A stretch of 64,000 nucleotides of DNA, taken from Escherichia coli. GTDB taxonomy: Bacteria > Pseudomonadota > Gammaproteobacteria > Enterobacterales > Enterobacteriaceae. Below the pieces are notes generated by a model. That model saw nothing but the letters and a program-made list of their open reading frames with translations. It was not told the origin of the DNA and did not search any database. The stretch lies in the NCBI RefSeq assembly GCF_009931435.1, contig NZ_CP043414.1; one strand, written 5' to 3'. How positions within the stretch are numbered: position 1 is the first letter of the stretch; every line of letters begins with the position of its first letter. The position numbers were made by a program, and so were the translations under genes. Shown here piece after piece: positions 1 to 64,000 of this stretch.

Positions 1-1405
1 AACGCATCGCCCTGTTCAAAACGCGCCCGCCCAGACATTCCCTTTTGGGCAATCATCTCTTGCCCCTGTGCAACATTTAACTCACTGTAATCACGTAACA
101 AAATATCGCTTACGGCAGGCTCGTTTGCCAGCGCATCCAGTACATAGCCCCCATGCCCTGCGGCAATGTCAACCACGCGGACGGCTAAACCATTGGCGTG
201 GAGATCGGCAACGGCTTGTTTCATCAGCATTTGTAAATGGGCTTTGCGCTGGCGAATACCGCGCCAGCCAACACTGTTCAGGTAGATTTTGTCGATAAAA
301 CGCCCGAATGCGTTACTGCCTTGAGGTTGATTTTGATAGACATAATCCAGCGAACTGCCTGAATCAAAGCCGGTGCTCATTCCGAGATGCAGGCCCGCAG
401 ATTGCGCCCCGAACAGTTTCATCGCCTTTCGCATAAAGCGATACGCCAAATCAACTGGCGATAATGGCACGGGTCCACCAGAAAGGAGCCGCCATCGATC
501 CGCAGATGGTCCTGTGCGGTCTTCATGCTGATAATCAAATTTTTGCGACTTGTTAGCATATAAGCGACTAATAAAGCTTTGCATTTTTTCAAATGCCTGT
601 GCCCTGTTCTCTTCACCCAACGTGTCGTGATAAAAGCCCGGCAGCAGATGCAGCTCTTTCAGAGGGCTACGTAATCTCTGATAAAAATCAATCTGCGGTT
701 GGCGATGTACCACATAGTCATCGCCCGATATCAGTAGTTGCGTAGGGAGCGTAATCGCCGCCGCATCGCTAACAATACGTTCAGACGTTTTATAGAGATC
801 GAGCAAGATATTGACGGCAATCGCCCGTGTGATCAGCGGATCATTATTGAAACTCGCTACCCGTTCCCAATCGTGGGTCAAATAGCGTCCTTTCACATAG
901 GAATTAATAAAAAACAGACCACGCAGACGATGCCATAACGCCAGCGCAGGACGTGCCAGCGGCACATACAATTTAACCTTAAAGGCCGGAGAAGCCAGCA
1001 CCAGCCCGCGAATAGCAGGCGCATAATCATGAACCCATGTGGCAACCAGCACTGCGCCGACGCTTTGCGCGATCACAACCACCTCTTCCAGCCCGACCTG
1101 GCTGTCGCTGGCAGCAAAACGGACAAATTCATCGACATCCTGCACTGAACGCGCAAGAGATGGGCTATAACCACGCGGCCCCGAAGTTTGTCCATGCCCT
1201 CGGGCATCCCAGGCATAAAAAGTAGTATCTGGCATCGCCAGTTCATCAACGATATGTTGTAGACGACCAGAATGTTCATGACCGCGATGAAATAAGACGA
1301 TGACCTTTTTAACCCCTGGCTGTAAAGCGGGCCAGTGCCGATAAAACAACGCTGTATTATCACTGGCTGTAAAAAAACATTCCCCAGGGATGCGTGAATT
1401 TTCCA
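1..1405 (-). CDS. ynbC: YnbC-like bifunctional alpha/beta-hydrolase / methyltransferase; 3' end lies beyond the window edge
   Basis: Minus-strand frame is open from ATG (rc) at 1403-1405 to position 1. Translation begins MENSRIPGECFFTASDNTALFYRHWPALQPGVKKVIVLFHRGHEHSGR, matching the YnbC N-terminus as I recall it. Absent from the ORF track only because no stop falls inside the window. Confidence 0.85.
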
Positions 1406-1421
1406 TTTTCTCTATTTTCCT

Positions 1422-2318
1422 TCAGTAACAGCAGTAGCGAATAAAATAAAAAAATACCGGAGCGGTGAAAATTAATGAGTCAATCCTGTCAAGGAGTCCG
1501 CCATGTCCTGGTAATAGTTTTCCACTATCTTTAACACCAATATCTCGTTTGATGGCTGACATCACTACATCGCCGCAAAAACCACTAATACCAATTAACA
1601 AACCCGCTAATAATGCCTGTAATGTATCTAGCGGTGTCAGCAACGGTCCAATAATCAGTGACGCAATCATGGTGGTGATTACGCCGCCCATCAGACCTTC
1701 CAATGTTTTTCCCGGGCTGACTTTAGGGACCACTTTTCTTCTGCCGCAGGATTTCCCCCATAAATACTGTGCAATATCGTTTGACTCGGTTAATGCCAAA
1801 AGAAATAACACCAGTAACGCCCCGACCTGGATATTTATGGTTGGCAACATTAATAACCAGGCGGCATGACTCAAGGCGAAAACGGTCATTATCCAGCCCC
1901 AAAAAATGGCGCTCACGGTATGCAGAAAACCGGAGAGGTCACCCACAAAAACTTGCCAGGTGGCTAATATCAGAAACCCAGCCAAAGGTATGAATAACAG
2001 AAACAGCTCAAAGCAATTAAAACCGATAAGCAAATAGTTAAGAGGAATAACCCAATATAACCAACGCGGAAAATGAACGGATATAAGCGTACAATATTCT
2101 TTCAATGCCATAAAACTTATCAGCGCAAAAAACGTCAATGTCATCCAGTGTGGACCTGAAATGACCAGTGAAAAACAAATGACGATGCCCCACCAGGTAC
2201 GAATACGTAATGTAACTTCATCCCCTTTTCTCTTTGGTAACCGCCATACCAGAAAACGGTTTATCAGCGTTGCTAAAATTAACAACACGAAAAGTATTGC
2301 CAGAGATTTTTCCAGCAT
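1422..2318 (-). CDS. ynbB: CDP-diglyceride synthetase (CdsA) paralog, integral membrane
   Basis: 298-aa ORF, multiple hydrophobic helices, C-terminal CdsA-type motif region (KRDIGVKDSGKLLPGHGGLLDRIDS). Start ATG overlaps the ynbA stop (TAATG at 2316-2320). Confidence 0.9.
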   Translation of the reverse strand: MLEKSLAILFVLLILATLINRFLVWRLPKRKGDEVTLRIRTWWGIVICFSLVISGPHWMTLTFFALISFMALKEYCTLISVHFPRWLYWVIPLNYLLIGFNCFELFLLFIPLAGFLILATWQVFVGDLSGFLHTVSAIFWGWIMTVFALSHAAWLLMLPTINIQVGALLVLFLLALTESNDIAQYLWGKSCGRRKVVPKVSPGKTLEGLMGGVITTMIASLIIGPLLTPLDTLQALLAGLLIGISGFCGDVVMSAIKRDIGVKDSGKLLPGHGGLLDRIDSLIFTAPVFFYFIRYCCY

Positions 2319-2923
2319 TACTTTTCAGCACTCATAAAAAGCACGCTCCGACTACGATTAATCGCAGTCCAGATAAGCAGAATTGAAGCAATGCTCCATA
2401 AAAGATTATTCCATTGCATCCACTGTGGATAAATGGCAACGGCCAGCCCCCACAACCCAAATATTAACGCACGATCGCTTTTGCCAAATGGACCGGCATA
2501 ACTGCGAATACCGTTAATCGTCTGCGCGAGTAAACCGCAAAACTCAGTCAATATGGTGCAAAATAACATGAGTATTACGAGTGATGCGTTACTTTCCGGT
2601 AAAAATAAAAACGGTAAATAAAGCGCAATATCGGAAATAACATCGCCAGTTTCATTCAAAATCGCCCCAAGACGTGTTTGCTGATTACACTCACGCGCCA
2701 TCATGCCATCCAGCGCATTGAGTGCCATACGGACAAAAAGCACGATGGGCAATAGCAAAAAGAGGATGGGGCGTGCCACCAACATCAACAGCAATCCGGT
2801 AAGAAGAGAAAGCGCCAGTGCAGCAAGAGTGATGTGATTCGCTGTAACATGGTGCTTATTAAGCCAAAACATCGTCGGCCTTAACAGCGACTGAAAGAGC
2901 GGTTTTATCTGGTAGAGCGTCAT
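2318..2923 (-). CDS. ynbA: CDP-alcohol phosphatidyltransferase family membrane protein
   Basis: CDP-OH phosphotransferase signature D-G-x2-A-R...G-x3-D-x3-D (LDGMMARECNQQTRLGAILNETGDVISD). Native start taken as MTLYQIKPLF; the track ORF starts 2 codons earlier at 2929. Confidence 0.88.
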   Translation of the reverse strand: MTLYQIKPLFQSLLRPTMFWLNKHHVTANHITLAALALSLLTGLLLMLVARPILFLLLPIVLFVRMALNALDGMMARECNQQTRLGAILNETGDVISDIALYLPFLFLPESNASLVILMLFCTILTEFCGLLAQTINGIRSYAGPFGKSDRALIFGLWGLAVAIYPQWMQWNNLLWSIASILLIWTAINRSRSVLFMSAEK

Positions 2924-3093
2924 TATCAATCCTTGATAATTCGGTTTGCGCTATGGTGCATCAATTCCCCTGACGGAGATATCGCAACACGCCGCTTCAT
3001 TAAAAATTCAGAATATATCAAGGTATTGGGGACTCACCGTCAGGAATGATTATCCCCAATAGATCAAGTGGTTAAAAATTATTACGCTGTTAT

Positions 3094-5406
3094 TCAATAC
3101 AACTCATCAAGTTTTCTCATCGCTTGTTCCCGTATTGCGCGCGTCTTACCGTTAAGCGCCAGCTGGCGAACTAAATCCAGTTCAGGGTTAACAAGCTCTA
3201 ACGCCAGCAAAGGATCACGTTTCAGCCTCGCCTTCAATACATCAACTGGAAAGCGGGGATTATTCATCGCCACAATCCACCACTCGGGATCAATTTCTGC
3301 CGCCAGTGCCGCAGGGGGGGTGTGGCGGTTGCTAAGTGCGCCGAACTTGAAAAATGTGAGATTGCTTTTCGCCAGTGTACTCCACCATATACGATCCGGT
3401 TGTTTTGCCAGTACATCCAGTTGTGCTAACGCATCGGGGTCGAGTGCATAATAAACACGTAACGCTTCGTTAACCTGCGCACGGGAACTGTTTTCCTGCC
3501 TCAGAAAAAACTTCGCCCAAATATCATTGCGTGGCGTGTTTTGCTGTAATTCCTTGAGAACAACAGCGGGTAAATCATCCCAACTAATTAATGCACTCTC
3601 TAAAAAGTCCCAGTCGTCCGAACGTATCAGAGAGGTGGCATTTAATAGCATCTGGTCATCAACTTCACCGTAGCTGATAAGCTCAGACAAAATCATATCA
3701 GCGCTGGTTTCATATGCATCTGAATCTGCTTTGGGATTATTTTTCCGATGCGATAAAGCACGTTGCCAAATTTTTTGTTTCATCGACGTGCTCAGATACT
3801 GATTTTTCGCCAGATTACTCCACCCCTCAGGATCGTTGAAACGTGTCAATAACCGTTGTAGAGCAGCGTCAGAGTGAATTACCTGCATATCCCGACAGCA
3901 AAAGTAGGCAGGGGATTTTTTCTCCATCCTTTTAACAAAATTAAACTGTAAGTTATCTGGCAATGCTAAAAATAACACACGTATTAGATCATCGTCATTC
4001 TCGAATTTTTGGTATAAATATACTGCTATTTTGTCACTCTCTTGTGGCGTCATCCGCAACAATTGACCATGGTGTTTCATCTCTGCCAGTTTGAACGCTA
4101 ATCTTGTGACAACATCGTTTGATGAATCGTTCGCCAACTGCATTGCCTGATTGTAGGTGAGTTGTCCTCCAGCACCGACTTGACGAATAGAGGAATCATC
4201 ACTGCGGATATAGCCATCAATAATGGATTCGGGCAATAACCACGCATCTTTATAAAGCTCCTGAATGATCATATCCCAATCTCTTTTCGCCAGAGTCATG
4301 ACGATATCCAGAGGGAGATTTTCACGTAGCGCAAGATTCAACGGACCGACACCATCAGGTAGATGACTCATTCGCGTCATTATTTCGACAGAGAGCGGTT
4401 CACGGTCGAGCAACCCCAGAACAACAGGCTGGTAACCTAATTGCTGATCGGTCAACTCCAGAATCTCATTGTCAGGCATATATCTCGCCATACTTGCAAT
4501 CGTTTTTTCATCATTGCTATTAATAAGTTGTTTGCGTAGGTTAGCTGAAATTCCTTTAAGCCTTGGGAGAGTTCGCATTATGGCAAGATCAAATGTCGCA
4601 ATATCTCGTCCTTCAAATGCAGCAACGTTGCCTTCATCCAGAATTTGCAATTCCTGCACTAACTCAGGAGAAGGCTTAGGGCGAAACAGCGCTTCTTTTT
4701 TCATCTGATTACAGACATTCCCTGCCATGCGAATATTGCTTCGCTTAAAAATTTCTTTCAGAGCATCTTCATCATTTATTAGACCCCAATAATATGCATC
4801 AGGATTTATTATCATCAGCGCTTTTTTGACATTTTCAGTGTCATTTTTATCACTCGCACGGACCATGAATTCACTATTTGTCGAAGACGCAACAACAGGT
4901 GCAATTATGTCATTGATAAATATCCCACGCGCATTAATACTCCCCTTAATCGTAGACGGATTATCGTAATATGAATCGATAAATACCAGTCCACTTGCAT
5001 TTATCGAACCGGTAATTAACAGTGGTGAATCCGTAACTATATTCGTTGCCGTCACGTTACCGAGAATAACCCATGGATTAGAAAGAGAGAAAGTGGAAAT
5101 ATTACCTTTGACTGTCAAATTGCCAAGAACAATCAATTTTTGATTACTCTCTATATTACCTTCTACCACTAAATCGCCACGATGCACTTTCCAGTCCGAT
5201 GCAGATAAACCGAAGGGGACAAGATTCACGCTACTGTTGATAGCTTGTTCAACTTGCTGTTTATCTTCAGCGGTAGCCGCAGATAAAAATGGATTAATAT
5301 CAACTGCATTTGCAACACATCGAAGTTCCGCCTGTACTGGAAGACTCAGGATAAACAGGGGAAGTAAACGTATCCAGCCGCAAATCCTGGCCTTAAACAT
5401 ATGCAC
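3094..5406 (-). CDS. ydbD: YdbD, large exported protein of unknown function
   Basis: 770-aa ORF with N-terminal signal-peptide-like segment (MHMFKARICGWIRLLPLFILSLPVQA). Position between ynbA and ydbC matches E. coli ydbD. No catalytic motif recognised. Confidence 0.85.
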   Translation of the reverse strand: MHMFKARICGWIRLLPLFILSLPVQAELRCVANAVDINPFLSAATAEDKQQVEQAINSSVNLVPFGLSASDWKVHRGDLVVEGNIESNQKLIVLGNLTVKGNISTFSLSNPWVILGNVTATNIVTDSPLLITGSINASGLVFIDSYYDNPSTIKGSINARGIFINDIIAPVVASSTNSEFMVRASDKNDTENVKKALMIINPDAYYWGLINDEDALKEIFKRSNIRMAGNVCNQMKKEALFRPKPSPELVQELQILDEGNVAAFEGRDIATFDLAIMRTLPRLKGISANLRKQLINSNDEKTIASMARYMPDNEILELTDQQLGYQPVVLGLLDREPLSVEIMTRMSHLPDGVGPLNLALRENLPLDIVMTLAKRDWDMIIQELYKDAWLLPESIIDGYIRSDDSSIRQVGAGGQLTYNQAMQLANDSSNDVVTRLAFKLAEMKHHGQLLRMTPQESDKIAVYLYQKFENDDDLIRVLFLALPDNLQFNFVKRMEKKSPAYFCCRDMQVIHSDAALQRLLTRFNDPEGWSNLAKNQYLSTSMKQKIWQRALSHRKNNPKADSDAYETSADMILSELISYGEVDDQMLLNATSLIRSDDWDFLESALISWDDLPAVVLKELQQNTPRNDIWAKFFLRQENSSRAQVNEALRVYYALDPDALAQLDVLAKQPDRIWWSTLAKSNLTFFKFGALSNRHTPPAALAAEIDPEWWIVAMNNPRFPVDVLKARLKRDPLLALELVNPELDLVRQLALNGKTRAIREQAMRKLDELY

Positions 5407-5463
5407 TCCATGCCATTAAAAAAGAAACAAAAGGGAAATGCATCTTTCCCTTTTGTATATTCG

Positions 5464-6324
5464 TTATTCTCGCGAAATACCATCCAACGTAGACAACACG
5501 TCCGCAGAAAGATGCAATTTTTCAGCAGCCATATTCTCCCGTAAATGCGCAACAGAAGATGTTCCAGGAATCAACAAAATATTCGGTGAACGTTGTAACA
5601 GCCACGCCAGCGCTACCTGCATTGGTGTCGCATTAAGGCTCGCAGCAACATCGGAAAGCGTGGAGGATTGCAGCGGCGTAAAGCCCCCGAGCGGGAAGAA
5701 CGGCACGTAGGCAATGCCGTCACGAGCCAAAGCATCAATCATTGCGTCATCAGCACGATGAGCAATGTTGTATTCGTTCTGCACGCAGACGATTTCGGCA
5801 ATCTTGCGTGCCTCTGCAACCTGCGTCGGTGTGACGTTGCTCAGGCCAATATGTTTTACCAGGCCTTGTTGTCGCATCTCTGCCAGCACGGTCAGGCTGG
5901 CTTCAATCGATCCTTCCGCTGGGCCATGACCATCCCCCATCATAACGCGCAGGTTGACCACATCCAGTACGTCCAGTCCGAGATTACGTAGATTATCGTG
6001 TACCGCTTTTTGCAACTCTGCCGGAGAAAATGCGGGCAACCAGGAGGCGTCCTCTCCACGCCGCGCCCCAATTTTAGTAACAATGGTCAGGTCGTCAGAG
6101 TAAGGATAAAGCGCTTCGCGGATAATCTGATTGGTGACGTGTGGACCATAAAAGTCACTGGTATCAATGTGATTAACGCCTAATGCCAGCGCCTCGCGCA
6201 GCACGGTTATAGCGACGTGGCGATCCCTTGGGGGACCAAAAACTCCAGGACCTGCCAGTTGCATCGCGCCATAACCAAGACGGTTAACGGATTTTGTACC
6301 GAGAGTAAATGTGTTGCTGCTCAT
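5464..6324 (-). CDS. ydbC: NAD(P)-dependent aldo-keto reductase
   Basis: 286-aa ORF with typical AKR fold sequence (GYGAMQLAG...HIDTSDFYG...GLSNV). Synteny next to ydbD and ydbA. Confidence 0.9.
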   Translation of the reverse strand: MSSNTFTLGTKSVNRLGYGAMQLAGPGVFGPPRDRHVAITVLREALALGVNHIDTSDFYGPHVTNQIIREALYPYSDDLTIVTKIGARRGEDASWLPAFSPAELQKAVHDNLRNLGLDVLDVVNLRVMMGDGHGPAEGSIEASLTVLAEMRQQGLVKHIGLSNVTPTQVAEARKIAEIVCVQNEYNIAHRADDAMIDALARDGIAYVPFFPLGGFTPLQSSTLSDVAASLNATPMQVALAWLLQRSPNILLIPGTSSVAHLRENMAAEKLHLSADVLSTLDGISRE

Positions 6325-6475
6325 CGCACCCTGCCCTGTAATAAAACGGATTAAGAAAAATCAGTATAGAAACGAAAAGAGTTAAATAATGCGAAGGCGT
6401 AAACAAGATTACTGGATGAGTTGCTCTATTGTCCTGAAAAACACCAAAACAAAACGCGTCAAGCGCCGCATCCGG

Positions 6476-6508
6476 CAATAAAAAACCGCAACCTGTATCA
6501 GCGTTGCG
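6476..6508 (-). terminator. Rho-independent terminator downstream of ydbA
   Basis: Perfect hairpin ccgcaacgctgatacaggttgcgg (rc of 6485-6508) followed on the minus strand by a T-run (A-run 6476-6484 on plus). A partial REP-like motif (gcgccgcatccggcaa) lies just 5' at 6455-6470. Confidence 0.7.
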
Positions 6509-6531
6509 GTTTATGCATCACATACTAAAAA

Positions 6532-9500
6532 TTAGAACGTTTTCTTGAAGTTCAGCATCACGCCTTTATCGCTGATACCATCCTCTTTCCAGTGGTAAGC
6601 ATCCAGATTCAGCGAACTTTCTTTGCTGCTGTACTTCACGCCGACGCTTGCCAGACTGTTGATGCCGCCGCCCTTCTGCCCATCATCGACATTAAAGTGC
6701 TGGCTGCCTGCGCCTGCCAGGCTTGCCGTGCGCTGGCTCTTGCTGTAGCTGAGGTTCGGCCCACCTTCCAGCGTGGCGTTCGCACTCCAGCCGTCTTTCC
6801 CTGCGTAGTCCAGCTTCAGCCCGACGATGCTGTCCACCGCCGTTTCGCTGCCGCTGTTCATGCTCAGGTTAAAGTCTCCGGCATTGCGCTCCTGATAGTC
6901 GCCTTCCAGCGTGTGACGCAGTTTCACACCCGCATATGGCGTGATTTTCAGCCCTTCGCGCGGTTCAAAGGTTTTCGCCCCTTCGCTGCGGAACTCCAGG
7001 TACTGTTGTTTCACATTCGTGTCTGCCGTCTTACTGATGTCGCCGTAAGCCACCGAACGGCTGCTGTCCAGTTGGTGAATATCGTAGCGCAGCGCGTTAT
7101 TCCAGCTCATACCGTTGTCAAAGGACATCTGATGCTTCAGGCCAAAGAACTGGCTGTAGCCGCCTGTAACACCATTATCACCCGCTTTCTGCGCACCATC
7201 GCCGTCCAGACGGGCGATACCGTACTCCAGGCTCATGGTCTGGTTTTCGCTCAGGTCGAGGGTTTTGCGCAGCGCCAGCATGTCGTACTCGGTATTATTC
7301 CCCAGCTCTGCACGCGGATCGCCTTTCGCCACCACGTTAAATGCCAGACCGTTGCCCATCTTCGGTGCTGCGTCTGCCAGCATACTAAAGCGATTGCTTA
7401 ACACACGCGCTTCGCGGAATACCGTGGTCGCCTGGCTACCGCTAATTTGCTTAAGTGCGCTGTTCAGCTCTGCAGTGGTGCCGACGTTCAGACTGGTATA
7501 CAGCTCATTGTTGGTGTAACCCGCATCCAGCGCTTTTGCCACGTCATTCACTGAGGCATCCGTCGCCACATCGGTGTAGGCTTTTTTGCTCATGGTCACG
7601 TCAACGTTGCCGCTGGCGTCGGTACTGCCTGTCGCCTGCCAGACAACAGATGTCGAAGTGATCGCTTGCGCATCGGTCAGGTTGCTGCCTTGCACCACAT
7701 CATCAAAGCTGGCGGTTTTGTCCGCCGTTCCCGCCGCAAAAGCAGTGTTGATCTCCACGCCTTTCATACTGGCGTTATTGACCATCAGCTTACCAGCGCT
7801 ACCATCGGCGTTCGTCCCCACCACGTAACCATTGAGGTTGTTCATGCCATCGTTGCGGCTAACGGAAGAAGAATGACTGTCGTCGTATGGCGTAATGGTG
7901 GGTTCTTCCGGCGCGGTAAAGTCGACATAGTGTACTTCCGTACCGTCTCCCCCTTCACCACTGCCCTCCATCACCGTGCCAGATTGTTTAATTAATCCGG
8001 AACCATTCACGCTGTCGTCAATATAAACAGTGCCGTTGTTAACAATATGACCATTGCTCCCGAGCTTGCTGAAGGCATATGAATTGCTGGCATATATATT
8101 GATGGTGCCGTTATTCTCAATCACCGCATCAGCCGTGGCATCGGATTCCAGTTGCATCCCTACCATGCCTGTCCTGGTAGTTCCTTGCGTGCCAACGTTA
8201 ATGGTGCCGTTGTTGATCATTTTGGCTTTACCGTGCGCCGACATCGCCACATTACTATTTTTGTCGATATTAATAATGCCGTCGTTTATTGCCTTGCTGG
8301 CCGTGTTTGATGTCAGGATCTGCCCGTTGATGAAGCCAGACTGGCCATTATAGAACGTATGCCCATCACCACCGGTGCTAATTCTCATGTCACCTTCTAC
8401 TGTCCCCCAATTATTAAAATGTCCTGTCCACAGCGCATTCGTCGCCACCGTTGCCACACTGCCTTCCAGATTGTTGAAGGTGCCACCTTTATCAACCGAT
8501 GCATTATTTACGGTACCAGCATTATTAAAGGTAGAGGCTGCAGCAAAAGTTATTTTCTCTACTTTTCCACCGGCCTGATTATTCATTACGGCAGACCCGG
8601 AAGAACCTTTCCAGGCGTTCACCGTTCCGGTGTTATAAAAATTGCTGGCCCACTGGTCAACCGTGTTGATGCTGCCTGAGTTGTGAATAACCGATCCTGC
8701 AACAGTCGTTCCGACTTGCCCGCTCACCGTACCTTCGTTAGTGAACACGCCGCCATCCACAGAAACAGTTTTTGTCGTGCCGTGGTTGGTGTATTCCCCA
8801 CCGGTTGCGATATCAACCTCAATAATACTGCCCGTGGTTTCATTGACCAGATGACCAAAGTCAGCCACGGTGACAGGTCCCCCGGTGACCGTACCCGTGT
8901 TTGTTACCAGGGTTTCGGCGGTTGCCGTGATATCAGTAGTACCGCCATATGAATACAGGTTAAGCGTTTCCCCGTCAGCCGAAATAATGTCACCATTTCT
9001 CCAGCTTAATGAAACAAACCCGTCAGTCGGGTTATAGGCGTTATTGTCCTGGCATTTCCCAAAAGTACAGATGGATCCGTAATTAACGATAGTCCCGCTG
9101 CCATCGTTATAGAACGCCTGCCCGTTTTCAGCATTAATATTGATGATGCCCGTCTGATCATTAATCGCAGTGGCACCATTGTAAACAGCCATGCCGACCA
9201 ATTTATTTGGCCCCAGCGTATCATCATCATTTTCATTTACTTCCAGATTTATAGTTCCCTGGTTAATAATAATGTTACCTGGCTTCATCGCAGCCATACC
9301 GGCACCGGAATTATAGAGTGTTATTTCACCACCCTGCTGGTTAATGGCGGTAGAATTAACGCTGGCACCAGAACTGTCTGTACCCACAGCCATCCCGACA
9401 GCATAATCTTTGGCGCTGTCATGAGCGATATTGGACGCCAGACTGGAAGTATCGTTTTCATCAACCCATAATGCGTCAATGAAAATCTTACCCATATTGT

Positions 9501-18089: not shown

Positions 18090-21000
18090 ATGATTACTAT
18101 TGACGGTAATGGCGCGGTTGCTTCGGTGGCGTTTCGCACCAGTGAAGTTATCGCCATCTACCCTATTACCCCCAGTTCCACGATGGCAGAACAGGCTGAT
18201 GCATGGGCCGGAAACGGCTTGAAAAACGTTTGGGGAGACACACCACGCGTGGTTGAAATGCAGTCGGAAGCGGGTGCTATCGCTACCGTGCATGGTGCTT
18301 TGCAAACTGGCGCCCTCTCAACATCGTTTACGTCATCGCAGGGTTTGCTGCTGATGATCCCAACGCTGTACAAACTGGCAGGCGAACTGACGCCGTTTGT
18401 CCTGCATGTTGCGGCTCGTACCGTTGCCACACATGCACTCTCTATTTTTGGCGATCATTCCGACGTCATGGCAGTGCGCCAGACGGGTTGCGCGATGTTG
18501 TGTGCAGCAAACGTCCAGGAGGCGCAAGACTTTGCTCTCATTACGCACATTGCGACGCTGAAAAGTCGCGTGCCATTTATTCATTTCTTTGATGGTTTCC
18601 GCACCTCCCACGAGATCAATAAAATTGTCCCGCTGGCCGATGACACTATTCTTGAACTGATGCCGCAGGCAGAAATTGATGCTCATCGCGCCCGTGCACT
18701 CAACCCGGAACATCCGGTGATCCGCGGTACGTCCGCCAATCCTGACACTTATTTCCAGTCTCGCGAAGCCACCAACCCATGGTACAACGCAGTCTATGAC
18801 CATGTTGAACAGGCAATGAATGATTTCGCTGCCGCGACAGGTCGCCAGTATCAGCCGTTTGAGTATTACGGGCATCCACAAGCGGAACGGGTGATTATCC
18901 TGATGGGCTCTGCCATTGGCACATGTGAAGAAGTGGTTGATGAATTGCTGACCCGTGGCGAAAAAGTCGGCGTGCTGAAAGTTCGCCTGTACCGCCCCTT
19001 CTCCGCCAAACACTTACTGCAAGCATTGCCGGACTCTGTTCGGATAGTGGCGGTGCTGGATCGCACCAAAGAGCCAGGTGCGCAAGCGGAACCCCTGTAT
19101 CTGGATGTGATGACTGCACTGGCAGAAGCCTTTAATAATGGCGAGCGCGAAACCCTGCCCCGTGTCATCGGCGGGCGCTATGGTCTTTCATCCAAAGAAT
19201 TTGGCCCGGACTGTGTACTGGCGGTATTTGCCGAGCTCAACGCGGCTAAACCGAAAGCGCGCTTTACGGTTGGTATTTACGATGATGTGACCAATCTGTC
19301 ACTTCCGTTACCGGAAAACACCCTGCCAAACTCGGCGAAACTGGAAGCCTTGTTTTATGGTCTTGGTAGTGATGGCAGCGTTTCCGCGACCAAAAACAAT
19401 ATCAAAATTATCGGTAATTCCACGCCGTGGTACGCACAGGGCTATTTTGTTTACGACTCCAAAAAGGCAGGCGGCCTGACGGTTTCTCACCTTCGCGTGA
19501 GCGAGCAGCCGATTCGTTCCGCTTATCTCATTTCCCAGGCTGATTTTGTTGGCTGTCACCAGTTGCAGTTTATCGACAAATATCAGATGGCTGAACGTTT
19601 GAAACCTGGCGGCATTTTCCTGCTCAACACGCCGTACAGCGCAGAGGAAGTGTGGTCGCGCTTACCGCAGGAAGTTCAGGCCGTGCTAAACCAGAAAAAA
19701 GCGCGTTTCTATGTGATTAACGCGGCGAAAATTGCCCGCGAATGTGGCCTGGCGGCCCGTATTAATACTGTCATGCAGATGGCATTTTTCCATTTGACAC
19801 AAATTCTGCCTGGCGATAGCGCCCTGGCCGAATTGCAGGGCGCGATTGCCAAAAGCTACAGCAGCAAAGGCCAGGATCTGGTGGAACGCAACTGGCAGGC
19901 TCTGGCACTGGCGCGTGAATCGGTAGAAGAAGTTCCGCTGCAGCCGGTTAATCCGCACAGCGCCAATCGACCGCCTGTGGTTTCCGATGCTGCTCCTGAT
20001 TTCGTGAAAACCGTTACCGCTGCGATGCTCGCCGGACTTGGCGATGCTCTCCCCGTTTCGGCGCTGCCGCCAGACGGCACCTGGCCGATGGGTACCACCC
20101 GCTGGGAAAAACGCAATATTGCCGAAGAGATCCCCATCTGGAAAGAGGAACTCTGTACCCAATGTAACCACTGCGTTGCCGCTTGCCCACACTCAGCTAT
20201 TCGCGCCAAAGTGGTGCCGCCTGAAGCAATGGAAAATGCCCCTGCCAGCCTGCATTCGCTGGATGTAAAATCGCGTGATATGCGCGGGCAGAAATATGTC
20301 TTGCAGGTAGCTCCGGAAGATTGCACCGGCTGTAACCTGTGCGTCGAAGTTTGCCCGGCGAAAGACCGTCAGGATCCAGAGATTAAAGCCATCAATATGA
20401 TGTCGCGCCTGGAACATGTCGAGGAAGAGAAAATCAATTACGACTTCTTCCTGAATTTACCAGAAATCGATCGCAGCAAACTGGAACGTATTGATATTCG
20501 TACATCGCAACTGATTACACCGCTGTTTGAATATTCAGGTGCTTGCTCTGGTTGTGGCGAGACGCCGTATATTAAATTGCTGACTCAGCTCTATGGCGAT
20601 CGGATGTTGATCGCTAACGCTACGGGTTGTTCTTCAATTTATGGCGGTAACCTGCCCTCTACACCGTATACTACCGATGCCAACGGTCGTGGACCGGCAT
20701 GGGCGAACTCGCTGTTTGAAGATAACGCCGAATTTGGCCTTGGTTTCCGCCTGACGGTCGATCAACACCGTGTCCGCGTGCTGCGTCTGCTGGATCAATT
20801 TGCCGATAAAATCCCGGCGGAATTACTGACTGCGTTGAAATCAGACGCCACGCCAGAGGTTCGTCGTGAACAGGTTGCAGCTTTACGTCAGCAACTCAAC
20901 GATGTTGCCGAAGCACATGAACTGCTACGTGATGCAGATGCACTGGTGGAAAAATCGATCTGGCTGATTGGTGGCGATGGCTGGGCTTACGATATCGGCT

Positions 21001-21614
21001 TTGGCGGTTTGGATCATGTATTGAGTTTGACGGAAAACGTCAACATTCTGGTGCTGGATACGCAATGCTATTCCAATACCGGTGGTCAGGCGTCAAAAGC
21101 CACGCCGCTTGGCGCGGTGACTAAGTTTGGCGAGCACGGCAAACGTAAAGCGCGTAAAGATCTTGGCGTCAGTATGATGATGTACGGTCATGTTTATGTG
21201 GCGCAGATTTCTCTCGGCGCGCAGCTCAACCAGACGGTGAAAGCGATTCAGGAAGCGGAAGCGTATCCGGGGCCATCGCTGATCATCGCTTATAGCCCGT
21301 GTGAAGAGCATGGTTACGATCTGGCACTCAGTCACGACCAGATGCGCCAACTCACTGCTACCGGCTTCTGGCCGCTATATCGCTTTGATCCGCGTCGTGC
21401 CGATGAAGGCAAACTGCCGCTGGCGCTGGATTCACGACCGCCGTCAGAAGCACTGGAAGAAACGTTACTTCACGAGCAGCGTTTCCGTCGTCTGAATTCG
21501 CAGCAGCCAGAAGTGGCAGAACAGTTATGGAAAGATGCCGCAGCTGATTTGCAAAAACGCTATGACTTCCTGGCACAAATGGCCGGAAAAGCGGAAAAAA
21601 GCAACACCGATTAA
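18090..21614 (+). CDS. pfo: Pyruvate:flavodoxin/ferredoxin oxidoreductase (PFOR)
   Basis: 1174-aa ORF. Two 4Fe-4S ferredoxin CxxCxxCxxxCP motifs (CTQCNHCVAACP, CTGCNLCVEVCP). TPP-binding region (GGDGWAYDIG). MITIDGNGAVASVAFR N-terminus typical of PFOR. Confidence 0.96.
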   Translation: MITIDGNGAVASVAFRTSEVIAIYPITPSSTMAEQADAWAGNGLKNVWGDTPRVVEMQSEAGAIATVHGALQTGALSTSFTSSQGLLLMIPTLYKLAGELTPFVLHVAARTVATHALSIFGDHSDVMAVRQTGCAMLCAANVQEAQDFALITHIATLKSRVPFIHFFDGFRTSHEINKIVPLADDTILELMPQAEIDAHRARALNPEHPVIRGTSANPDTYFQSREATNPWYNAVYDHVEQAMNDFAAATGRQYQPFEYYGHPQAERVIILMGSAIGTCEEVVDELLTRGEKVGVLKVRLYRPFSAKHLLQALPDSVRIVAVLDRTKEPGAQAEPLYLDVMTALAEAFNNGERETLPRVIGGRYGLSSKEFGPDCVLAVFAELNAAKPKARFTVGIYDDVTNLSLPLPENTLPNSAKLEALFYGLGSDGSVSATKNNIKIIGNSTPWYAQGYFVYDSKKAGGLTVSHLRVSEQPIRSAYLISQADFVGCHQLQFIDKYQMAERLKPGGIFLLNTPYSAEEVWSRLPQEVQAVLNQKKARFYVINAAKIARECGLAARINTVMQMAFFHLTQILPGDSALAELQGAIAKSYSSKGQDLVERNWQALALARESVEEVPLQPVNPHSANRPPVVSDAAPDFVKTVTAAMLAGLGDALPVSALPPDGTWPMGTTRWEKRNIAEEIPIWKEELCTQCNHCVAACPHSAIRAKVVPPEAMENAPASLHSLDVKSRDMRGQKYVLQVAPEDCTGCNLCVEVCPAKDRQDPEIKAINMMSRLEHVEEEKINYDFFLNLPEIDRSKLERIDIRTSQLITPLFEYSGACSGCGETPYIKLLTQLYGDRMLIANATGCSSIYGGNLPSTPYTTDANGRGPAWANSLFEDNAEFGLGFRLTVDQHRVRVLRLLDQFADKIPAELLTALKSDATPEVRREQVAALRQQLNDVAEAHELLRDADALVEKSIWLIGGDGWAYDIGFGGLDHVLSLTENVNILVLDTQCYSNTGGQASKATPLGAVTKFGEHGKRKARKDLGVSMMMYGHVYVAQISLGAQLNQTVKAIQEAEAYPGPSLIIAYSPCEEHGYDLALSHDQMRQLTATGFWPLYRFDPRRADEGKLPLALDSRPPSEALEETLLHEQRFRRLNSQQPEVAEQLWKDAAADLQKRYDFLAQMAGKAEKSNTD

Positions 21615-21642
21615 ATGCTCTGGATAAGGATTATCCAATTCT

Positions 21643-21680
21643 AAAAAAAAGCCCGGACGACTGTTCGGGCTTGTCTTTTT
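21643..21680. terminator. Bidirectional Rho-independent terminator (pfo on plus, micC on minus)
   Basis: Hairpin gcccggacgactgttcgggc (21651-21670) flanked by an A-run (21643-21650) and a T-rich run (21671-21680). Confidence 0.85.
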
Positions 21681-21752
21681 ATATGTTGGAAAATCAGTGG
21701 CAATGCAATGGCCCAACAGAAAATAAAATCTGTGACAATAAAGGCATATAAC
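21643..21752 (-). ncRNA. micC: MicC small regulatory RNA
   Basis: Minus-strand sequence reads GTTATATGCCTTTATTGTCACAGATTTTATTTTCTGTTGGGCCATTGCATTGCCACTGATTTTCCAACATAT...GCCCGAACAGTCGTCCGGGCTTTTTTTT, which I recognise as MicC. It lies in the pfo-ompN spacer, divergent from ompN. Confidence 0.88.
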
Positions 21753-21979
21753 TCGCGCAGAATAACGTATAGCAAATTAAAAGTATAATTTTTATTTTGT
21801 ATGTATTATCTTCGATACATTCACCAGACTTATTATCATTTCAGAGGAATTATTTGATTAAGGTTTTACTTAAGGCGTAACAAATGATATTTATCGGCTA
21901 ACTGAACTTCTCCTTTAGGATGTTTTCATTCCCCGAAATGGGGATAAAAGGCAAATAAAATAACTAAAGGATTTATTCA

Positions 21980-23113
21980 ATGAAAAGCAAAGTACTGGCA
22001 CTTTTAATTCCTGCCCTGCTCGCCGCAGGTGCTGCACATGCAGCCGAAGTTTATAATAAAGACGGCAACAAATTAGATCTGTATGGCAAAGTTGATGGCC
22101 TGCATTATTTTTCTGATAATTCAGCGAAAGATGGCGACCAGAGCTATGCGCGTCTGGGTTTTAAAGGCGAAACCCAAATTAACGATCAACTTACTGGCTA
22201 CGGTCAATGGGAATACAATATTCAGGCAAACAACACTGAATCTTCAAAAAACCAGTCATGGACCCGTCTGGCATTTGCCGGACTGAAATTTGCAAATTAC
22301 GGTTCTTTCGATTACGGACGTAATTATGGCGTACTGTACGACATCGAAGGCTGGACCGATATGCTGCCTGAATTTGGCGGTGACTCTTATACCAATGCAG
22401 ACAACTTTATGACTGGTCGTGCCAATGGCGTCGCGACTTATCGTAACACTGATTTCTTCGGTCTGGTAAATGGTCTGAACTTCGCGGTGCAGTATCAAGG
22501 TAACAACGAAGGAGCCAGTAATGGTCAGGAAGGCACCAACAACGGACGTGATGTTCGCCATGAAAACGGTGACGGCTGGGGTCTTTCCACAACATATGAT
22601 TTAGGCATGGGCTTTAGCGCTGGTGCGGCATACACCTCTTCTGACCGCACCAATGACCAGGTTAACCATACTGCGGCTGATGGTGATAAAGCAGACGCGT
22701 GGACTGCTGGGCTAAAATACGATGCTAACAATATTTACCTGGCAACCATGTATTCAGAAACGCGTAATATGACCCCGTTTGGCGACAGCGATTATGCTGT
22801 TGCAAACAAAACCCAGAACTTTGAAGTCACTGCACAGTACCAGTTTGATTCTGGTCTGCGTCCGGCAGTCTCTTTCCTGATGTCTAAAGGCCGTGACCTG
22901 CACGCTGCCGGTGGTGCAGACAACCCGGCAGGTGTTGATGATAAAGATCTGGTTAAATACGCCGATGTTGGCGCGACTTACTATTTCAACAAAAATATGT
23001 CCACCTACGTTGACTATAAAATCAACCTGTTGGATGAAGATGACAGCTTCTACGCTGCCAACGGCATCTCTACCGATGATATTGTCGCTTTAGGTCTGGT
23101 TTATCAGTTCTAA
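21980..23113 (+). CDS. ompN: Outer membrane porin OmpN (OmpC/OmpF family)
   Basis: 377-aa ORF, signal peptide [21 protein letters not shown], general-porin sequence ending ...GLVYQF. Confidence 0.95.
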
Positions 23114-23121
23114 ATCCTCCT

Positions 23122-23146
23122 GCCCGCTGTTATGGCGGGCTTTTTC
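23122..23146 (+). terminator. Rho-independent terminator after ompN
   Basis: Hairpin gcccgctgttatggcgggc followed by ttttt. Confidence 0.8.
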
Positions 23147-23172
23147 TGCTTATTCTTCCTCCTTTGATCTAA

Positions 23173-23688
<516 letters not shown>

Positions 23689-23694
23689 CACTAA

Positions 23695-23720
23695 CGCCCG
23701 CACATTGCTGCGGGCTTTTT
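23695..23720 (+). terminator. Rho-independent terminator after uspF
   Basis: Hairpin gcccgcacattgctgcgggc followed by ttttt. Confidence 0.8.
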
Positions 23721-23863
23721 GATTCATTTCGCAAATGTGCTGACATTTTCCCCTCTAATCCGTACCATACACGCCACAGTTTTTATATCAGATTTCTTAT
23801 GCTGGGCGTTCCGGCATGACGCATACTCTTCTGATGCCATATAACGAATTGAGTCGCTTTTAA

Positions 23864-24799
23864 ATGTCGCAAAATCAAGAAATTAGTAAGAAAGAACAAT
23901 ACAATCTCAACAAATTACAAAAACGTCTGCGTCGTAACGTGGGCGAAGCCATTGCTGACTTCAATATGATTGAAGAAGGCGATCGCATCATGGTTTGCCT
24001 CTCCGGGGGTAAAGACAGCTATACCATGCTGGAGATTCTGCGCAATTTGCAGCAAAGCGCGCCAATCAATTTTTCGCTGGTGGCTGTTAACCTCGATCAA
24101 AAGCAACCGGGCTTCCCGGAACACGTTCTGCCCGAGTATCTTGAAAAGCTGGGCATTGAGTACAAGATTGTGGAAGAGAACACTTACGGTATCGTGAAAG
24201 AGAAGATTCCGGAGGGCAAAACCACTTGCTCACTGTGTTCTCGTCTTCGTCGCGGAATTCTTTACCGTACCGCAACGGAACTGGGAGCGACGAAGATCGC
24301 GCTGGGTCACCATCGTGACGATATCCTGCAAACGTTGTTCTTAAATATGTTCTACGGCGGCAAGATGAAAGGTATGCCTCCGAAACTGATGAGCGATGAT
24401 GGCAAACATATTGTGATTCGTCCGCTGGCCTACTGCCGCGAGAAAGATATTCAGCGCTTTGCCGATGCAAAAGCGTTCCCGATTATTCCGTGCAACCTGT
24501 GCGGTTCACAGCCTAACCTGCAACGTCAGGTGATTGCTGACATGTTGCGTGACTGGGATAAACGTTATCCGGGGCGTATCGAGACGATGTTCAGCGCGAT
24601 GCAGAATGTGGTGCCGTCGCATCTGTGCGATACCAACCTGTTCGATTTCAAAGGCATTACCCACGGTTCTGAAGTGGTTAACGGGGGTGATCTGGCGTTT
24701 GATCGCGAAGAGATCCCTCTACAACCGGCGGGTTGGCAGCCTGAAGAAGATGAAAATCAGTTGGATGAGTTACGACTGAATGTGGTTGAAGTGAAATAA
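23864..24799 (+). CDS. ttcA: tRNA 2-thiocytidine(32) synthetase TtcA
   Basis: 311-aa ORF. PP-loop SGGKDS motif ([11 protein letters not shown]). Fe-S cluster cysteines ([16 protein letters not shown]). Confidence 0.95.
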
Positions 24800-24885
24800 C
24801 CCGGATAGCGCCCGATGCGCAAGCTTATCGGGCTACTCTTATGGAGGCCGGATAAGACGCGGCCAGCGTCGCATCCGGCAATCCC
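24800..24885. repeat. REP (repetitive extragenic palindromic) elements
   Basis: Two units with the GCCGGATAAG...GCATCCGGCA-type palindromic core (cccggatagcgcccgatgcgcaagcttatcgggc; gccggataagacgcggccagcgtcgcatccggca) between the convergent ttcA and dbpA. Confidence 0.75.
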
Positions 24886-24927
24886 GAAGAAGATGTTTAC
24901 TCTTGCACCCTGCGATTCAACATTTCA

Positions 24928-26301
24928 TTATTTTAATAACCGCACCCGGCACGTTTTTCCTTTAATCTTCCCGCCCTGTAACTGTTTCCATGCTTTATGA
25001 GCAACAGCCTGACGCACCGCGACATAGACATGCGCCGGATGCACGGCGATTTTGCCAATATCTGCGCCATCAAGCCCGATATCTCCTGTCAGCGCACCTA
25101 ATACATCACCCGGGCGCATTTTGGCTTTTTTCCCGCCATCGATACATAACGTTGCCATTTCTGCTTCCAGCGGCACAATGGAACTATTAACTGGCGGCGT
25201 TTGCCAGTTAAGTTTTATCTGCAACATGTCAGAAATGATATTGGCCCGCTGTGCTTCTTCCGGGGCACAGAAACTGATCGCCAGACCGCTATTTCCTGCA
25301 CGCGCTGTACGACCGATGCGATGTACATGAACTTCAGGGTCCCACGCCAGTTCAAAGTTCACTACCAGCTCAAGCGATTTAATATCAAGACCACGCGCAG
25401 CAACATCCGTCGCGACCAGCACACGAGCGCTACCGTTAGCAAAACGTACCAGGGTCTGATCGCGGTCACGTTGCTCCAGATCGCCATGTAACGACAATGC
25501 ACTTTGCCCTATGTCATTCAGCGCGTCGCAGACAGCCTGACAATCTTTTTTGGTATTGCAAAACACCACGCAAGAGGATGGCTGATGCAAACTTAATAAC
25601 CGTTGCAACAGCGGAATTTTGCCTTTGCTGGATGTCTCATAAAATTGTTGTTCAATGGGAGGCAGAGCATCTGTTGAGTCAATTTCAATCGCCAATGGCT
25701 CGCGTTGAACTCGTCCGCTGATTGCGGTGATGGCTTCCGGCCAGGTTGCCGAAAACAGAAGCGTCTGTCGAGATGCTGGCGCAAAACGGATAACATCATC
25801 AATGGCATCGCTAAATCCCATATCCAGCATGCGATCGGCTTCATCCATCACCAGCATATTCAACGCATCCAGTGATACCGTGCCTTTTTGCAGATGGTCC
25901 AGCAAACGACCTGGGGTTGCCACGATAATATGCGGCGCATGTTGCAACGAATCACGCTGCATACCGAACGGTTGACCACCGCACAAAGTCAAAATTTTGG
26001 TATTTGGCAGAAAACGCGCCAGCCGACGCAATTCACCTGCCACCTGATCCGCCAGTTCACGCGTAGGGCACAGCACTAAAGCCTGGGTCTGAAATAGCGA
26101 CGCATCAATTTTCTGTAGCAGCCCGAGGCCAAAAGCCGCCGTTTTGCCGCTGCCGGTTTTCGCCTGCACGCGAACATCTTTTCCGGCAAGGATCGCCGGA
26201 AGCGCGGCAGCCTGCACCGGCGTCATAGTCAAATAACCCAACTCATTAAGGTTCGTGAGTTGGGCGGGAGGCAAAACATTCAGGGTAGAAAAAGCGGTCA
26301 C
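24928..26301 (-). CDS. dbpA: ATP-dependent 23S rRNA-specific DEAD-box RNA helicase DbpA
   Basis: 457-aa ORF. Walker A (AKTGSGKT), DEAD box (LVMDEADRM), SAT motif, C-terminal RNA-binding domain. Confidence 0.96.
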   Translation of the reverse strand: MTAFSTLNVLPPAQLTNLNELGYLTMTPVQAAALPAILAGKDVRVQAKTGSGKTAAFGLGLLQKIDASLFQTQALVLCPTRELADQVAGELRRLARFLPNTKILTLCGGQPFGMQRDSLQHAPHIIVATPGRLLDHLQKGTVSLDALNMLVMDEADRMLDMGFSDAIDDVIRFAPASRQTLLFSATWPEAITAISGRVQREPLAIEIDSTDALPPIEQQFYETSSKGKIPLLQRLLSLHQPSSCVVFCNTKKDCQAVCDALNDIGQSALSLHGDLEQRDRDQTLVRFANGSARVLVATDVAARGLDIKSLELVVNFELAWDPEVHVHRIGRTARAGNSGLAISFCAPEEAQRANIISDMLQIKLNWQTPPVNSSIVPLEAEMATLCIDGGKKAKMRPGDVLGALTGDIGLDGADIGKIAVHPAHVYVAVRQAVAHKAWKQLQGGKIKGKTCRVRLLK

Positions 26302-26562
26302 AATCTGTTCTCGTGGTCATCGACGCAAAAATTAGCAAGCGCGTATCCTCGCAGATCTACGCTCACGATGCGACAATTTAATCGGTTCTTCATCGGGTGG
26401 TGGGTCAGGCATGGGTTGCGGGCGAGGGATTGGATCGGGCACTGGAACAGGATCGCCAGGAATCGGTTCAGGGACAGGAATTTGCAAATAAATGAGTGTC
26501 GTCATATTTCCCTCCGGTCATTGGGTGGACTCTTAAAGGGTAGACGCTGATATATAACAGGC

Positions 26563-26684
26563 AAAAAAAAGCCGACTCATCAAAGTCGGCGTCGTACGAA
26601 TCAATTGTGCTATGCAGTAATTCAAAAAAGGAAGTAAGACAATATGGAGCGCAACGCCCATCGCTTGACGTTGCATTCACCTGC
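26563..26684 (-). ncRNA. fnrS: FnrS small regulatory RNA (FNR-activated)
   Basis: Minus strand reads GCAGGTGAATGCAACGTCAAGCGATGGGCGTTGCGCTCCATATTGTCTTACTTCCTTTTTTGAATTACTGCATAGCACAATTGATTCGTACGACGCCGACTTTGATGAGTCGGCTTTTTTTT. Intrinsic terminator at the 3' end; lies in the dbpA-zntB spacer. Confidence 0.88.
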
Positions 26685-26719
26685 AAGAGAGATATTGCCC
26701 TGAATGGGTAGAGAGTTTA

Positions 26720-26733
26720 TTGACTTCGCTCAA
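26720..26733. promoter_or_regulatory. FNR binding site (class II position) upstream of fnrS
   Basis: TTGAC-N4-CTCAA (consensus TTGAT-N4-ATCAA), centred about 42 bp upstream of the inferred FnrS 5' end. Confidence 0.7.
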
Positions 26734-26779
26734 ACTTTGCGGCGTTTTTGTATACAGATAGTAGGGAAAATTGCTGTTG

Positions 26780-27784
<1,005 letters not shown>

Positions 27785-28017
27785 TTATTTTGTAGTCTAG
27801 CCTTCTGGCCCTGTTACGCAACATCTCATCACCCCATTACCCTGAAATGATTAATAAAATTCTGTCTAAATTGAATACAAAAAGCAAAATGCTTTTCCAT
27901 ATACAAACCGTGTGAAGTGTTAAATAGCGTCTATCATTATCAGAATTATCTGATCATATGACGTGGCTTTATTGCGATCGGATAGCAACAAAAATTGATA
28001 AAAATAACGGGATCTCA

Positions 28018-29250
28018 ATGATTACGCACAACTTCAATACCCTGGACTTACTCACCAGTCCTGTCTGGATCGTTTCGCCCTTTGAGGAACAGTTAATTTA
28101 TGCCAACAGCGCGGCGCGACTGTTGATGCAAGACCTCACGTTTAGTCAGCTACGAACCGGTCCCTATTCCGTCTCCTCACAAAAAGAACTGCCGAAATAC
28201 CTCTCCGATCTGCAAAACCAACACGATATTATCGAAATCCTCACCGTTCAACGTAAAGAAGAGGAAACAGCATTAAGCTGTCGGCTTGTTTTGCGAGAGC
28301 TGACAGAAGCAGAACCGGTGATTATTTTCGAAGGTATCGAAGCGCCGGCAACGCTGGGTTTAAAAGCCAGTCGCTCGGCAAATTATCAGCGCAAAAAACA
28401 AGGTTTTTATGCGCGCTTTTTTCTGACTAACTCTGCACCAATGTTGTTGATTGACCCCTCACGAGATGGCCAAATCGTCGATGCTAACCTCGCCGCGCTC
28501 AATTTCTATGGTTATAACCATGAAACGATGTGCCAGAAACATACCTGGGAAATTAATATGCTCGGGCGTCGCGTCATGCCTATCATGCATGAAATCTCGC
28601 ATTTACCCGGTGGTCATAAGCCTTTGAATTTTGTTCATAAACTGGCGGATGGTTCGACTCGTCATGTGCAGACCTATGCTGGGCCGATTGAAATTTATGG
28701 CGACAAGCTCATGTTATGTATTGTGCATGATATTACTGAGCAAAAACGGCTGGAGGAGCAGCTGGAACATGCTGCCCACCATGACGCGATGACCGGATTA
28801 CTGAATCGGCGCCAGTTTTATCACATTACCGAGCCAGGCCAAATGCAGCACCTCGCCATCGCTCAGGATTACAGCTTATTGCTCATCGACACCGATCGTT
28901 TTAAACACATTAACGATCTCTATGGGCATTCTAAAGGTGATGAGGTGTTATGCGCCCTCGCCCGCACTCTCGAAAGTTGCGCTCGCAAAGGCGATTTGGT
29001 GTTTCGTTGGGGAGGCGAAGAGTTTGTCTTATTGCTACCAAGAACCCCACTGGATACCGCGCTTGCGCTGGCTGAAACTATCCGCGTAAGCGTGGCAAAA
29101 GTGAGTATTTCGGGCTTACCACGCTTTACCGTCAGCATTGGTGTGGCGCATCACGAAGGAAATGAAAGCATCGATGAACTGTTTAAACGCGTTGATGATG
29201 CTTTGTATCGGGCGAAAAATGATGGACGCAACCGCGTGCTGGCGGCATAA
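28018..29250 (+). CDS. dgcM: Diguanylate cyclase DgcM (tandem PAS - GGDEF)
   Basis: 410 aa from MITHNFNTLDLL. GGDEF-domain active site present as RWGGEEF. The track ORF is extended 20 codons upstream. Confidence 0.93.
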   Translation: MITHNFNTLDLLTSPVWIVSPFEEQLIYANSAARLLMQDLTFSQLRTGPYSVSSQKELPKYLSDLQNQHDIIEILTVQRKEEETALSCRLVLRELTEAEPVIIFEGIEAPATLGLKASRSANYQRKKQGFYARFFLTNSAPMLLIDPSRDGQIVDANLAALNFYGYNHETMCQKHTWEINMLGRRVMPIMHEISHLPGGHKPLNFVHKLADGSTRHVQTYAGPIEIYGDKLMLCIVHDITEQKRLEEQLEHAAHHDAMTGLLNRRQFYHITEPGQMQHLAIAQDYSLLLIDTDRFKHINDLYGHSKGDEVLCALARTLESCARKGDLVFRWGGEEFVLLLPRTPLDTALALAETIRVSVAKVSISGLPRFTVSIGVAHHEGNESIDELFKRVDDALYRAKNDGRNRVLAA

Positions 29251-29270
29251 GCCGCGGATGCGTCTCGAGA

Positions 29271-29834
29271 TCAACGACTGCGCTTAGCGTGGCGCTCCCA
29301 GTTTTCTTGCTTTGCCTGCGCCGTTTTACGTAGTGCGACGTAACACGCCCCGCTGCCGCCATGATGCGGTAGCGCGGTACAATATGCCTGGACATCATCA
29401 AATTCGGTCAACCAGCGCGCCACATAGCTGCGGACAATATTGGCATGCGATTTATCTTCCCGCCCTTTACCATGAATAATCAGCACATTACGCAAACCAT
29501 CCGCCAGGGCTTGTTGAATGAAACTGAACACCATTTTGCGGCACTCTTCCACCGGCTGGCGCAAAAGATTCAGGCTCGCCTGTTGCGGATATTTACCACT
29601 GCGCAGCTTATCCAGCACCCCATGTTGCAACCCTTCCCGCCGAAACTCCAGCGGCTGGCTTAGCGGGATGATGTCGAGAAATCCGGTGGTGAGGAAATTA
29701 TCAAGTTGCAGCGTGTCGATACGCTGCGGCGCACGTTGGTTACGCGTTGGATGCCAGTGGACATCTGTAGCACGTTTCAGCGGCTGGACATCTTCCATGG
29801 CGTCAAGAAACAGCGATTTGTCGTCAAGGTTCAT
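29271..29834 (-). CDS. smrA: Smr-domain DNA endonuclease SmrA
   Basis: 187-aa ORF with C-terminal Smr domain (LIIHGKGRE...). Synteny between dgcM and abgR. Confidence 0.88.
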   Translation of the reverse strand: MNLDDKSLFLDAMEDVQPLKRATDVHWHPTRNQRAPQRIDTLQLDNFLTTGFLDIIPLSQPLEFRREGLQHGVLDKLRSGKYPQQASLNLLRQPVEECRKMVFSFIQQALADGLRNVLIIHGKGREDKSHANIVRSYVARWLTEFDDVQAYCTALPHHGGSGACYVALRKTAQAKQENWERHAKRSR

Positions 29835-30061
29835 GTTACATCCTCCCGCAATTAAGAGCGCGATATGATAACCAGACCGGGTCGGTCCAACAACGTATTA
29901 CCCAAAATTCCAGTAATAAGTTCCAAATATTGCCGATATTTTAAGCAAAATGCTTATGCATGATTATTCATTCACGATGTTAATAATGTAACTTATATTT
30001 TCGTGAAATCTGTCACTGAAGAAAATTGGCAACTAAAGGTTAAAACCGTTATAACACAGTC

Positions 30062-30157
30062 ACCGGCGCAGAGGAGACCATGCCGGATTTAAGACGCGGA
30101 TGCACTGCTGTGTGTACTGTAGAGTCTGGCGGATGTCGACAGACTCTATTTTTTTAT
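30062..30157 (+). ncRNA. mcaS: McaS small regulatory RNA
   Basis: ACCGGCGCAGAGGAGAC...GGATGCACTGCTGTGTGTACTGTAGAGTCTGGCGGATGTCGACAGACTCTATTTTTTTAT, with terminal hairpin plus T-run. Located in the smrA-abgR spacer. Exact ends approximate. Confidence 0.8.
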
Positions 30158-30163
30158 GCAGTT

Positions 30164-31072
30164 TTAACTTTGCAGATAGCCGCTTTCTCGCCGAAATTGC
30201 GTGATTAATGACGCGGTCAGTGGTGTCTGGCGACTATCACGCCGCTGAATCAAATAATAGGCCGCTTTCGGTAAAATTTCGCTAACCGGCAACATCACCA
30301 GCCCCTGTCCGTGCAAGGGATCGCAGCCCATTTCTTCAGGTAGTATGCTGAGAAAATCGCTTTTTGCCACCAGACTGATACAGGCTGAAAACGTCTCGCA
30401 GACTACGCCGACCTGTGGCGTTTGCGCCTGATCGTCAAGCAATTCACTCAACTGTTTGTAGTAGCTGCCGTGTGGCGTCGGCATTGTCCAGCTGTAGTCC
30501 AGTAACTGTTTGATCGAACGGGCACCAATGGCGGGATGTCCTGGGCGGCAAAAGATCGCGAATTGCTTTTCCAGTAATTTCTCAAAAGTAAATTCGTGGT
30601 CGTAGGGTCCCTGATAATAGGTATTGATGGTGAAATCCAGTTCTCCCTGGCGCAATTCATTAATCATCGACACCAGTTGCCCTTCCATAATGCGTACTTT
30701 TACCTGCGGATGCTGCTGATGAAAACGAGATATGACAGCTGGCATCAGACTGCGGGAAATACTGGCCCCCATGCCGATATTAATTTGCCCTGCCAGTTGC
30801 CCTTGTCGTTGGCGAATATCCTCTTGCGCTGCGCGCAGCTCTTCAAGAATAAGACTGGCGTGCTGATAAAAACTTTCACCGGCATCAGTTAACGTCACGC
30901 CTTTACTACGGCGAAAAAAGAGTTGCGCCGCTAACCCTTCTTCCAGCTCCTGAATAGATTTACTCAGTGCCGGTTGCGACATATTCAACATTCGGCTCGC
31001 TCCGCGAATGCTGCCCTGACGAGCCACTTCAACAAAAGCCCGAATTTGATGAATTTTTACCTGAAAAGCCAT
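30164..31072 (-). CDS. abgR: LysR-family transcriptional regulator AbgR
   Basis: 302-aa ORF. N-terminal HTH (IRAFVEVARQGSIRGASRMLNMSQPALSKSIQELEEGL). Divergent from abgA. Confidence 0.94.
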   Translation of the reverse strand: MAFQVKIHQIRAFVEVARQGSIRGASRMLNMSQPALSKSIQELEEGLAAQLFFRRSKGVTLTDAGESFYQHASLILEELRAAQEDIRQRQGQLAGQINIGMGASISRSLMPAVISRFHQQHPQVKVRIMEGQLVSMINELRQGELDFTINTYYQGPYDHEFTFEKLLEKQFAIFCRPGHPAIGARSIKQLLDYSWTMPTPHGSYYKQLSELLDDQAQTPQVGVVCETFSACISLVAKSDFLSILPEEMGCDPLHGQGLVMLPVSEILPKAAYYLIQRRDSRQTPLTASLITQFRRESGYLQS

Positions 31073-31247
31073 GACGCCACCGATAACCGTTATTTATCAG
31101 ACCAAAGAAACTGGCATCTACTTTAATGCAGATGATTGTGTCAGGGTAATTTATGAACGGTTAAAACTGTGAAAAATCAGTTAGTGATAAGTAAAAACTA
31201 TCACTACGTGAACCGGGTCACATTTTTTACTGATGACGGGAAAGGTT

Positions 31248-32558
31248 ATGGAGTCTTTGAATCAATTTGTTAATTCGCTTGCCCCAAGATTATCGCACTG
31301 GCGACGTGATTTTCATCGCTATGCAGAGTCTGGCTGGGTGGAATTCCGCACAGCCACCCTTGTTGCAGAAGAATTGCACCAGCTCGGCTATTCACTGGCG
31401 CTGGGCCGCGAAGTCGTTAATGAAAGTAGTCGGATGGGACTACCTGATGAATTCACTCTACAGCGCGAATTCGAGCGCGCTCTTCAACAAGGTGCGTTAG
31501 CACAATGGATTGCGGCTTTTGAAGGTGGTTTCACTGGCATCGTCGCCACCCTGGATACCGGTCGCCCCGGTCCGGTGATGGCTTTCCGTGTCGATATGGA
31601 CGCGCTGGATCTCAGTGAAGAACGGGATGTCAGCCATCGCCCCTACCGCGACGGTTTTGCGTCATGTAACGCCGGAATGATGCATGCCTGTGGTCATGAT
31701 GGACATACCGCTATTGGGCTTGGGCTGGCGCACACCCTTAAACAGTTCGAGTCCGGACTACATGGCATCATCAAACTGATTTTTCAGCCTGCAGAGGAAG
31801 GTACGCGTGGCGCGCGGGCGATGGTCGATGCAGGTGTAGTGGATGATGTTGATTATTTTACTGCCGTGCACATTGGCACTGGCGTACCTGCGGGCACCGT
31901 GGTGTGCGGCAGTGATAATTTTATGGCAACAACCAAATTTGACGCGTACTTCACCGGGACCGCCGCTCACGCAGGCGCAAAACCAGAAGATGGTCACAAT
32001 GCCTTGTTGGCGGCAGCACAAGCAACTCTTGCACTGCATGCAATCGCCCCGCACAGCGAAGGCGCTTCCAGAGTAAACGTGGGCGTTATGCAGGCAGGAA
32101 GCGGTCGTAATGTGGTTCCCGCCTCAGCGTTGCTGAAAGTGGAAACACGCGGGGCCAGCGACGTCATTAATCAATATGTTTTTGACCGTGCACAACAAGC
32201 GATTCAGGGCGCAGCAGCCATGTATGGTGTCGGCGTTGAAACTCGGCTGATGGGTGCAGCTACCGCCAGTTCTCCTTCGCCGCAATGGGTCGCATGGTTA
32301 CAAAGCCAGGCGGCTCAGGTCGCGGGGGTCAATCAGGCCATTGAACGTGTTGAAGCGCCTGCGGGTTCCGAAGATGCCACATTAATGATGGCCCGCGTGC
32401 AGCGACATCAAGGGCAAGCCTCCTACATGGTATTTGGCACACAGCTGGCGGCAGGTCATCACAACGAAAAATTCGATTTTGACGAGCAGGTTCTCGCTAT
32501 TGCCGTCGAAACGCTGGCGCGCACCGCGCTCAATTTTCCCTGGACGCGAGGTATCTGA
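31248..32558 (+). CDS. abgA: p-Aminobenzoyl-glutamate hydrolase subunit A (M20 peptidase family)
   Basis: 436 aa from MESLNQFVNSLAPRL. M20 metal-binding His/Asp/Glu residues. Stop overlaps the abgB start (TGATG). Confidence 0.94.
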   Translation: MESLNQFVNSLAPRLSHWRRDFHRYAESGWVEFRTATLVAEELHQLGYSLALGREVVNESSRMGLPDEFTLQREFERALQQGALAQWIAAFEGGFTGIVATLDTGRPGPVMAFRVDMDALDLSEERDVSHRPYRDGFASCNAGMMHACGHDGHTAIGLGLAHTLKQFESGLHGIIKLIFQPAEEGTRGARAMVDAGVVDDVDYFTAVHIGTGVPAGTVVCGSDNFMATTKFDAYFTGTAAHAGAKPEDGHNALLAAAQATLALHAIAPHSEGASRVNVGVMQAGSGRNVVPASALLKVETRGASDVINQYVFDRAQQAIQGAAAMYGVGVETRLMGAATASSPSPQWVAWLQSQAAQVAGVNQAIERVEAPAGSEDATLMMARVQRHQGQASYMVFGTQLAAGHHNEKFDFDEQVLAIAVETLARTALNFPWTRGI

Positions 32559-34003
32559 TGCAGGAAATCTATCGTTTTATCGACGATGCGATTGAAGCCG
32601 ATCGCCAACGTTATACCGATATTGCTGATCAAATCTGGGATCATCCAGAAACACGTTTTGAAGAGTTCTGGTCAGCGGAACATCTGGCTTCGGCGCTGGA
32701 ATCTGCAGGCTTCACCGTGACTCGCAACGTAGGCAATATCCCAAATGCCTTTATTGCTTCGTTTGGTCAAGACAAACCGGTTATCGCCTTGCTGGGGGAA
32801 TATGACGCCCTGGCAGGTTTAAGTCAGCAAGCAGGTTGCGCGCAGCCTACATCCACGACGCCCGGTGAAAATGGTCACGGTTGCGGACACAATTTGCTCG
32901 GAACCGCCGCCTTTGCCGCAGCAATAGCCGTCAAGAAATGGCTGGAACAATATGGGCAAGGCGGCACGGTGCGCTTTTATGGTTGTCCTGGCGAAGAAGG
33001 CGGCTCGGGTAAAACGTTCATGGTCCGCGAGGGGGTATTTGATGATGTGGATGCGGCACTCACCTGGCACCCGGAAGCCTTTGCCGGTATGTTCAATACC
33101 CGCACGCTGGCAAATATTCAAGCATCATGGCGCTTTAAAGGGATCGCAGCACATGCTGCAAATTCCCCTCATTTGGGACGCAGCGCCCTTGATGCCGTAA
33201 CGTTGATGACCACTGGCACCAACTTCCTCAACGAACATATTATTGAAAAAGCGCGCGTACACTATGCCATCACAGAGAGCGGCGGGATCTCGCCCAACGT
33301 GGTCCAGGCGCAGGCAGAAGTGCTTTATCTTATCCGCGCCCCCGAAATGACCGACGTGCAGCATATTTATGATCGGGTAGCCAAAATCGCCGAAGGTGCG
33401 GCATTGATGACCGAAACCACGGTTGAATGCCGCTTCGACAAAGCCTGTTCCAGTTATCTCCCTAATCGCACCTTAGAAAAGGCCATGTACCAGGCTCTGT
33501 CCCATTTTGGAACCCCTGAATGGAAATCCGAAGAACTGGCTTTTGCGAAACAAATTCAGGCTACGCTCACCCCCAACGATCGGCAAAACAGTCTGAATAA
33601 TATCGCCGCAACCGGTGGAGAAAACGGCAAGGCTTTTGCAATACGTCATCGTGAAACGGTACTGGCGAATGAAGTCGCTCCATATGCCGCCACCGATAAC
33701 GTGCTTGCGGCATCGACTGATGTCGGCGACGTCAGTTGGAAACTGCCTGTTGCCCAGTGTTTCAGCCCCTGTTTCGCCGTCGGTACACCGCTACATACGT
33801 GGCAACTGGTTAGCCAGGGGCGAACGTCTATTGCTCATAAAGGAATGCTGCTGGCGGCGAAAACTATGGCAGCAACCACACTCAATCTCTTCACTGTTTC
33901 AGGGCTATTGCAAGAATGCCAACAAGAGCATCAGCAAGTTACGGACACGCAACCGTATCACTGCCCTATTCCGAAAAACGTGACACCGTCACCTTTAAAA
34001 TAA
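32558..34003 (+). CDS. abgB: p-Aminobenzoyl-glutamate hydrolase subunit B (M20 peptidase family)
   Basis: 481-aa ORF, MQEIYRFIDDAIEADRQRY..., M20 family. Confidence 0.94.
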   Translation: MQEIYRFIDDAIEADRQRYTDIADQIWDHPETRFEEFWSAEHLASALESAGFTVTRNVGNIPNAFIASFGQDKPVIALLGEYDALAGLSQQAGCAQPTSTTPGENGHGCGHNLLGTAAFAAAIAVKKWLEQYGQGGTVRFYGCPGEEGGSGKTFMVREGVFDDVDAALTWHPEAFAGMFNTRTLANIQASWRFKGIAAHAANSPHLGRSALDAVTLMTTGTNFLNEHIIEKARVHYAITESGGISPNVVQAQAEVLYLIRAPEMTDVQHIYDRVAKIAEGAALMTETTVECRFDKACSSYLPNRTLEKAMYQALSHFGTPEWKSEELAFAKQIQATLTPNDRQNSLNNIAATGGENGKAFAIRHRETVLANEVAPYAATDNVLAASTDVGDVSWKLPVAQCFSPCFAVGTPLHTWQLVSQGRTSIAHKGMLLAAKTMAATTLNLFTVSGLLQECQQEHQQVTDTQPYHCPIPKNVTPSPLK

Positions 34004-34039
34004 CAACAACAACGCAAACACAACAATCGAGGAATGCCC

Positions 34040-35566
34040 ATGAGTATGTCATCCATACCGTCGTCCTCCCAATCCGGGAAGCTCTATGGCTGGGTCGAAA
34101 GAATTGGTAACAAGGTTCCCCATCCTTTTTTGCTCTTTATCTATTTGATTATCGTACTCATGGTGACGACGGCAATTTTGTCGGCCTTTGGCGTCAGTGC
34201 GAAAAACCCGACCGATGGTACGCCAGTGGTCGTGAAAAACCTGCTCAGTGTGGAAGGATTACACTGGTTTTTACCCAATGTTATTAAAAACTTTAGCGGT
34301 TTTGCTCCACTTGGCGCGATCCTGGCGCTGGTTTTAGGTGCCGGTCTGGCGGAGCGCGTCGGCTTACTGCCAGCGTTGATGGTTAAAATGGCATCGCATG
34401 TGAATGCTCGCTACGCCAGTTATATGGCGCTGTTTATTGCTTTTTTCAGCCACATTTCTTCCGATGCGGCGTTAGTGATCATGCCACCGATGGGTGCGCT
34501 GATTTTTCTGGCGGTGGGCAGGCATCCAGTTGCAGGCTTACTGGCCGCCATTGCAGGCGTAGGTTGCGGCTTTACGGCTAATTTACTGATTGTCACAACC
34601 GACGTGTTGCTGTCGGGGATCAGCACGGAGGCTGCGGCTGCGTTCAATCCGCAAATGCACGTCAGTGTAATTGATAACTGGTATTTTATGGCCAGCTCCG
34701 TAGTCGTACTGACGATTGTTGGCGGCCTGATAACCGACAAAATCATTGAGCCGCGGTTAGGTCAATGGCAGGGAAATTGCGATGAGAAACTGCAAACCTT
34801 GACCGAAAGTCAGCGTTTTGGTTTACGCATATCAGGTGTCGTATCGCTACTTTTTATTGCCGCAATTGCGCTGATGGTGATCCCGGAAAATGGGATATTG
34901 CGCGATCCGATTAATCACACCGTGATGCCATCCCCCTTTATTAAAGGTATCGTGCCACTGATCATTCTCTTTTTCTTTGTGGTTTCGCTGGCTTATGGCA
35001 TCGCTACCCGCACAATTCGACGTCAGGCGGATTTACCGCATTTAATGATTGAACCGATGAAAGAGATGGCGGGATTTATCGTGATGGTTTTTCCCCTGGC
35101 CCAGTTTGTCGCCATGTTTAACTGGAGCAACATGGGGAAATTCATCGCGGTGGGGCTGACCGATATACTCGAAAGTTCAGGGCTTAGCGGCATCCCGGCG
35201 TTTGTCGGTCTGGCGTTGCTTTCCTCTTTCTTATGCATGTTTATCGCCAGCGGTTCCGCAATCTGGTCGATTCTGGCCCCCATTTTCGTACCAATGTTTA
35301 TGCTACTTGGCTTTCACCCGGCATTTGCGCAAATCCTCTTTCGTATTGCCGACTCATCCGTATTGCCTTTAGCGCCGGTATCTCCTTTTGTTCCACTGTT
35401 TCTTGGATTCCTGCAACGCTACAAACCTGACGCGAAACTGGGTACTTACTATTCGTTAGTTTTGCCCTATCCACTTTTCTTTTTGGTGGTATGGCTGCTG
35501 ATGTTGCTGGCGTGGTATCTTGTCGGTCTGCCGATAGGTCCGGGGATTTACCCTCGTTTGTCTTAA
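34040..35566 (+). CDS. abgT: p-Aminobenzoyl-glutamate transporter AbgT
   Basis: About 508-aa polytopic membrane protein. Start taken at the ATG encoding MSMSSIPSS; an in-frame ATG two codons upstream (34034) is the alternative. Confidence 0.92.
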
Positions 35567-35576
35567 GAGAGAACGG

Positions 35577-36092
35577 ATGCTGAGATTACTTGAAGAAAAA
35601 ATTGCCACGCCACTAGGTCCACTGTGGGTGATTTGCGATGAGCAATTTCACTTGCGGGCGGTTGAATGGGAAGAGTACAGCGAACGCATGGTGCAGCTGC
35701 TGGACATCCATTACCGCAAAGAAGGCTATGAGCGCATTTCTGCCACCAACCCAGGTGGTTTAAGCGACAAGCTTCGTGAATATTTTGCCGGTAATCTTAG
35801 CATTATTGATACGCTTCCCACTGCCACGGGGGGGACGCCATTTCAGCGCGAAGTCTGGAAAACATTACGCACAATCCCCTGCGGGCAGGTAATGCATTAC
35901 GGCCAACTGGCTGAACAATTGGGCCGCCCCGGCGCGGCGCGTGCCGTAGGTGCGGCAAATGGATCGAATCCCATCAGCATTGTTGTGCCTTGTCATCGGG
36001 TCATTGGCAGAAACGGTACCATGACCGGATATGCAGGCGGAGTTCAGCGAAAAGAGTGGTTATTACGCCACGAAGGTTATCTTTTGCTGTAA
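35577..36092 (+). CDS. ogt: O6-alkylguanine-DNA alkyltransferase
   Basis: 171-aa ORF with active-site PCHRV motif ([13 protein letters not shown]). Confidence 0.96.
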
Positions 36093-36253
36093 ACATTAAA
36101 CAATTTGTGCCAGCTTGTTCACACTTTTATGTAAAGTTACCCTTAATAACTTAAGGGTTTTCAAATAGATAGACATATATTTACATCTAATATCGGAATT
36201 CTCTGCTGTTAAGGTTTGCTTAGACTTACTTGCTCCCTAAAAAGATGTTAAAA

Positions 36254-36267
36254 TTGACAAATATCAA
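36254..36267. promoter_or_regulatory. FNR box in the fnr promoter (autoregulation)
   Basis: TTGACAAATATCAA, a near-perfect TTGAT-N4-ATCAA palindrome 20 bp upstream of the fnr ATG. Confidence 0.75.
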
Positions 36268-36286
36268 TTACGGCTTGAGCAGACCT

Positions 36287-37039
36287 ATGATCCCGGAAAA
36301 GCGAATTATACGGCGCATTCAGTCTGGCGGTTGTGCTATCCATTGCCAGGATTGCAGCATCAGCCAGCTTTGCATCCCGTTCACACTCAACGAACATGAG
36401 CTTGATCAGCTTGATAATATCATTGAGCGAAAGAAGCCTATTCAGAAAGGCCAGACGCTGTTTAAGGCTGGTGATGAACTTAAATCGCTTTATGCCATCC
36501 GCTCCGGTACGATTAAAAGTTATACCATTACTGAGCAAGGCGACGAGCAAATCACTGGTTTCCATTTAGCTGGTGACCTGGTGGGATTTGATGCAATCGG
36601 CAGCGGTCATCACCCGAGCTTCGCGCAGGCGCTGGAAACCTCGATGGTATGTGAAATTCCGTTCGAAACGCTGGACGATTTGTCCGGTAAAATGCCGAAT
36701 CTGCGTCAGCAGATGATGCGTCTGATGAGCGGTGAAATCAAAGGCGATCAGGACATGATCCTGCTGTTGTCGAAGAAAAATGCCGAGGAGCGTCTGGCTG
36801 CATTCATCTACAACCTGTCCCGTCGTTTTGCCCAACGCGGCTTCTCCCCTCGTGAATTCCGCCTGACGATGACTCGTGGCGATATCGGTAACTATCTGGG
36901 CCTGACGGTAGAAACCATCAGCCGTCTGCTGGGTCGCTTCCAGAAAAGCGGCATGCTTGCAGTCAAAGGTAAATACATCACCATCGAAAATAACGATGCG
37001 CTGGCCCAGCTTGCTGGTCACACGCGTAACGTTGCCTGA
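36287..37039 (+). CDS. fnr: Global anaerobic regulator FNR (CRP/FNR family)
   Basis: 250 aa from [29 protein letters not shown] (Fe-S cluster cysteines), C-terminal HTH. The track ORF is extended upstream. Confidence 0.97.
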
Positions 37040-37190
37040 TTCTTCCGCATAACTCACTATCCTTCTGTCATATCATTAAATTTTTCTGATTTATTGATCT
37101 GACAGAAGGTTCATCACTGTTTCATTCACCAGATATGGGTTAATCTTTTAATTACAAACTGCGTTGACAGTTGTTGTAAGGAGACCCTGT

Positions 37191-38141
37191 ATGGCTATGT
37201 ATCAGAACATGCTCGTTGTTATCGATCCCAACCAGGACGACCAACCAGCATTGCGGCGAGCTGTTTATTTACATCAACGGATTGGTGGCAAAATTAAAGC
37301 CTTTTTGCCGATCTATGACTTCTCATACGAAATGACCACCCTGCTCTCCCCGGACGAACGTACCGCTATGCGTCAGGGCGTCATCAGCCAGCGAACAGCC
37401 TGGATCCACGAGCAGGCAAAATATTATCTCAATGCTGGCGTTCCCATTGAAATTAAAGTGGTCTGGCATAACCGTCCATTCGAAGCCATCATTCAGGAAG
37501 TGATCAGCGGCGGACACGATTTGGTGCTAAAAATGGCGCACCAACATGACCGTCTGGAAGCGGTGATTTTTACGCCAACGGACTGGCATCTGTTACGCAA
37601 ATGCCCAAGCCCGGTGTGGATGGTGAAAGACCAGCCGTGGCCGGAAGGGGGTAAGGCGCTGGTGGCGGTGAATCTCGCCAGTGAAGAGCCGTACCATAAT
37701 GCGCTCAATGAAAAACTGGTTAAAGAGACGATCGAACTGGCGGAACAAGTTAATCATACCGAAGTTCATCTGGTAGGCGCTTATCCGGTAACGCCAATTA
37801 ATATCGCGATTGAACTGCCGGAATTTGACCCGAGCGTTTATAACGATGCCATTCGTGGGCAACATTTGCTGGCTATGAAAGCCCTGCGGCAGAAATTCGG
37901 CATTAATGAAAACATGACGCACGTAGAAAAAGGTCTACCAGAAGAGGTGATTCCTGATTTGGCGGAGCACTTACAGGCGGGGATTGTGGTTCTGGGCACG
38001 GTCGGACGCACCGGTATTTCAGCAGCATTCCTTGGCAACACGGCGGAACAGGTGATTGATCATCTTCGCTGCGACCTGCTGGTCATTAAACCTGACCAGT
38101 ATCAGACACCCGTTGAACTGGATGACGAAGAAGACGATTAA
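37191..38141 (+). CDS. uspE: Universal stress protein E (tandem Usp domains)
   Basis: 316 aa from [27 protein letters not shown] at 37191 preceded by SD aaggag. Confidence 0.94.
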
Positions 38142-38161
38142 CGACTCTTCAATAACTGACA

Positions 38162-38189
38162 AGGCCCGAGTTAACGGGCCTATTTTTTA
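38162..38189 (+). terminator. Rho-independent terminator after uspE
   Basis: Hairpin ggcccgagttaacgggcc followed by tattttttac. Confidence 0.75.
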
Positions 38190-38190
38190 C

Positions 38191-38448
38191 TTACTGCTCT
38201 TCGCCGCCAAGGAAATAAATTCCCAACGGGATTGCCAGCAACACAGTAAAGACCAGGCTATAAACAAAAATCATTGATGACTGAATCACATACATTGATG
38301 TCGTCCACTCAGACAGCGGAATATTGTACTGTTCTATCACGCCGCCGATGGTCGCGCGAGTCACAACCGACGCCGCAATAATGAAAACCGCCAACAAACC
38401 AAAGAGAAATTTCTTCCCTTTCGCTGACTTCAGTTTCGCCATGATCAT
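38191..38448 (-). CDS. ynaJ: YnaJ small inner-membrane protein (DUF2534)
   Basis: 85-aa ORF with two predicted TM helices. Convergent with uspE. Confidence 0.82.
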   Translation of the reverse strand: MIMAKLKSAKGKKFLFGLLAVFIIAASVVTRATIGGVIEQYNIPLSEWTTSMYVIQSSMIFVYSLVFTVLLAIPLGIYFLGGEEQ

Positions 38449-38691
38449 GATGTAATCCTTGTGCAGACAAATTTCTTGTTACCTAACCGTAACAATACCA
38501 TGACATTTCACCGTTGTCTGCTCTGAAAACCTCACCTCTTAGCTGGATTTACAATCAACGCATTGATTAGTTAGCTAATGTTGCTACTTCCTTCCCTGAC
38601 TATTGATGATCTGAATGAATTGTCGCGGTAAAATATCCCCGCCAGGGGTTTCCGGCATGACGACAATTATCTGGAGGAGCCTGATAAAACA

Positions 38692-39723
38692 ATGATCGCT
38701 GAACTGTTTACAAATAATGCGCTTAATCTGGTCATTATTTTCGGTAGCTGCGCAGCATTGATTCTGATGAGCTTTTGGTTTCGCCGCGGAAATCGTAAAA
38801 GAAAAGGATTTTTATTCCATGCGGTGCAATTTTTAATCTACACCATAATTATCAGTGCTGTTGGTAGCATCATTAATTATGTTATAGAAAACTATAAACT
38901 CAAATTTATCACCCCAGGCGTTATCGATTTTATCTGTACGTCCCTGATTGCGGTTATTCTGACGATTAAACTATTTCTGCTGATAAATCAGTTTGAAAAA
39001 CAGCAGATTAAAAAAGGTCGCGATATCACCAGTGCGCGGATTATGTCGCGTATTATCAAAATCACCATTATTGTGGTACTTGTTTTGCTTTATGGCGAAC
39101 ATTTCGGTATGAGCCTTTCTGGCTTGCTGACCTTTGGTGGTATTGGTGGTCTGGCTGTCGGTATGGCCGGTAAAGATATTTTGAGTAACTTCTTTTCCGG
39201 GATTATGCTCTATTTCGACCGTCCTTTTAGTATTGGCGACTGGATCCGTTCACCGGACAGAAATATCGAAGGTACAGTAGCGGAAATTGGCTGGCGAATT
39301 ACCAAAATTACGACCTTTGATAATCGTCCGTTATACGTCCCGAACTCGCTGTTTTCGTCTATCAGCGTAGAAAACCCAGGACGAATGACCAACCGACGTA
39401 TTACCACGACAATCGGTTTACGTTATGAGGATGCGGCAAAAGTGGGAGCCATTGTCGAAGCCGTACGTGAGATGCTTAAAAATCACCCAGCCATCGACCA
39501 GCGACAAACCTTACTGGTTTATTTCAACCAGTTTGCTGACTCGTCATTGAATATTATGGTTTATTGCTTTACCAAAACCACAGTATGGGCTGAATGGCTT
39601 GCCGCCCAGCAGGATGTTTATTTGAAGATTATCGATATTGTACAGTCACACGGCGCGGATTTCGCGTTCCCAAGCCAGACGCTGTATATGGATAACATTA
39701 CACCACCAGACCAGGGTCGTTAA
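38692..39723 (+). CDS. ynaI: MscS-family mechanosensitive channel YnaI
   Basis: 343-aa ORF. N-terminal TM helices, then the conserved MscS beta-domain ([11 protein letters not shown]...[26 protein letters not shown]). Confidence 0.94.
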
Positions 39724-39734
39724 TTCAGACATCA

Positions 39735-39762
39735 CTGGCGTTACCCACAAGGGTAACGCCAG
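39735..39762. terminator. Putative bidirectional terminator hairpin between ynaI and mppA
   Basis: 12-bp perfect stem ctggcgttaccc-acaa-gggtaacgccag; no clean T-run on either side. Confidence 0.4.
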
Positions 39763-39768
39763 TTCACA

Positions 39769-41382
39769 TCAATGTTTCACAATATACATAGTCCGGCTAT
39801 ACGCCACATCTTCCGGGTTATTAATGGGATAACCTTTCAGCCACGGCTTGATTAATCGTCCATTGGTATATTGATAAATTGGTGCAATCGGTGCTTGCTC
39901 CATGAGGATTTTTTCTGCCGCATTGTAATCGGCATTACGCGCTTTAACGGTATTTTCCGTTGATGCCTGGGCCAAAACTTTGTCGTAGGCCGGGTTGTTA
40001 AAACGTGAAATGTTCCCTGAATGCGTTGACGTTAATAATGTCAGGAAGGTGGAGGGTTCATTATAATCCCCCACCCACGAGGCGCGGATAACATCAAAAT
40101 TACCTGTATTACGACTATCGATATAGGTTTTCCATTCCTGATTTTGCAGTTTGACATCTACACCAAGGTTCTTTTTCCACATCGATGCCACAGCAATCGC
40201 AATTTTTTGATGGTTTTCTGAAGTATTATACAAAAGCGTCAGCTTCAGCGGTTTTTGCGGACCATAACCGGCTGCGCTCAACAAAGTTTTTGCCTGCGCA
40301 TTCAGTTCTTCCTGACTCATTTGTTCAAACGGCGAAGGCTCCGGCGTGAATCCGGCAGTAACATCTGGCGTAAAATGCCACGCTGGTTTTTCGCCCGTCC
40401 CCAACACTTTTTCGGTCATCAGGCGGCGATCTATCGTCATACTTAATGCCAGACGAACGCGCTGATCTGCCGTCGGCCCTTTTTGCGTGTTAAACGCATA
40501 ATAATAGGTCCCGAGCTGCGGCGGTGTATAAACCTGCCCCGGAATATCCTTCAACAGCTTCTGATACATATTTTTTGGGAAGGATTCGGTGATATCAATA
40601 TCCCCCGCAAGATAACGCTTAGTGGCTGCGGATTCCTGATTAATTGGCAGGAAGGTCACTTTTTGCAACACCGTTTTGGCGTTATCCCAATAATGAGTAT
40701 TTGGCACCACGACCAGTTTTTCATTGACTACACGCTCTTTAAGAACATAAGCGCCATTGCCGACCAGATTTCCGGGTTTCGTCCACTCTTTCCCGCTTTC
40801 TACGTTAGCTTTTTGCACCGGGAAGAAGGCAAAATTGGCTGTTAAATTCACAAACCATGGCAACGGTTTATCAAGCTGGATTTTCAAAGTACGGGCATCA
40901 ACCGCGGTGACGCCTAGCTGATCAGGCGTAGCTTTACCATCAATAATCGCCTGTGCGTTGTTGATTCCCGCCAGCGCGGCAAACCAGGCAAACGGCGACA
41001 ACGTTTTTGGGTCAACCAGACGTTGCCAGCTGTAGACAAAATCCTGTGCCGTTACCGGTGTGCCATCCGCCCATTTTGCGTTATCGCGCAGGGTGAAAGT
41101 CCAGATACGGTTGTCATTACTTTTCCACTGAGTCGCAACGCCGGGGACAATCTCCCCTTTCTCGTTCTGATTCACCAGTCCTTCAAAAAGATCGCGAATG
41201 ACCTGAATCTCTGGCAGACCCACGGCTTTAGCGGGATCCAGCGACGCAGGCTCATCTTTAATATGGCGCACCAGCTCCTGCTTCTCTGCCAGTACTGTGC
41301 CGCTCGGAACTTCTGCAGCATACGAAAGAGAAATGCTGCTGACCAACAGCGCACAACACGTGACTGAAACAGAGTGCTTCAT
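39769..41382 (-). CDS. mppA: Periplasmic murein tripeptide-binding protein MppA (ABC substrate-binding family 5)
   Basis: 537-aa ORF, signal peptide MKHSVSVTCCALLVSSISLSYA, OppA-like solute-binding protein. Confidence 0.95.
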   Translation of the reverse strand: MKHSVSVTCCALLVSSISLSYAAEVPSGTVLAEKQELVRHIKDEPASLDPAKAVGLPEIQVIRDLFEGLVNQNEKGEIVPGVATQWKSNDNRIWTFTLRDNAKWADGTPVTAQDFVYSWQRLVDPKTLSPFAWFAALAGINNAQAIIDGKATPDQLGVTAVDARTLKIQLDKPLPWFVNLTANFAFFPVQKANVESGKEWTKPGNLVGNGAYVLKERVVNEKLVVVPNTHYWDNAKTVLQKVTFLPINQESAATKRYLAGDIDITESFPKNMYQKLLKDIPGQVYTPPQLGTYYYAFNTQKGPTADQRVRLALSMTIDRRLMTEKVLGTGEKPAWHFTPDVTAGFTPEPSPFEQMSQEELNAQAKTLLSAAGYGPQKPLKLTLLYNTSENHQKIAIAVASMWKKNLGVDVKLQNQEWKTYIDSRNTGNFDVIRASWVGDYNEPSTFLTLLTSTHSGNISRFNNPAYDKVLAQASTENTVKARNADYNAAEKILMEQAPIAPIYQYTNGRLIKPWLKGYPINNPEDVAYSRTMYIVKH

Positions 41383-41564
41383 AAGTTACCCTCAAACCTG
41401 CGTTAATAATCATGCGTAATTATTTGTTTCGCCTTAAAGAAATGCAAACAACTTCCGGCAAAAAAGTGATACAAGATCGATAACATAGCGTTGAAGAAAA
41501 GGATTTGATAATCCGCAAAATTTGCACAACACTGCCTGTAATACTTCCTGAACCAGAGACGATC

Positions 41565-42293
41565 ATGACCGTAACTCGCCCACGCGCCGAACGCGGCGCA
41601 TTTCCGCCCGGTACAGAACATTACGGACGTTCATTATTGGGCGCGCCTTTGATCTGGTTTCCGGCCCCAGCCGCCAGTCACGAAAGTGGTTTGATTCTGG
41701 CTGGCACCCACGGTGATGAAAACTCTTCGGTCGTGACCCTCTCCTGTGCTTTGCGGACATTGACACCTTCTTTGCGCCGCCATCATGTGGTGCTGTGTGT
41801 GAATCCTGACGGCTGCCAGTTAGGGTTACGGGCCAATGCTAATGGCGTGGATTTAAATAGAAACTTTCCGGCAGCAAACTGGAAGGAAGGTGAAACGGTT
41901 TATCGCTGGAACAGCGCCGCTGAAGAACGTGATGTCGTTTTACTGACAGGTGACAAACCTGGCTCCGAACCTGAAACTCAGGCGCTGTGCCAGCTTATAC
42001 ATCGCATTCAACCTGCCTGGGTGGTCTCATTCCACGATCCACTGGCCTGTATTGAAGACCCCAGACACAGCGAATTAGGTGAATGGCTGGCCCAGGCGTT
42101 TGAATTGCCACTGGTCACCAGCGTCGGTTATGAAACGCCTGGCTCTTTCGGCAGTTGGTGTGCGGATCTCAACCTGCATTGCATCACCGCAGAGTTTCCG
42201 CCCATCTCCTCCGACGAAGCCAGCGAAAAATACCTCTTTGCGATGGCTAACTTGCTGCGCTGGCATCCTAAAGATGCAATGCGCCCGTCGTGA
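41565..42293 (+). CDS. mpaA: Murein peptide amidase A (M14 zinc carboxypeptidase-like)
   Basis: About 242 aa from MTVTRPRAERG. HxxE zinc motif (AGTHGDENSS). The track ORF is extended 20 codons upstream. Confidence 0.9.
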   Translation: MTVTRPRAERGAFPPGTEHYGRSLLGAPLIWFPAPAASHESGLILAGTHGDENSSVVTLSCALRTLTPSLRRHHVVLCVNPDGCQLGLRANANGVDLNRNFPAANWKEGETVYRWNSAAEERDVVLLTGDKPGSEPETQALCQLIHRIQPAWVVSFHDPLACIEDPRHSELGEWLAQAFELPLVTSVGYETPGSFGSWCADLNLHCITAEFPPISSDEASEKYLFAMANLLRWHPKDAMRPS

Positions 42294-43233
42294 ATTGAAG
42301 CGCCGGTTCCACATCTACCGCCAGCCAGGTCGGTCCGTCAAGATCAGCAAAACTGACCTGCGGCACCAGCGGTAAAGCGGCGCTAATGGCACGAGAGGTA
42401 CACAACATGCAGCCCAGCATCAGACTGAAACCTTGTGCACGCGCTTCGGTCGCCAGCGCCAGCGCCTCCGTCAGGCCACCCGTTTTATCGAGCTTGATGT
42501 TAACCATCTCATAGCGCCCTTGCAGCGCCTTCAGATTGCTACGGGTATGACAACTTTCATCAGCACAAATCGGTAACGGATGAATAAAATTCTCCAGTGC
42601 CGCATCGTCCTGCGCAGGAAGCGGTTGTTCAAGCATCGCAACGCCTAAATCCGCGAGCAGTTGGCAACGCGCCGCCAACCCTTCTGCACGCCAGGATTCA
42701 TTTGCATCAACGATAAGCGTCGCGTCGGGCACAGCCGTGCGAATTGCTACCATCCGCTCACTGATAAGATGGTTATCCAGCTTCACTTTCAGCAATTTCG
42801 CGCCTGCCTGCCACAGTGTTGATGCACTATTGGCCATCTGATCAGGCGTACCGATGACTACCGTCTGGGCAGTGGTGACTGTCTCGGGAAGCGTTATGCC
42901 GATCAAATCAGCCAGCGATTGCTGCTGTTTTCGCGCCGCCAGATCCCACAATGCACAATCCAGCGCATTACGTGCTGCGCCGGCAGGGAGAATTTTTTGC
43001 AACTCCTCCCGTGTCAGCCCTTTCTCTAATTGCGGCACGACGCTCATAATTTGCGCCATTACCGAGGCATCACTTTCTCCATAACGCGGATACGGCGTGC
43101 ATTCACCGGTGCCTTTAATACCTTCTTCTTCCAGTTCAACCACCACCACGCGCGCTTCACTACGACTTCCCCGAGCAATCACAAACGGGGTATGTAAGGG
43201 CCAGGCTTCCTCAAATACCTTAACGGTTCTCAT
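42268..43233 (-). CDS. ycjG: L-Ala-D/L-Glu epimerase (enolase superfamily)
   Basis: 321 aa from MRTVKVFEEAWPLHTPFVIARG. Enolase-superfamily KxK and metal-binding Asp/Glu residues. 3' end overlaps mpaA by 26 nt (convergent). Confidence 0.92.
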   Translation of the reverse strand: MRTVKVFEEAWPLHTPFVIARGSRSEARVVVVELEEEGIKGTGECTPYPRYGESDASVMAQIMSVVPQLEKGLTREELQKILPAGAARNALDCALWDLAARKQQQSLADLIGITLPETVTTAQTVVIGTPDQMANSASTLWQAGAKLLKVKLDNHLISERMVAIRTAVPDATLIVDANESWRAEGLAARCQLLADLGVAMLEQPLPAQDDAALENFIHPLPICADESCHTRSNLKALQGRYEMVNIKLDKTGGLTEALALATEARAQGFSLMLGCMLCTSRAISAALPLVPQVSFADLDGPTWLAVDVEPALQFTTGALHL

Positions 43234-43351
43234 CTTTACTCCTTGTTGTCGCGGTGGTCTGCGGATTAAGCGCAAATAGCGTTTGCTGTGTTATTGACAG
43301 TTAGCATAAACTAGGTGTGACGTTAACTATATGTAAACAGGAAAGATAATC

Positions 43352-43855
43352 ATGTCACAAACCGTTCATTTCCAGGGCAACCCGGTTACAGTCGCCAATT
43401 CCATCCCGCAGGCGGGTAGCAAAGCGCAGACTTTTACTCTCGTGGCAAAAGATCTGTCTGACGTCACCCTCGGTCAGTTTGCGGGTAAACGCAAAGTGCT
43501 GAACATTTTCCCGAGTATTGATACCGGTGTTTGCGCCGCATCAGTACGTAAGTTTAACCAACTGGCAACCGAGATCGACAACACCGTTGTGCTGTGTATC
43601 TCTGCCGATCTTCCGTTCGCCCAGTCTCGTTTCTGCGGCGCAGAAGGTCTGAACAACGTTATCACCCTCTCCACTTTCCGTAACGCTGAATTCCTGCAAG
43701 CCTACGGTGTGGCAATTGCTGATGGCCCACTGAAAGGTCTGGCAGCGCGTGCCGTTGTGGTTATTGATGAAAATGACAATGTGATTTTCAGCCAGCTGGT
43801 GGATGAAATCACCACCGAGCCGGATTACGAAGCAGCTCTGGCTGTACTGCGCTAA
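43352..43855 (+). CDS. tpx: Thiol peroxidase Tpx (atypical 2-Cys peroxiredoxin)
   Basis: 167-aa ORF. Peroxidatic Cys in [10 protein letters not shown], resolving Cys in LCISADLPF. Confidence 0.97.
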
Positions 43856-43863
43856 ACAACTGT

Positions 43864-43901
43864 GCCGTTCACTGAATCACCACCGGTGAACGGCAGTTTT
43901 T
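43864..43901 (+). terminator. Rho-independent terminator after tpx
   Basis: Stem gccgttcac / gtgaacggc followed by agttttt. Confidence 0.8.
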
Positions 43902-44008
43902 GATCTACCAGTCCCACTATTTTCCAGAGTTCCTGCCACTATTCCCCCTAACCGTTGTGCATTAAGATTGCTCTTTGCCATTATTAGCCCAGCGGAGTGA
44001 TGACTATT

Positions 44009-46051
44009 ATGGATGATAAACAAATTACGGTCTGGCTTAAACACAATTGCTGTTCAACGGACATTCCTGCCATTGCCGAGGCACTAACGAACCATGCAGA
44101 ATGGCTTTTAGAGCTAGCGCCAGATCCTATTGATCAAGGTAGTTCATGCTTACCGCCGGCAGCTGCAGCTGGTATTTTTCTTGGCGCAGCGGCGATGGTT
44201 CACTGCGGCGAGGCCAGTGGTGCAGAAACCTGGCTCGAAGCAGCCATTACTGATTACCATTTCTTTAATCCAAACGGATATAGTTCATGGAGAGGCAGTA
44301 CGCCTGTTTTTACAGCAATATCGCGTTACCCGGCATTAAAAATGGTGTTATTTAACGCCGCTTGCGCAATGGAAGACTGGAATAAAGCATCCGCTGTTCT
44401 TGAATCGCTTTTCAATGCCAGCGATGTCCCGAAAGATAACCCTGTCGCCCCCAATTTTACCCCTTATGCGCTGAAAGATATTATCGCGGATAACCTCCCG
44501 TTAGGGCCTGCTTATTATGATGAAACCTGGTTGCTGGCAAAACAAGCGTGGTTAATTAATGCGGGCGTTCTGGATGAGCGAACATGCAATACCTGGAAGC
44601 AATATACCCGCCATTTGCGCCATTTGATCCACAATGCACAGTTTTCCGATGCGATCTCTTTTGTACGCAGTAAAAAAGAACCATTAAATCATATCCATAC
44701 CTACTCAGACTTTTATCTCTATGCGATTGGTTTATTTTCTTCTACTGATCAGCTAAGTGAAGCGCTAACCTGGGTAAAACAATTAATCCGCAACAATGAT
44801 GGTCATTTCCATGATCTTTTCGTTTCAACTGGCGCAAAGCGCCGCATAAAGCCTGAACTTAGTACCTTGCTGAATAATCTCTTGCACAGCGCAGAGTTTC
44901 AGGCGTTGCAGGATAAATATCTCACCGTCGGACATGATGTTGTGCATTCTGGTCCCTTCATGTCACTTTATGAAAAGGTTCTTGGCGGTAAGTCCCGAAA
45001 GCGCTGCGCGATTAGTCGAAAATTAATCTCGCCCGGCGAAGCGGTTTATGAATATCGTCAGCTGGATAGTGTGGAATATATTGCAGCGAAAGCGGCCTTT
45101 CAGACATCTGAGCTAAATAATATCGCCCACCGGCATCATAATGATAGTTATCAGTGGCATGAATTTGCCGCCCAATGGCCTCGTCGGGGTTCACTTTCTC
45201 ACCCAGATATTGCCCGTTATTTGTTTGAGCGCCAGGAAGGAAAATGCTTTGATGCCGCAGAGTTTATACCACTGATTGCGGAACCGTTTGTCTTTCCGAT
45301 GCGTTTCATATGGGTTGCCGGGTTGTCCTTTGAATTACATCAGTATCCGGATGCCTATTTCGTAAATGACAATATGGCGGGTGAATTTGTTAATCTCTGC
45401 TGGATGGCTATGAAATGCGGACATGCTGGCGACATTTTCAAACAACTGGCCCACGAGCCGCATGACGTTGCTGACCCTATTTACGCCATGCTCGCCACGT
45501 TTGACCGCTCTGATTGCCGTAGCGCCGCCGCCGCGCACTTTGGACAACCGGAACTACCGGAAATAATGGCACTGGCTTTCAGTTCGAGGTTATCGCTCGA
45601 CAGCGTACTTACCATCGCTGAGTTTGGTAAAAATCAGCCGCGATTTTCACATGCGCTAGCAACGGCCCTCCTGCGTTACAACCTGCACATCTACTCAAAC
45701 TATATGCCGCAGGTTAACTGGTACCTTCAGGGGCTGGAACACTATGCTTTGGCAAAAGGCGGTCAACTTTTAAATTTCTTTGTGCATATTCCAGAACAAA
45801 TTCCCGTTCTGGCGACCATGCTGGAACATGGCGTATTAGTGCGTGGGATCGGTGAAGGTGCCTATGATGGTTATGATAATTCAGCAAATTCATTTCATCA
45901 TGCCGCCGTGATGCACTGCCTTGAGCACGCGCCGGAAAAAGTCCGCTACTGGATGGAAACACCCTGGATTCAGAACTATTTAGTGAATGCGCCGCTGCGT
46001 CAAACGGCGCGCCATGTGGAAGCCTGGCATAAAAAGTTTGGCATCAAATGA
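44009..46051 (+). CDS. Hypothetical protein of about 680 aa, no recognisable domain; accessory gene in the tpx-tyrR spacer
   Basis: Uninterrupted 2-kb ORF. SD ggag at 43994-43997, 11 nt before ATG 44009 (MDDKQITVWLKHNCC...); in-frame GTG 43997 and ATG 44000 are alternative starts. No signal peptide, no obvious TM segments, no Walker/HTH/nuclease motif that I can identify. Rare codons AGA and CTA occur in frame. Confidence 0.75.
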   Translation: MDDKQITVWLKHNCCSTDIPAIAEALTNHAEWLLELAPDPIDQGSSCLPPAAAAGIFLGAAAMVHCGEASGAETWLEAAITDYHFFNPNGYSSWRGSTPVFTAISRYPALKMVLFNAACAMEDWNKASAVLESLFNASDVPKDNPVAPNFTPYALKDIIADNLPLGPAYYDETWLLAKQAWLINAGVLDERTCNTWKQYTRHLRHLIHNAQFSDAISFVRSKKEPLNHIHTYSDFYLYAIGLFSSTDQLSEALTWVKQLIRNNDGHFHDLFVSTGAKRRIKPELSTLLNNLLHSAEFQALQDKYLTVGHDVVHSGPFMSLYEKVLGGKSRKRCAISRKLISPGEAVYEYRQLDSVEYIAAKAAFQTSELNNIAHRHHNDSYQWHEFAAQWPRRGSLSHPDIARYLFERQEGKCFDAAEFIPLIAEPFVFPMRFIWVAGLSFELHQYPDAYFVNDNMAGEFVNLCWMAMKCGHAGDIFKQLAHEPHDVADPIYAMLATFDRSDCRSAAAAHFGQPELPEIMALAFSSRLSLDSVLTIAEFGKNQPRFSHALATALLRYNLHIYSNYMPQVNWYLQGLEHYALAKGGQLLNFFVHIPEQIPVLATMLEHGVLVRGIGEGAYDGYDNSANSFHHAAVMHCLEHAPEKVRYWMETPWIQNYLVNAPLRQTARHVEAWHKKFGIK

Positions 46052-46060
46052 ACGTTGCCG

Positions 46061-46079
46061 CTGCGCCTGAACGGCGCAG
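46061..46079. terminator. GC-rich hairpin between convergent stops of the hypothetical ORF and tyrR
   Basis: ctgcgcc-tgaac-ggcgcag (7-bp GC stem). No adjacent T-run, so function as a terminator is uncertain. Confidence 0.35.
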
Positions 46080-46088
46080 CCAGCACAA

Positions 46089-47630
46089 TCACTCTTCGCT
46101 TTTCTTCTGGTTTAAGCCATATTCCCGCAACTTATTGGCAATCGCGGTATGCGAAACGCCGAGACGTTTTGCCAGTTTGCGCGTGCTGGGATAATTGCGA
46201 TAAAGCTGAGTTAATACCGAGCGTTCAAAACGGCTGGTAATTTCGTCCAGCGAACCTTCCATCGCATCTTCGCCCACGGCTACCGTTGCGGCGTCATAAT
46301 CCGGCAACAAAATATCCTGAGGACGCAGCTCATAGCCGTCCAGTTGTGTCAGTGCGCGATAGATAGCGTTCTTTAACTGCCGCACATTTCCCGGCCACGC
46401 ATAACGCGTAAGTACAGTATTCAGGTCAGCGGCCAGTTTCGGACGCGGCACGCCCTGCTCGTCGGCAAAGCGAGCGACGAACAGCTCAGTTAACGGCATG
46501 ATGTCCTGCGGACAGTCACGTAACGGCGGTAGATTGAGCGTCAACACGTTCAGACGATAATAGAGATCTTCACGGAAAACGCCTTTTTGCACCAGTTCGA
46601 CTAAATTCTTCTGCGTAGCGCAAATCACCCTTACATCGACATGCACTTCATGATCTTCACCAACTCGACGGAAAGTGCCATCATTAAGGAAACGCAGTAA
46701 TTTCGCCTGCATCCTTGGCGACATCTCGCCTATCTCATCTAACAGCACCGAACCACCGTTCGCCTGCTCAAAGAACCCTTTTTTACCTTCCGGAGCATGA
46801 CCAAACAGTTCACTCTCGACCGCATCTTCCGGTATAGACGCGCAGTTCAGCGCCAGGTAAGGTTTGCCCGCTCGTGGGCTTGCCTGATGGCAGGCGTAGG
46901 CAAAGAGATCTTTACCTGTACCGGTGTCACCCGTAATCAGCAACGGCGCGCTTAGCATCGCCAGTTTCTGCGCCTGTTCGACAACATGCTTCATTTTCGG
47001 GCTGACGGCGACAATTTGACTGAAGGCACTGACGTCCTGTGCAGCGACATTCTGCAACTGACGGCCCATACGAATCGTCGAGCGCAACATCACCACCGCA
47101 CCGGTCAGAACGTGTTGATCATTTTCATCCTGAAGATAAACAGGCGTAATCTCCATCAGGAAATTCTGCCCATTAATAACGACATGCTCGTTATGCGAGT
47201 CTTGCGGTTCGCTTTCCAGCCAGCGTAAAAAATTAAAGCCGTTAATTAATTGCGCGGCGGTATGGTTGCGCAGGCGATCCAATTTTTGCCCAAAAAGCTG
47301 ACAGCTCGCCGGGTTCGCCATATCCACTTTGCTTTTCATATCAACAGAAAGCACAGGCTCAGGCAACGCCTCCAGTAACGCGCTCAACGCCAGATGCTCA
47401 CGTTCGGAAGGCATCCACGGAACAGTGCGCACATCGGTAACACCTGCAATACGGCGTATTTCGGCCATCAGACTGCTGAAACTTTCAAATTCCAGTTCGG
47501 CAAAATTGAGGTAGATTCGCCCAATGGGGTCAATCTCAATACCGCGTAAATCAATGCCTCTCAGCACCAGTAGATCGAGTAATTCGCGGGTCAGACCAAG
47601 TCGGTCTTCACAAAAGACTTCCAGACGCAT
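46089..47630 (-). CDS. tyrR: Transcriptional regulator TyrR (ACT-PAS-sigma54-type AAA+ - HTH)
   Basis: 513 aa from MRLEVFCEDRLGLTRELLDLLVLRGIDLRGIEIDP. AAA+ Walker A (GDTGTGKD). C-terminal HTH. The track ORF is extended 9 codons upstream. Confidence 0.96.
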   Translation of the reverse strand: MRLEVFCEDRLGLTRELLDLLVLRGIDLRGIEIDPIGRIYLNFAELEFESFSSLMAEIRRIAGVTDVRTVPWMPSEREHLALSALLEALPEPVLSVDMKSKVDMANPASCQLFGQKLDRLRNHTAAQLINGFNFLRWLESEPQDSHNEHVVINGQNFLMEITPVYLQDENDQHVLTGAVVMLRSTIRMGRQLQNVAAQDVSAFSQIVAVSPKMKHVVEQAQKLAMLSAPLLITGDTGTGKDLFAYACHQASPRAGKPYLALNCASIPEDAVESELFGHAPEGKKGFFEQANGGSVLLDEIGEMSPRMQAKLLRFLNDGTFRRVGEDHEVHVDVRVICATQKNLVELVQKGVFREDLYYRLNVLTLNLPPLRDCPQDIMPLTELFVARFADEQGVPRPKLAADLNTVLTRYAWPGNVRQLKNAIYRALTQLDGYELRPQDILLPDYDAATVAVGEDAMEGSLDEITSRFERSVLTQLYRNYPSTRKLAKRLGVSHTAIANKLREYGLNQKKSEE

Positions 47631-47700
47631 GGGAACCTTCACCTGAAAAAAGAACAATTAATATGATGATATGACACTATTTGGATAGCAGGAAGGTTTC

Positions 47701-47718
47701 TGTCAACAATCATTGACA
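47701..47718. promoter_or_regulatory. TyrR-box-like palindrome in the tyrR promoter region
   Basis: TGTCAA-N6-TTGACA, one mismatch per half-site from the TGTAAA-N6-TTTACA consensus, about 70 bp upstream of the tyrR start. Confidence 0.35.
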
Positions 47719-47777
47719 CAAAGACGGAAAAACGGGCACTTCGGCGTAAAGATATCCGGTCAGCACCCGATATTGCA

Positions 47778-48839
47778 TTATTTTTCGCTGGGCGTTTTGC
47801 CTTTTTGCAGCGTCTCTTTCACCTGACCGATAAGCTGACGACGGAAATCCCCGAGGCGAGGTTTGTCATCGTCAATCCACGGCAGCGGGCGGCAAAGCTC
47901 CATAGCTTTAATCCCCAGTCGTGCCGTCAGAAGTCCAGCACCAATCCCCTGAGCTGCCCGGGTAGACAAACGCGCAGCGAGATCTTGCGACATCCAGTCC
48001 ATCCCCACTTCGCGCACCAATTCGCTGGCTCCGGCAAAAGCGATATTCAGCAATACCAGCTTAAACAGGCGCAAACGGCTGTAATATCCCAGTTCAATGC
48101 CATACAGCGTGGCGATGCGATTGATCAAACGCAGATTGCGCCAGGCGATAAATGCCATATCCACCAGCGCCAGCGGGCTAACGGCGATCATTAACGTTGA
48201 TTCCGCCGCTGAGCGACTGATTTCGCGCCGCGCCTGGGCATCTAAAACCGGCTGGACCAGATGAGCATACAGGCTGACCACTTCACGATCGTTCTGCGTT
48301 TCATGGATTGAGGCATACCAGCGTTGCAGTGCCGGATGCGACTGGTCGATGCCCGCCTGCTGCGCCAGTTTTTCGCAGAATGCACGGCCTTTACCCGTGC
48401 CGTGACTGTGCAACAAATCGCGCGCTTCGTCGCGTTCATGGGCGCGCTGTCGCAAGCGCCATAAGCGCCGCCACTCTGTTACCACTGAACCTACGCCAGC
48501 GCCGATAATCAATGCCCCAGCGGCACATCCACCCAGCGCTACCCAATCCTGAGTTTGCCAGGCATTCATCGTCCACTGCACGCCCTGCCCGACAACGCTT
48601 GCACCAAACAGAGCCAACCCGCCCATCACCATTTTGCGCCACAGGCTGCGTTTCGGACGTAACGCTGCGTCCATCACCGCTTCAACTTGCCCCTCTTCTT
48701 CCTGCGCTTCGTCGAGCGTGGCCGGGGCAAAATTTTGCGCCTGATTTTCGTCAAAGGTCTGCTGCGCCCTGAATTTTGGATTCTGATCGACCTCCAGTGG
48801 ACCGTCGAAATCAATACGTGGTTTTAACGGTTCGGTCAT
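47778..48839 (-). CDS. ycjF: YcjF, inner-membrane protein of unknown function (UPF0283/DUF697)
   Basis: 353-aa ORF with central hydrophobic helices. Start overlaps the ycjX stop by 4 nt. Confidence 0.9.
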
Positions 48840-50233
48840 CGCAATTTATCTCCTATTAAAAATTCCAGCGCAGCATCAAGACGAATATGCGGCAGCGGTT
48901 TGTCGACATCCATCACCTGCGGACGAAACGCCTCAAACTGGAAGCCTTGCTTATCCCAGAACGCCTGACCAGGCAAACGTGCGGGAACTTCGCCAGGATA
49001 AACAGTGAGCGGTGCACCATCACTGAGTCGATTACCGCGCAGCGCCGGGATTTTCTCACCGTTAACATCAATAATGCCGCTGGTGGTCGCCTGAACTGAC
49101 GCCAGCCCCAGGCAGTCCATACTGATCCCTTCGAACGCCGCATTTTGCCAGGCATCCTGAATCAGTTGTTGCAGTAATGAAACCATATTGGCGTGCTGAT
49201 CGATGGTCACATGGTCTGCTTTAGTGGCAGCAAACAATAGCTTATCGATAACCGGCGAAAACAAACGCCGGAACAGGGTTCGCTGCCCGTAGTGGAAACT
49301 TTGCATCAGCTGCGTCAGCGCCAGACGCATATCATTAAATGCCTGTGGCCCACTGTTGAGCGGTTGCAGGCAGTCCACCAGCACAATCTGCCGATCAAAA
49401 CGCAGGAAGTGATTTTTATAGAACCCCTTCACCACTTTCTCGCAGTAATAATTAAATCGTTCGCGCAGCATTCCGGCATTGGTGTGCTTGTCGGCCTGTG
49501 CAAGTTTTGATTCGCCCCAGGCATCGACATCGGGCCACGGGAAGAATTGCAGCGCGGGCGCACCTGCCATATCGCCCGGCAAGACAAAACGTCCAGGCTG
49601 AATAAAGTGCAGCCCCTGCTGTTTGCAGTGGTGGAGATAATCGGTCCATGCGGCAGCAATGTCTGCAAGACGGTTTTCGTCGGCAGGTGCTAGTGGGTCC
49701 AGCCCTTCGCACATCATTCGCCATTTTGCCGACCATTCGCCGCGCTGACCATTGAGTAAGCCCGTCATCTGGCGCGACCAGCTTAAATAGTCCTGCGCCA
49801 ACATCGGCAAGTCGAGTAACCATTCGCCAGGATAATCCACTATCTCCAGATACAACGTGGAAGTGTCTTTGAAGTGACGCAACAGCGAATCGTTCGATTT
49901 ATAGCGTAGCGCCAGGCGAATCTCACTGACGCCGCGTGTTGGGGTCGGCCAGGCGGGAGGATCGCCATATAACTGCGCCAGCCCTTCATCGTAGGTGAAG
50001 CGTGGAATGCCAAAGTCACGCTGGGGAATGCGTTTTACGCCCAGCAGGCGCTCTTCACGCACCGCACTTAATAGCGGCAAGCGTGCTCCGGCATGAATAT
50101 TGAGCAACTGATTGACCATCGCAGTGATAAACGCGGTTTTGCCGCTGCGGCTAAGTCCGGTTACAGCGAGGCGCAGATGTCTGTCGACACCCCGATTCAC
50201 CAGCGCATTAAGTTCATTTTTAAGTCGCTTCAT
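48836..50233 (-). CDS. ycjX: YcjX, conserved P-loop NTPase of unknown function (DUF463)
   Basis: 465 aa from [39 protein letters not shown] (Walker A GLSRSGKT). The track ORF is extended 29 codons upstream. Confidence 0.9.
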
Positions 50234-50377
50234 TGCTGTCCTGTGGACCAGAAAAAAATCATTCGTAAGGATATGAATGTGGGGGCCATGCCCTTGATTA
50301 TCAACTGCCCGTGTTGTCATCTTGAGGCGAACTCCATAAGATGTGCAGCATTCACGTTCGGACGGAGTTCCTGACCT

Positions 50378-51376
50378 ATGTCCCCTACTATTTATGATAT
50401 TGCCAGGGTTGCCGGCGTATCAAAATCCACCGTATCACGCGTGCTGAATAAGCAAACCAATATCTCCCCGGAAGCGCGCGAAAAAGTGTTACGGGCCATT
50501 GAAGAATTACAGTATCAGCCAAATAAACTGGCCCGCGCGCTGACCTCTTCGGGCTTTGATGCCATTATGGTGATTTCTACCCGCTCGACCAAAACTACGG
50601 CGGGTAACCCGTTTTTCTCCGAAGTTTTGCATGCCATTACCGCCAAAGCGGAAGATGAGGGTTTCGACGTGATATTGCAGACGTCGCACAACCCAGCTGA
50701 AGACTTACAAAAATGTGAAAGCAAAATTAAGCAGAAAATGATTAAAGGCATTATTATGCTAAGTTCGCCAGCAGATGAGTCTTTTTTCGCCCAACTCGAT
50801 AAATACGATATTCCGGTGGTAGTAATTGGCAAAGTTGAAGGTGAATATGCCCATGTTTATTCTGTCGATACCGATAATTTTGGCGACAGTATTGCGCTGA
50901 CCGATGCATTAATTGAAAGTGGACATAAAAATATTGCCTGCCTACATGCTCCGCTTGATGTCCATGTTTCGGTTGACCGCGTTAATGGTTATAAGCAAAG
51001 TCTGGAAGATCATAATATTGCAGTGCGCAATGAGTGGATCGTTGACGGCGGTTATACCCATGAGACAGCACTGCAAGCCGCGCGGGAATTATTAAGCCAG
51101 TCACCGTTGCCTGAGGCAGTGTTTGCTACTGACAGCCTGAAATTAATGAGCATTTATCGTGCGGCGGCAGAGAAAAACATTGCTATTCCGCAGCAGTTAG
51201 CGGTGGTGGGTTATAGTAATGAAACGCTGTCGTTTATATTAACGCCTGCACCGGGCGGCATCGATGTTCCGACGCAGGAGTTAGGTCAACAAAGCTGCGA
51301 GTTATTATTCCGCTTAATTGCCGGAAAACCGTCACCACAAAATATTACCGTTGCCACGCATATGTCGTTGAAATAA
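50378..51376 (+). CDS. ycjW: LacI-family transcriptional repressor YcjW
   Basis: 332-aa ORF. N-terminal LacI HTH ([21 protein letters not shown]), periplasmic-binding-protein-like effector domain. Confidence 0.93.
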
Positions 51377-51394
51377 ATGCCAGCTACGTTGCCT

Positions 51395-51478
51395 GAATGC
51401 CGGATGCGATGCTGGCGCATCTTATCCGGCCTACATTTATAAACCGGATAAAGTACTCGCGCCGCATCCGGCAATTTA
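51395..51478. repeat. REP elements (BIME-like pair)
   Basis: gcctgaatgccggatgcgatgctggcgcatcttatccggcctaca followed by ccggataaagtactcgcgccgcatccggca, between ycjW and ompG. Confidence 0.8.
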
Positions 51479-51486
51479 GCACATTA

Positions 51487-52392
51487 TCAGAACGCGTAAT
51501 TCACACCGACACCTGCATAATGGAATTTATCGCTGTCGCCTTCATCGTGATCCTGCCACTCAAACGCGTATTCCAGCGAAACGGAAAGACCATTCTGGAA
51601 ATCATAACCGTAAAACAAACCAAGACGGTTAAAATCATGGCCTTCACGTTCGATATCATCCTGCCAGTCCCAGTTACTCCAGCGATCCAACCCAATGCGC
51701 GTATACGGTGTTACCGAGTGATTGCCGAGCGTCAGCGGTAAATAGGCGCGAATTTCTTGCGTGGAGAATTCACCGTTATTGCGGCTGTCGTCCATATTGA
51801 AGCCGCGCTCGAGATAATAGTTCACTCGCAAGGCAACCGTTTCGTTGAAGGTATATTGCAGACCCGTTTCCGTTTCGACACGGGTATCAGCATAACCGGT
51901 TGTATTCAGATCGTTGGCAAATTTATACATCGACAGCCATCCGTTGAAACGTAAATCGTCAGTCAGTTTCACGTCCCAGTCTGGCGCGATTTTCCAGCGC
52001 TGCATATTTGCCGTGTCTTTACCCGGTTCATCAACGTAGTGATAACCATAGTTACGGAAACCACCGGTCAGGCCGAAACTGAAATCATCGCTTTCGAGAA
52101 ACTGATAATGCACTTCCAGTTCCGGGCGATCAAACCAGGTTCCACGTTTACCCGCGCTATAATCTACCGGCCCTTCCTGGTAATAAGCCAGCGATATTCT
52201 CCACGGCCCATTGGCAGCATTAAAATAGACGGAAGGCTCCGCCAGCCCGTCCATATCTTCGCCATAACCCTCGACGTTTTCTATTTCGTACATCGCGCCG
52301 ATATTAAAGTGCCAGTCGTTTTTTTCCTCAGCCTGTGCGCAGGCCATTCCCGCACACATCACCAGTGCGGTACAGGGTAATAACTTTTTCAT
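51487..52392 (-). CDS. ompG: Outer membrane porin OmpG (monomeric 14-strand beta-barrel)
   Basis: 301-aa ORF, signal peptide MKKLLPCTALVMCAGMACAQA, C-terminal ...VNYAF. Confidence 0.95.
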   Translation of the reverse strand: MKKLLPCTALVMCAGMACAQAEEKNDWHFNIGAMYEIENVEGYGEDMDGLAEPSVYFNAANGPWRISLAYYQEGPVDYSAGKRGTWFDRPELEVHYQFLESDDFSFGLTGGFRNYGYHYVDEPGKDTANMQRWKIAPDWDVKLTDDLRFNGWLSMYKFANDLNTTGYADTRVETETGLQYTFNETVALRVNYYLERGFNMDDSRNNGEFSTQEIRAYLPLTLGNHSVTPYTRIGLDRWSNWDWQDDIEREGHDFNRLGLFYGYDFQNGLSVSLEYAFEWQDHDEGDSDKFHYAGVGVNYAF

Positions 52393-52436
52393 TATTGTTC
52401 CTTGTATTATCCTGGGGGAATGCCTTCCCCCTGTAT

Positions 52437-53519
52437 TTAGCGAATTGCTATTTCCGTTTCTGCATCAAAGAAATGACATTTGGTCATATCGAAATGAATA
52501 GTGACGTTTTCTCCTGCATGATAATCATTTAACGCACCAGCACGGACCACTAACTCGTGCCCCCCAACCGTGGTGTAGAGCATAAATTCCGCACCGGTTA
52601 ATTCTGCCACGCTAATTTTGGCGGAAATGTTATTTTCCTCTTGCGCATCCGGATGAATATCTTCCGGGCGTATTCCCATCACGATGGGCTTATGCAAGCT
52701 TTCCTGCGTTTTCAGAACCGCTAATTTATCTTCGGGAATGGTTAATTTAAGCGTTTCCGTAACGAATTTATCGCCATCGATCGTGCCGCGAATAAAATTC
52801 ATTGCTGGTGACCCAATAAAGCCGGCAACAAACATATTCGCCGGTTGGTTATAGACCGTTTTCGGCGCACCGACCTGCTGAACAATCCCATCCTTCATAA
52901 TGACAATCCGCGTCGCCATGGTCATCGCTTCGGTCTGATCGTGGGTCACGTAGATCATGGTGGTGTTCAGTTTCTGATGCAGCTTGCTGATTTCCGCGCG
53001 CATTTGTACGCGCAGCTTGGCATCCAGGTTAGAGAGCGGTTCATCCATCAAAAACACGCCCGCTTCGCGCACAATCGCCCGTCCGAGCGCCACACGCTGG
53101 CGTTGCCCGCCGGAAAGCGCACCCGGCTTGCGTTTCAGGTACTCACGCAGGCCAAGGATTTGCGCCGCCCAGTTAACCCGCTCATCAATCACCTCTTTGG
53201 CGATTTTTTGCATCTTCAGGCCAAACGCCATGTTGTCGTAGACCGTCATATGCGGATACAGCGCGTAGTTCTGGAACACCATCGCGATATTGCGTGCTTT
53301 GGCCGGAACGTCATTCATTCGTTTACCGTCGATCAACAGATCGCCGCCGCTGATCTCCTCAAGCCCGGCAATCATACGCAGGGTGGTCGATTTACCGCAG
53401 CCCGACGGACCGACAAACACGATGAACTCTTTATCGGCAATCTCCAGGTTGAAGTCCTTCACCACATGCACCTGGTTATCGTAGATCTTTTGAATATGTT
53501 GTAACGAAAGCTGTGCCAT
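52437..53519 (-). CDS. ycjV: ABC transporter ATP-binding protein (MalK-like), intact
   Basis: 360-aa ORF. Walker A (GPSGCGKST), ABC signature (LSGGQRQR), Walker B (FLMDEPLSNLD), C-terminal MalK-type regulatory domain. No frameshift, unlike the K-12 pseudogene. Confidence 0.92.
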   Translation of the reverse strand: MAQLSLQHIQKIYDNQVHVVKDFNLEIADKEFIVFVGPSGCGKSTTLRMIAGLEEISGGDLLIDGKRMNDVPAKARNIAMVFQNYALYPHMTVYDNMAFGLKMQKIAKEVIDERVNWAAQILGLREYLKRKPGALSGGQRQRVALGRAIVREAGVFLMDEPLSNLDAKLRVQMRAEISKLHQKLNTTMIYVTHDQTEAMTMATRIVIMKDGIVQQVGAPKTVYNQPANMFVAGFIGSPAMNFIRGTIDGDKFVTETLKLTIPEDKLAVLKTQESLHKPIVMGIRPEDIHPDAQEENNISAKISVAELTGAEFMLYTTVGGHELVVRAGALNDYHAGENVTIHFDMTKCHFFDAETEIAIR

Positions 53520-53532
53520 GTTGATTCCTTTG

Positions 53533-54192
53533 CTATACGTTTTGCCAGAAGGCCGATAACCGCGGCCAGGTCAGGGACTCCGTTGAGGGCAACAGTAATT
53601 GCGCCCCAGTTAAGCCCGCGCCGATCCCCACCGAGCGCATACCGCTGGCGTTAATGGCGTCAATGCCCGCCTGCGCATCTTCAATGCCGATACATGCCTG
53701 CGGCGGCACGCCCAGCCCGGCACAGGCGGCGAGAAAGATTTCCGGGTCCGGTTTCGAGTGTTTAAGTTGGGAAGCGTCCGCGCAGAAGGTGAAAAACTCG
53801 CGCAGCTCCAGCGCCGCTAAAATTGTTGGGGCATTCAGAGAGACGGAGGCCAGCCCTACCGGGATGCCTTGCGCCCGAAGATCTGCCAGCAAAGGCCGAA
53901 TTCCCGGCAGAACAGCGTTAACCGTCAGTTCGCGCAGTGAGTGGACGTAGAGCAGATTTTTGCGATACGCCAGTTGCGCCCGCTCTTGCACGTTAAAGTC
54001 GCCCTCTTTGCCCCCGTGTTGCAGAATGCGTCGCAGGGACTCATCGCGGCTGATCCCTTTTAACGTCTCGTTAAATTGCACATCGATGCCGATGCCGATT
54101 TCGGCTGCAATCTGCTGCCATGCCTGGAAGTGCAGATGTGCGGTGTCGGTGATCACGCCATCCAGATCGAAAATTACCCCTTGTAGTTTCAT
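53533..54192 (-). CDS. ycjU: Beta-phosphoglucomutase (HAD superfamily)
   Basis: 219-aa ORF with HAD motif I DxD ([12 protein letters not shown]). Confidence 0.93.
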
Positions 54193-56456
54193 TCATCCTC
54201 CTGATGCGTGGTAGCGGTCCCATTGAAGGGCAAAATAAAATCACCCAAACAGAAAACAGATTCTTCAGTCACGGAAATAAGCTGACCGTTCAACCGCAGT
54301 GAAACAGGCGCAGAAGTTCGAATCGCAATACGCTGCGCGTCGAGAGTGACCTGTAATTCGCAGCCTTGCCAGAACAGAGGGAAAGACAACTGTTGCCACT
54401 GCTCAGGTAACGCCGGATTGAGATGTAATTCGCCGTCGCGCACGCTGACTCCGGCAAAACCCTGAATCGCGCCCAGCCAGATAGCGCCAGTTGCGGCAGC
54501 GTGGATACCGTCATCGCAGCTATGCGGATCAGCACCAAGATCGATTTCACTCCCCTCGCGCCAGAACGGGTAACTCTGCGCAGGCAAGCCACAACGCGCG
54601 GCAACAATGCCGTGGATCGCTTTACTCAATGACGAGTCGTGAATGGTGCGCGGTTCATAAAATTGCAGATTGGCGAGACAAGAGGCCGCTGAAAATTGTT
54701 CCGGTAGCATGTAATTGAGCATCACCACATCGGCCTGCTTGAGGATCTGCATCTCGTTCACTTCTGCGCGTGAATAATCCAGCAGAATGGTTTGTTTGCC
54801 TGCCGCCGCTTTGTATTTCGCCAGATCTATCGCCGGTTTCGCCATAAACGAATCATCCTGCGGCAAAACGCCGTCGGGCTGAATTTCTGGCATCCACAGC
54901 TCTTTGAGGAACATGTCGGCACGATGAATAAACGCGTCGTCGCTACAGCCAAACTGGCGAGCAATATTCAGCGCCTGTTGGACGTTGTAGCAGGCCATAT
55001 AATTGGTGTATGCGTTATTATTAACGTGTTCGGTATATTCGTCTGGCCCAATAACATCATGAATTTCCAGACGATCGTTAACCCTTACCGCGCGGCTAAT
55101 CCAGAACTTTGCGGTCTCCAGCAGTAGCGCCATGCCTTCGTGAGCAATGAAGCTTTCATCCCCTGTTACCTGCCAGTATTGAATAACCGCCCAGGCGATA
55201 TCGGCAACCAGATGATGTTCTGCCAGCGCTGAGGCCACTTTTTGCCGCAGCCCGGTACGAATGTTAATGGCGGCAAATTCCGGCGTTTCTTCTTCGCCGC
55301 TACGTGCGCTCTCCCACGGAAACAGCGCGCCCTGCCAGCCATTGCGTCGCGCTTTCTCCTGCGCCCCCGGTAAGTTGTGCCAGCGATAGCGCAGCAAACT
55401 CCGGGCAATCGTCGGTTCGCTAAACAGATGGAACGGCAGCAGGAACACTTCCGTATCCCAGAAAACGTGGCCTTTGTAGCCTTCGCCGGTTAAGCCTTTC
55501 GCCGCAATGCTGCTACGCTCGTCATGGGCGGGCGTCATAATACGCAAATGATAAAGCGCATAGTCTAACGCCCGCTGATCGTGCGCATCGCAACTGTTTA
55601 CCGTGATACGACGTTTCTGCCACCATTGCTGCCAGTTTTCTGTGGATGCTGCTAGAAGTTGGTCATAACTCTGTTGCGTGCACCTTTCGAGCTGGCGAAG
55701 CGACGCACTGCCCCACTCGTCTAAAGCGGCTTGTCGGTCGTCCCGCCAGTCAATCCACACCCGCTTTTGCAAGGTCAGTGTTTCACCTGTGCGAAGTTGC
55801 GCGCTGGTATGTTGCAGCAAACGGCGCTCTTTTGCGGTATAGCACTGCTGAACGTCACCACTCGCCTGACAGTGACAACTGATGGCCACATCACTGCGCC
55901 CATCCTGGGTGGTGTAGATCCCCTGCATCAAATGCTGACCAAACACCCGCACCTGGGTTTCGTCCAGATGCTGGCGACCGTGGTTGGTTTGCGTGGCATC
56001 AATGCCTGTTGAAATCAGCACTGACGCGTCGGCGTCCAGCGGGGTAATACTGATTTCCAGCGCGACCAGCGGCAGTTGATCTGTTGAAACAAAACGACGG
56101 CTTTCAAGGGTGAACCCTGCGCCGTCGCTGGTGCGCCAGATAACACTGCGGCGTAATTCTCCACTGGCAAAGTCAAGCTCACGCTGCCACGCTTCGCAGG
56201 ATAACGAAAAAATCTCGCCGTTTAGGGTAATTTCCATTCCCACCACGTCTGGCAGATTCACCAGTTCGTTGATTTCTCCTTTACCCGCTCGATGATAAAG
56301 CCCTGCCAGATACATGCCGCGCGTCTGCCGCGTGTAATCTTCTTCATGGCTGGCACGAAGCCCAAGATAGCCGTTCCCCTGCGCCATTAATGAGGCATAT
56401 TTATTCAGGGTATGCTGGCTGAAATGGGGTTCCGTTAATGTTACTGGCCTGGTCAT
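54189..56456 (-). CDS. ycjT: Kojibiose phosphorylase (glycoside hydrolase family 65)
   Basis: 755-aa ORF, GH65-family sequence. Overlaps ycjS and ycjU by 4 nt each. Confidence 0.92.
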
Positions 56457-57508
56457 AATTCCACACGCGTCCCTGTTTCTGCGGATTGATACAGCGCCGC
56501 CACCAGTTGCTGGATGATGTACCCTTGCTCGGCGTCGGCAATCATCACTGGCTTGCCCTGTACGTGATTGATAAAGGCTTCCATGCTGCGCAAATGACGG
56601 TTGTCGTCGGCCAGTTCCCGTTGCATCAGCGTCATTAATTCACCGTTGTTATCGGTGTAGATATGCGCCGGAAACAGCGTGGCTCCGGCTTTATCACCGC
56701 AAAAGCTGACGTTCATAATCGACTGTTCGCGGATGTTGAGTGCAAATGATGTCTCGAGCCAAAGAATGCCGCCGTTATGAAATTCAATGGTGCCAAACAG
56801 CGAATCTTCGACGCTGTAGGTTGCCGGGTCCCACTCACCAAATTGACCACAGCTCTTTTGCGGGCCGATCTTTTGAAAGCTGTGCGCATTCACGCTTTTC
56901 ACCGCCGGAAAGCCCAGCACATACATCGCGGCATCCAGCATATGAATGCCTATGTCGATCAGCGGGCCACCGCCCTGCAATTCTTTATTGGTAAAGACAC
57001 CCCAGCCGGGAACACCGCAACGACGCAGGGCGCGGGCGGTGGTAACGTAAATCTCTCCCAAAACGCCGTTGGTCACCTGTTCACGCAGCTGTTGCGTATC
57101 GAGCGCAAAACGATGGTGAAAGTCGTAGGCCAGCACCTTGCCCTGTTTGCGCGCGGTATCGCACATTTCCCGCGCCTGTTCTGGTGTCATGGCGGGCGGT
57201 TTCTCGCACATCACATGGCAGCCTGCCTCCAGCGCCATCAGGGTATGCTCGTAATGAAAACGGTTAGGTGAACAGACGCTTACCACGTCAGGTTTTACCG
57301 CCAGCAGCATGGCCTGCGGATCGTCCCACACGGATGCGTTCCCGTATTTCTCTGCCAACGCCTGCGCCTGGGAAAGACGGCTGTCACAGACAGCCACCAG
57401 TTCCAGATCGTTGCGGGTGCAGTAGTACGAAGCATGAACCTTATCCGCCACCTGGCCCGCGCCTATTATCGCGACCCGCAGCGGAGAGCTTGTCATTGCA
57501 CTTTTCAC
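56453..57508 (-). CDS. ycjS: Gfo/Idh/MocA-family NAD-dependent sugar dehydrogenase
   Basis: 351-aa ORF with N-terminal Rossmann motif (RVAIIGAGQVADKVH). Confidence 0.9.
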   Translation of the reverse strand: MKSAMTSSPLRVAIIGAGQVADKVHASYYCTRNDLELVAVCDSRLSQAQALAEKYGNASVWDDPQAMLLAVKPDVVSVCSPNRFHYEHTLMALEAGCHVMCEKPPAMTPEQAREMCDTARKQGKVLAYDFHHRFALDTQQLREQVTNGVLGEIYVTTARALRRCGVPGWGVFTNKELQGGGPLIDIGIHMLDAAMYVLGFPAVKSVNAHSFQKIGPQKSCGQFGEWDPATYSVEDSLFGTIEFHNGGILWLETSFALNIREQSIMNVSFCGDKAGATLFPAHIYTDNNGELMTLMQRELADDNRHLRSMEAFINHVQGKPVMIADAEQGYIIQQLVAALYQSAETGTRVEL

Positions 57509-57517
57509 AAAGACCTC

Positions 57518-58306
57518 TTAGCAGGTGCGCAACCAGGCCAAAGAATCACGGTACGCCTGAGCAGGATCTTCTGCCCGAATGCGCCCTTCATACACCACAT
57601 AGCCCTGATAGTTATCGGCGCGCAGCTGTTCAAACAGCGCGTGGAAATCGAGGGTGCCACTGCCCGGCTGATAGCGATGATTATCGGCAATATGCACATG
57701 ACCAAGCAGGTCACGGTTGTCATGCAGCGCCTGCGCCAGGTTATCCTCTTCGATATTCATGTGATAGAAATCGCCGATAATCTGCACATGTTTAAGATCG
57801 TTTTCGACGATGTAACGACGTGCATCGGCGAGCGTGTTGATCATGTGGTCCTGATAGCGGTTTAGCGGTTCGAGATACACCACCGTTCCGGTACGCGCGG
57901 CCACCTTTTCCAGGAAACGCAGGGAATCGCTCACCATTTGACGATCGCCGTCCAGGCTGCGCGGTGAGGTCATCGGCGGTAAGCGGAAGGTAAACATGCC
58001 CCACGCAGCCGGAACGACAATACCTTTGCCGCCCACTTCCGCCAGCGCCTCAAGAATGCGCTCGATCTGCTTTAAACCATTAAGACGACGTTCTTCGATA
58101 AAGTCGCCAATCCAGCCGTCATAACCACCGCAGGCGGTGGTCACCGGTAAACCGGTTTCTTTAATTGCTGCTTTGACTTCTTCGAGATTGTTAACCAGCA
58201 GTTTGCCGTCAATCTCAAAACCATCAAACCCCATCTCTTTGATATAACGAAATTTCTCCAGAATATTTTCTGGAAAGAAGGCCTGATTCTGTGTACCGAT
58301 TTTCAT
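57518..58306 (-). CDS. ycjR: Sugar-phosphate isomerase/epimerase (xylose isomerase-like TIM barrel)
   Basis: 262-aa ORF of the AP endonuclease 2/xylose isomerase-like fold family. Confidence 0.88.
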   Translation of the reverse strand: MKIGTQNQAFFPENILEKFRYIKEMGFDGFEIDGKLLVNNLEEVKAAIKETGLPVTTACGGYDGWIGDFIEERRLNGLKQIERILEALAEVGGKGIVVPAAWGMFTFRLPPMTSPRSLDGDRQMVSDSLRFLEKVAARTGTVVYLEPLNRYQDHMINTLADARRYIVENDLKHVQIIGDFYHMNIEEDNLAQALHDNRDLLGHVHIADNHRYQPGSGTLDFHALFEQLRADNYQGYVVYEGRIRAEDPAQAYRDSLAWLRTC

Positions 58307-58322
58307 TTTTCCGTCCTTAGAA

Positions 58323-59375
58323 TTAAAAAGTTACGCCCATTTTGATGCTCTGTTCCGGATGCTGGTCGACATACTGCATGTAGCTTTCCGGGCTGTTAGC
58401 AAAGGTCACCACCGGGTCGATTAAATCTTCACAATTGAGATAACCGTTCATCAGCAGTTCCCAGCAGGTTTCTTCAATACGCTTGCGGCTCCAGCGCGGA
58501 TAATCCGGGTTCGGTTCACTGCACGCACGAGAGAAGACAATTTTGGCGTTGTTGAAATGCGCTTCACGTCCGAGGTTGAAACCTTCGGCAAATGGTTTGG
58601 CAAATGCGACATACGAGATGGTGCCGCCATAAGCCAGGCCGCGCAGTGCCGATTGCAGCGCGTCGGCGTAGCCGCTGGTTTCGATAATCACATCGGCACC
58701 CTGCTTGCCGGTCAGCGTTTTAATCTCTTTGCCTACATCTGTGCCAATGGGGTTAAGGCAGAAATCCGCCCCGTGGCGACGGGCAATATCACAGCGATGA
58801 GCGATAGGATCGACACCAATCACCACCGACGCGCCAGCGCGTTTTGCCAGTTGAATGGCAATTTGACCAATCGCGCCAAGCCCTACCACCACCACAAAAT
58901 CGCCCACGCGCACGTTGGCATCGCGCACGCCGCTCATGGCAAACTGCGCCGGGTCGTAACAGACGGCGTTTTTCCACGAGCTACCTTGCGGCATCTTGCG
59001 CAGTTTGTAGTTATTCACCGCGTTAATGATGACCGTTTCGGAAAGCGGGCCATAGCCGCATACGCTGTCGCCCACCGCGTAGTCGGTAACCTCGCTGCCG
59101 CACTCGATAATGTCGCCAACCACCATGTTGCCAAGCTGGAACTTGCCAAACTCAATGCCGCGCGGCGCATCTGCCGGACGCGGGGTGAACATCTGCCATT
59201 CGCCATTAAAGTCTTCATTAATAAACGGGCTGGCGGCGCGAAAATCGACCACTTCCGTCCCGTGTTTCGGCGCGCCGAACCGCACGCGGATCTTCACTTC
59301 ATTGGCTGAAATCGCTCTGTCTTCATACTCCACCAATGCGGCAACGCGCGGTGCTGTGGCTACTAACTTTTTCAT
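58323..59375 (-). CDS. ycjQ: Zinc-dependent medium-chain alcohol/sugar dehydrogenase
   Basis: 350-aa ORF with MDR-family NAD-binding motif (VVVVGLGAIGQIAIQLAK). Confidence 0.9.
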   Translation of the reverse strand: MKKLVATAPRVAALVEYEDRAISANEVKIRVRFGAPKHGTEVVDFRAASPFINEDFNGEWQMFTPRPADAPRGIEFGKFQLGNMVVGDIIECGSEVTDYAVGDSVCGYGPLSETVIINAVNNYKLRKMPQGSSWKNAVCYDPAQFAMSGVRDANVRVGDFVVVVGLGAIGQIAIQLAKRAGASVVIGVDPIAHRCDIARRHGADFCLNPIGTDVGKEIKTLTGKQGADVIIETSGYADALQSALRGLAYGGTISYVAFAKPFAEGFNLGREAHFNNAKIVFSRACSEPNPDYPRWSRKRIEETCWELLMNGYLNCEDLIDPVVTFANSPESYMQYVDQHPEQSIKMGVTF

Positions 59376-59405
59376 GTAAAACTCCTTGTCAAGAAACTGG
59401 CCGCT

Positions 59406-60248
59406 TTAGCCCTTCACGCCACCGGCGGTCAAACCACTCTTAATAAAACGTTCCGAAAGTGCATACATAATCACCACCGGCAATGCGGTCACCAGCGAGG
59501 CCGCCATCATTCGGCCCCAGATGTAATCAGGGGTACTGAACAGCGCGTTCAGGCCTACCGGTAAAGTGAAATTGCTGGCGCTGGAGAGGAAAATCGAGGC
59601 AAACAGATAGTCGTTCCACGCCACCATAAAGCAGTAGACGAACACGGATATCAGCCCGGACATCGCCAGCGGTACCGTGATGCGGAAGATGATTTGCAGC
59701 CGGTTGAGGCCATCCATCATCGCCGCTTCTTCGATTTCATCGGGGATGGTGTCGAAGTAGCTTTTCAGCATAAACACGGCGGTAGGCAGGGTTTGCGTAA
59801 CCATGGTGATGATCAGCGCCATCTCGGTGTCGTAAACGCCAAGCGCGGTGATGATTTTGAATAGCGGCACCACCAGCAAAATGCCGGAGAACATGTACAC
59901 CGTGTAGAAGCTGGCGTTGATGGTCATTCGCCCTTTAAAGCGCAGGCGGGAAAGCGCGTAAGCCCCGAGAATGCCGAGAAATACTGCTATCACGGATGAA
60001 ACTACCGACACCACCAGGCTGTTACGGAAATAATCGACAAACGGGAAAATCACCGGGTTAAAAATGTCGACGTAATGCTCCAGCGTCCACTGTTGCGGCA
60101 GCAGCGTAGGATGCAGCGATATCGCCTCTTTCGCGCTCTTAAACGAGGTCATCAGCATCACAAAAAACGGAAACAGCGTGATGATGAGAAACAGCGCCAG
60201 CCCGCAGTAAAAACCGATACGACTGAGTGTGCGTTTATTTGTTGCCAT
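59406..60248 (-). CDS. ycjP: ABC sugar transporter permease
   Basis: 280-aa ORF, 6 predicted TM helices, EAA-loop region (IEEAAMMDGLNRLQIF). Confidence 0.92.
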   Translation of the reverse strand: MATNKRTLSRIGFYCGLALFLIITLFPFFVMLMTSFKSAKEAISLHPTLLPQQWTLEHYVDIFNPVIFPFVDYFRNSLVVSVVSSVIAVFLGILGAYALSRLRFKGRMTINASFYTVYMFSGILLVVPLFKIITALGVYDTEMALIITMVTQTLPTAVFMLKSYFDTIPDEIEEAAMMDGLNRLQIIFRITVPLAMSGLISVFVYCFMVAWNDYLFASIFLSSASNFTLPVGLNALFSTPDYIWGRMMAASLVTALPVVIMYALSERFIKSGLTAGGVKG

Positions 60249-61116
60249 TGAGGTTCACCCGTTTTCTGGTCAGCAGAATGACAGCGAAAATAATGATGAA
60301 GAGCACCACCGAGATCGCCGCCGCTTTCCCTAAGTCATTAAAGGCAAAGGCGGTTTTGTAGAGATAGACGCCGAGAATATCGACCTTGGTCGTCAGCAAA
60401 TAAACGTCAGCGAACATGTAGAACATCCAGATGGTACGCAGAGTCACCACCGTCGCCAGGACCGGCATAATCGCGGGCAGCGTGACAATGCGAAACCGCT
60501 GCCAGGCATTAGCGCCATCCATCTCTGCCGCTTCGTACAGCGATTTGTCGATGGTCTGCAAAATCGCCAGAAACGAAATAAAGGCATACGGGAAGTAGCG
60601 CCAGATGGCGAACAGCACCACCAGCACAAAGCTACTGCCCGGATTATCGAACCACAGCGGTGCCTGCTCATAGAGATGCAGAAGATCGACGCCGAGGTAG
60701 TTCACAATGCCGTAGCCGTTGTTGAACATGTATTTCCAGGCGAACACCAGCGAAATAGACGGCGTTACGTAGGAGAGGATCACCAGCGAACGCGCGGTTT
60801 TGCGCAGGCGGAACTCGCGGTTGAAAAACATCGCCACCGCCAGCCCGAGCACGGTGCTGCCCGCCACCACCAGCGCGGTATACCAGACCGTCATCCACAG
60901 CGAGTGCCAGAAACCGGGATCGGAGAGGATACGCACATAGTTACTCACCCCAACAAACGTTGATTCGATGTTGGGATTGAGCGGCAGACGTAAAAAACTG
61001 ATTTCGATATTCGACACCATCGGCCACGCCACCAGACCGCCCAGCAGTAATAAGCTGGGCGCGAGAAGCAGCAGCGCAAAGGGCATATCGGAACGACCTG
61101 AAAAAAGCCTGTTCAT
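60235..61116 (-). CDS. ycjO: ABC sugar transporter permease
   Basis: 293-aa ORF with EAA motif (YEAAEMDGANAWQRFRIVTLP). Overlaps ycjP by 14 nt. Confidence 0.92.
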   Translation of the reverse strand: MNRLFSGRSDMPFALLLLAPSLLLLGGLVAWPMVSNIEISFLRLPLNPNIESTFVGVSNYVRILSDPGFWHSLWMTVWYTALVVAGSTVLGLAVAMFFNREFRLRKTARSLVILSYVTPSISLVFAWKYMFNNGYGIVNYLGVDLLHLYEQAPLWFDNPGSSFVLVVLFAIWRYFPYAFISFLAILQTIDKSLYEAAEMDGANAWQRFRIVTLPAIMPVLATVVTLRTIWMFYMFADVYLLTTKVDILGVYLYKTAFAFNDLGKAAAISVVLFIIIFAVILLTRKRVNLNGNK

Positions 61117-61136
61117 TGCGGATTCCTGTCCTGGGT

Positions 61137-62429
61137 TTAGTGCTGTTCGACCAACTCATCCAGCTTTTTCTGGCTCGCTTGCAGCGTGGTAGAGAGATCG
61201 GCTTTACCCACGGTGACGTTATGCACCATTGAGCTCACCACGCCAGAACCCGTCACATCGCCCATGCGGGTAAAGTTTTTATCCCCTACTGCGCCAAAGA
61301 CCTGAATATTTGGCAGTTCGCTAATCAACTGATTCGGCAAGTCTCCCAGCGCCTTAATCACGTCGTTATCTTTCCAGGTGGCAGTCGTCACAACCGCTTT
61401 GTTCACCGGCAGCGCCGCGCCTGGTGACATCATCACCCAGTCGGCAATGTTGTCTGCCTGCTCCATAAAGGTGACAAATTTTTCCGCCGCTTCCGTCTCT
61501 TCGCTTTTTTGCCCGGCGGTAATGGTCAGCGAGGTCAACATGCCGTAGACCGCCGAGTTTTTCTCGGTTGGCACCACGAAACCGACATTCTTCGGGTCGC
61601 CTTCTTTAATCACAGCCGGAAGGATATAGGTGGAGTAAATCGCCATCGGCGCGGTGCCGTTCATAAAGGCGTCTTTCACTTCCATAATGTCGTTAGAACC
61701 CGGCATGGTGTTGGCAGCAAGGTCGCGGTAATAGGTCAGCGCCTGCATCATCTCCGGCGTATCAAGAGTGATTTTGCCTTCGGCGTTAAAAACGTTGGCC
61801 TGATTGGATAACGCAAACTGAGAGAACGATTGTTCCGTCAGTACGCTTTCTGCCGTCGGCAGTGCAATACCGTATTTTTTATTCGCCGGATCGTTCAGTT
61901 TCTGTGCGACATCCAGCAACTGTTGCCAGTTTTTCGGCTCATCCAGCCCGGCTTTTGCCAGCACATCTTTGCGATACCAGATACCGCCAATCCATGCGCT
62001 GACAGGAACACCGGTCCAGGCGCTACCATCTTCGGTGCGCACAATCCGCAGAACGCCGTCATAAAACGCGCCTTCACCGACATTACTGATGACCGTAGCA
62101 ACCGCTTTGCGATCGATAAGCTGTTCTTTGTCCATCACTTTGGCGTAGTCATGGCTGGTTTCGATCACTTCCGGCAGCGAGCCGCTACGGGAAAGGGTGA
62201 TGACTTTGGTGTTATAGGCATCTTCTTCCACCGGCACTTGTTTAACAGTGATGCCTGGGTTTTCTTTTTCAAAACGCGCAATTAACTGACTAATTACCGC
62301 CTGGCGTTCCTGTTCCACCGAAGAATGCATAAACTCGATGGAGACATTCGTTTTATTTTCTTCTTTACAGCCTGAAATCAGGGCGCAGGAAACCAGTGCT
62401 GATAACAGCACGATTTTTGATTTAATCAT
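61137..62429 (-). CDS. ycjN: ABC sugar transporter periplasmic substrate-binding protein
   Basis: 430-aa ORF, signal peptide/lipobox-like N-terminus (MIKSKIVLLSALVSCALISGC), family-1 solute-binding protein. Confidence 0.92.
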   Translation of the reverse strand: MIKSKIVLLSALVSCALISGCKEENKTNVSIEFMHSSVEQERQAVISQLIARFEKENPGITVKQVPVEEDAYNTKVITLSRSGSLPEVIETSHDYAKVMDKEQLIDRKAVATVISNVGEGAFYDGVLRIVRTEDGSAWTGVPVSAWIGGIWYRKDVLAKAGLDEPKNWQQLLDVAQKLNDPANKKYGIALPTAESVLTEQSFSQFALSNQANVFNAEGKITLDTPEMMQALTYYRDLAANTMPGSNDIMEVKDAFMNGTAPMAIYSTYILPAVIKEGDPKNVGFVVPTEKNSAVYGMLTSLTITAGQKSEETEAAEKFVTFMEQADNIADWVMMSPGAALPVNKAVVTTATWKDNDVIKALGDLPNQLISELPNIQVFGAVGDKNFTRMGDVTGSGVVSSMVHNVTVGKADLSTTLQASQKKLDELVEQH

Positions 62430-62442
62430 GAGATGTTCCTTT

Positions 62443-64000: not shown

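What the first reader, a model, noticed from the sequence alone, without database searches (positions are those of the whole stretch)
1..2929. ynbA-ynbB-ynbC: cryptic CDP-alcohol lipid-synthesis-like operon with translational coupling
Three co-directional genes encode a CDP-alcohol phosphatidyltransferase paralog (ynbA), a CDP-diglyceride synthetase paralog (ynbB) and a hydrolase/methyltransferase fusion (ynbC, continuing beyond the window). The ynbA stop and ynbB start overlap as TAATG (2316-2320), which indicates coupled translation. The combination resembles a complete head-group activation and transfer pathway, distinct from the housekeeping cdsA/pgsA genes, and its lipid product is, as far as I know, not established. 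ydbD, a large exported protein of unknown function, lies immediately downstream on the same strand.
Basis: partly seen in the sequence, partly recalled or inferred. Interest (0 to 1): 0.45.

Follow-up and report, generated by a model that had tools for sequence, protein, structure and literature searches.

The report
Known E. coli ynbABCD lipid operon
This is the already annotated ynbA-ynbB-ynbC(-ynbD) operon of Escherichia coli, a set of spare membrane-lipid enzymes whose product is still unknown; it turns out to be a cut-down copy of a six-gene cassette that also travels on plasmids.

Summary
All three genes lie on the minus strand: ynbA 2923..2318, ynbB 2318..1422, and ynbC 1406..<1, which is cut by the window edge. 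The TAATG stop/start overlap is at 2316-2320, read as CATTA on the + strand. ydbD is upstream of ynbA, not downstream, and accompanies the cluster only in Escherichia.

The locus is the known E. coli ynbABCD operon. Published work links YnbB, a CdsA paralogue that makes CDP-diacylglycerol in vitro, to the glycolipid MPIase. It also maps a BglJ-RcsB-activated promoter upstream of ynbA and finds no function for YnbD. I found nothing on the function of YnbA or YnbC.

New here:
- YnbA has the fold of phosphatidylinositol-phosphate synthases, but the whole family replaces two of the four signature aspartates (D1, D3) with asparagine.
- In most other bacteria the cluster has six genes: ynbA, ynbB, an acyltransferase, ynbC, ynbD and a small membrane protein. 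Escherichia lost two of them. The full cassette sits on IncF and IncK plasmids.
- The tight ynbA/ynbB junction is conserved, and dN/dS of 0.17-0.30 indicates maintained genes.

Verdict: a known locus of ordinary architecture with an open biochemical question. Interest is modest.

The parts
1..1406 (-). ynbC, N-terminal 468 of 585 codons (cut by the window edge). It fuses a monoacylglycerol-lipase-like alpha/beta hydrolase to a class I SAM methyltransferase.
   Evidence: Pfam Hydrolase_4 228 bits and Methyltransf_20 264 bits on the part in the window, 501 bits on the full length. Closest solved relatives are monoacylglycerol lipases, E 1e-15. RefSeq annotation.
1407..1421 (-). 15-nt ynbB-ynbC spacer, AGGAAAATAGAGAAA on the coding strand, carrying an AGGA Shine-Dalgarno sequence for ynbC.
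   Evidence: Read directly from the sequence. In other genera a 213-aa acyltransferase gene sits at this position.
1422..2318 (-). ynbB, 298 aa, a CDP-diacylglycerol synthase paralogue of CdsA.
   Evidence: PF01148 234 bits over residues 37-295. CdsA equivalog 105 bits against a cut-off of 385. Literature: makes CDP-DAG in vitro and raises MPIase when overproduced (PMC7018664, PMC6362211).
2316..2320 (-). TAATG: the ynbA stop (TAA) and the ynbB start (ATG) share one base.
   Evidence: The + strand reads CATTA. The same junction occurs in K-12. A 1-nt overlap is found in 30 of 62 related loci.
2318..2923 (-). ynbA, 201 aa, a CDP-alcohol phosphatidyltransferase-fold membrane enzyme. The mechanical ORF extends to a TTG at 2929.
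   Evidence: PF01066 36.9 bits. AlphaFold model with pLDDT 95.7. Best folds are PIP synthases, TM 0.72-0.76. The N-terminus MTLYQ is conserved in all homologues, which supports the ATG at 2923.
2630..2719 (-). Codons N69 to D98 of ynbA: the variant signature N-x2-D-G-x2-A-R-x8-G-x3-N-E-x2-D-x3-D, with Asn in place of the first and third aspartates of the family motif.
   Evidence: Alignment to M. tuberculosis PgsA1 (6h53). The NDND pattern occurs in 240 of 245 motif-bearing homologues. N69, N90 and E91 are at least 90% conserved in 89 sequences down to 37% identity.
2924..3093 (-). ydbD-ynbA spacer (39% G+C) holding the activator-dependent ynbA promoter.
   Evidence: The promoter and BglJ-RcsB activation were mapped in K-12 (PMC3950696). 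The spacer is nearly identical to K-12. No sigma-70 consensus site was found.
3008..3015 (-). TATTCTGA, the only match in the spacer to the published BglJ-RcsB core wwTTCykA, 85 nt upstream of the ATG.
   Evidence: Pattern count: 1 observed against 0.03 expected from the window-wide frequency. The motif is taken from PMC3950696. Assigning this match as the binding site is an inference.

Best explanation
The region is the known, conditionally expressed ynbABCD operon of E. coli. It encodes an accessory membrane-lipid pathway separate from cdsA/pgsA. It is the trimmed Escherichia version of a six-gene cassette: ynbA, ynbB, a PlsC/Aas-like acyltransferase, ynbC, ynbD and a small membrane protein.

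Likely working:
1. Transcription starts at a weak promoter in the ydbD-ynbA spacer that needs an activator, BglJ-RcsB. This was shown in K-12, and the sequence is conserved here.
2. ynbB is translated by ribosomes finishing ynbA at the TAATG overlap (inferred).
3. YnbB converts phosphatidate plus CTP to CDP-diacylglycerol (reported in vitro).
4. YnbA transfers the phosphatidyl group from CDP-DAG to an anionic, probably phosphorylated, small acceptor. This is inferred from three things: its PIP-synthase fold, the retained catalytic base D94, and the retained phosphate-clamp arginines R151 and R190. Its metal site is altered, with N69 and N90 in place of Asp.
5. YnbD, with PAP2 and Cys-X5-Arg phosphatase domains, removes a phosphate from the product (inferred).
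6. YnbC, a lipase-like domain fused to a SAM methyltransferase, deacylates and/or methylates the product (inferred).

The final lipid is unknown.
For: Identity of the locus:
- 100% match to RefSeq-annotated ynbC, ynbB, ynbA and ydbD.

Operon-like packing:
- 1-nt overlap between ynbA and ynbB, a 15-nt gap before ynbC and a 13-nt gap before ynbD. No terminator-like signal above the shuffled background.

Distinct from housekeeping genes:
- NCBIfam equivalog scores are far below cut-offs.
- YnbB cannot replace CdsA for phospholipid synthesis (PMC6362211).
- YnbD does not complement C55-PP or PGP phosphatase mutants (PMC7413402).

YnbA chemistry:
- Confident model with pLDDT 95.7.
- Nearest folds are PIP synthases, IPCT-DIPPS and AF2299 (TM 0.72-0.77), better than PgsA at 0.55.
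- Mapping onto MtPgsA1 gives D71->D72, D93->D94, R155->R151 and R195->R190 (the last by extending the alignment, which stops short of it), but D68->N69, D89->N90, A90->E91 and R94->V95.

The pattern is family-wide, so it is constrained rather than decaying.

Functional unit:
- The genes stay together across gamma-, beta- and alpha-proteobacteria, with the pairs [ynbB + acyltransferase] and [ynbC + ynbD + small protein] gained or lost as blocks.
- The six genes form a transposase-flanked cassette on plasmids.

The genes are maintained:
- dN/dS is 0.17-0.30 against K-12.
- The locus is present in 4598 of 5426 complete E. coli genomes.
Against: - No experiment shows co-transcription or coupling at this junction, and none was run here.
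- YnbA lacks two of the four metal-binding aspartates that mutational and structural work treats as defining. It could be inactive or could do different chemistry.
- E. coli has lost two genes of the cassette, so its version may not make the ancestral product.
- About 15% of complete E. coli genomes give no match. Others carry IS insertions or internal deletions.
- dN/dS is two to four times that of the neighbouring pdxI.
- No conserved neighbour gene points to an acceptor.
Confidence: 0.6

Rival explanations
1. The operon, or at least ynbB with ynbA, is a back-up route to the essential glycolipid MPIase. YnbB supplies CDP-DAG, and a transferase joins it to GlcNAc-1-phosphate to give GlcNAc-PP-DAG ('compound I'). 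The literature ascribes that transferase step to CdsA/YnbB themselves; here it is conceivably YnbA.
For: - YnbB overproduction raises MPIase about as much as CdsA overproduction does. Loss of ynbB worsens precursor accumulation in the Tam41p background (PMC6362211).
- According to the reviews, YnbB restores MPIase but not phospholipid synthesis and is cold-induced (PMC7018664; PMC11413397).
- All those strains and crude membranes still carried ynbA.
- A less acidic YnbA metal site (N69, N90) with a retained phosphate clamp would suit a phosphate nucleophile. This is an inference.
Against: - A ynbB knockout alone leaves the MPIase level unchanged.
- The operon is absent or broken in hundreds of E. 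coli genomes and is decaying in Salmonella (L027), although MPIase is reported to be essential.
- The cassette occurs in Snodgrassella, Pseudomonas, Shinella/Sinorhizobium and on a Pseudanabaena plasmid. From general knowledge, these taxa lack the enterobacterial common antigen sugars that build MPIase.
- No paper in the searched library tests YnbA, YnbC or YnbD for MPIase synthesis.
Confidence: 0.2
2. In E. coli the operon is an evolutionary remnant. After losing the acyltransferase and the small membrane protein it makes no distinct lipid, and it persists only because it is rarely expressed and costs little.
For: - Two cassette genes are missing in Escherichia, and E. whittamii has also lost ynbD.
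- There are deletions and an IS3 insertion within E. coli.
- 828 of 5426 genomes give no match.
- dN/dS is higher than for pdxI.
- There is no growth phenotype for ynbB or ynbD knockouts (PMC6362211, PMC7413402).
- The promoter needs BglJ, which is itself H-NS-silenced (PMC3950696).
Against: - All four ORFs are intact, with dN/dS of 0.17-0.30 across about 4% DNA divergence.
- The catalytic motifs of YnbA, YnbC and YnbD are all retained (the YnbC motifs were read directly from the translation).
- Other lineages independently keep acyltransferase-less versions of the cluster (L023, L047, L049, L061).
- YnbB is active when expressed (PMC7018664).
Confidence: 0.15
3. YnbB and YnbA are simply redundant isoenzymes of CdsA and PgsA that make ordinary phosphatidylglycerol phosphate.
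For: They share Pfam families with CdsA and PgsA. YnbD carries phosphatase domains, as a PGP phosphatase would.
Against: - The YnbA score against the PgsA models is 28 and 20 bits, against cut-offs of 109 and 304.
- Its structural match to PgsA is poor, TM 0.55 against 0.76 for PIP synthases.
- YnbB does not complement delta-cdsA for phospholipid synthesis.
- YnbD does not rescue the triple PGP-phosphatase mutant.
- The hydrolase-methyltransferase and the altered metal site would have no role in this scheme.
Confidence: 0.05

Closest known systems
Phosphatidylinositol-phosphate synthases and archaetidylinositol-phosphate synthases (class I CDP-alcohol phosphotransferases, e.g. M. tuberculosis PgsA1, PDB 6h53/6h59)
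   Same: - Six-helix fold, TM 0.72-0.76.
- Best NCBIfam similarity of any named family, 74.5 and 49.6 bits.
- Retained: D2, Gly, Ala-Arg, the catalytic base D4, and the arginines that clamp the acceptor phosphate (R155/R195 -> R151/R190; R190 by extrapolation).
- The pathway logic is the same: a synthase followed by a phosphatase.
   Different: - Scores are far below the equivalog cut-offs of 180 and 170 bits.
- The metal ligands D1 and D3 are Asn.
- The residue after D3 is an invariant Glu instead of Ala.
- The Arg/Lys after D4, which is essential for inositol-phosphate binding, is Val.
- From general knowledge, E. coli makes no inositol phosphate de novo.
CdsA / PgsA / Pgp housekeeping route to phosphatidylglycerol in E. 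coli
   Same: The same order of reaction types: CDP-DAG synthase, then a CDP-alcohol transferase, then a phosphatase. YnbB makes CDP-DAG in vitro (PMC7018664).
   Different: - The enzymes are paralogues, not orthologues.
- There is no cross-complementation for YnbB or YnbD.
- The ynb set has an extra lipase-methyltransferase and, outside Escherichia, an extra acyltransferase and a small membrane protein.
- The genes are clustered, mobile and patchily distributed.
MPIase glycolipid biosynthesis (CdsA/YnbB model of Nishiyama and co-workers)
   Same: ynbB is one of the two genes experimentally tied to MPIase levels. The proposed first intermediate, GlcNAc-PP-DAG, derives from CDP-DAG.
   Different: The published model does not involve ynbA, ynbC or ynbD. 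The cluster's distribution reaches taxa that lack the MPIase/ECA sugars. A ynbB knockout alone has no effect on MPIase.
Translationally coupled gene pairs with overlapping stop and start codons (UAAUG or AUGA type)
   Same: A 1-nt TAATG overlap on one strand, with only a weak Shine-Dalgarno sequence upstream in E. coli.
   Different: Nothing unusual. From general knowledge this is one of the commonest junction types in bacterial operons, and coupling has not been measured here.

Membership tests
CDP-alcohol phosphotransferase superfamily (Pfam PF01066), for YnbA | Profile match above Pfam's gathering score | tested here: met
   36.9 bits against a cut-off of 22, covering residues 29-177.
CDP-alcohol phosphotransferase superfamily (Pfam PF01066), for YnbA | Six-transmembrane-helix fold of the solved family members | tested here: met
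   AlphaFold model with pLDDT 95.7. Foldseek probability 1.00 and TM 0.70-0.77 to PIP synthases, IPCT-DIPPS and AF2299.
CDP-alcohol phosphotransferase superfamily (Pfam PF01066), for YnbA | Complete signature D1xxD2GxxAR(x8)GxxxD3xxxD4, with four aspartates at a di-nuclear metal site | tested here: not met
   YnbA has N69 at D1 and N90 at D3. D72, G73, A76, R77, G86 and D94 are present. NDND occurs in 240 of 245 homologues. The roles of the aspartates are taken from PMC6506517.
Phosphatidylinositol-phosphate / archaetidylinositol-phosphate synthase equivalogs (NCBIfam NF045883, NF040950), for YnbA | Score above the curated equivalog cut-off | tested here: not met
   49.6 against 170 bits, and 74.5 against 180 bits.
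Phosphatidylinositol-phosphate / archaetidylinositol-phosphate synthase equivalogs (NCBIfam NF045883, NF040950), for YnbA | Basic residue directly after D4 (R94 of MtPgsA1), required for inositol-phosphate binding | tested here: not met
   The aligned residue is V95, hydrophobic in the enterobacterial orthologue alignment.
Phosphatidylinositol-phosphate / archaetidylinositol-phosphate synthase equivalogs (NCBIfam NF045883, NF040950), for YnbA | Arginine pair that binds the acceptor's phosphate (R155 and R195 of MtPgsA1) | tested here: inconclusive
   R155 aligns with R151, part of the near-invariant GKSDRA motif. R195 maps by extrapolation to R190, which is at least 90% conserved, but the HMMER alignment stops at residue 187.
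PgsA (CDP-DAG:glycerol-3-phosphate phosphatidyltransferase), for YnbA | Equivalog score, and closest structural similarity | tested here: not met
   27.9 against 109 bits and 19.8 against 304 bits. TM 0.53-0.55 to PgsA structures 7drk/7drj, weaker than to PIP synthases.
CDP-diacylglycerol synthase family (PF01148 / CdsA), for YnbB | Family profile match | tested here: met
   234 bits over residues 37-295.
CDP-diacylglycerol synthase family (PF01148 / CdsA), for YnbB | Orthology to CdsA (NCBIfam equivalog PRK11624) | tested here: not met
   104.7 against 385 bits, and only the C-terminal half (160-291) aligns. This agrees with the published 'paralogue' description.
CDP-diacylglycerol synthase family (PF01148 / CdsA), for YnbB | CDP-DAG synthase activity | not testable with these tools
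   Reported in vitro by Sato et al. 2019, as summarised in PMC7018664. The primary paper is not held.
Operon with translational coupling | Same strand, no room for a promoter or terminator between genes, and overlapping stop and start codons | tested here: met
   1-nt overlap between ynbA and ynbB, then 15-nt and 13-nt gaps. No promoter or terminator signal above the shuffled background. The junction is conserved.
Operon with translational coupling | One transcript, and dependence of ynbB translation on ynbA translation | not testable with these tools
   This needs RT-PCR or RNA-seq and a nonsense-mutation/reporter test. The literature only lists 'ynbAB' or treats ynbC as an operon member.
PAP2 lipid phosphatase plus dual-specificity phosphatase, for YnbD (outside the window) | PAP2 catalytic motifs and the Cys-X5-Arg loop | tested here: met
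   DSPc matched in 10 of 10 members, PAP2_3 in 8 of 10 and PAP2 in 6 of 10. Invariant residues include R106-P107, P131-S132-x-H134, H174...D178, and C376-x5-R382 with D346.
MPIase biosynthetic genes | Effect of the gene on the MPIase level | not testable with these tools
   Published for ynbB only, and only under overproduction or in sensitised backgrounds. I found nothing for ynbA, ynbC or ynbD.

The most novel reading that the evidence does not exclude
The YnbA family is a distinct branch of CDP-alcohol phosphotransferases with a re-built, less acidic metal site (Asn-Asp-Asn-Asp plus an invariant Glu). Together with its dedicated acyltransferase, CDP-DAG synthase, lipase-methyltransferase, double phosphatase and small membrane protein, it forms a mobile six-gene cassette that makes a membrane lipid class not yet described in proteobacteria. 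One possibility is a pyrophosphate-linked or head-group-methylated glycerolipid. E. coli K-12 carries a reduced version whose YnbA could be the unrecognised transferase behind GlcNAc-PP-diacylglycerol.
Probability: 0.3. Interest if true: 0.65.

Novelty: already known. Interest (0 to 1): 0.3.

Why it matters
E. coli's lipid map is regarded as nearly complete, yet four adjacent lipid-enzyme genes still have no product assigned. Identifying that product would close one of the remaining gaps. It would also test the contested claim that CdsA and YnbB themselves build the anchor of the glycolipid MPIase. The comparative results make this directly testable. The full six-gene cassette is available on natural plasmids, one of them next to mcr-10. 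The family-wide Asn-for-Asp changes in YnbA give clear mutants to make. As a genome-scan finding, though, the locus itself is a known and annotated operon with ordinary architecture.

Tried and rejected
- **ydbD as a partner.** Rejected. It is found next to the cluster only in E. coli and E. whittamii (2 of 81 loci), and it is separated from ynbA by the ynbA promoter.
- **YnbA as an orthologue of PIP/AIP synthase, PgsA or PssA.** Rejected on NCBIfam cut-offs and on the missing R94 equivalent. An older EcoCyc label, diacylglycerol cholinephosphotransferase, was already withdrawn (PMC3781023).
- **Neighbour genes that would name the head-group.** Inspecting loci from Buttiauxella, Pseudomonas, Chitinilyticum, Limnobaculum, Avibacterium and Afifella, plus three plasmids, found nothing conserved outside the six genes. 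The DegT/HAD/Gfo/SemiSWEET genes on one plasmid are not conserved elsewhere.
- **Sigma-70 promoter and intrinsic terminator scan.** Nothing above the shuffled background.
- **Literature on the cassette or on Methyltransf_20/PF12147.** No hits. The 'Lipocone' paper was irrelevant.
- **Primary papers on YnbB.** BBRC 2019, FEMS Lett 2023 and JBC 2019 are not held.
- **Source strain.** I first took the window to be strain R32_14_1F. It is identical over 1-3100 but only 98.4% identical over 64 kb, so the window comes from a close relative.


Full report
**What is in the sequence**

All features lie on the minus strand.
- An ORF at 2318..2929 starts at a TTG. The ATG at 2923, which begins the conserved MTLYQIKP N-terminus, gives the 201-aa YnbA.
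- An ORF at 1422..2318 encodes the 298-aa YnbB.
- A frame opening at 1406 runs off the window start. It holds 468 of the 585 codons of YnbC.

The + strand at 2316-2320 reads CATTA, i.e. TAATG on the coding strand, so the ynbA stop and the ynbB start share one base. ynbB and ynbC are separated by 15 nt containing AGGA. ynbD follows ynbC outside the window.

The first 3100 bases are 100% identical to E. coli R32_14_1F (NZ_CP074749.1). RefSeq annotates ynbC, ynbB, ynbA and ydbD there. Over the whole 64 kb the identity is only 98.4%, so the window comes from a close relative.

**Protein families**

| Protein | Result |
|---|---|
| YnbA | PF01066, 36.9 bits |
| YnbB | PF01148, 234 bits |
| YnbC | Hydrolase_4 plus Methyltransf_20; the hydrolase half is closest to monoacylglycerol lipases |
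| YnbD | Dual-specificity phosphatase domain with HCALGLSRS, behind a membrane PAP2-type domain with invariant RP, PSxH and HxxxD motifs |

None of these proteins reaches an NCBIfam equivalog cut-off. YnbB scores 105 bits against 385 for CdsA. YnbA scores 74.5, 49.6 and 27.9 bits against cut-offs of 180, 170 and 109 for archaetidylinositol-phosphate synthase, PIP synthase and PgsA respectively. They are paralogues of the housekeeping enzymes, not copies.

**What is already published**

- YnbB is described as a CdsA paralogue. Its overproduction raises the glycolipid MPIase, and it cannot replace CdsA for bulk phospholipid. Its knockout alone has no effect (PMC6362211).
- Reviews add that YnbB makes CDP-DAG in vitro, restores MPIase but not phospholipid synthesis, and is cold-induced (PMC7018664; PMC11413397; bioRxiv 10.64898/2026.06.05.730299).
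- The ynbA promoter was mapped and shown to be activated by BglJ-RcsB through a site centred 65-68 bases upstream of the start (PMC3950696).
- YnbD is called a fourth putative PAP2 of E. coli with no function. It does not complement C55-PP or PGP phosphatase mutants (PMC7413402).
- A ynbC transposon insertion gave a strain-specific polyphosphate phenotype (PMC2435150).
- An early EcoCyc label for YnbA, cholinephosphotransferase, was withdrawn (PMC3781023).
- I found no paper on the function of YnbA or YnbC, and none on the cluster as a whole.

So the locus is known, and the statement that its product is not established is only partly up to date.

**The junction and the promoter**

The tight ynbA/ynbB junction is conserved. 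It is a 1-nt overlap (TAATG or TGATG) in 30 of 62 related loci, and every junction but one lies between an 11-nt overlap and an 18-nt gap. K-12 has TAATG as well. Many genera have a GAGG about 10 nt upstream, inside ynbA. E. coli has only a weak match, so re-initiation by terminating ribosomes is plausible. That remains an inference, and this junction type is common.

The 170-nt ydbD-ynbA spacer has 39% G+C and no sigma-70 consensus site. This fits an activator-dependent promoter. The spacer contains one match, TATTCTGA at 3008-3015, to the published core wwTTCykA, against 0.03 expected. It is almost identical to the K-12 spacer.

**YnbA is an unusual member of its superfamily**

An AlphaFold model built on 89 homologues is confident (pLDDT 95.7). 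Its best structural matches are PIP synthases from M. kansasii, Renibacterium and M. tuberculosis, IPCT-DIPPS and AF2299 (TM 0.70-0.77). PgsA structures match less well (TM 0.53-0.55).

The HMMER alignment to M. tuberculosis PgsA1, read against that enzyme's structural paper (PMC6506517), gives this mapping:

| MtPgsA1 | Role | YnbA |
|---|---|---|
| D68 (D1) | Metal ligand | N69 |
| D71 (D2) | Metal ligand | D72 |
| D89 (D3) | Bridging metal ligand | N90 |
| A90 | Residue after D3 | E91 |
| D93 (D4) | Catalytic base | D94 |
| R94 | Essential for inositol-phosphate binding | V95 |
| R155 | Phosphate clamp | R151 |
| R195 | Phosphate clamp | about R190 (by extrapolation) |

The N-D-N-D pattern is not a strain peculiarity. 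It occurs in 240 of 245 motif-bearing homologues, including representatives of 50%-identity clusters down to about 37% identity. N69, N90, E91 and the GKSDRA motif are at least 90% conserved in an 89-sequence alignment.

YnbA therefore keeps the base and the anion clamp of enzymes that use phosphorylated acceptors. It has a re-modelled, less acidic metal site and lacks the inositol-phosphate determinant. I infer a phosphatidyl transfer from CDP-DAG to an anionic acceptor other than inositol phosphate. The acceptor cannot be named from sequence.

**The E. coli operon is a reduced form of a six-gene cassette**

A scan of one genome per species found 282 loci, of which the best 80 were kept. BLAST of the flanks shows that most Enterobacterales carry six genes in this order:
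1. ynbA
2. ynbB
3. A 213-aa PlsC/Aas-like acyltransferase (PF01553)
4. ynbC
5. ynbD
6. A roughly 133-aa membrane protein with no family

The cluster often sits next to azoR, as in E. coli. Snodgrassella and Chitinilyticum also carry the cluster. Pseudomonadales have the order A-C-D followed by ynbB and the acyltransferase, with the small protein in between in three of the four loci. Alpha-proteobacteria have ynbA divergent from C-D-acyltransferase-B.

The genes are gained and lost in blocks:
- ynbB and the acyltransferase are missing together in L013, L057, L060, L062, L064 and L066.
- ynbC, ynbD and the small protein are absent in L063, L068, L069, L071, L074 and L076, which keep ynbA, the acyltransferase and ynbB.

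Escherichia lacks the acyltransferase and the small protein, and E. whittamii also lacks ynbD. ydbD accompanies the cluster only in Escherichia.

The complete cassette, flanked by transposases, lies on three plasmids:
- An IncFIB/FII plasmid of Citrobacter.
- A conjugative IncK2/Z plasmid of E. coli, whose PLSDB gene table lists only the first four genes.
- An IncFII plasmid of Enterobacter asburiae, 2.6 kb from mcr-10.1. No ynbD is listed in its gene table.

No other neighbour is conserved, so nothing points to the head-group.

**Is the E. coli version alive?**

Against K-12 (95.7% DNA identity), dN/dS is as follows:

| Gene | dN/dS |
|---|---|
| ynbA | 0.17 |
| ynbB | 0.30 |
| ynbC | 0.25 |
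| ynbD | 0.20 |
| pdxI | 0.08 |
| ydbD | 0.22 |

This indicates purifying selection, though more relaxed than for pdxI.

The region is found in 4598 of 5426 complete E. coli genomes, and 4255 of them cover at least 80% of it. Some strains have an IS3 in ynbA or internal deletions. S. enterica subsp. arizonae keeps only ynbA and a truncated ynbB next to azoR. The operon is maintained but dispensable.

**Weighing the explanations**

- **Best reading (0.6).** A known, activator-dependent operon encodes an accessory lipid pathway: CDP-DAG supply by YnbB, phosphatidyl transfer by YnbA, dephosphorylation by YnbD, and deacylation and/or methylation by YnbC. The product is unknown.
- **MPIase back-up (0.2).** This has experimental support for YnbB only. 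It is weakened by the operon's absence from many E. coli genomes and by the cassette's presence in bacteria that, from general knowledge, do not make the ECA sugars of MPIase. However, every published strain and membrane preparation still contained ynbA, so a role for YnbA in forming GlcNAc-PP-DAG has not been excluded.
- **Functionless remnant (0.15).** Supported by the gene losses, but opposed by the dN/dS values and the retained catalytic motifs.
- **Simple redundancy with CdsA/PgsA (0.05).** Contradicted by scores, structure and published complementation tests.

**Verdict**

The locus is an already known E. coli operon of ordinary architecture, so novelty is low and interest modest. The open and testable points are the acceptor and product of the Asn-variant YnbA family and the role of the mobile six-gene cassette.

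Noticed in passing
L086 9001-14587 (Citrobacter plasmid NZ_CP053574.1); L085 9001-12918; L087 6701-12287: The ynb-type lipid cassette lies on IncF and IncK2/Z plasmids, flanked by transposases. All six genes are annotated on the Citrobacter plasmid. In the Enterobacter asburiae plasmid the cassette is 2.6 kb from the colistin-resistance gene mcr-10.1.
   Followed up: partly
window 6532-12024 (-): An intact 1830-aa autotransporter (ydbA). In K-12/BW25113 the same gene is annotated as an incomplete pseudogene.
   Followed up: partly
window 12025-12670 and 23689-23863: Compared with the K-12 map (from memory, and PMC4951805 for the first point), the paa/fea/tynA block is missing between ydbL and ydbA. 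No Rac prophage lies between uspF and ttcA.
   Followed up: no
window 44009-46051 (+): A 680-aa ORF between tpx and tyrR, annotated 'hypothetical protein' in the near-identical RefSeq genome. It has no Pfam and no PADLOC match.
   Followed up: partly
window 1-64000 vs NZ_CP074749.1 2591337-2655336: The window is 100% identical to strain R32_14_1F over its first 3.1 kb but only 98.4% identical overall (1034 mismatches, 9 gaps). The ynb end may therefore have a different history from the rest.
   Followed up: partly
L001 9452-9466 and L084 6942-6966 (ynbC/ynbD junction, outside the window): RefSeq places the ynbD start differently in two E. coli records. In K-12 it overlaps ynbC by 11 nt. In R32_14_1F it is a TTG 13 nt after the ynbC stop.
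   Followed up: no
L020, L021, L022 (Serratia sp. DD3): Three contigs of one assembly each carry the six-gene cluster, with identical match statistics to the E. coli proteins. This could be a real triplication or an assembly artefact.
   Followed up: no
L001 9466-10755, residues 208-426 of YnbD: The C-terminal half of YnbD matches NCBIfam PRK12361, a 546-aa 'hypothetical protein' model, at 93.9 bits. A related phosphatase module therefore exists in another uncharacterised architecture.
   Followed up: no
window 3094-5400 (-), ydbD: YdbD has a signal-peptide-like N-terminus and a C-terminal DUF2773. RefSeq calls it a 'DUF2773 domain-containing bactofilin'. Among the 81 related loci it occurs next to the cluster only in Escherichia.
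   Followed up: partly

What the first reader, a model, noticed from the sequence alone, without database searches (positions are those of the whole stretch)
21643..21752. MicC sRNA divergent from ompN, sharing a bidirectional terminator with pfo
The minus-strand sequence GTTATATGCCTTTATTGTCACAG... matches MicC. Its terminator hairpin (21651-21670) has A/T runs on both sides and also terminates the 3.5-kb pfo transcript arriving on the plus strand. micC and the porin gene ompN are divergently arranged about 230 bp apart, which fits coordinated control of a porin and a porin-targeting sRNA.
Basis: partly seen in the sequence, partly recalled or inferred. Interest (0 to 1): 0.25.

Follow-up and report, generated by a model that had tools for sequence, protein, structure and literature searches.

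The report
Known E. coli MicC small RNA
This is the well-known E. coli small regulatory RNA MicC in its usual place between the porin gene ompN and the pyruvate oxidoreductase gene pfo (ydbK/nifJ), sharing one two-way terminator hairpin with pfo; all of it is already annotated or published, so the finding is correct but ordinary.

Summary
Rfam's MicC model (RF00121) matches window 21755..21635 on the minus strand at 125.1 bits (gathering score 90), full length. From +1 (21752) through the hairpin the sequence is identical to micC b4427 of E. coli K-12, with 8 T in the tail instead of 9. The flanking genes are as stated: pfo/ydbK/nifJ at 18090-21614 (+) and ompN at 21980-23113 (+), with 227 nt between micC +1 and the ompN ATG.

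The hairpin at 21651-21670 has 8 T in the 10 bases after it on both strands. It folds better on the pfo strand (-15.8 kcal/mol, G.U pair) than on the MicC strand (-11.8, A.C mismatch). Published K-12 3'-end maps (TRS/Term-seq, PMC10687069) place a ydbK 3' terminus in the tail after this hairpin, equivalent to window 21671-21680. So pfo transcripts do end there. The stop is probably leaky, because ydbK and ompN are reported to be co-expressed as an operon.

Across 30 enterobacterial species loci the hairpin and the MicC T-run are invariant and pfo is always convergent. The pfo-side T-tract is good only in Escherichia, and Salmonella lacks ompN at this site. micC/ompN co-regulation is already published (PMC5745476).

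Verdict: real, correctly read, already known. Low interest.

The parts
21643..21752 (-). micC gene (MicC sRNA, 110 nt here; +1 = G at 21752, 3' end at the end of the U-run)
   Evidence: Rfam RF00121 at 125.1 bits against a gathering score of 90, full model. Identical to K-12 b4427 from +1 through the hairpin, with 8 T against 9 T in the tail.
21738..21752 (-). MicC 5' seed (nt 1-15, GUUAUAUGCCUUUAU) that base-pairs with the ompC mRNA leader
   Evidence: 15 consecutive Watson-Crick pairs with the K-12 ompC leader at -30..-16. The extended duplex is -27.6 kcal/mol against -15.5 +/- 2.7 for shuffled seeds, and 0 of 500 shuffles reach it. Nt 1-21 were the search pattern, so they are identical by construction in all 30 species loci.
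21651..21670 (.). Shared terminator hairpin (core GCCCGRAC-N4-GTYCGGGC; extended by A-T pairs to 21649-21672)
   Evidence: Folds on both strands: -15.8 kcal/mol on the plus (pfo) strand with a G.U pair, and -11.8 on the minus (MicC) strand with an A.C mismatch. It is the only structure conserved across 20 diverse sequences: 10 pairs, one with compensatory C-G to U-A changes. The consensus terminator scan reports it on the plus strand.
21643..21650 (-). MicC U-tail (8 T), the termination signal and expected Hfq-binding 3' end
   Evidence: 7-10 T in the 10 bases after the hairpin in all 32 sequences compared. Unchanged (8 or 9 T) in the five E. coli alleles aligned.
21671..21680 (+). pfo-side tail TTGTCTTTTT, where pfo/ydbK transcripts end
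   Evidence: Published K-12 3' termini at 1437193-1437202 (peak 1437194) on the ydbK strand, in several data sets (PMC10687069 Suppl. Data 2 and 3). By the alignment these map to window 21671-21680, peak 21679. T count is 8/10 in Escherichia, 6/10 in Citrobacter and Salmonella, 4/10 in Superficieibacter, and it varies within E. coli.
18090..21614 (+). pfo (ydbK / nifJ), pyruvate:flavodoxin/ferredoxin oxidoreductase, convergent with micC; the stop codon lies 36 nt before the hairpin
   Evidence: 1174-aa ORF. Pfam POR_N, POR, EKR, PFOR_II and Fer4 domains. RefSeq annotation of a 99.8% identical record. Convergent with micC in all 29 loci with enough sequence on that side.
21980..23113 (+). ompN, quiescent OmpC-like porin, divergent from micC
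   Evidence: 377-aa ORF. Pfam Porin_1 at 480 bits. RefSeq annotation 'porin OmpN'.
21759..21798 (-). micC core promoter (inferred): -10 TATTCT at 21759-21764, and a conserved A/T-rich block AAAATAAAAATTATAC at 21783-21798 that covers the -35 position (TATACT, 3 of 6 matches)
   Evidence: Positions read from the sequence relative to +1. The block and the -10 are nearly invariant across genera, including Salmonella without ompN. It does not pass the simple sigma-70 scan, so it is a weak promoter or one that depends on an activator. No experiment here.
21812..21839 (+). Candidate ompN promoter (TCGATA-16-TATCAT), back to back with the micC promoter
   Evidence: Consensus scan only, 9 of 12 matches, and no more sites than shuffles give. 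Dam et al. state that the ompN start is known only from prediction.

Best explanation
Window 21643-21752 (minus strand) is the micC gene of an E. coli strain other than K-12. MicC is an Hfq-dependent, trans-acting small RNA. Its 5' end pairs with the ompC mRNA leader just upstream of the ribosome-binding site and represses OmpC synthesis.

Transcription starts at G 21752 from a weak sigma-70-like promoter and stops at an intrinsic terminator: the hairpin at 21651-21670 followed by 8 U. The same DNA palindrome, read on the plus strand, forms a slightly stronger hairpin followed by UUGUCUUUUU. It serves as an intrinsic terminator, or at least a 3'-end-defining hairpin, for the convergent 3.5-kb pfo (ydbK/nifJ) mRNA. 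The two RNAs therefore overlap by about 38 nt at their 3' ends.

Termination on the pfo strand is probably partial. Some transcripts continue, antisense through micC, into ompN. ompN lies divergent to micC, 227 nt away, as ompC lies to micF.

Shown here: the identity, the structure, the synteny, the seed-target complementarity and the conservation. Taken from the literature: the ydbK 3' ends, micC/ompN co-induction and ydbK-ompN co-expression. Inferred: the promoter elements, partial read-through in this strain and Hfq binding.
For: - **Identity.** The Rfam MicC model matches at 125.1 bits against a gathering score of 90. The sequence is identical to annotated K-12 micC b4427 from +1 through the hairpin, in the same ompN-ydbK gap.
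- **Distribution.** The 1-kb region is present in 5414 of 5426 complete E. coli genomes, and the terminator segment once each in 5412.
- **Target pairing.** The seed pairs with the ompC leader at -27.6 kcal/mol, with 0 of 500 shuffles as good.
- **Hairpin.** It folds on both strands with z about -5. It is conserved with one compensatory pair across genera.
- **pfo 3' end.** ydbK 3' termini are mapped at the tail after the hairpin in K-12 (PMC10687069 supplementary data).
- **Synteny.** pfo is convergent in 29 of 29 loci.
- **Co-regulation.** micC-lacZ and ompN-lacZ are co-induced by beta-lactams and by sigma-E depletion, and the 227-nt intergenic fragment matches (PMC5745476).
- **Leakiness.** ydbK and ompN are described as co-expressed in an operon (PMC6176095 citing Fabrega 2012). 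The ydbK end is labelled 'AP in TU'.
Against: - No transcript data exist for this particular strain.
- No MicC-strand 3' end appears in the stored parts of the TRS tables. Either MicC is weakly expressed under those conditions or the stored files were cut.
- The consensus terminator scan does not call the minus-strand hairpin, because of the A.C mismatch.
- The pfo-side T-tract is interrupted (UUGUC...). It degrades outside Escherichia and is polymorphic within E. coli. Termination of pfo may therefore be a by-product rather than a selected function.
- Mapped 3' ends could reflect exonuclease trimming of read-through RNA rather than termination.
Confidence: 0.93

Rival explanations
1. The hairpin is only MicC's terminator. 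The pfo/ydbK 3' ends seen after it are not termination products. They arise when 3'-to-5' exonucleases trim longer read-through transcripts (for example ydbK-ompN mRNA) back to a stable stem-loop.
For: ydbK and ompN are reported to be co-expressed in an operon, and the ydbK end is classed as internal to a transcription unit. The pfo-side tail is an interrupted U-tract (UUGUCUUUUU). It is weaker in other genera (6/10 and 4/10 T) and polymorphic in E. coli, which points to little selection for termination on that strand.
Against: In Escherichia the tail has 8 of 10 T directly after a 10-pair stem, which passes the intrinsic-terminator scan on the plus strand. The mapped peak lies 7-9 nt after the extended stem, which is the usual release distance (the distance rule is from my own knowledge). 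The fraction values reported for this end are high, 0.93-1.0 in the TRS tables, though I did not verify exactly what that column measures.
Confidence: 0.2
2. The convergent overlap is itself regulatory. pfo transcription (induced by SoxS or sigma-S) that reads through the hairpin runs antisense across the whole micC gene. It lowers MicC output by polymerase collision or by forming an RNase III-sensitive duplex, and it also raises ompN. Oxidative stress would thereby be linked to the OmpC/OmpN balance.
For: pfo and ompN are on the same strand, with micC antisense between them. SoxS-dependent co-expression of ydbK and ompN is reported. The pfo-micC convergence is conserved in 29 of 29 loci, more strictly than the micC-ompN linkage. 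A 2026 preprint reports that micC is needed for methyl viologen resistance in ExPEC. The K-12/window allele makes the hairpin weaker on the MicC strand than on the pfo strand.
Against: There is no direct evidence for any antisense effect. The mapped ydbK 3' ends suggest that most transcripts stop at the hairpin. Conserved synteny can simply be ancestral gene order.
Confidence: 0.1

Closest known systems
MicC sRNA of E. coli K-12 (micC, b4427; Rfam RF00121)
   Same: Identical from +1 through the terminator hairpin. Same flanking genes and spacing: 227 nt to ompN and 28 nt from the MicC 3' end to the ydbK stop. Same 5' seed complementary to the ompC leader.
   Different: One fewer T in the terminator tail (8 against 9), and A instead of G at position -1. 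The host strain lacks the Rac prophage that lies about 2 kb away in K-12.
micF-ompC divergent pair (an sRNA gene next to a porin gene that is not its target)
   Same: A porin-repressing sRNA transcribed divergently from a different porin gene, with a short shared regulatory region. The parallel and the idea of dual regulation are published (PMC5745476, PMC3617542).
   Different: ompN is quiescent under laboratory conditions, and the regulator acting on the shared region is unknown. The linkage is lost in Salmonella arizonae and diarizonae, where uspF sits upstream of micC.
Bidirectional intrinsic terminators between convergent genes in E. coli (described genome-wide by SEnd-seq, Ju et al. 2019, cited; the paper itself was not readable here)
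   Same: One GC-rich palindrome flanked by an A-run and a T-run, serving two convergent transcription units whose RNAs overlap at their 3' ends.
   Different: It is asymmetric. The MicC side has a perfect 8-U tail but a mismatched stem. The pfo side has a perfect stem (with a G.U pair) but an interrupted U-tract. Only the MicC-side tail is conserved across genera. One partner is an sRNA whose terminator also serves as its Hfq-binding module (own knowledge).

Membership tests
MicC sRNA (Rfam RF00121) | Scores above the curated gathering threshold of the family covariance model over its full length | tested here: met
   125.1 bits against a gathering score of 90, E = 2.2e-19, model positions 1-123 of 123, not truncated.
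MicC sRNA (Rfam RF00121) | 5' end complementary to the ompC mRNA leader near the ribosome-binding site | tested here: met
   Nt 1-15 pair perfectly with K-12 ompC at -30..-16. Duplex energy is -27.6 kcal/mol, and 0 of 500 shuffled seeds do as well. The ompC leader came from K-12, because ompC is not in the window.
MicC sRNA (Rfam RF00121) | Located in the intergenic region between ompN and ydbK/nifJ, divergent from ompN | tested here: met
   ORFs and Pfam domains, RefSeq annotation of near-identical records, and the K-12 annotation.
MicC sRNA (Rfam RF00121) | Rho-independent terminator with a long U-tail (3' module typical of Hfq-dependent sRNAs) | tested here: met
   Hairpin at 21651-21670 plus 8 U. 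z = -4.65, with 0 of 200 shuffles as stable. Conserved in all 32 sequences compared.
MicC sRNA (Rfam RF00121) | Expressed as an approximately 109-nt Hfq-binding RNA that represses OmpC | not testable with these tools
   Known for K-12 from the literature as cited in PMC5745476. No expression data for this strain.
Bidirectional intrinsic terminator | A single GC-rich stem-loop that can form in the RNA of both strands | tested here: met
   Plus strand -15.8 kcal/mol (10 pairs including a G.U). Minus strand -11.8 kcal/mol (an A.C mismatch interrupts the stem).
Bidirectional intrinsic terminator | A U-rich tract directly after the stem on both strands | tested here: met
   8 of 10 T on each strand in this window. 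The plus-strand tract is interrupted (TTGTCTTTTT), and only the plus-strand site passes the simple scan.
Bidirectional intrinsic terminator | Convergent transcription units ending at the hairpin, with mapped 3' ends on both strands | tested here: inconclusive
   The pfo stop codon lies 36 nt before the hairpin. ydbK-strand 3' ends are mapped in K-12 at the tail. The MicC 3' end comes only from the K-12 annotation; it was not found in the stored parts of the same 3'-end tables. No data for this strain.
Bidirectional intrinsic terminator | Efficient termination (little read-through) in both directions | not testable with these tools
   Literature hints at read-through on the pfo strand: a ydbK-ompN operon and the 'AP in TU' label.
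Divergent porin / porin-targeting sRNA pair (micF-ompC type) | sRNA gene divergent from a porin gene, with a short shared control region | tested here: met
   micC +1 is at 21752 (minus strand) and the ompN ATG at 21980 (plus strand), 227 nt apart.
Divergent porin / porin-targeting sRNA pair (micF-ompC type) | Co-regulation of the two genes | not testable with these tools
   Published reporter fusions show co-induction by beta-lactams and by sigma-E depletion (PMC5745476).
Divergent porin / porin-targeting sRNA pair (micF-ompC type) | Linkage conserved wherever the sRNA occurs | tested here: not met
   ompN is adjacent in Escherichia, Citrobacter, Superficieibacter and Pseudocitrobacter loci. 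In Salmonella enterica subsp. arizonae and diarizonae, uspF is the upstream neighbour and no ompN is found within about 3 kb.

The most novel reading that the evidence does not exclude
The most novel reading not excluded is that the conserved partner of micC is pfo rather than ompN, and that the shared, leaky, asymmetric terminator is a regulatory node. Under superoxide stress, SoxS-driven pfo transcription would read through the hairpin, run antisense across micC and on into ompN. It would lower MicC (by collision or duplex cleavage) while raising OmpN. This would connect the oxidative-stress phenotype recently reported for micC mutants with its convergent neighbour.
Probability: 0.08. Interest if true: 0.45.

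Novelty: already known. Interest (0 to 1): 0.08.

Why it matters
It matters little as a discovery. MicC, its position between ompN and ydbK, the analogy with micF-ompC, micC/ompN co-induction and the ydbK 3' end at this hairpin are all in public annotation or papers. The value is as a positive control for the scan: a reader with no tools placed an sRNA, its terminator and its neighbours to the base. The small additions made here are comparative. The hairpin and the MicC U-tail are invariant, while the pfo-side U-tract is lineage-specific. The pfo-micC convergence is also more conserved than the micC-ompN linkage. These points would matter only if someone tests whether pfo read-through affects MicC.

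Tried and rejected
- **3'-end tables with nothing for this locus.** The supplementary files of Adams et al. 2021 (eLife 62438) had no micC or ydbK entries in the stored text.
- **Papers not held.** I could not read the SEnd-seq paper (PMC6814526), Fabrega 2012 (PubMed 22515487) or Chen 2004 under the PMC id I recalled. The ydbK-ompN operon statement therefore rests on a secondary citation. The original MicC characterisation rests on citations in PMC5745476 and on my own knowledge.
- **Wasted searches.** A search for 'micC' plus 'bidirectional' was swamped by unrelated 'MICC...' hits. A search for 'ydbK-ompN' found nothing. One search failed on syntax.
- **Direct sigma-E promoter, rejected.** Dam et al. 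state that the intergenic region has no sigma-E core motif and that the effect is indirect.
- **Strong sigma-70 promoter, rejected.** The scan finds none on the minus strand. The best reading is a 4/6 -10 and a 3/6 -35.
- **Other conserved MicC secondary structure.** RNAalifold kept only the terminator stem. The central region (nt about 22-70) is too variable to align reliably.
- **Chance ORF.** The 63-aa ORF at 21525-21716 (minus strand) overlaps the MicC region. I gave it no weight, because it runs across the terminator and into the antisense of the pfo 3' end.

Full report
**1. What is in the sequence.**

On the minus strand, GTTATATGCCTTTATTGTCACAG starts at 21752. The stem-loop GCCCGAAC-AGTC-GTCCGGGC occupies 21670..21651 and is followed by eight T ending at 21643. 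On the plus strand the same palindrome is preceded by eight A (21643-21650) and followed by TTGTCTTTTT (21671-21680).

**2. Identity.**

A scan of the whole window against Rfam 15 at gathering thresholds gives three hits. One is MicC (RF00121) at 21755..21635, minus strand: 125.1 bits against a gathering score of 90, E = 2.2e-19, full model.

The 1-kb region around it is found in 5414 of 5426 complete E. coli genomes. The best match is 99.8% identical (goat strain R32_14_1F), and the features annotated under the match are nifJ and ompN. PGAP does not annotate the sRNA in those records. The curated K-12 MG1655 record does: micC b4427 at 1437121-1437231, between ompN b1377 and ydbK b1378.

Aligned to K-12, the window is identical from +1 through the hairpin. 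It has 8 T rather than 9 in the tail, and A rather than G at -1.

**3. Neighbours.**

- The plus-strand ORF at 18090-21614 (1174 aa) carries POR_N, PFOR_II, POR, EKR and 4Fe-4S domains. It is pfo/ydbK/nifJ.
- The plus-strand ORF at 21980-23113 (377 aa) is a Porin_1 protein (480 bits), annotated OmpN in near-identical records.
- micC +1 and the ompN ATG are separated by 227 nt, the length of the intergenic fragment cloned by Dam et al..
- The pfo stop codon (21612-21614) lies 36 nt before the hairpin and 28 nt from the MicC 3' end.

**4. Function of the 5' end.**

MicC nt 1-15 form 15 uninterrupted pairs with the K-12 ompC leader at -30 to -16. The extended duplex is -27.6 kcal/mol, against -15.5 +/- 2.7 for shuffled seeds, and 0 of 500 shuffles are as good. 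This matches the published mechanism: translational repression of ompC with Hfq, as summarised in PMC5745476.

**5. The hairpin on both strands.**

As RNA, the plus-strand version forms 10 pairs including one G.U (-15.8 kcal/mol for the stem; -17.8 with flanks, z = -5.06). The minus-strand (MicC) version has an A.C mismatch at the same position (-11.8; -14.7 with flanks, z = -4.65). That mismatch is why the simple terminator scan reports only the plus-strand site. Both strands have 8 T in the 10 bases after the stem.

**6. Does pfo really end there?**

The TRS study (PMC10687069) re-analysed Term-seq and RNAtag-seq data for E. coli K-12. Its Supplementary Data 2 and 3 list a 3' terminus cluster on the ydbK strand at 1437193-1437202 (one data set gives 1437187-1437202), peak 1437194. 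It is assigned to ydbK, with the upstream sequence ...AAAAAAAAAGCCCGGACGACUGUUCGGGCUUGUCUUUUU and a -16.9 kcal/mol hairpin. Through the alignment this corresponds to window 21671-21680, peak 21679. The two RNAs would overlap by about 38 nt (21643-21680).

There are three caveats.

- The end is labelled 'alternative primary in transcription unit'. [quoted passage not shown]
- A secondary citation states that ydbK and ompN 'were coexpressed in an operon', SoxS-dependently (Fabrega 2012 as cited in PMC6176095). pfo and ompN are on the same strand with micC antisense between them, so some read-through is likely.
- A 3' end at a stable hairpin can also come from exonuclease trimming.

I found no MicC-strand 3' end in the stored parts of these tables.

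**7. Comparative evidence.**

An exact-match scan of one genome per species with MicC nt 1-21 returned 30 loci. They come from Citrobacter, Salmonella enterica subsp. arizonae and diarizonae, several Escherichia, Superficieibacter, Pseudocitrobacter and a Raoultella-labelled MAG.

- **Synteny.** pfo is convergent with micC in all 29 loci that have enough sequence on that side. ompN is divergent in every locus with enough sequence except the two Salmonella loci. There uspF (91% identical to the window's) is the upstream neighbour.
- **Hairpin.** GCCCGAAY-N4-RTTCGGGC is conserved. Ten pairs are predicted, nine are essentially invariant, and one shows C-G to U-A compensation in three sequences. 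It is the only structure the consensus fold retains.
- **MicC-side tail.** 7-10 T of 10 in all 32 sequences compared.
- **pfo-side tail.** TTGTCTTTTT in Escherichia (8/10 T; 7/10 in one Escherichia locus, L032), TTGTCAATTT in Citrobacter and Salmonella (6/10), and TTGTCATAAA in Superficieibacter (4/10).
- **Within E. coli.** The terminator segment occurs once in 5412 of 5426 genomes. In the five alleles aligned, the differences closest to the hairpin lie in the distal pfo-side tail (TTGTCTTTTT, TTGTCTTCTT, TTGTCTCATT), while the stem is unchanged and the MicC T-run varies only between 8 and 9 T.

The element is therefore first of all MicC's terminator. Its use by pfo is real in Escherichia, but it looks like an opportunistic, weakly constrained property. 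It comes from the A-rich stretch that precedes the MicC stem.

**8. Promoter region.**

Relative to +1, TATTCT lies at -12..-7 (21759-21764), and a 3/6 -35 (TATACT) lies inside an A/T-rich block, AAAATAAAAATTATAC (21783-21798). Both are nearly invariant across genera, including Salmonella without ompN. Further conserved blocks lie 55-120 nt upstream.

The consensus scan finds no minus-strand sigma-70 promoter. On the plus strand it finds only a marginal candidate for ompN at 21812-21839, with no more sites than shuffles give.

Published data point to indirect control. micC-lacZ and ompN-lacZ rise with beta-lactams and with sigma-E depletion. micC-lacZ rises slightly in an ompR mutant. The region has no sigma-E motif. 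A genomic SELEX study lists the ompN/micC spacer among sigma-28 holoenzyme sites.

**9. Comparison with what is known, and verdict.**

This is micC itself, not a relative of it. All sequence-testable membership criteria are met. The divergent arrangement with ompN, its analogy to micF-ompC, the proposal of dual regulation and the supporting reporter data are published. The ydbK 3' end at the hairpin is in public 3'-end tables.

The finding is correct and already known, so interest is low. The only mildly open question is whether pfo read-through across micC has any regulatory consequence. A 2026 preprint reports that micC mutants of ExPEC are sensitive to methyl viologen, and pfo belongs to the superoxide response. 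That makes the idea worth a cheap experiment, but nothing here supports it directly.

Noticed in passing
window 26567-26684 (-): FnrS sRNA: Rfam RF01796 at 134.8 bits against a gathering score of 60, full length. It lies between dbpA/ynaL and zntB, by synteny with the annotated near-identical record.
   Followed up: partly
window 30062-30157 (+): McaS/IsrA sRNA: Rfam RF00115 at 117 bits against a gathering score of 42, full length.
   Followed up: no
window about 23689-23863 (uspF-ttcA junction): uspF is followed directly by an intact ttcA, then dbpA. In K-12 the 23-kb Rac cryptic prophage (1411899-1434958) and a ttcC pseudogene remnant sit at this point. This strain therefore lacks Rac, and micC lies only about 5 kb from fnrS.
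   Followed up: partly
window 21622-21636 (+): A second small inverted repeat, GGATAAGGATTATCC, lies in the pfo 3' UTR between the stop codon and the terminator. It forms a 6-7 bp stem in the fold of 21600-21690. It is retained in Escherichia alleles, and a GGTTAAT... core appears in Citrobacter and Salmonella. Function unknown.
   Followed up: no
window 21850-21885 (micC -100 to -135 region): Conserved blocks lie far upstream of micC: GTAACAA (plus strand; TTGTTAC on the MicC strand), and two TTAAGG copies 12 bp apart at 21858-21863 and 21870-21875. They are conserved across Escherichia, Citrobacter and Superficieibacter, and partly in Salmonella without ompN. They look like a transcription-factor site for the unknown micC/ompN regulator.
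   Followed up: no
L011 and L029 (Salmonella enterica subsp. diarizonae and arizonae), about 345-780 nt upstream of micC: ompN is absent from its usual position. uspF (144 aa, 91% identical to the window's) is the divergent neighbour of micC. pfo and the terminator are kept.
   Followed up: yes
window 21651-21670, stem position 21658/21663: The K-12/window allele carries GTCC instead of the GTTC found in most other species. This puts an A.C mismatch in the MicC-strand stem (-11.8 against -16.3 kcal/mol in most other species) but a G.U pair in the pfo-strand stem (-15.8). In this lineage the hairpin is stronger for pfo than for MicC.
   Followed up: partly
window about 21683-21731 (MicC nt 22-70): The central part of MicC is highly variable between genera, with a 12-nt deletion in Superficieibacter and Pseudocitrobacter. 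It also varies within E. coli. 4910 genomes match the 126-nt query by megablast, against 5412 for the terminator segment by blastn, although the two searches differ in sensitivity. One blood isolate has a rearranged middle. Only the seed and the terminator are constrained.
   Followed up: partly
ompN/micC spacer, window 21753-21979: A genomic SELEX study lists this spacer as a site bound by the sigma-28 (RpoF) holoenzyme, at low intensity 5.9. It lists the ydbK/ydbJ spacer as a sigma-S site (PMC5493296; PMC4447067).
   Followed up: no

Follow-up and report, generated by a model that had tools for sequence, protein, structure and literature searches.

Prophages 21 and e14 both reside in icd, where the prophage duplicates the displaced end of the gene, so that the function of icd is preserved and the opposite junction retains a short pseudogene stub. 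The Rac prophage of Escherichia coli follows the same principle at ttcA, in that the replacement gene end is carried by the phage. The end concerned is different: phage 21 and e14 replace the 3´ end of icd, whereas Rac replaces the 5´ end of ttcA and hence its promoter region too.

Rac is located between ttcA and ttcC´ (Liu et al., 2015; Sci Rep 5:16074, PMC4632033). In that study, excision of Rac was shown by experiment to alter four N-terminal residues of TtcA, the cause being an imperfect match between attL and attR. Excision mediated by IntR and the excisionase XisR (YdaQ) regenerates the form of TtcA that is carried by rac-free strains of E. coli and Shigella, and this post-excision form was termed the “ancient” copy. 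The empty state was reported from E. coli O103:H2 12009, UMN026, Shigella flexneri, and others, and the two forms of TtcA differ in fitness under carbenicillin (Liu et al., 2015). The RefSeq annotation of ttcC´ in K-12 reflects the same understanding.

Here we describe the corresponding locus in a 64-kb stretch of an E. coli-type chromosome, referred to below as the window. Positions 23689-23960 almost certainly represent the unoccupied attB of Rac-family lambdoid prophages, located within the initial 50 nt of ttcA. An earlier note on this DNA had read the site as an empty attB, and we reach the same reading from a 175-bp spacer, collinearity with K-12 on both arms, a native TtcA N-terminus, and the absence of Rac sequence from the 64 kb. 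The empty site is thus real and was rightly interpreted; it is also ordinary and already published. The window shares with the TtcA´ state described by Liu et al. (2015), that of K-12 Δrac and of naturally rac-free strains, the locus, the uspF and ttcA flanks, the MSQNQEIS N-terminus, and the four-residue difference. It departs from that state at the level of alleles only, namely in two bases of the att core (T23905 and C23908), in a run of five rather than six T, and in I98 and G290 of TtcA.

The uspF-ttcA locus and the Rac junctions of K-12

The left flank of the att site is formed by uspF (23254-23688, + strand), encoding universal stress protein F. The gene was identified by the NCBIfam equivalog model NF011581 (303 bits against a cutoff of 166, with residues 1-144 of 144 covered) and by synteny with K-12 uspF. 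The start that gives the annotated length is the ATG at 23254, the mechanical start of the open reading frame is a GTG at 23182, and the stop is the TGA ending at 23688. To the right lies an intact ttcA of 311 codons (23864-24799, + strand), which encodes tRNA 2-thiocytidine(32) synthetase and has a 5´ end of the ancestral kind, free of prophage sequence. The equivalog model NF007972 matches it over its full length (513 bits; cutoff, 272), and the translation contains the PP-loop motif CLSGGKDS at residues 45-52 and the cysteine-pair motifs CSLCS and CNLCG. The product is a predicted enzyme of the TtcA family, a PP-loop ATPase. The spacer between the two genes (23689-23863) is exactly 175 bp, and the geometry that had been given for the locus, with uspF ending at 23688 and ttcA starting at 23864, was found to be exact upon re-reading, both genes now being identified by protein models.

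The gene order around the site is ydbK/nifJ, MicC, ompN, uspF / ttcA, dbpA, ynaL, FnrS, zntB, dgcM, smrA, McaS, abgR, which is the K-12 order minus Rac. The adjacency of uspF and ttcA is likewise annotated in strain 2013C-4282 and in four other genomes with an empty site.

In K-12 MG1655 (NC_000913.3), the “cryptic prophage Rac” is annotated at 1411899-1434958 between ttcA and ttcC´/uspF, in the layout ttcA / intR-xisR ... Rac ... ynaE-ynaM / ttcC´ / uspF. Its annotated length of 23,060 bp agrees with the figure of about 23 kb between uspF and ttcA that had been quoted for K-12. ttcC´ is a 51-nt pseudogene (b4638) situated 176 bp from uspF. By megablast, window positions 18874-23913 match the uspF side of the K-12 site and positions 23871-27813 match the ttcA side, so that the 26-bp att core at 23888-23913 is covered by both matches. 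In a three-way alignment, the window is identical to the uspF/ttcC´ side of K-12 from uspF through the core, except for one T in a T-run and two bases of the core; past the core, it follows the ttcA side of K-12 rather than the end of Rac. The window is therefore in the configuration of attB, being collinear with the uspF-side junction through the core and, starting at the core, with the ttcA-side junction.

The comparison with the attL and attR junctions of K-12, proposed earlier as a check, thus shows the window to be the bacterial arm of both: 23689-23913 matches the uspF/ttcC´ arm and 23888 onward the ttcA arm. What sets K-12 apart is the prophage of 23,060 bp together with a ttcA start and upstream region derived from the phage, none of which is present in the window. 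The segment is not identical to a Rac junction of K-12, and K-12 neither has the same TtcA N-terminus nor carries Rac elsewhere, which were the two outcomes named in advance as speaking against the reading. DNA from the interior of Rac has no megablast match anywhere in the 64-kb window, and a tblastn search of the window with 24 Rac proteins (IntR, XisR, RecE, RecT, RacR, KilR, SieB, TrkG, StfR, PinR, and others) gave no match at E ≤ 1e-3. This search for a relocated Rac, also proposed earlier, covered the 64 kb of the window; a related element at another locus, potB, is reported for strain CFT073. The strain is thus one without Rac at the canonical site, which accordingly lacks recET, kilR, ralRA, trkG, and the rest of the Rac cargo.

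The exchange of the gene end is most easily seen in the protein. TtcA of the window and of K-12 are identical at 305 of 311 residues, and four of the six differences fall at residues 2, 3, 6, and 8 (S2Q, Q3E, E6Q, and S8T), the others being I98V and G290C. The K-12 protein begins MQENQQITKKEQ, which is supplied by the phage, and the start of the window protein is identical to the translation of K-12 ttcC´; the phage-type and ancestral starts can be summarized as MQENQQIT and MSQNQEIS, respectively. Because the TtcA start of K-12 differs and the ttcC´ remnant equals the window start, integration of Rac can be concluded to replace the first 16 codons. The segment that is duplicated and replaced by Rac-family phages, judged from the alignments and the ttcC´ annotation, runs from the start codon to the end of the core (23864-23913, + strand) and is equivalent to K-12 ttcC´. 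The earlier statements that Rac replaces the 5´ end of ttcA and that the window has the native, Rac-free N-terminus are borne out on this basis, and the replacement can be specified as the first 16 codons, with four residue changes, plus the whole upstream region.

These features are accounted for by the following course of events. The tyrosine integrase IntR recombines the phage attP with a core of approximately 26 bp within codons 9-17 of ttcA, and strand exchange probably takes place somewhere in this core. The phage brings a start of its own that resembles that of ttcA (an ATG followed by 16 codons), such that ttcA can still be translated after integration. Integration swaps the four N-terminal residues, parts ttcA from its native upstream region, and leaves the 51-nt ttcC´ stub beside uspF. 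In the window, integration has either never occurred or been precisely reversed, and uspF, its terminator, the ttcA upstream region, and the ancestral reading frame are contiguous. We assume that a core with two substitutions relative to K-12 is fully competent as a target of IntR.

Occupancy of the site in E. coli and variation in the att core

The state of the site was surveyed in complete E. coli genomes. A uspF-ttcA query is contiguous, with no gene in between, in 2,487 of the 5,413 genomes with a match (46%), and in the remaining ones the match breaks at query position 772, corresponding to window position 23871. A full-length intR/xisR abutting ttcA is present in 1,832 genomes (K-12 intR-junction query, coverage at least 80%). 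A third class, to which about 6 of 30 evenly spaced records belong, retains no more than the last ~373 bp of the match to the intR junction, along with a phage-type ttcA start. The census thus comprises approximately 46% empty sites, 34% sites with a full integrase, and 20% sites with a decayed remnant, and the window is a member of the first and largest class. Its best match among complete E. coli genomes is 98.9% identical over 24.3 kb.

Strains 95-3322 (L005, 4757-6942) and CUVET18-565 (L006, 4756-6942) exemplify the decayed class. In both, uspF and ttcA are separated by ~2.3 kb of debris: a sit-type permease pseudogene with a frameshift, a DUF1627 fragment, and, in the last ~230 bp, an integrase 3´ stub that is annotated as truncated. 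A phage-type ttcA start follows, and there is no ttcC´ stub. At the other extreme, strain 2024CK-00188 carries a complete Rac-family prophage of ~53 kb at ttcA, with racR, kilR, recE, trkG, and head and tail genes. This prophage also contains the iron/manganese transporter genes sitABCD as cargo at its uspF-proximal end (L007, 1344-4793), which accounts for the sit-type permease pseudogene in the decayed remnants. Such remnants, although those examined are from other strains, probably explain the “CFT073 exception” of Liu et al. (2015).

The 26-bp attB core (23888-23913, + strand) reads AAGAAAGAACAATACAATCTCAACAA in the window and AAGAAAGAACAATACAACCTGAACAA at both Rac junctions of K-12. The two agree at 24 of 26 bases, the differences being T23905 (Asn14, AAC to AAT) and C23908 (Leu15, CTG to CTC), both synonymous. 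Over 100 bp around the core, identity to the window reaches 99% or more in only 72 of 5,408 E. coli records and is perfect in none (best listed match, 99.0%). Most empty sites fall in the 98% class for this segment and have a K-12-like core, as checked in three that were sampled: by alignment, MRE162, strain 298, and O157:H7 FRIK2455 (3/3) all have the K-12-like CCTG. TCTG is found at the empty sites of 2013C-4282 and ECCNB12-2, and among the five empty sites compared with it by alignment, TCTC occurs in the window only. An exact scan with a 66-nt att segment gave no match among species-representative genomes. Between the window and its nearest genome, 2013C-4282, just two positions differ in 23100-24900, one of which is 23908. 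C23908 was seen in no other genome and is a private synonymous SNP of the window.

The empty attB could have come about in two ways. A Rac-family prophage may once have been integrated and later lost through precise excision by IntR/XisR, restoring attB and the ancestral TtcA. Rac does excise precisely in K-12 and regenerates the same N-terminus (Liu et al., 2015), and with approximately 54% of complete E. coli genomes either occupied or bearing a remnant, past occupancy is plausible in any lineage. We nevertheless consider such a history rather unlikely. The window has no positive trace of it, since the spacer and the 5´ end of ttcA are the same as at other empty sites, and nothing in the core appears to be derived from a phage, C23908 being absent from the K-12 junctions as well as from the five empty sites compared. 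Precise excision leaves no scar and regenerates the same sequence, so that a never-occupied (“naive”) and a precisely cured site would look identical and could not be told apart from a single genome.

Another conceivable reason for the empty state is that Rac-family integrases use this attB poorly or not at all on account of T23905 and C23908. In lambda-type systems, mismatches between attP and attB in the overlap region inhibit recombination, and the att segment is unusual in lacking a perfect match among the 5,408 records and in differing at 23908 even from the nearest genome. However, T23905 is found at occupied junctions of both types. Synthetic junction queries gave exact matches in occupied genomes in at least 12 cases on the ttcA side and at least 8 on the uspF side, and 2024CK-00188 has T23905 at both junctions around its complete prophage. 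Because the same base stands at occupied junctions, T23905 appears to be compatible with occupancy and to present no barrier to integration, and its interpretation as an integration-escape allele was rejected on the strength of these junctions of both types, 100% identical and in one case flanking a 53-kb prophage. Furthermore, a variant core is not required for a site to be empty, since most empty sites have the K-12-like core, and ordinary drift readily explains C23908, one synonymous substitution at a third codon position. A refractory attB is thus very improbable. We attach equally little credence to the extended version, in which C23908 and T23905 would lie in the integrase overlap and constitute a naturally integration-resistant attB, by which the host would escape a very common prophage through synonymous changes in ttcA. 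Decay of a prophage by imprecise deletion, common as it is in E. coli with its intR stubs and phage-type ttcA 5´ ends, can be dismissed for the window, which has a 175-bp spacer, no integrase fragment, and a native N-terminus, and whose alignment with K-12 and other E. coli sites refutes it.

The unoccupied attB raises no new biological question, and its practical value is small. The attB sequence of the window can serve as a clean reference, and a census of the states of the site is added.

The spacer and the upstream region of ttcA

The spacer begins with an intrinsic terminator of uspF (23696-23720, + strand), found by a terminator scan and by RNA folding. A hairpin with a G+C-rich stem of 7 bp and a loop of 6 nt (GCCCGCA-CATTGC-TGCGGGC, 23696-23715) is followed by TTTTT. 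The fold has a free energy of -14.1 kcal/mol (z = -3.9), which was matched by none of 200 shuffles, and the terminator sequence is unchanged across all compared E. coli genomes.

The remainder of the spacer (23721-23863, + strand) corresponds by alignment to the spacer between uspF and ttcC´ in K-12, the sole difference being a T5 run at 23781-23785 where K-12 has T6, and the spacer as a whole is essentially invariant across the compared strains. We infer that this segment comprises the native upstream region of ttcA, with its promoter and 5´ UTR. The promoter is predicted to lie within the spacer. A consensus scan returned a weak sigma-70-like match (CTGACA-17-TACCAT, 23740-23768, 9/12), the kind of match that occurs at about chance level, and a promoter assignment based on this sole candidate was dropped. 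The earlier description of the spacer as containing only the uspF terminator was correct as to the strong hairpin and too narrow otherwise, as the native ttcA promoter and 5´ UTR must also fit in. An Rfam scan at gathering thresholds, made to look for an unannotated RNA or other element, gave no match in 23689-23863. Elsewhere in the window, the scan identified three small RNAs only, all scoring above the gathering threshold and at their expected syntenic positions: MicC (21635-21755, - strand), FnrS (26567-26684, - strand), and McaS (30062-30157, + strand).

In K-12, the counterpart of 23721-23863 remains beside ttcC´, ~23 kb away from ttcA, and probably faces the ynaM-ynaE end of Rac. The distance from the intR stop to the ttcA start in K-12 is only 51 bp, all of it phage DNA (L001, 3949-4001), and transcription of K-12 ttcA would consequently have to come from within or through intR. 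The window has an ancestral ttcA with its native upstream region attached, which bears on the expression of TtcA and on the carbenicillin-related phenotype of Liu et al. (2015).

Other differences from K-12 in the window

Apart from the Rac site, the window departs from K-12 at several places. At 41440-41469, K-12 pgrR, ycjY, ymjD, and ymjC (~2.4 kb) are absent and mppA adjoins mpaA, as in 2013C-4282. The K-12 copy of IS5 between ynaI and ynaJ (IS5F/insH4) is also absent, and the flanking K-12 matches overlap by 4 bp at 38571-38574, as expected for the target-site duplication of IS5. Between tpx and tyrR, a window-specific segment of ~2.2 kb (43849-46091) contains an open reading frame of 684 amino acids (43997-46051, + strand) that has no counterpart in K-12 and no match in Pfam or PADLOC; a “hypothetical protein” gene is found at the same position after tpx in 2013C-4282.

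A further difference is at the left end, where 1-12672 is unlike the ydbL neighbourhood of K-12 and the K-12 feaR-feaB-tynA-paa cluster is absent. Here, ydbL is followed by an intact autotransporter of the BigA/YdbA type (1,829 amino acids; 6532-12024, - strand) with the Pfam domains BigA_N and BigA_beta. Beyond it are pdxI, ydbD, and genes resembling ynbA and ynbB. The order is that of 2013C-4282, and the autotransporter region is only ~93% identical to that genome.

What the first reader, a model, noticed from the sequence alone, without database searches (positions are those of the whole stretch)
26563..26733. FnrS sRNA with upstream FNR box in the dbpA-zntB spacer
The minus strand carries a sequence I recognise as FnrS, ending in a strong intrinsic terminator. 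A TTGAC-N4-CTCAA site is centred about 42 bp upstream of its 5' end, the class II FNR activation position. The FNR protein gene is itself about 10 kb away in the same window, with its own autoregulatory box (36254-36267).
Basis: partly seen in the sequence, partly recalled or inferred. Interest (0 to 1): 0.25.

Follow-up and report, generated by a model that had tools for sequence, protein, structure and literature searches.

The report
FnrS small RNA, already known

Summary
The finding is confirmed and is already known. Window 26563-26684 (minus strand) matches Rfam RF01796 (FnrS) over the full model at 134.8 bits, against a gathering score of 60 (E = 4e-24). It is 122/122 identical to the annotated fnrS gene (b4699) of E. 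coli K-12 MG1655, and the promoter is identical back to about -75. An FNR box, TTGAG-CGAA-GTCAA (26720-26733), is centred at -42.5 from the 5' end. That is the position published from FNR ChIP-seq for this promoter. An 8-bp terminator hairpin followed by eight U ends the RNA. In 113 FnrS loci from other Enterobacterales, an FNR-type box sits at the same place in every one. The spacer between box and -10 region varies freely, and the hairpins show compensatory base changes. There are two small corrections. The site centre is -42.5. The small-protein gene ynaL lies between fnrS and dbpA, so the spacer is strictly zntB-ynaL. Reading it as a small-protein gene or as a processed zntB 3'UTR is rejected. 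Novelty: already known. Interest: low.

The parts
26563..26684 (-). FnrS small RNA, 122 nt; +1 = G26684, 3' end after the U8 tail
   Evidence: Rfam RF01796 at 134.8 bits, full length. 122/122 identical to MG1655 fnrS b4699. Published mutant numbering (G4, G5, C47-U49, U57-U59) fits +1 = G26684.
26720..26733 (-). FNR binding site TTGAG-CGAA-GTCAA, centred at -42.5 (class II position)
   Evidence: [quoted passage not shown] An FNR-type box at the same position in 113 of 113 Enterobacterales FnrS loci.
26692..26697 (-). Candidate -10 hexamer CAATAT (-13 to -8). The -35 equivalent, AATAAA, is poor.
   Evidence: The A at -12 and the T at -8 are among the best-conserved promoter positions. No consensus sigma-70 promoter was found in the region, as expected for an activator-dependent promoter. 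The assignment of the hexamer is inferred.
26676..26684 (-). 5' end, nt 1-9 GCAGGUGAA: invariant pairing region
   Evidence: Invariant in 107 sequences, and these columns were not fixed by the search pattern. Forms 8 contiguous pairs with sodB +12..+21 at -13.3 kcal/mol; 2 and 5 of 2000 shuffles were as good. The published fnrS-III mutant changes G4 and G5.
26647..26678 (-). Stem-loop 1 (nt 7-38)
   Evidence: Rfam consensus structure, MFE fold, 91.6% of cells paired with 2 pairs showing changes on both sides. Parts of these columns were fixed by the retrieval pattern.
26624..26646 (-). Single-stranded C/U-rich region (nt 39-61): main target-pairing and likely Hfq-contact region
   Evidence: Unpaired in the Rfam and MFE structures and highly conserved. 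The published fnrS-I and fnrS-II mutants lie here. Complementary to the sodB SD/AUG region, but with weak specificity.
26598..26623 (-). Stem-loop 2 (nt 62-87)
   Evidence: 96-98% of cells paired, and 5 of 9 pairs show changes on both sides.
26563..26590 (-). Rho-independent terminator: 8-bp stem (26571-26590) plus U8 tail (26563-26570)
   Evidence: 5 of 8 stem pairs show compensatory changes across genera.
26780..27763 (-). zntB, upstream neighbour on the same strand (context)
   Evidence: NCBIfam NF007092 at 645.9 bits; annotation.
26332..26505 (-). ynaL, a 57-aa proline-rich small protein between fnrS and dbpA (context)
   Evidence: Annotation. Expression by epitope tagging reported in PMC6001520.
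24928..26301 (-). dbpA (context)
   Evidence: NCBIfam NF008744 at 767.2 bits.
36287..37039 (+). fnr, encoding the activator of the FnrS promoter
   Evidence: NCBIfam NF008365 at 529.9 bits.
36254..36267 (+). FNR box TTGACAAATATCAA at the fnr promoter (negative autoregulation)
   Evidence: PMC3688515 Table 1 lists fnr as directly FNR-repressed with a site at -0.5.

Best explanation
Window 26563-26684 (minus strand) is the fnrS gene. It encodes the 122-nt Hfq-dependent small RNA FnrS of E. coli. When oxygen is absent, the [4Fe-4S] form of FNR (encoded 9.6 kb away at 36287-37039) binds as a dimer to TTGAG-CGAA-GTCAA, centred at -42.5. This site overlaps the weak -35 region, and FNR recruits RNA polymerase there by the class II activation mechanism. 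Transcription starts at G26684 and stops at the hairpin plus U8 terminator. The RNA has two unstructured and highly conserved regions: the 5' end (nt 1-9) and the C/U-rich stretch (nt 39-61). With Hfq, these pair with the translation-initiation regions of mRNAs that are not needed anaerobically, such as sodB, sodA, gpmA, maeA, folE, folX, cydDC, yobA and iscR. Pairing blocks ribosome binding and lowers mRNA levels. FnrS thereby extends the FNR regulon to genes that FNR represses only indirectly. Shown here: the identity, the ends, the structure, the FNR box and its conservation, and the complementarity to sodB. Taken from the literature for the identical K-12 sequence: FNR occupancy, anaerobic induction, Hfq dependence and the target list. 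Inferred: that this strain behaves the same way.
For: Rfam RF01796 at 134.8 bits against a gathering score of 60, full length. 122/122 identity to MG1655 fnrS, and an identical promoter to about -75. Present once per genome in 5392 of 5426 complete E. coli genomes, at >=99% identity in 5015 of them. FNR box centred at -42.5. FNR ChIP-seq peak with a -42.5 site at fnrS, and 11 operons indirectly FNR-repressed through FnrS (PMC3688515). Among 113 FnrS loci from other genera, the exact TTGA-N6-TCAA core is at -42.5 in 79 and at -41.5 in 3, and the other 31 carry 1-2 mismatch variants at the same place. The -35 to -17 spacer is variable while the box and the -10 region are conserved. Structure: 93.1% of cells paired against 31-41% when partners are slid, and 12 pairs with changes on both sides against 3.9 in shuffles, 0 of 500 reaching the observed value. 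Terminator. FnrS nt 1-9 form 8 contiguous pairs with sodB +12..+21; 2 and 5 of 2000 shuffles were as good. Anaerobic expression by northern blot, Hfq-enhanced pairing and iscR repression are reported in PMC11572966. The seed mutants are numbered consistently with this 5' end (PMC8595263).
Against: Nothing contradicts it. Limits: no expression data exist for this strain. The single-sequence fold is not unusually stable (z = -1.67; 14 of 200 shuffles fold as well). The outer 4-bp helix (nt 1-4 with 43-46) never varies, so it is neither supported nor refuted. The comparative set was retrieved with a pattern that fixed 18 bases within nt 15-40, which biases conservation in those columns. The two primary papers (Durand & Storz 2010; Boysen et al. 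2010) are not in the held library and were read only through citing papers.
Confidence: 0.98

Rival explanations
1. FnrS is not an independent gene. It would be a processed 3'UTR fragment of the zntB mRNA, which ends 96 bp upstream on the same strand.
For: zntB lies immediately upstream on the same strand in most genera, ending 71-139 bp before the RNA. No terminator-like hairpin with a T-run was found between the zntB stop codon and FnrS on that strand.
Against: A conserved FNR box and -10 region lie at a fixed distance from the 5' end in 113 of 113 loci. In the Rahnella/Rouxiella group (L051, L076, L080, L110, L121), FnrS is inverted relative to zntB and still keeps its FNR box. FNR ChIP-seq peak at the promoter.
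Confidence: 0.01
2. The transcript is a small-protein mRNA or a dual-function RNA. An ATG at nt 9 opens a reading frame, listed as a 47-aa ORF at 26533-26676.
For: An ATG-initiated ORF is listed. The first 11 or so codons are conserved in many genera, although this overlaps the conserved stem-loop.
Against: In E. coli the frame has no stop codon before the RNA's 3' end. Across 107 sequences, 58 have stops at scattered positions (codons 1 to 33), 49 have none before the 3' end, and the ATG is absent in Arsenophonus and Photorhabdus. Indels in the U-rich region are not multiples of three. There is no Shine-Dalgarno sequence within the 8-nt leader.
Confidence: 0.01
3. The TTGA-N6-TCAA site is a chance match, and the promoter is controlled by something other than FNR.
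For: With 2 mismatches allowed, the FNR consensus is frequent: 58 matches in 64 kb against 40 expected. The strict core count of 3 is not significantly above the 1.5 expected, and 17 of 100 shuffles had at least 3 matches.
Against: The position is fixed at -42.5 or -41.5 across over 100 species while the adjacent spacer diverges. In vivo FNR occupancy is published for the identical sequence. There is no usable -35 element.
Confidence: 0.01

Closest known systems
FnrS (Rfam RF01796; E. coli K-12 fnrS, b4699)
   Same: Everything tested: 122/122 sequence identity, the same promoter, the same FNR box at -42.5, the same terminator and the same zntB-fnrS-ynaL-dbpA context.
   Different: Nothing within the RNA or the core promoter. 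There are five substitutions upstream of -75 and two downstream of the terminator relative to MG1655. The gene is not annotated in the closest PGAP record.
Class II FNR-activated promoters (for example narG, dmsA, nirB, ydhY)
   Same: A single FNR site at -41.5 +/- 1 overlapping a poor -35 region. The distance from box centre to the start of the -10 hexamer is 29.5 bp, the same as in a canonical -41.5 promoter whose hexamer starts at -12.
   Different: The innermost base of each half-site departs from TTGAT-N4-ATCAA (TTGAG and GTCAA). The product is a regulatory RNA rather than an mRNA.
Other regulon-extending Hfq sRNAs driven by one global regulator (RyhB/Fur, OxyS/OxyR, ArcZ/ArcA)
   Same: The same logic: a transcription factor switches on an sRNA that represses many mRNAs after transcription. 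Targets shared with RyhB include sodB, sodA, marA and the isc operon.
   Different: A different signal (absence of oxygen, sensed by FNR) and unrelated sequences.

Membership tests
FnrS sRNA (Rfam RF01796) | Covariance-model score at or above the curated gathering score, full length | tested here: met
   134.8 bits against 60, E = 4.4e-24, model positions 1-119 of 119.
FnrS sRNA (Rfam RF01796) | Sequence identity to the experimentally characterised E. coli K-12 fnrS, with the same 5' and 3' ends | tested here: met
   122/122 identical to b4699. Published mutant numbering fits +1 = G26684.
FnrS sRNA (Rfam RF01796) | Two internal stem-loops plus a terminator hairpin, supported by covariation | tested here: met
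   93.1% of cells paired against 31-41% for slid controls. 12 pairs with changes on both sides, 0 of 500 shuffles as high. The outer 4-bp helix is invariant, so it is uninformative.
FnrS sRNA (Rfam RF01796) | Conserved locus next to zntB (ydaN) | tested here: met
   zntB ends 96 bp upstream of the RNA. zntB is adjacent to FnrS in nearly every locus from other genera that has enough flank.
FnrS sRNA (Rfam RF01796) | Anaerobic, FNR-dependent accumulation of a transcript of about 122 nt | not testable with these tools
   Reported for the identical K-12 sequence (PMC11572966; PMC3688515). No expression data for this strain.
FnrS sRNA (Rfam RF01796) | Hfq-dependent base pairing with target mRNAs through the 5' end and the nt 47-59 region | tested here: inconclusive
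   Complementarity of nt 1-9 to sodB +12..+21 is better than nearly all shuffles (2 and 5 of 2000 as good). Complementarity of nt 39-59 to the sodB SD is weakly specific (30 and 138 of 2000 as good). Hfq binding cannot be tested here. A U8 tail and a U-rich internal stretch are present.
Class II FNR-activated promoter | FNR consensus-like inverted repeat (TTGAT-N4-ATCAA) centred near -41.5 | tested here: met
   TTGAG-CGAA-GTCAA, 12 of 14 positions including the full TTGA...TCAA core, centred at -42.5. PMC3688515 counts -41.5 +/- 4 as class II.
Class II FNR-activated promoter | Weak or absent -35 hexamer, so that the promoter depends on the activator | tested here: met
   No sigma-70 consensus promoter found in 26300-26900. 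The -35 equivalent AATAAA matches 2 of 6.
Class II FNR-activated promoter | FNR occupancy in vivo | not testable with these tools
   A ChIP-seq peak is published for the identical MG1655 promoter (PMC3688515 Table 1).
Class II FNR-activated promoter | Conservation of the site and its spacing in orthologous promoters | tested here: met
   113 of 113 loci carry a box at -42.5 or -41.5 with a variable downstream spacer.

The most novel reading that the evidence does not exclude
In Escherichia and its close relatives, partial read-through of the FnrS terminator would place ynaL, and perhaps dbpA, under FNR control. The ynaL start codon lies 57 nt downstream on the same strand. FnrS would then also act as an anaerobically induced leader for a small protein and a DEAD-box helicase. 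The evidence does not exclude this: the consensus scan found no sigma-70-type promoter between the terminator and ynaL, and all the genes are co-oriented. It is unlikely, however. The terminator is strong (8-bp stem, 5 G-C pairs, U8). The scan is strict and would miss weak or extended -10 promoters. In most genera ynaL and dbpA are not downstream of FnrS at all.
Probability: 0.06. Interest if true: 0.3.

Novelty: already known. Interest (0 to 1): 0.05.

Why it matters
As a discovery it matters little. FnrS was described in 2010, is in Rfam and EcoCyc, and this copy is identical to the K-12 gene. The practical value is for annotation. The closest RefSeq/PGAP record, and the other E. coli records sampled, carry no feature at this position, so an automated scan would see an 'empty' 274-bp spacer that in fact holds a functional regulator. 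The comparative result is a clean textbook example of a phylogenetic footprint and confirms the published mechanism independently of experiments. An FNR-type box is fixed at -42.5 or -41.5 in more than 100 Enterobacterales species, and it is retained where the cassette is inverted.

Tried and rejected
(1) The primary papers (PMC2941437, PMC2856277, PMID 20070527) are not held, so citing papers were used instead. (2) The sigma-70 consensus scan found no promoter. This is expected for a class II promoter and is not evidence against one. (3) Single-sequence folding gives z = -1.67, which is not significant. Stability alone would not have identified the RNA. (4) A whole-length RNAduplex of FnrS against the sodB TIR gave -53.6 kcal/mol, but this ignores intramolecular structure and was discarded. 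Only the two unstructured segments were evaluated. (5) The small-ORF reading was rejected. (6) The zntB-3'UTR reading was rejected. (7) The third TTGA-N6-TCAA core, at 3836-3849, lies inside the ydbD coding sequence and was treated as chance. (8) The + strand 'terminator-like' hairpin at 26695-26711, inside the promoter spacer, has no convergent gene to terminate and lies in the poorly conserved spacer. It was treated as chance. (9) An ungapped comparison of the window with strain 2013C-4282 failed. The two are out of register at the start of the window, presumably because of an indel. Gene coordinates agree from 23864 to 38141 wherever they were compared. (10) Six of the 120 scan hits were chance matches in unrelated phyla, and one locus (L094) yielded no usable sequence. 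All were excluded.

Full report
OBSERVATION. On the minus strand, the Rfam scan of the whole window gives a full-length match to RF01796 (frnS, 'Fumarate/nitrate reductase regulator sRNA') at 26567-26684. The score is 134.8 bits against a gathering score of 60, with E = 4.4e-24 and model positions 1-119 of 119. Reading the sequence directly, the RNA begins GCAGGUGAAUGCAACG at G26684. It ends in the hairpin GCCGACUU-UGAU-GAGUCGGC followed by eight U, which takes the 3' end to 26563. The terminator scan finds this hairpin independently: 8 pairs, 5 of them G-C, with a 4-nt loop at 26590..26571 and then T8.

IDENTITY. The window is E. coli. A 501-bp query around the element matches 5392 of 5426 complete E. 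coli genomes, once per genome. MG1655 annotates fnrS (b4699) as a 122-nt ncRNA at 1409129-1409250, between zntB and ynaL. Alignment shows that the window's 122 nt are identical to it. The upstream region is identical back to about -75. Five substitutions lie further upstream and two lie downstream of the terminator. The 178 bp that contain the RNA and its FNR box are at least 99% identical in 5015 of 5392 genomes. The published FnrS point mutants (G4C/G5U; C47A/U48A/U49G; U57A/U58G/U59A; PMC8595263) match the bases at those positions when G26684 is numbered +1. This supports the 5' end.

PROMOTER. On the RNA strand the box reads TTGAG-CGAA-GTCAA at 26733..26720. Its centre falls between 26727 and 26726, which is -42.5. 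It keeps the full TTGA...TCAA core and departs from TTGAT-N4-ATCAA only at the innermost base of each half-site. The motif alone is weak evidence. With 2 mismatches allowed there are 58 matches in 64 kb against 40 expected. The strict core occurs 3 times against 1.5 expected. The position is what is informative. Myers et al. 2013 (PMC3688515, Table 1) report an FNR ChIP-seq peak upstream of fnrS with one FNR site at -42.5. They class sites at -41.5 +/- 4 as class II. The consensus sigma-70 scan finds no promoter in the region. The -35 equivalent is AATAAA, and the best -10 candidate is CAATAT at -13 to -8. The distance from the box centre to the start of the -10 hexamer is 29.5 bp, the same as in a canonical -41.5 promoter whose hexamer starts at -12. 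This last step is my inference.

COMPARATIVE TEST. Of these, 113 are true FnrS loci, beginning GCAGGTGAA and carrying at least 60 bp of upstream flank. They come from Yersinia, Serratia, Pantoea, Erwinia, Edwardsiella, Dickeya, Pectobacterium, Photorhabdus, Arsenophonus, Rahnella and others. Six were chance hits in unrelated phyla, and one locus gave no usable sequence. An exact TTGA-N6-TCAA core lies at -42.5 in 79 loci and at -41.5 in 3. The other 31 have close variants at the same place: CTGATC-N3-ATCAA in Erwiniaceae and TTGCGC-N3-ATCAA in some others. Column conservation is high over the box and over -16 to -1, and low over -35 to -17. This pattern is a classical footprint of two functional elements separated by a neutral spacer. 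One caveat applies. The retrieval pattern fixed 18 bases within nt 15-40 of the RNA, so invariance in those columns is by construction. The promoter, nt 1-14 and nt 41-122 were not constrained.

STRUCTURE. I counted the Rfam consensus structure, mapped onto an alignment of 107 distinct sequences. It gives 93.1% standard pairs, against 31-41% when partners are slid by 1-3 columns. Twelve pairs show changes on both sides, against 3.9 in shuffles, and 0 of 500 shuffles reached the observed value. Covariation is concentrated in the terminator (5 of 8 pairs) and in stem-loop 2 (5 of 9 pairs). The outer 4-bp helix (nt 1-4 with 43-46) never varies, so it is uninformative. Its 5' arm lies in a published target-pairing region, and that may be the real reason it is conserved. 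The single-sequence fold is not unusually stable (z = -1.67).

MECHANISM. The regions that are both unstructured and most conserved are nt 1-9 and nt 39-61. These are the regions hit by the published seed mutants. As a plausibility check, I tested FnrS nt 1-9 against the MG1655 sodB region -60 to +30. They form 8 contiguous pairs with +12..+21 at -13.3 kcal/mol. Only 2 of 2000 shuffled targets and 5 of 2000 shuffled seeds did as well. The C/U-rich region pairs with the sodB Shine-Dalgarno/AUG region at -13.5 kcal/mol, but with weak specificity: 30 and 138 of 2000 shuffles did as well. Literature on the identical K-12 RNA supplies the rest. FnrS is under FNR control and is expressed on the switch to anaerobiosis. 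It represses multiple genes that are not needed then. Hfq improves its pairing. It represses iscR by blocking translation (PMC11572966). Eleven operons that are FNR-repressed but lack an FNR peak are explained by FnrS, including gpmA, cydDC, chaA, adhP, sodB, yobA and dld (PMC3688515 Table 5). From memory, not from a paper read here: Durand & Storz 2010 and Boysen et al. 2010 are the primary descriptions, and they also reported minor ArcA and CRP effects.

zntB (26780-27763, minus strand; NF007092, 645.9 bits) ends 96 bp upstream of the RNA. dbpA (24928-26301, minus strand; NF008744, 767.2 bits) is downstream. Between FnrS and dbpA lies ynaL (26332-26505), which encodes a 57-aa proline-rich small protein whose expression was shown by epitope tagging. 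The spacer is therefore strictly zntB-ynaL. fnr is at 36287-37039 (+) (NF008365, 529.9 bits). TTGACAAATATCAA at 36254-36267 lies 20-33 bp upstream of its ATG.

RIVALS. (a) A processed zntB 3'UTR. Against this stand the conserved promoter and the Rahnella/Rouxiella loci, where FnrS is inverted relative to zntB yet keeps its FNR box. (b) A small-protein gene starting at the ATG at nt 9. The frame has no stop before the 3' end in E. coli, stops are scattered in 58 of 107 sequences, and the ATG is missing in Arsenophonus and Photorhabdus. (c) A chance FNR box. This is excluded by the positional conservation and the published ChIP signal.

VERDICT. The feature is already known. The only additions from this work are comparative, and they are listed under Noticed in passing: the ancestral zntB-fnrS-ttcA context, the lineage-specific dbpA/ynaL downstream, the inverted cassette in the Rahnella group, and the lack of annotation in PGAP records. 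Interest is low, at 0.05.

Noticed in passing
window 21635-21755 (-) and 30062-30157 (+): Two more known sRNAs lie in the window: MicC (RF00121, 125.1 bits) and McaS/IsrA (RF00115, 117 bits). Like fnrS, neither is annotated in the PGAP record NZ_CP027579.1, whose gene coordinates match the window's.
   Followed up: partly
window 23254-24799 (ttcA, then uspF/ompN): This strain has no Rac prophage. ttcA is followed directly by uspF, ompN, micC and nifJ. In MG1655 the cryptic prophage Rac begins within the 5' end of ttcA.
   Followed up: partly
window 44009-46051 (+): A 680-aa ORF lies between tpx and tyrR. Local G+C is about 0.45, and it has no Pfam or PADLOC match. It is annotated only as 'hypothetical protein' in the matching record. 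From memory, tpx and tyrR are adjacent in K-12, so this looks like an inserted gene of unknown function.
   Followed up: partly
L051, L076, L080, L110, L121 (Rahnella/Rouxiella group): The FnrS cassette is inverted relative to zntB: zntB is downstream on the opposite strand and ttcA is upstream. The cassette still carries an FNR-type box at -42.5. The promoter and the RNA therefore behave as one unit.
   Followed up: partly
loci L003-L122 versus window 24928-26505: dbpA is found downstream of fnrS mainly in Escherichia, Citrobacter, Salmonella and Enterobacter-like genomes, and ynaL in only some of those. In Yersinia, Serratia, Pantoea, Edwardsiella, Dickeya and others, ttcA lies immediately downstream and convergent. 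The ancestral context looks like zntB-fnrS-ttcA.
   Followed up: partly
Erwiniaceae loci such as L016, L023, L026, L031, L036, L046: The upstream half-site of the FNR box is CTGAT instead of TTGAG. This gives CTGATC-N3-ATCAA, which is closer to the consensus in the inner positions but has lost the first T. It appears to be a lineage-wide variant.
   Followed up: no
window 26506-26562 (-): The consensus scan found no sigma-70-type promoter between the FnrS terminator and the ynaL start codon, a gap of 57 nt. Where ynaL-dbpA transcription starts is not evident from the sequence. See the section on the most novel reading.
   Followed up: no
window 6487-12024 (-): A 5.5-kb autotransporter gene is annotated as a single ORF here. 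From memory, the K-12 counterpart (ydbA) is interrupted by insertion sequences. This was not checked.
   Followed up: no
window 3836-3849: The third exact TTGA-N6-TCAA core in the window (TTGAAACGTGTCAA) lies inside the ydbD coding sequence. It was treated as chance.
   Followed up: partly
window 27777-27824 (-): A 15-codon ORF, ynaN, lies just upstream of zntB. The PGAP record labels the gene 'ydaN' but names the product YnaN. It may be a leader peptide.
   Followed up: no

What the first reader, a model, noticed from the sequence alone, without database searches (positions are those of the whole stretch)
30062..30157. McaS sRNA packed against the 3' end of abgR
A ~95-nt plus-strand sequence with terminal hairpin and T-run matches McaS and ends only 6 bp before the abgR stop codon (convergent). 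Transcription of one could therefore interfere with the other.
Basis: partly seen in the sequence, partly recalled or inferred. Interest (0 to 1): 0.25.

Follow-up and report, generated by a model that had tools for sequence, protein, structure and literature searches.

The report
Known McaS small RNA beside abgR
This is the already well-studied E. coli small regulatory RNA McaS in its normal chromosomal place, ending 6-8 bases from the stop codon of the oppositely oriented abgR gene; the tight fit is the standard arrangement and nothing found here shows that it has a regulatory role.

Summary
Rfam's McaS model (RF00115) matches window 30062-30157 (+) end to end at 117 bits against a gathering score of 42, E 3.9e-21. 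The sequence is 95/96 identical to K-12 mcaS (b4426). The convergent 302-aa ORF at 30164-31072 (-) is abgR.

The gap is 6 bp from the Rfam model end. It is 8 bp from the mapped RNA 3' end at 30155, because the RNA is 94 nt and ends in seven U.

McaS is a known cAMP-CRP-induced RNA that binds Hfq and CsrA and acts in trans on csgD, flhDC and pgaA.

The interference idea is geometrically real. abgR has no room for a terminator of its own, and the McaS hairpin has a T-run on one side only, so abgR transcripts must run antisense into mcaS. However, a paper citing the original McaS study says McaS does not affect abgR mRNA. In addition, 1169 of 5426 complete E. coli genomes and several other Escherichia species keep mcaS beside a decayed abgR. 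Citrobacter and Pseudescherichia have mcaS directly upstream of ogt, with no abg genes.

The conserved neighbour is smrA, not abgR. Verdict: already known, ordinary, low interest.

The parts
30062..30155 (+). mcaS (isrA) gene, encoding a 94-nt mature small RNA. The Rfam match runs 2 nt further, to 30157.
   Evidence: RF00115 at 117 bits, full length. It is 95/96 identical to K-12 b4426, differing only at nt 18, C instead of A, in the loop of hairpin 1. K-12 annotation gives 94 nt. The 94-nt RNA with 7 U was recovered experimentally (PMC4824073).
30063..30086 (+). Hairpin 1 of McaS (model positions 2-25). It carries GGA motifs at 30073-30075 and 30085-30087.
   Evidence: Rfam consensus structure alignment. 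GGA motifs lie at McaS nt 12, 24, 37 and 70. Four GGA motifs, two of which bind CsrA, are reported for K-12 McaS (PMC10729762; PMC4098024).
30094..30113 (+). Hairpin 2 of McaS (model positions 33-52). A GGA motif lies at 30098-30100.
   Evidence: Rfam alignment. Positions 37-60 are nearly invariant in 15 homologues, though positions 53-58 (GTACTG) were fixed by the search pattern that collected the non-E. coli sequences.
30119..30155 (+). Rho-independent terminator of McaS. The 12-pair hairpin is at 30119-30149 and the run of seven T at 30149-30155. A GGA motif sits in the upper stem and loop at 30131-30133.
   Evidence: the hairpin is recovered in the minimum-energy fold. All 12 pairs are kept in 15 homologues, although part of this stretch was fixed by the search pattern that found them.
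30156..30163 (.). 8-bp spacer between the McaS 3' end and the abgR stop codon (6 bp if counted from the Rfam model end).
   Evidence: The junction ATGCAGTTTTAAC is identical in the window, K-12 and three other E. coli strains.
30164..31072 (-). abgR, a LysR-type regulator of the abg (p-aminobenzoyl-glutamate) genes, convergent with mcaS.
   Evidence: NCBIfam NF007307 equivalog, 628.9 bits. Annotated abgR in RefSeq records.
30002..30055 (+). Putative mcaS promoter. A CRP-like site CGTGA-N6-TCACT lies at 30002-30017. The -35 TTGGCA is at 30026-30031, followed by an 18-bp spacer and the -10 TATAAC at 30050-30055, which ends 6 nt before the +1 A at 30062.
   Evidence: Read directly from the sequence. 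CRP pattern hit with 2 mismatches (such hits are not enriched in the window as a whole). The block is conserved in Escherichia and Citrobacter. cAMP-CRP activation of McaS is reported in PMC4152358.
29271..29834 (-). smrA, transcribed divergently from mcaS. This is the neighbour that stays with mcaS in most genomes examined.
   Evidence: NCBIfam NF033154, 253.1 bits. smrA lies upstream of McaS in 10 of the 12 non-window loci with a McaS match; one of the other two has no upstream sequence to judge.

Best explanation
Window 30062-30155 (+) is the mcaS (isrA, IS061) gene of E. coli in its usual locus, smrA < mcaS > < abgR.

It is transcribed from a sigma-70-type promoter with an upstream CRP-like site and ends at a strong Rho-independent terminator with seven U. 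The 94-nt RNA acts in trans. With Hfq it base-pairs with csgD mRNA (repression and cleavage) and flhDC mRNA (activation). Through exposed GGA motifs it titrates CsrA and so raises pgaA expression. The result shifts cells between motility, curli and PGA biofilm when carbon is limiting. These functions come from the literature on K-12; the window allele differs from K-12 by one loop base.

The 6-8-bp spacing to the abgR stop codon is the standard, ancient arrangement. The 5.4-kb abg block is wedged between the McaS terminator and ogt, which starts 10 bp after abgT.

The McaS terminator is one-directional by sequence. abgR transcripts therefore must extend antisense into mcaS, at least through the terminator hairpin. 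This overlap is most likely a tolerated by-product of compaction rather than a regulatory device (inference).
For: Identity:
- Full-length Rfam match far above the gathering score.
- 95/96 identity to the curated K-12 mcaS.
- Same neighbours, dgcM-smrA-mcaS-abgR-abgA-abgB.
- A 136-bp query spanning mcaS and the gap matches 5304 of 5426 complete E. coli genomes.

Function (from the literature):
- cAMP-CRP activation, Hfq-dependent action on csgD and flhDC, and CsrA binding through GGA motifs (PMC4152358; PMC4098024; PMC6061853; PMC10729762).
- All four GGA motifs are present in the window.

The packing is not needed for McaS:
- 1169 of 5426 E. coli genomes carry mcaS next to an abgR pseudogene remnant and an abgT remnant.
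- E. albertii, E. whittamii and Escherichia sp. E1V33 have McaS above the gathering score with no abgR match downstream at E 1e-5; a short stretch that looks by eye like the abgR 3' end sits there, followed by ogt.
- Three of the four Citrobacter loci and three Pseudescherichia-group genomes have mcaS 56-63 bp upstream of ogt. The fourth Citrobacter locus is the C. amalonaticus S646 case listed under 'The arrangement is old'.
- A paper citing Thomason 2012 states that McaS has no effect on abgR mRNA (PMC4281340).

The arrangement is old:
- An intact abgR is still 6 bp from a diverged mcaS allele whose upstream flank is different (L006).
- An abgR fragment ends 5 bp from McaS in C. amalonaticus S646.

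Such packing is ordinary:
- In the same window MicC ends about 20-27 bp from the convergent nifJ/ydbK stop codon.
Against: - No expression data exist for this strain.
- The two primary McaS papers (PMC3312966, PMC3672647) are not held in the library, so the 'no effect on abgR' result is second-hand.
- Covariation support for hairpins 1 and 2 in my 15-sequence alignment is no better than shuffled controls, so the structure rests on the Rfam model score.
- The effect of abgR transcription on McaS synthesis has not been tested in anything I could read.
- Both genes are reported to be CRP-induced, so they would be transcribed at the same time.
Confidence: 0.93

Rival explanations
1. The convergent overlap is functional. 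abgR transcripts read antisense through mcaS and lower or tune McaS output, either by polymerase collision or by forming an RNA duplex with McaS that is cleaved or sequestered. Alternatively, McaS transcription blocks completion of abgR mRNA. This would couple folate-catabolite use to biofilm control under cAMP-CRP.
For: - Only 6-8 bp separate the McaS 3' end from the abgR stop.
- The scan found no minus-strand terminator between abgR and smrA.
- The minus-strand copy of the hairpin is followed by CAGUACACACAG, not a U-run.
- McaS and abgR are both reported to be cAMP-CRP activated, and the abgR promoter bound CRP in a gel-shift assay (PMC4152358; PMC6390033).
- CRP-like sites lie at 30002-30017 and 31207-31222.
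- The spacing is kept at 5-7 bp in distant lineages.
Against: - McaS is reported to have no effect on the antisense abgR mRNA (PMC4281340 citing Thomason 2012).
- mcaS is retained, with its promoter and terminator conserved, where abgR is decayed or absent: about 21.5% of complete E. coli genomes, at least three other Escherichia species, Citrobacter and Pseudescherichia.
- Curated 3'-end and Rho-termination tables for MG1655 list nothing in this region, so no antisense ends are on record there. That result is uninformative rather than negative.
Confidence: 0.1
2. The McaS terminator hairpin is a shared bidirectional terminator that also ends the abgR transcript. In that case the overlap is limited to about 40 nt and there is little read-through in either direction.
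For: - The same hairpin forms in the minus-strand RNA.
- There is no room for any other abgR terminator.
- Convergent genes sharing one hairpin are common in E. coli (general knowledge). The MicC/nifJ pair in this window looks like one, with an A-run and a T-run on either side of the hairpin.
Against: - On the abgR strand the hairpin is preceded by an A-run but followed by CAGUACACACAG, with no U-tract. The defining feature of an intrinsic terminator is therefore missing in that direction.
- The terminator scan found none on the minus strand here.
- Even if it did work, the abgR 3' UTR would still be complementary to the last 35-40 nt of McaS.
Confidence: 0.12
3. The region encodes a small protein: the mechanical ORF at 30080..30208 (+), 42 aa, starts inside McaS.
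For: The ORF is listed. Its ATG lies at McaS nt 19-21.
Against: - The ORF runs through the terminator and stops 53 nt past the mapped RNA 3' end, so the 94-nt RNA has no in-frame stop codon.
- The ATG is absent from other E. coli alleles and from other species (AGG or ATA at that position).
Confidence: 0.01

Closest known systems
McaS / IsrA / IS061 small RNA of E. coli K-12 (Rfam RF00115; gene b4426)
   Same: Same gene. The match is full length, 95/96 nt are identical, and the three hairpins, four GGA motifs, seven-U terminator, promoter block and neighbours (smrA, abgR) are all the same.
   Different: There is one substitution, A18C, in the loop of hairpin 1. Exactly matching alleles exist in other E. 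coli genomes (100% hits). Nothing else differs.
GadY-type cis-encoded antisense small RNAs that overlap the 3' UTR of a convergent gene
   Same: The layout is convergent, and the neighbouring mRNA's 3' UTR must be complementary to the small RNA's 3' end.
   Different: GadY acts on its overlapping gadX mRNA. McaS is reported to have no effect on abgR mRNA (PMC4281340) and works in trans on csgD, flhDC and CsrA. It also persists where abgR is lost.
Bidirectional intrinsic terminators between convergent genes (for example MicC/nifJ in this window)
   Same: One GC-rich hairpin sits between two convergent transcription units with a very short spacer.
   Different: The McaS hairpin has a T-run on the McaS side only. 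The MicC/nifJ hairpin has A- and T-runs on both sides.

Membership tests
McaS/IsrA RNA (Rfam RF00115) | Covariance-model score at or above the curated gathering score, over the full model | tested here: met
   117.0 bits against 42, positions 1-96 of 96, E 3.9e-21
McaS/IsrA RNA (Rfam RF00115) | Near-identity to the experimentally characterised K-12 gene b4426 | tested here: met
   95/96 identical, with the same 5' end
McaS/IsrA RNA (Rfam RF00115) | Three-hairpin structure supported by compensatory changes | tested here: inconclusive
   87% of cells are paired, against 32-44% for slid partners. Covariation is no better than shuffles, helix 3 is nearly invariant, and hairpin 1 is misaligned by MAFFT in distant species. 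The single-sequence fold gives the terminator hairpin but a different 5' fold.
McaS/IsrA RNA (Rfam RF00115) | Rho-independent terminator with a long U-tail (Hfq-binding type) | tested here: met
   A 12-pair hairpin followed by seven T at 30149-30155. Hfq binding itself is not testable here.
McaS/IsrA RNA (Rfam RF00115) | GGA motifs for CsrA binding (four in K-12, two functional) | tested here: met
   GGA at nt 12, 24, 37 and 70. Literature: PMC10729762. Only presence was tested, not binding.
McaS/IsrA RNA (Rfam RF00115) | Conserved locus next to smrA, between smrA and abgR or ogt | tested here: met
McaS/IsrA RNA (Rfam RF00115) | cAMP-CRP-dependent expression | tested here: inconclusive
   A CRP-like site at 30002-30017 is conserved in Escherichia and Citrobacter. 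Sites of this quality are not enriched in the window (18 found, 27.8 expected). Expression cannot be tested here.
McaS/IsrA RNA (Rfam RF00115) | Base-pairing with the csgD and flhD leaders | not tested
   The targets lie outside the window. The pairing regions are identical to K-12 except possibly nt 18, which lies near the region reported to bind flhD (PMC10729762).
Cis-antisense regulator of the convergent gene (GadY-like) | The small RNA changes the level or processing of the overlapping mRNA | not testable with these tools
   The literature reports no effect of McaS on abgR mRNA (PMC4281340 citing Thomason 2012).
Bidirectional intrinsic terminator | Hairpin followed by a U-tract on both strands (A-tract upstream and T-tract downstream) | tested here: not met
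   The minus strand reads hairpin then CAGUACACACAG. No minus-strand terminator was found. The MicC/nifJ pair in this window does show both runs.

The most novel reading that the evidence does not exclude
abgR transcripts have no terminator of their own and are induced by cAMP-CRP together with McaS. They could therefore act as an obligatory antisense partner of McaS, through polymerase collision or as a duplex-forming sponge, and limit McaS output in abg-positive strains. The recurrent loss of abgR (about a fifth of E. coli genomes and several other Escherichia species) would then release McaS and shift biofilm and motility set-points between lineages.
Probability: 0.06. Interest if true: 0.35.

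Novelty: already known. Interest (0 to 1): 0.07.

Why it matters
It matters little beyond correct annotation. McaS is a characterised regulator of curli, flagella and PGA biofilm, and PGAP-annotated genomes usually omit it: it was missing from every PGAP record I opened, whereas the curated K-12 record lists it.

The only mildly useful points are comparative. The sRNA's constant neighbour is smrA rather than abgR, and abgR has been lost repeatedly while mcaS stays. These natural deletions give ready-made strains for testing whether convergent abgR transcription has any influence on McaS.

Tried and rejected
- **Primary McaS papers:** Thomason 2012 (PMC3312966, PMID 22289118) and Jorgensen 2013 (PMC3672647) are not held. 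Function and the abgR test are therefore cited from secondary papers.
- **Public 3'-end data:** the supplementary tables of the MG1655 Term-seq/Rho study (PMC7815308) contain no entry for mcaS, abgR or smrA, and none for coordinates 1404xxx-1406xxx. They do not list fnrS or micC by name either, so this is uninformative. A Rend-seq annotation paper has no supplementary files held as text.
- **Literature on the gene pair:** a full-text search for McaS plus abgR gave only one relevant paper. A search for IsrA plus abgR gave only noise.
- **Covariation test:** the Rfam structure tested on 15 homologues was not informative. The homologues were collected with an exact pattern inside the terminator, which forces conservation there. 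It also means relatives with a changed terminator loop were missed.
- **Chance hits to the pattern:** the six matches outside Enterobacteriaceae appear to be chance. None of the five that were scanned reached the Rfam threshold, and the archaeal hit was left out for size.
- **Promoter and terminator scanner:** it missed both the mcaS promoter (the -10 ends in C) and the McaS terminator (interrupted stem). These were read by eye instead.
- **Small-protein reading:** the ORF at 30080-30208 was rejected.

Full report
**Observation**

Window 30062-30157 on the plus strand matches the Rfam McaS/IsrA model (RF00115) over all 96 model positions. The score is 117.0 bits against a gathering score of 42, E 3.9e-21.

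The sequence shows the three hairpins of the model and a terminal 12-pair hairpin at 30119-30149. A run of seven T follows at 30149-30155. The single-sequence fold reproduces the terminator hairpin, with z = -2.6 against shuffles, but folds the 5' half differently.

The convergent minus-strand ORF at 30164-31072 (302 aa) matches the NCBIfam equivalog NF007307 at 628.9 bits, cut-off 336. Matching RefSeq genomes annotate it as abgR.

The curated K-12 MG1655 record gives mcaS (b4426) as 94 nt, lying 8 bp from abgR. [quoted passage not shown] The RNA therefore ends at window 30155, and the true gap is 8 bp.

The window allele differs from K-12 at one base, nt 18 (C for A), in the loop of hairpin 1.

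**What it is and how it works**

This is the known mcaS gene in its known place. The order in the window is zntB-ynaN-dgcM-smrA(-)-mcaS(+)-abgR(-)-abgA-abgB-abgT-ogt-fnr, the same as in K-12.

Upstream of the annotated 5' end I read a promoter directly from the sequence:
- -35 TTGGCA at 30026-30031
- an 18-bp spacer
- -10 TATAAC at 30050-30055
- six bases, then the +1 A at 30062
- a CRP-like site CGTGA-N6-TCACT at 30002-30017

This block is conserved across E. coli locus types and in other Escherichia and Citrobacter. CRP-like matches of this quality are not enriched in the window as a whole.

The function comes from the literature. McaS is activated by cAMP-CRP. With Hfq it represses csgD and promotes its cleavage, and it activates flhDC. 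Through GGA motifs it binds CsrA and raises pgaA expression (PMC4152358; PMC4098024; PMC6061853; PMC10729762). It also competes for Hfq when overproduced (bioRxiv 10.1101/2021.05.11.443692). All four GGA motifs are present in the window allele, at nt 12, 24, 37 and 70.

**The packing against abgR**

There is no room for an abgR terminator in 6-8 bp. The pattern scan found no minus-strand terminator between abgR and smrA. The minus-strand RNA does form the mirror hairpin, but CAGUACACACAG follows it rather than a U-run. By sequence the terminator is one-directional, so abgR transcripts must be antisense to at least the 3' part of mcaS. If they read on, they enter smrA in the sense direction.

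In the same window, MicC at 21635-21755 (-) ends about 20-27 bp from the convergent nifJ/ydbK stop at 21614. That hairpin has an A-run on one side and a T-run on the other, the look of a bidirectional terminator. Tight convergent packing of a small-RNA terminator against an ORF end is therefore ordinary, although the McaS case lacks the second U-tract.

Both genes seem to be switched on by the same signal. McaS is induced by cAMP-CRP. A strand-specific RNA-seq study places abgR in its Crp-cAMP-dependent group under carbon limitation, and its promoter bound CRP in a gel-shift assay (PMC6390033). A one-mismatch CRP site lies at 31207-31222, in the abgR-abgA intergenic region.

**Evidence against a required interaction**

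[quoted passage not shown] 2012 (PMC4281340). I could not read the primary paper.
- Nature has repeated the deletion experiment many times. E. coli shows three locus types:
  - Type A (window, K-12): smrA-mcaS-abgR.
  - Type B: an AraC-family gene, a diverged mcaS allele, then an intact abgR, with the gap still 6 bp (L006).
  - Type C: the AraC-family gene, mcaS, an abgR pseudogene remnant, an abgT remnant, then ogt.
- A query spanning the type C junctions covers at least 80% of its length in 1169 of 5426 complete genomes.
- A pattern scan of one genome per species found McaS above the Rfam gathering score in 12 enterobacterial loci. These include E. albertii, E. whittamii, two unnamed Escherichia species, four Citrobacter loci, Pseudescherichia vulneris and an unnamed Enterobacteriaceae genome.
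- smrA lies upstream in 10 of those 12 loci. One of the other two has no upstream sequence to judge.
- No intact abgR lies downstream in any of the 12:
  - Three Escherichia species give no abgR match at E 1e-5. They carry only a short stretch that by eye resembles the abgR 3' end, followed by ogt about 255 bp away.
  - C. amalonaticus S646 keeps an abgR fragment (residues 161-302, 61% identity) that ends 5 bp from McaS.
  - Six genomes (three Citrobacter, three of the Pseudescherichia group) have ogt starting 56-63 bp after McaS, with no abg sequence.

The juxtaposition is therefore old, abgR has been lost repeatedly, and mcaS with its promoter and terminator stays. This argues that the overlap is tolerated, not needed. 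It does not exclude a modulatory effect of abgR transcription on McaS in abg-positive strains, which nobody seems to have tested.

**Limits**

- The homologues were collected with an exact pattern inside the terminator, so conservation there is partly imposed and more distant relatives were missed.
- Covariation in my alignment is no better than shuffled controls.
- Public MG1655 3'-end and Rho tables list nothing in this region, which says nothing either way.

**Comparison with known systems, and verdict**

It is a member of RF00115 and the orthologue of K-12 mcaS. It resembles GadY-type cis-antisense RNAs only in layout, not in reported action. It does not meet the sequence definition of a bidirectional terminator.

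Novelty: already known. Interest is low. The only open thread is the untested direction of interference (abgR on McaS). I rate this unlikely to matter, and the naturally abgR-less lineages would make it easy to test.

Noticed in passing
window 23688-23913 (between uspF and ttcA): The window strain lacks the 23-kb Rac cryptic prophage that K-12 carries at ttcA (K-12 1411899-1434958). The K-12 flanks align to the window on either side of about 23871-23913, with a roughly 43-bp overlap, as expected for an empty attachment site.
   Followed up: partly
window 21614-21755: MicC (Rfam 125 bits, minus strand) ends 20-27 bp from the convergent nifJ/ydbK stop codon at 21614. The shared hairpin at about 21650-21672 has an A-run before it and a T-run after it, so it looks like a bidirectional terminator. 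This is a second, more classical case of sRNA/ORF convergent packing in the same window.
   Followed up: partly
window 26567-26684 (-): The FnrS small RNA (Rfam RF01796, 134.8 bits) lies between dbpA and zntB, its normal place. This window therefore holds three known sRNA genes within 9 kb.
   Followed up: no
window 30164-35576: The 5.4-kb abgR-abgA-abgB-abgT block is wedged very tightly between mcaS (8 bp) and ogt (the abgT stop at 35566 is 10 bp from the ogt ATG at 35577). Species without abg have mcaS and ogt 56-63 bp apart. The block behaves as a presence/absence unit with repeated decay: remnants occur in 1169 of 5426 E. coli genomes, in three other Escherichia species and in one Citrobacter.
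   Followed up: partly
L004 (E. coli ETEC1739, NZ_CP122758.1), locus about 2584-3352: An IS1 element is inserted inside mcaS at the start of the terminator stem. It separates the first 62 nt or so from the terminator, making this a natural mcaS knockout.
   Followed up: no
L003, L005, L006, L007 (E. coli with an AraC-family gene upstream of mcaS): In many E. coli genomes the left neighbour of mcaS is not smrA. It is an AraC-family regulator with HlyD and MFS efflux genes, and similarity to the window starts only about 100 bp upstream of the McaS 5' end. These strains carry a diverged hairpin-1 allele (for example CCGGTCACCAGGACCCCAGGCCGG) that keeps the GGA motif. One such strain has an intact abgR identical at the junction, so recombination breakpoints appear to fall within or next to mcaS.
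   Followed up: partly
window 39001-64000: This 25-kb stretch (ycjM-ycjT sugar genes, mppA, tyrR and others) is only 90-95% identical to its best match in 4995 of the 5458 E. coli records with a match. It is 98.2% identical at best. That is more diverged than the mcaS region, which is 98.0% identical to K-12.
   Followed up: no
window 31207-31222: The best CRP-consensus match in the window, CGTGAACCGGGTCACA with one mismatch, lies in the divergent abgR-abgA promoter region. This fits the published report that CRP binds the abgR promoter (PMC6390033).
   Followed up: no

Follow-up and report, generated by a model that had tools for sequence, protein, structure and literature searches.

The compact mppA-mpaA divergent gene pair of an Escherichia coli strain without pgrR and ycjY probably represents the ancestral arrangement of the locus

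[quoted passage not shown] In the 64-kb stretch of E. coli DNA analysed here (the window), mppA and mpaA are direct neighbors, which raises the question whether this strain departs from the norm of the species or whether K-12 does. The original prediction had taken the first view: the two genes would share one compact control region, the ymjC-ycjY-pgrR segment and with it the local LysR-type regulator would be missing, and the strain would therefore be regulated differently. We compared the locus with K-12, with the complete E. coli genomes and with other bacterial species. The description of the locus was largely borne out by these comparisons, while its interpretation had to be turned around.

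The features of the gene pair and of its spacer are collected in Table 1. Both start codons, predicted at 41382 for mppA and at 41565 for mpaA, were confirmed, as the ORF listing and the MpaA profile match agree on them and on the 182 bp between them. The MpaA equivalog NF007897 matched the protein with 478.7 bits (cutoff 157) over residues 1-236; the match begins at residue 1 of the ORF starting with the ATG at 41565, and RefSeq uses the same start in the closest complete genome. For MppA, NCBIfam returned no MppA-specific match, the top hit being OppA under its cutoff. The protein is nevertheless 99.6% identical to K-12 MppA, with two differing residues, and its homolog in the closest complete genome is named mppA by RefSeq. 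MpaA is 99.2% identical to its K-12 counterpart, again with two differing residues. The window thus contains the MpaA and MppA orthologs next to each other on opposite strands with their start codons facing, separated by a spacer that falls in the range of about 180-190 bp, is colinear throughout with the spacers of other genera and is free of foreign DNA. The claim of one compact divergent region common to both genes was therefore upheld by the coordinates as well as by end-to-end alignment. Downstream of mpaA, the 3' end of ycjG overlaps that of mpaA by 26 bp; position and annotation of ycjG are identical in the closest genome and in K-12, and its product carries out the next step of the catabolic pathway to which MpaA belongs.

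Table 1. Coordinates of the mppA-mpaA locus and of the elements recognized in its spacer (window positions).
Feature	Position	Strand	Basis and remarks
mppA, murein tripeptide ABC transporter periplasmic binding protein	39769-41382	minus	537 aa, ATG start; ORF listing
mppA/mpaA divergent intergenic region	41383-41564		182 bp, uninterrupted
Shine-Dalgarno-like GAGGG of mppA	41389-41393	minus	inferred; plus-strand CCCTC, 6-10 nt ahead of the start codon; columns at least 95% conserved in 74 spacers
predicted sigma-70 promoter of mppA	41419-41448	minus	TTTGCA (41448-41443), 18 nt, AATAAT (41424-41419)
single copy of the segment-flanking repeat	41440-41469		K-12 segment inserted directly after 41469; blastn and base-by-base alignment
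conserved block AAGGATTTGATA of the mpaA side	41499-41510	plus	contains -35-like TTGATA (41505-41510); conservation profile
most conserved spacer block, TTTGCACAACACTGCC	41521-41536	plus	29-44 nt upstream of the mpaA start
mpaA, murein tripeptide amidase	41565-42293	plus	242 aa; NCBIfam NF007897 equivalog
ycjG, L-Ala-D/L-Glu epimerase	42268-43233	minus	NCBIfam NF011708 equivalog, 676 bits

The absence of the segment from the window was examined at both the protein and the DNA level. Searching the 64 kb by tblastn with PgrR, YcjY and YmjC gave no ortholog; the sole match of the PgrR and YcjY searches was a LysR paralog of 26% identity at 30656-31057. Likewise, blastn of the K-12 segment against the 64 kb recovered no segment DNA, nor any remnant of it in the spacer. 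The ymjC-ycjY-pgrR segment is accordingly missing from the window, as had been proposed.

In the K-12 MG1655 record the gene order is mpaA, ymjC, ymjD, ycjY, pgrR, mppA (b1326-b1329 locus), with 2,628 bp between the start codons of the outer genes, so that mpaA and mppA are not adjacent there. The statement that pgrR and other genes lie between them in K-12 was correct, except that four CDS are annotated and not three. Aligning the window with this locus by blastn gave two colinear blocks, one on the mppA side (38571-41469) and one on the mpaA side (41440-43849); the break falls in the spacer, where K-12 has 2,446 bp extra. The two blocks have 30 nt in common, AAATGCAAACAACTTCC[GG/AT]CAAAAAAGTGA, which occur once in the window and twice in K-12, where they form an imperfect direct repeat bracketing the 2,446-bp segment. 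The corresponding repeat measures 37 nt with 84% identity in strain E2348/69 and 25 nt in SRCC 1675. With one copy of the repeat against two in occupied (segment-carrying) genomes, and with neither pgrR nor ycjY between the genes, the window is not of the K-12 type. K-12 in turn has kept 87 bp adjoining mppA and 125 bp adjoining mpaA, including all blocks that are conserved in the family.

The segment itself varies among strains. The K-12 genes ymjD and ymjC are the remains of an SDR/NAD(P)H-binding gene (Pfam PF13460), which is full-length in E2348/69 and SRCC 1675, and the last 18 codons of the K-12 'ymjC' ORF are duplicated native spacer sequence. Some E. coli segments contain an additional alpha/beta hydrolase gene with a frameshift and, near pgrR, a fragment annotated as queH; depending on the strain, the start codons of mpaA and mppA are 2.6, 3.3 or 4.2 kb apart in occupied E. 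coli. In SRCC 1675 the RefSeq queH fragment lies between pgrR and mppA, a hint at the surroundings that the segment had in its donor. Apart from the segment, we noticed that the IS5 copy (IS5F, insH4) located between ynaI and ynaJ in K-12 is missing from the window. The K-12 alignment blocks overlap there by 4 nt at window positions 38571-38574, consistent with an unoccupied IS5 target.

The single repeat copy can be read in two directions. Either the lineage of the window never received the segment, or its ancestor held pgrR-ycjY and a precise deletion between the 30-37 nt repeats, through recombination or slippage during replication, restored the 182-bp spacer. Such a secondary loss draws support from the anatomy of the locus, since repeats flanked the segment on either side in all occupied variants that were looked at, and a repeat of this kind permits an exact deletion that leaves a spacer indistinguishable from the ancestral one. 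The absence of a segment remnant from the window, in contrast, speaks against it.

The distribution of the empty site was investigated in 5,426 complete E. coli genomes. With a 3.6-kb query, contiguous mppA-mpaA (at least 80% coverage in one place) was found in 196 of them; with a 441-bp query centred on the junction, 173 were contiguous. DNA of ycjY-pgrR was matched in 5,243 genomes and was lacking altogether in 183, a number close to the 173 contiguous genomes plus 8 that had no match to the locus at all. Roughly 3% of the complete E. coli genomes thus have an empty site, and judging from these counts a pgrR copy elsewhere in the genome of the window strain is unlikely. Partial deletions of the segment do exist, as 24 genomes gave only partial matches, a finding that favors the possibility of secondary loss.

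Within E. coli, the empty alleles can be assigned to at least three sequence backgrounds. The window-type background comprises 16 complete genomes, whose identity to the window over 24 kb is 98.3-98.9% (98.9% being the highest identity among complete genomes), and the junction is unbroken in all 16, which argues against a deletion in this lineage. The second background, represented by strain 3150, is common and belongs to mainstream E. coli. The left part of its spacer is identical to the left K-12 flank and the right part, which is window-like, nearly identical to the right K-12 flank, as a deletion would predict. The third, represented by 6EVA, is rare (9 genomes) and strongly divergent in the mpaA-proximal half of the spacer. 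In 6EVA (locus L085, 7689-7870) this half differs strongly from all other Escherichia and resembles Citrobacter in places, and the mppA-proximal half equals that of K-12; the MpaA protein of 6EVA is a common E. coli allele. Across the region the window is about 95-96.7% identical to K-12, and it is about 96-96.5% identical to mainstream E. coli. With an identity to typical E. coli of about 96.5% over 24 kb, the window therefore comes from a divergent lineage that is labelled E. coli in RefSeq.

To place these alleles in a wider context, bacteria were scanned for MpaA using one genome per species. The scan returned 80 loci, among which the canonical representatives of E. coli, E. fergusonii and S. 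enterica subsp. enterica are missing, and MppA, MpaA, YcjG, Tpx, TyrR, PgrR and YcjY were placed in each locus by tblastn. Divergent mppA and mpaA were present in 76 loci, and in 73 of these the spacer was compact (138-316 bp, mode 182-185 bp). The compact loci include E. albertii, E. whittamii, Escherichia sp. MOD1-EC7003 and two Escherichia lineages of species rank that were deposited as E. coli E69 and SCPM-O-B-8794, as well as Citrobacter, Enterobacter, Leclercia, Kluyvera, Kosakonia, Klebsiella and Raoultella. The three exceptions comprised one locus with pgrR-ycjY, in Escherichia sp. E1V33, and two loci with an unrelated insert, in Salmonella enterica subsp. arizonae and diarizonae. The window spacer could be aligned from end to end with 11 other empty spacers. 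These spacers measure 182 bp in E. albertii, E. whittamii and MOD1-EC7003, the last differing from the window at only 3 positions, and 183-189 bp in Citrobacter, Enterobacter and Klebsiella.

The segment of E1V33 is 97-98.5% identical to K-12 in pgrR, ycjY and ymjDC, compared with 86-90% in mppA, mpaA, ycjG and tyrR. Being far closer to K-12 than its flanks are, the segment was therefore probably exchanged horizontally, long after the species split, and the discordance indicates a recent inter-species transfer, presumably by recombination through the flanks. The E1V33 segment (locus L005, 5461-7876) is the same truncated version as in K-12. Among the six loci of Escherichia species other than E. 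coli, five are empty and the sixth, E1V33, has an imported segment, which again argues against an ancestor that held pgrR-ycjY.

A single nucleotide in the spacer bears on the choice as well. Position 41486 is A (in the context GATAACATAG) in the window, in MOD1-EC7003, in other empty spacers and in strain 3150, but G in the occupied alleles of K-12 and E2348/69. The window thus carries the base of MOD1-EC7003 and other empty spacers and not that of these two occupied alleles, which argues against secondary loss. Weighing both sides, we regard a precise deletion in the lineage of the window as unlikely. That the segment is present in the strain and was collapsed during assembly across the 30-nt repeat, which does sit exactly at the junction in occupied genomes, has a next to negligible probability. 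The same 182-bp junction occurs in 173-196 complete E. coli genomes that were finished independently, and the directly divergent pair in 73 species loci; modern assemblies would not collapse at a repeat as short as this; and lineage-specific variants in the single repeat copy and in its flanks fit an uninterrupted haplotype.

The outgroup distribution, the colinear spacers and the discordance in E1V33 together lead us to the reading that the compact arrangement is ancestral and that of K-12 derived. We consider it highly probable that the compact form is ancestral and that the segment is primarily absent from the lineage of the window, a reading that rests on parsimony, on the uniformly empty relatives and on the one diagnostic SNP. 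The view that this strain departs from the norm had therefore to be reversed: the compact form of the 73 species loci would be the ancestral one, and the K-12 segment, judging from the alignments, was acquired by insertion and has a duplicated stretch of spacer sequence at its borders. In the sequence of events that we propose, the window would represent the never-interrupted divergent pair of a lineage that never received the segment. In most E. coli, including K-12, an accessory segment would have entered the poorly conserved centre of the spacer, its insertion duplicating about 30-37 nt. The segment comprises a queH remnant, pgrR, ycjY, optionally a second hydrolase gene, and the SDR gene that survives in truncated form in K-12 as ymjD/ymjC.

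The spacer was found interrupted in Salmonella too. In S. enterica subsp. arizonae and diarizonae (loci L023, 5449-7677, and L025), the mppA-mpaA spacer contains an insert of 3.2-3.4 kb with 41% G+C and three co-oriented ORFs of 270, 275 and 191 aa, matching a CDtoxinA domain, CdtB (NF011787, 379 bits) and a CDtoxinA domain, respectively. From these matches the insert can be recognized as a cdtABC-type toxin islet encoding CdtA, CdtB and CdtC homologs. It retains the mpaA-proximal conserved blocks of the spacer and replaces the mppA-proximal ones. The mpaA-side boundaries of this islet and of the E. coli segment lie within about 20 nt of each other. Flanking direct repeats were looked for around the Salmonella insert and none were found, so that a common insertion mechanism for the islet and the E. 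coli segment is not supported. The pgrR-ycjY-SDR segment, for its part, shows a target duplication of 30-37 nt and has moved between Escherichia species. That cargo without an integrase repeatedly and preferentially enters the centre of the spacer through an undescribed mechanism, and not because insertions sparing both promoters are selected, seems quite improbable to us.

To examine the control sequences in the spacer, a conservation profile was built on 74 enterobacterial spacers. Four blocks were at least 95% conserved, namely GTAATTATTTGTTTC at 41417-41431, AAATGCAAA at 41440-41448, AAGGATTTGAT at 41499-41509 and the TTTGCACAACACTGCC block listed in Table 1, and the same degree of conservation was observed in the ribosome-binding regions of mppA and mpaA. 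Scanning 41300-41650 for promoters gave one promoter-like site, TTTGCA with AATAAT. As these two elements coincide with the first two conserved blocks, the site was taken as the predicted promoter of mppA. On the mpaA side, TTGATA followed after 17 nt by AACACT (41528-41533) may serve as the promoter; this candidate has 8 of 12 matches and stayed under the threshold of the scan. Its -10 element is weak (3 of 6 matches) and is located inside the 16-nt block at 41521-41536.

This 16-nt block stands out in the spacer. Nearly all of its columns are at least 80-95% conserved in the 74 spacers, from Escherichia to Klebsiella, and it has been kept upstream of mpaA in K-12 and in Salmonella arizonae and diarizonae despite the inserts. 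The block may be a weak -10 region, a regulator-binding site, or both. A sigma-54 reading of TTTGCACAACACTGCC was rejected, as the GC of the -12 element sits one base too near GCAC, the -24-like motif, and the GG lacks its first G. For CRP-like, Nac-like and Fur-like sites in the spacer the half-sites fall in non-conserved columns, and we make no claim for them. Rfam models gave no known RNA element in 41000-42000 with E-values up to 1. Positions around 41472-41498, in the centre of the spacer, are not conserved. It is at or beside this stretch that the E. coli segment is placed and that the Salmonella insert has its mpaA-side boundary, which fits selection against insertions damaging either promoter.

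Beyond the gene pair, the window has a 684-aa ORF on the plus strand (43997-46051) between tpx and tyrR, which is also present in the closest relatives. K-12 is without it, and the tpx-tyrR gap there is 43 bp. The ORF had no match in Pfam, NCBIfam or PADLOC. Among 5.8 billion proteins its homologs form 8 clusters, with 90% identity in E. coli, 56-58% in Salmonella, and a few others. An AlphaFold model had a mean pLDDT of 61.8, with confidence limited to the all-alpha N-terminal ~310 residues; a Foldseek search of the PDB with this model returned only generic matches to TPR-like solenoids with E-values above 0.01. The Salmonella homolog is found in an island together with a gene of the TsiV family (T6SS immunity), a DUF4034 gene and IS fragments. 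Gaps of 0.7-4.3 kb between tpx and tyrR, against the usual size of about 50 bp, were seen in twelve further Enterobacteriaceae loci (L018, L029, L033-L035, L054, L056, L059, L064, L067, L081 and L082), and none of these gaps contained a detectable homolog of the 684-aa ORF.

What the missing segment means for regulation can be inferred from what has been reported for K-12. A summary table gives ycjG, ycjXF-tyrR and ycjY-ymjDC-mpaA as the PgrR regulon (PMC5934670), and constitutive divergent promoters have been listed in the ycjY/pgrR spacer (PMC3946193). MppA together with OppBCDF imports the murein tripeptide, MpaA cleaves it, and YcjG epimerises L-Ala-D-Glu (PMC13204101). As the window is without the segment, neither PgrR control nor the ycjY-ymjDC-mpaA unit can exist at its locus. 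The proposed lack of a local LysR-type regulator therefore held, and PgrR control of the kind described in K-12 is not possible from this site.

We picture the 182-bp spacer as two control regions placed back to back, with the predicted sigma-70 promoter (TTTGCA-18-AATAAT) on the mppA side and the TTGATA and TTTGCACAACACTGCC blocks on the mpaA side. In the window strain, mppA and mpaA would be driven by these native promoters only. Repression by PgrR would be absent, and so would read-through from the ycjY promoter into mpaA, which in K-12 is reported to belong to the ycjY-ymjDC-mpaA unit. The pathway context given by MppA, MpaA and YcjG would be unchanged. Since K-12 has kept 87 bp and 125 bp of the spacer with all conserved blocks, the two arrangements do not differ in their core control sequences. 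The expectation of a different regulation was thus supported in part: the local PgrR layer is lacking, but the core sequences that would control the two genes are common to both forms of the locus.

Many public genomes, of E. coli as well as of other Enterobacteriaceae, are already annotated with the compact arrangement, and the absence of pgrR-ycjY is an ordinary accessory-gene polymorphism. Its importance lies in how K-12 is to be read, as K-12 should not be used as the reference state of the mppA-mpaA locus. PgrR appears to be encoded on an acquired segment, which about 3% of the complete E. coli genomes lack, as do nearly all of the other Enterobacteriaceae that were examined. The control of mpaA by PgrR would accordingly have been added, in particular lineages, to a divergent control region that is older and conserved, and caution is advisable when the PgrR regulon is extrapolated to other strains or genera. 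The 16-nt block upstream of mpaA, conserved throughout the family, seems a reasonable target in the search for a native regulator.

Compared with K-12, the window has the same order and orientation of ynaI, mppA, mpaA, ycjG, tpx and tyrR, with proteins of 98.8-99.6% amino acid identity. K-12 differs by the 2,446 bp in the middle of the spacer, which encode the LysR-type repressor PgrR, the alpha/beta hydrolase YcjY and the truncated SDR (ymjD/ymjC). The 182-bp junction of the window is found again in strains 2013C-4282 and WL297, which are 98.7-98.9% identical to it over 24 kb and likewise have the 684-aa ORF between tpx and tyrR. Strains 3150 and 6EVA have this junction as well, but in 3150 the flanks are K-12-like and in 6EVA the mpaA-proximal half is divergent. 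The pairs of E. albertii, E. whittamii, Citrobacter, Enterobacter, Klebsiella and other Enterobacteriaceae show the same divergent orientation, a spacer of 182-189 bp and the conserved blocks at the same positions, and they differ from the window just by nucleotide divergence in the non-conserved parts of the spacer.
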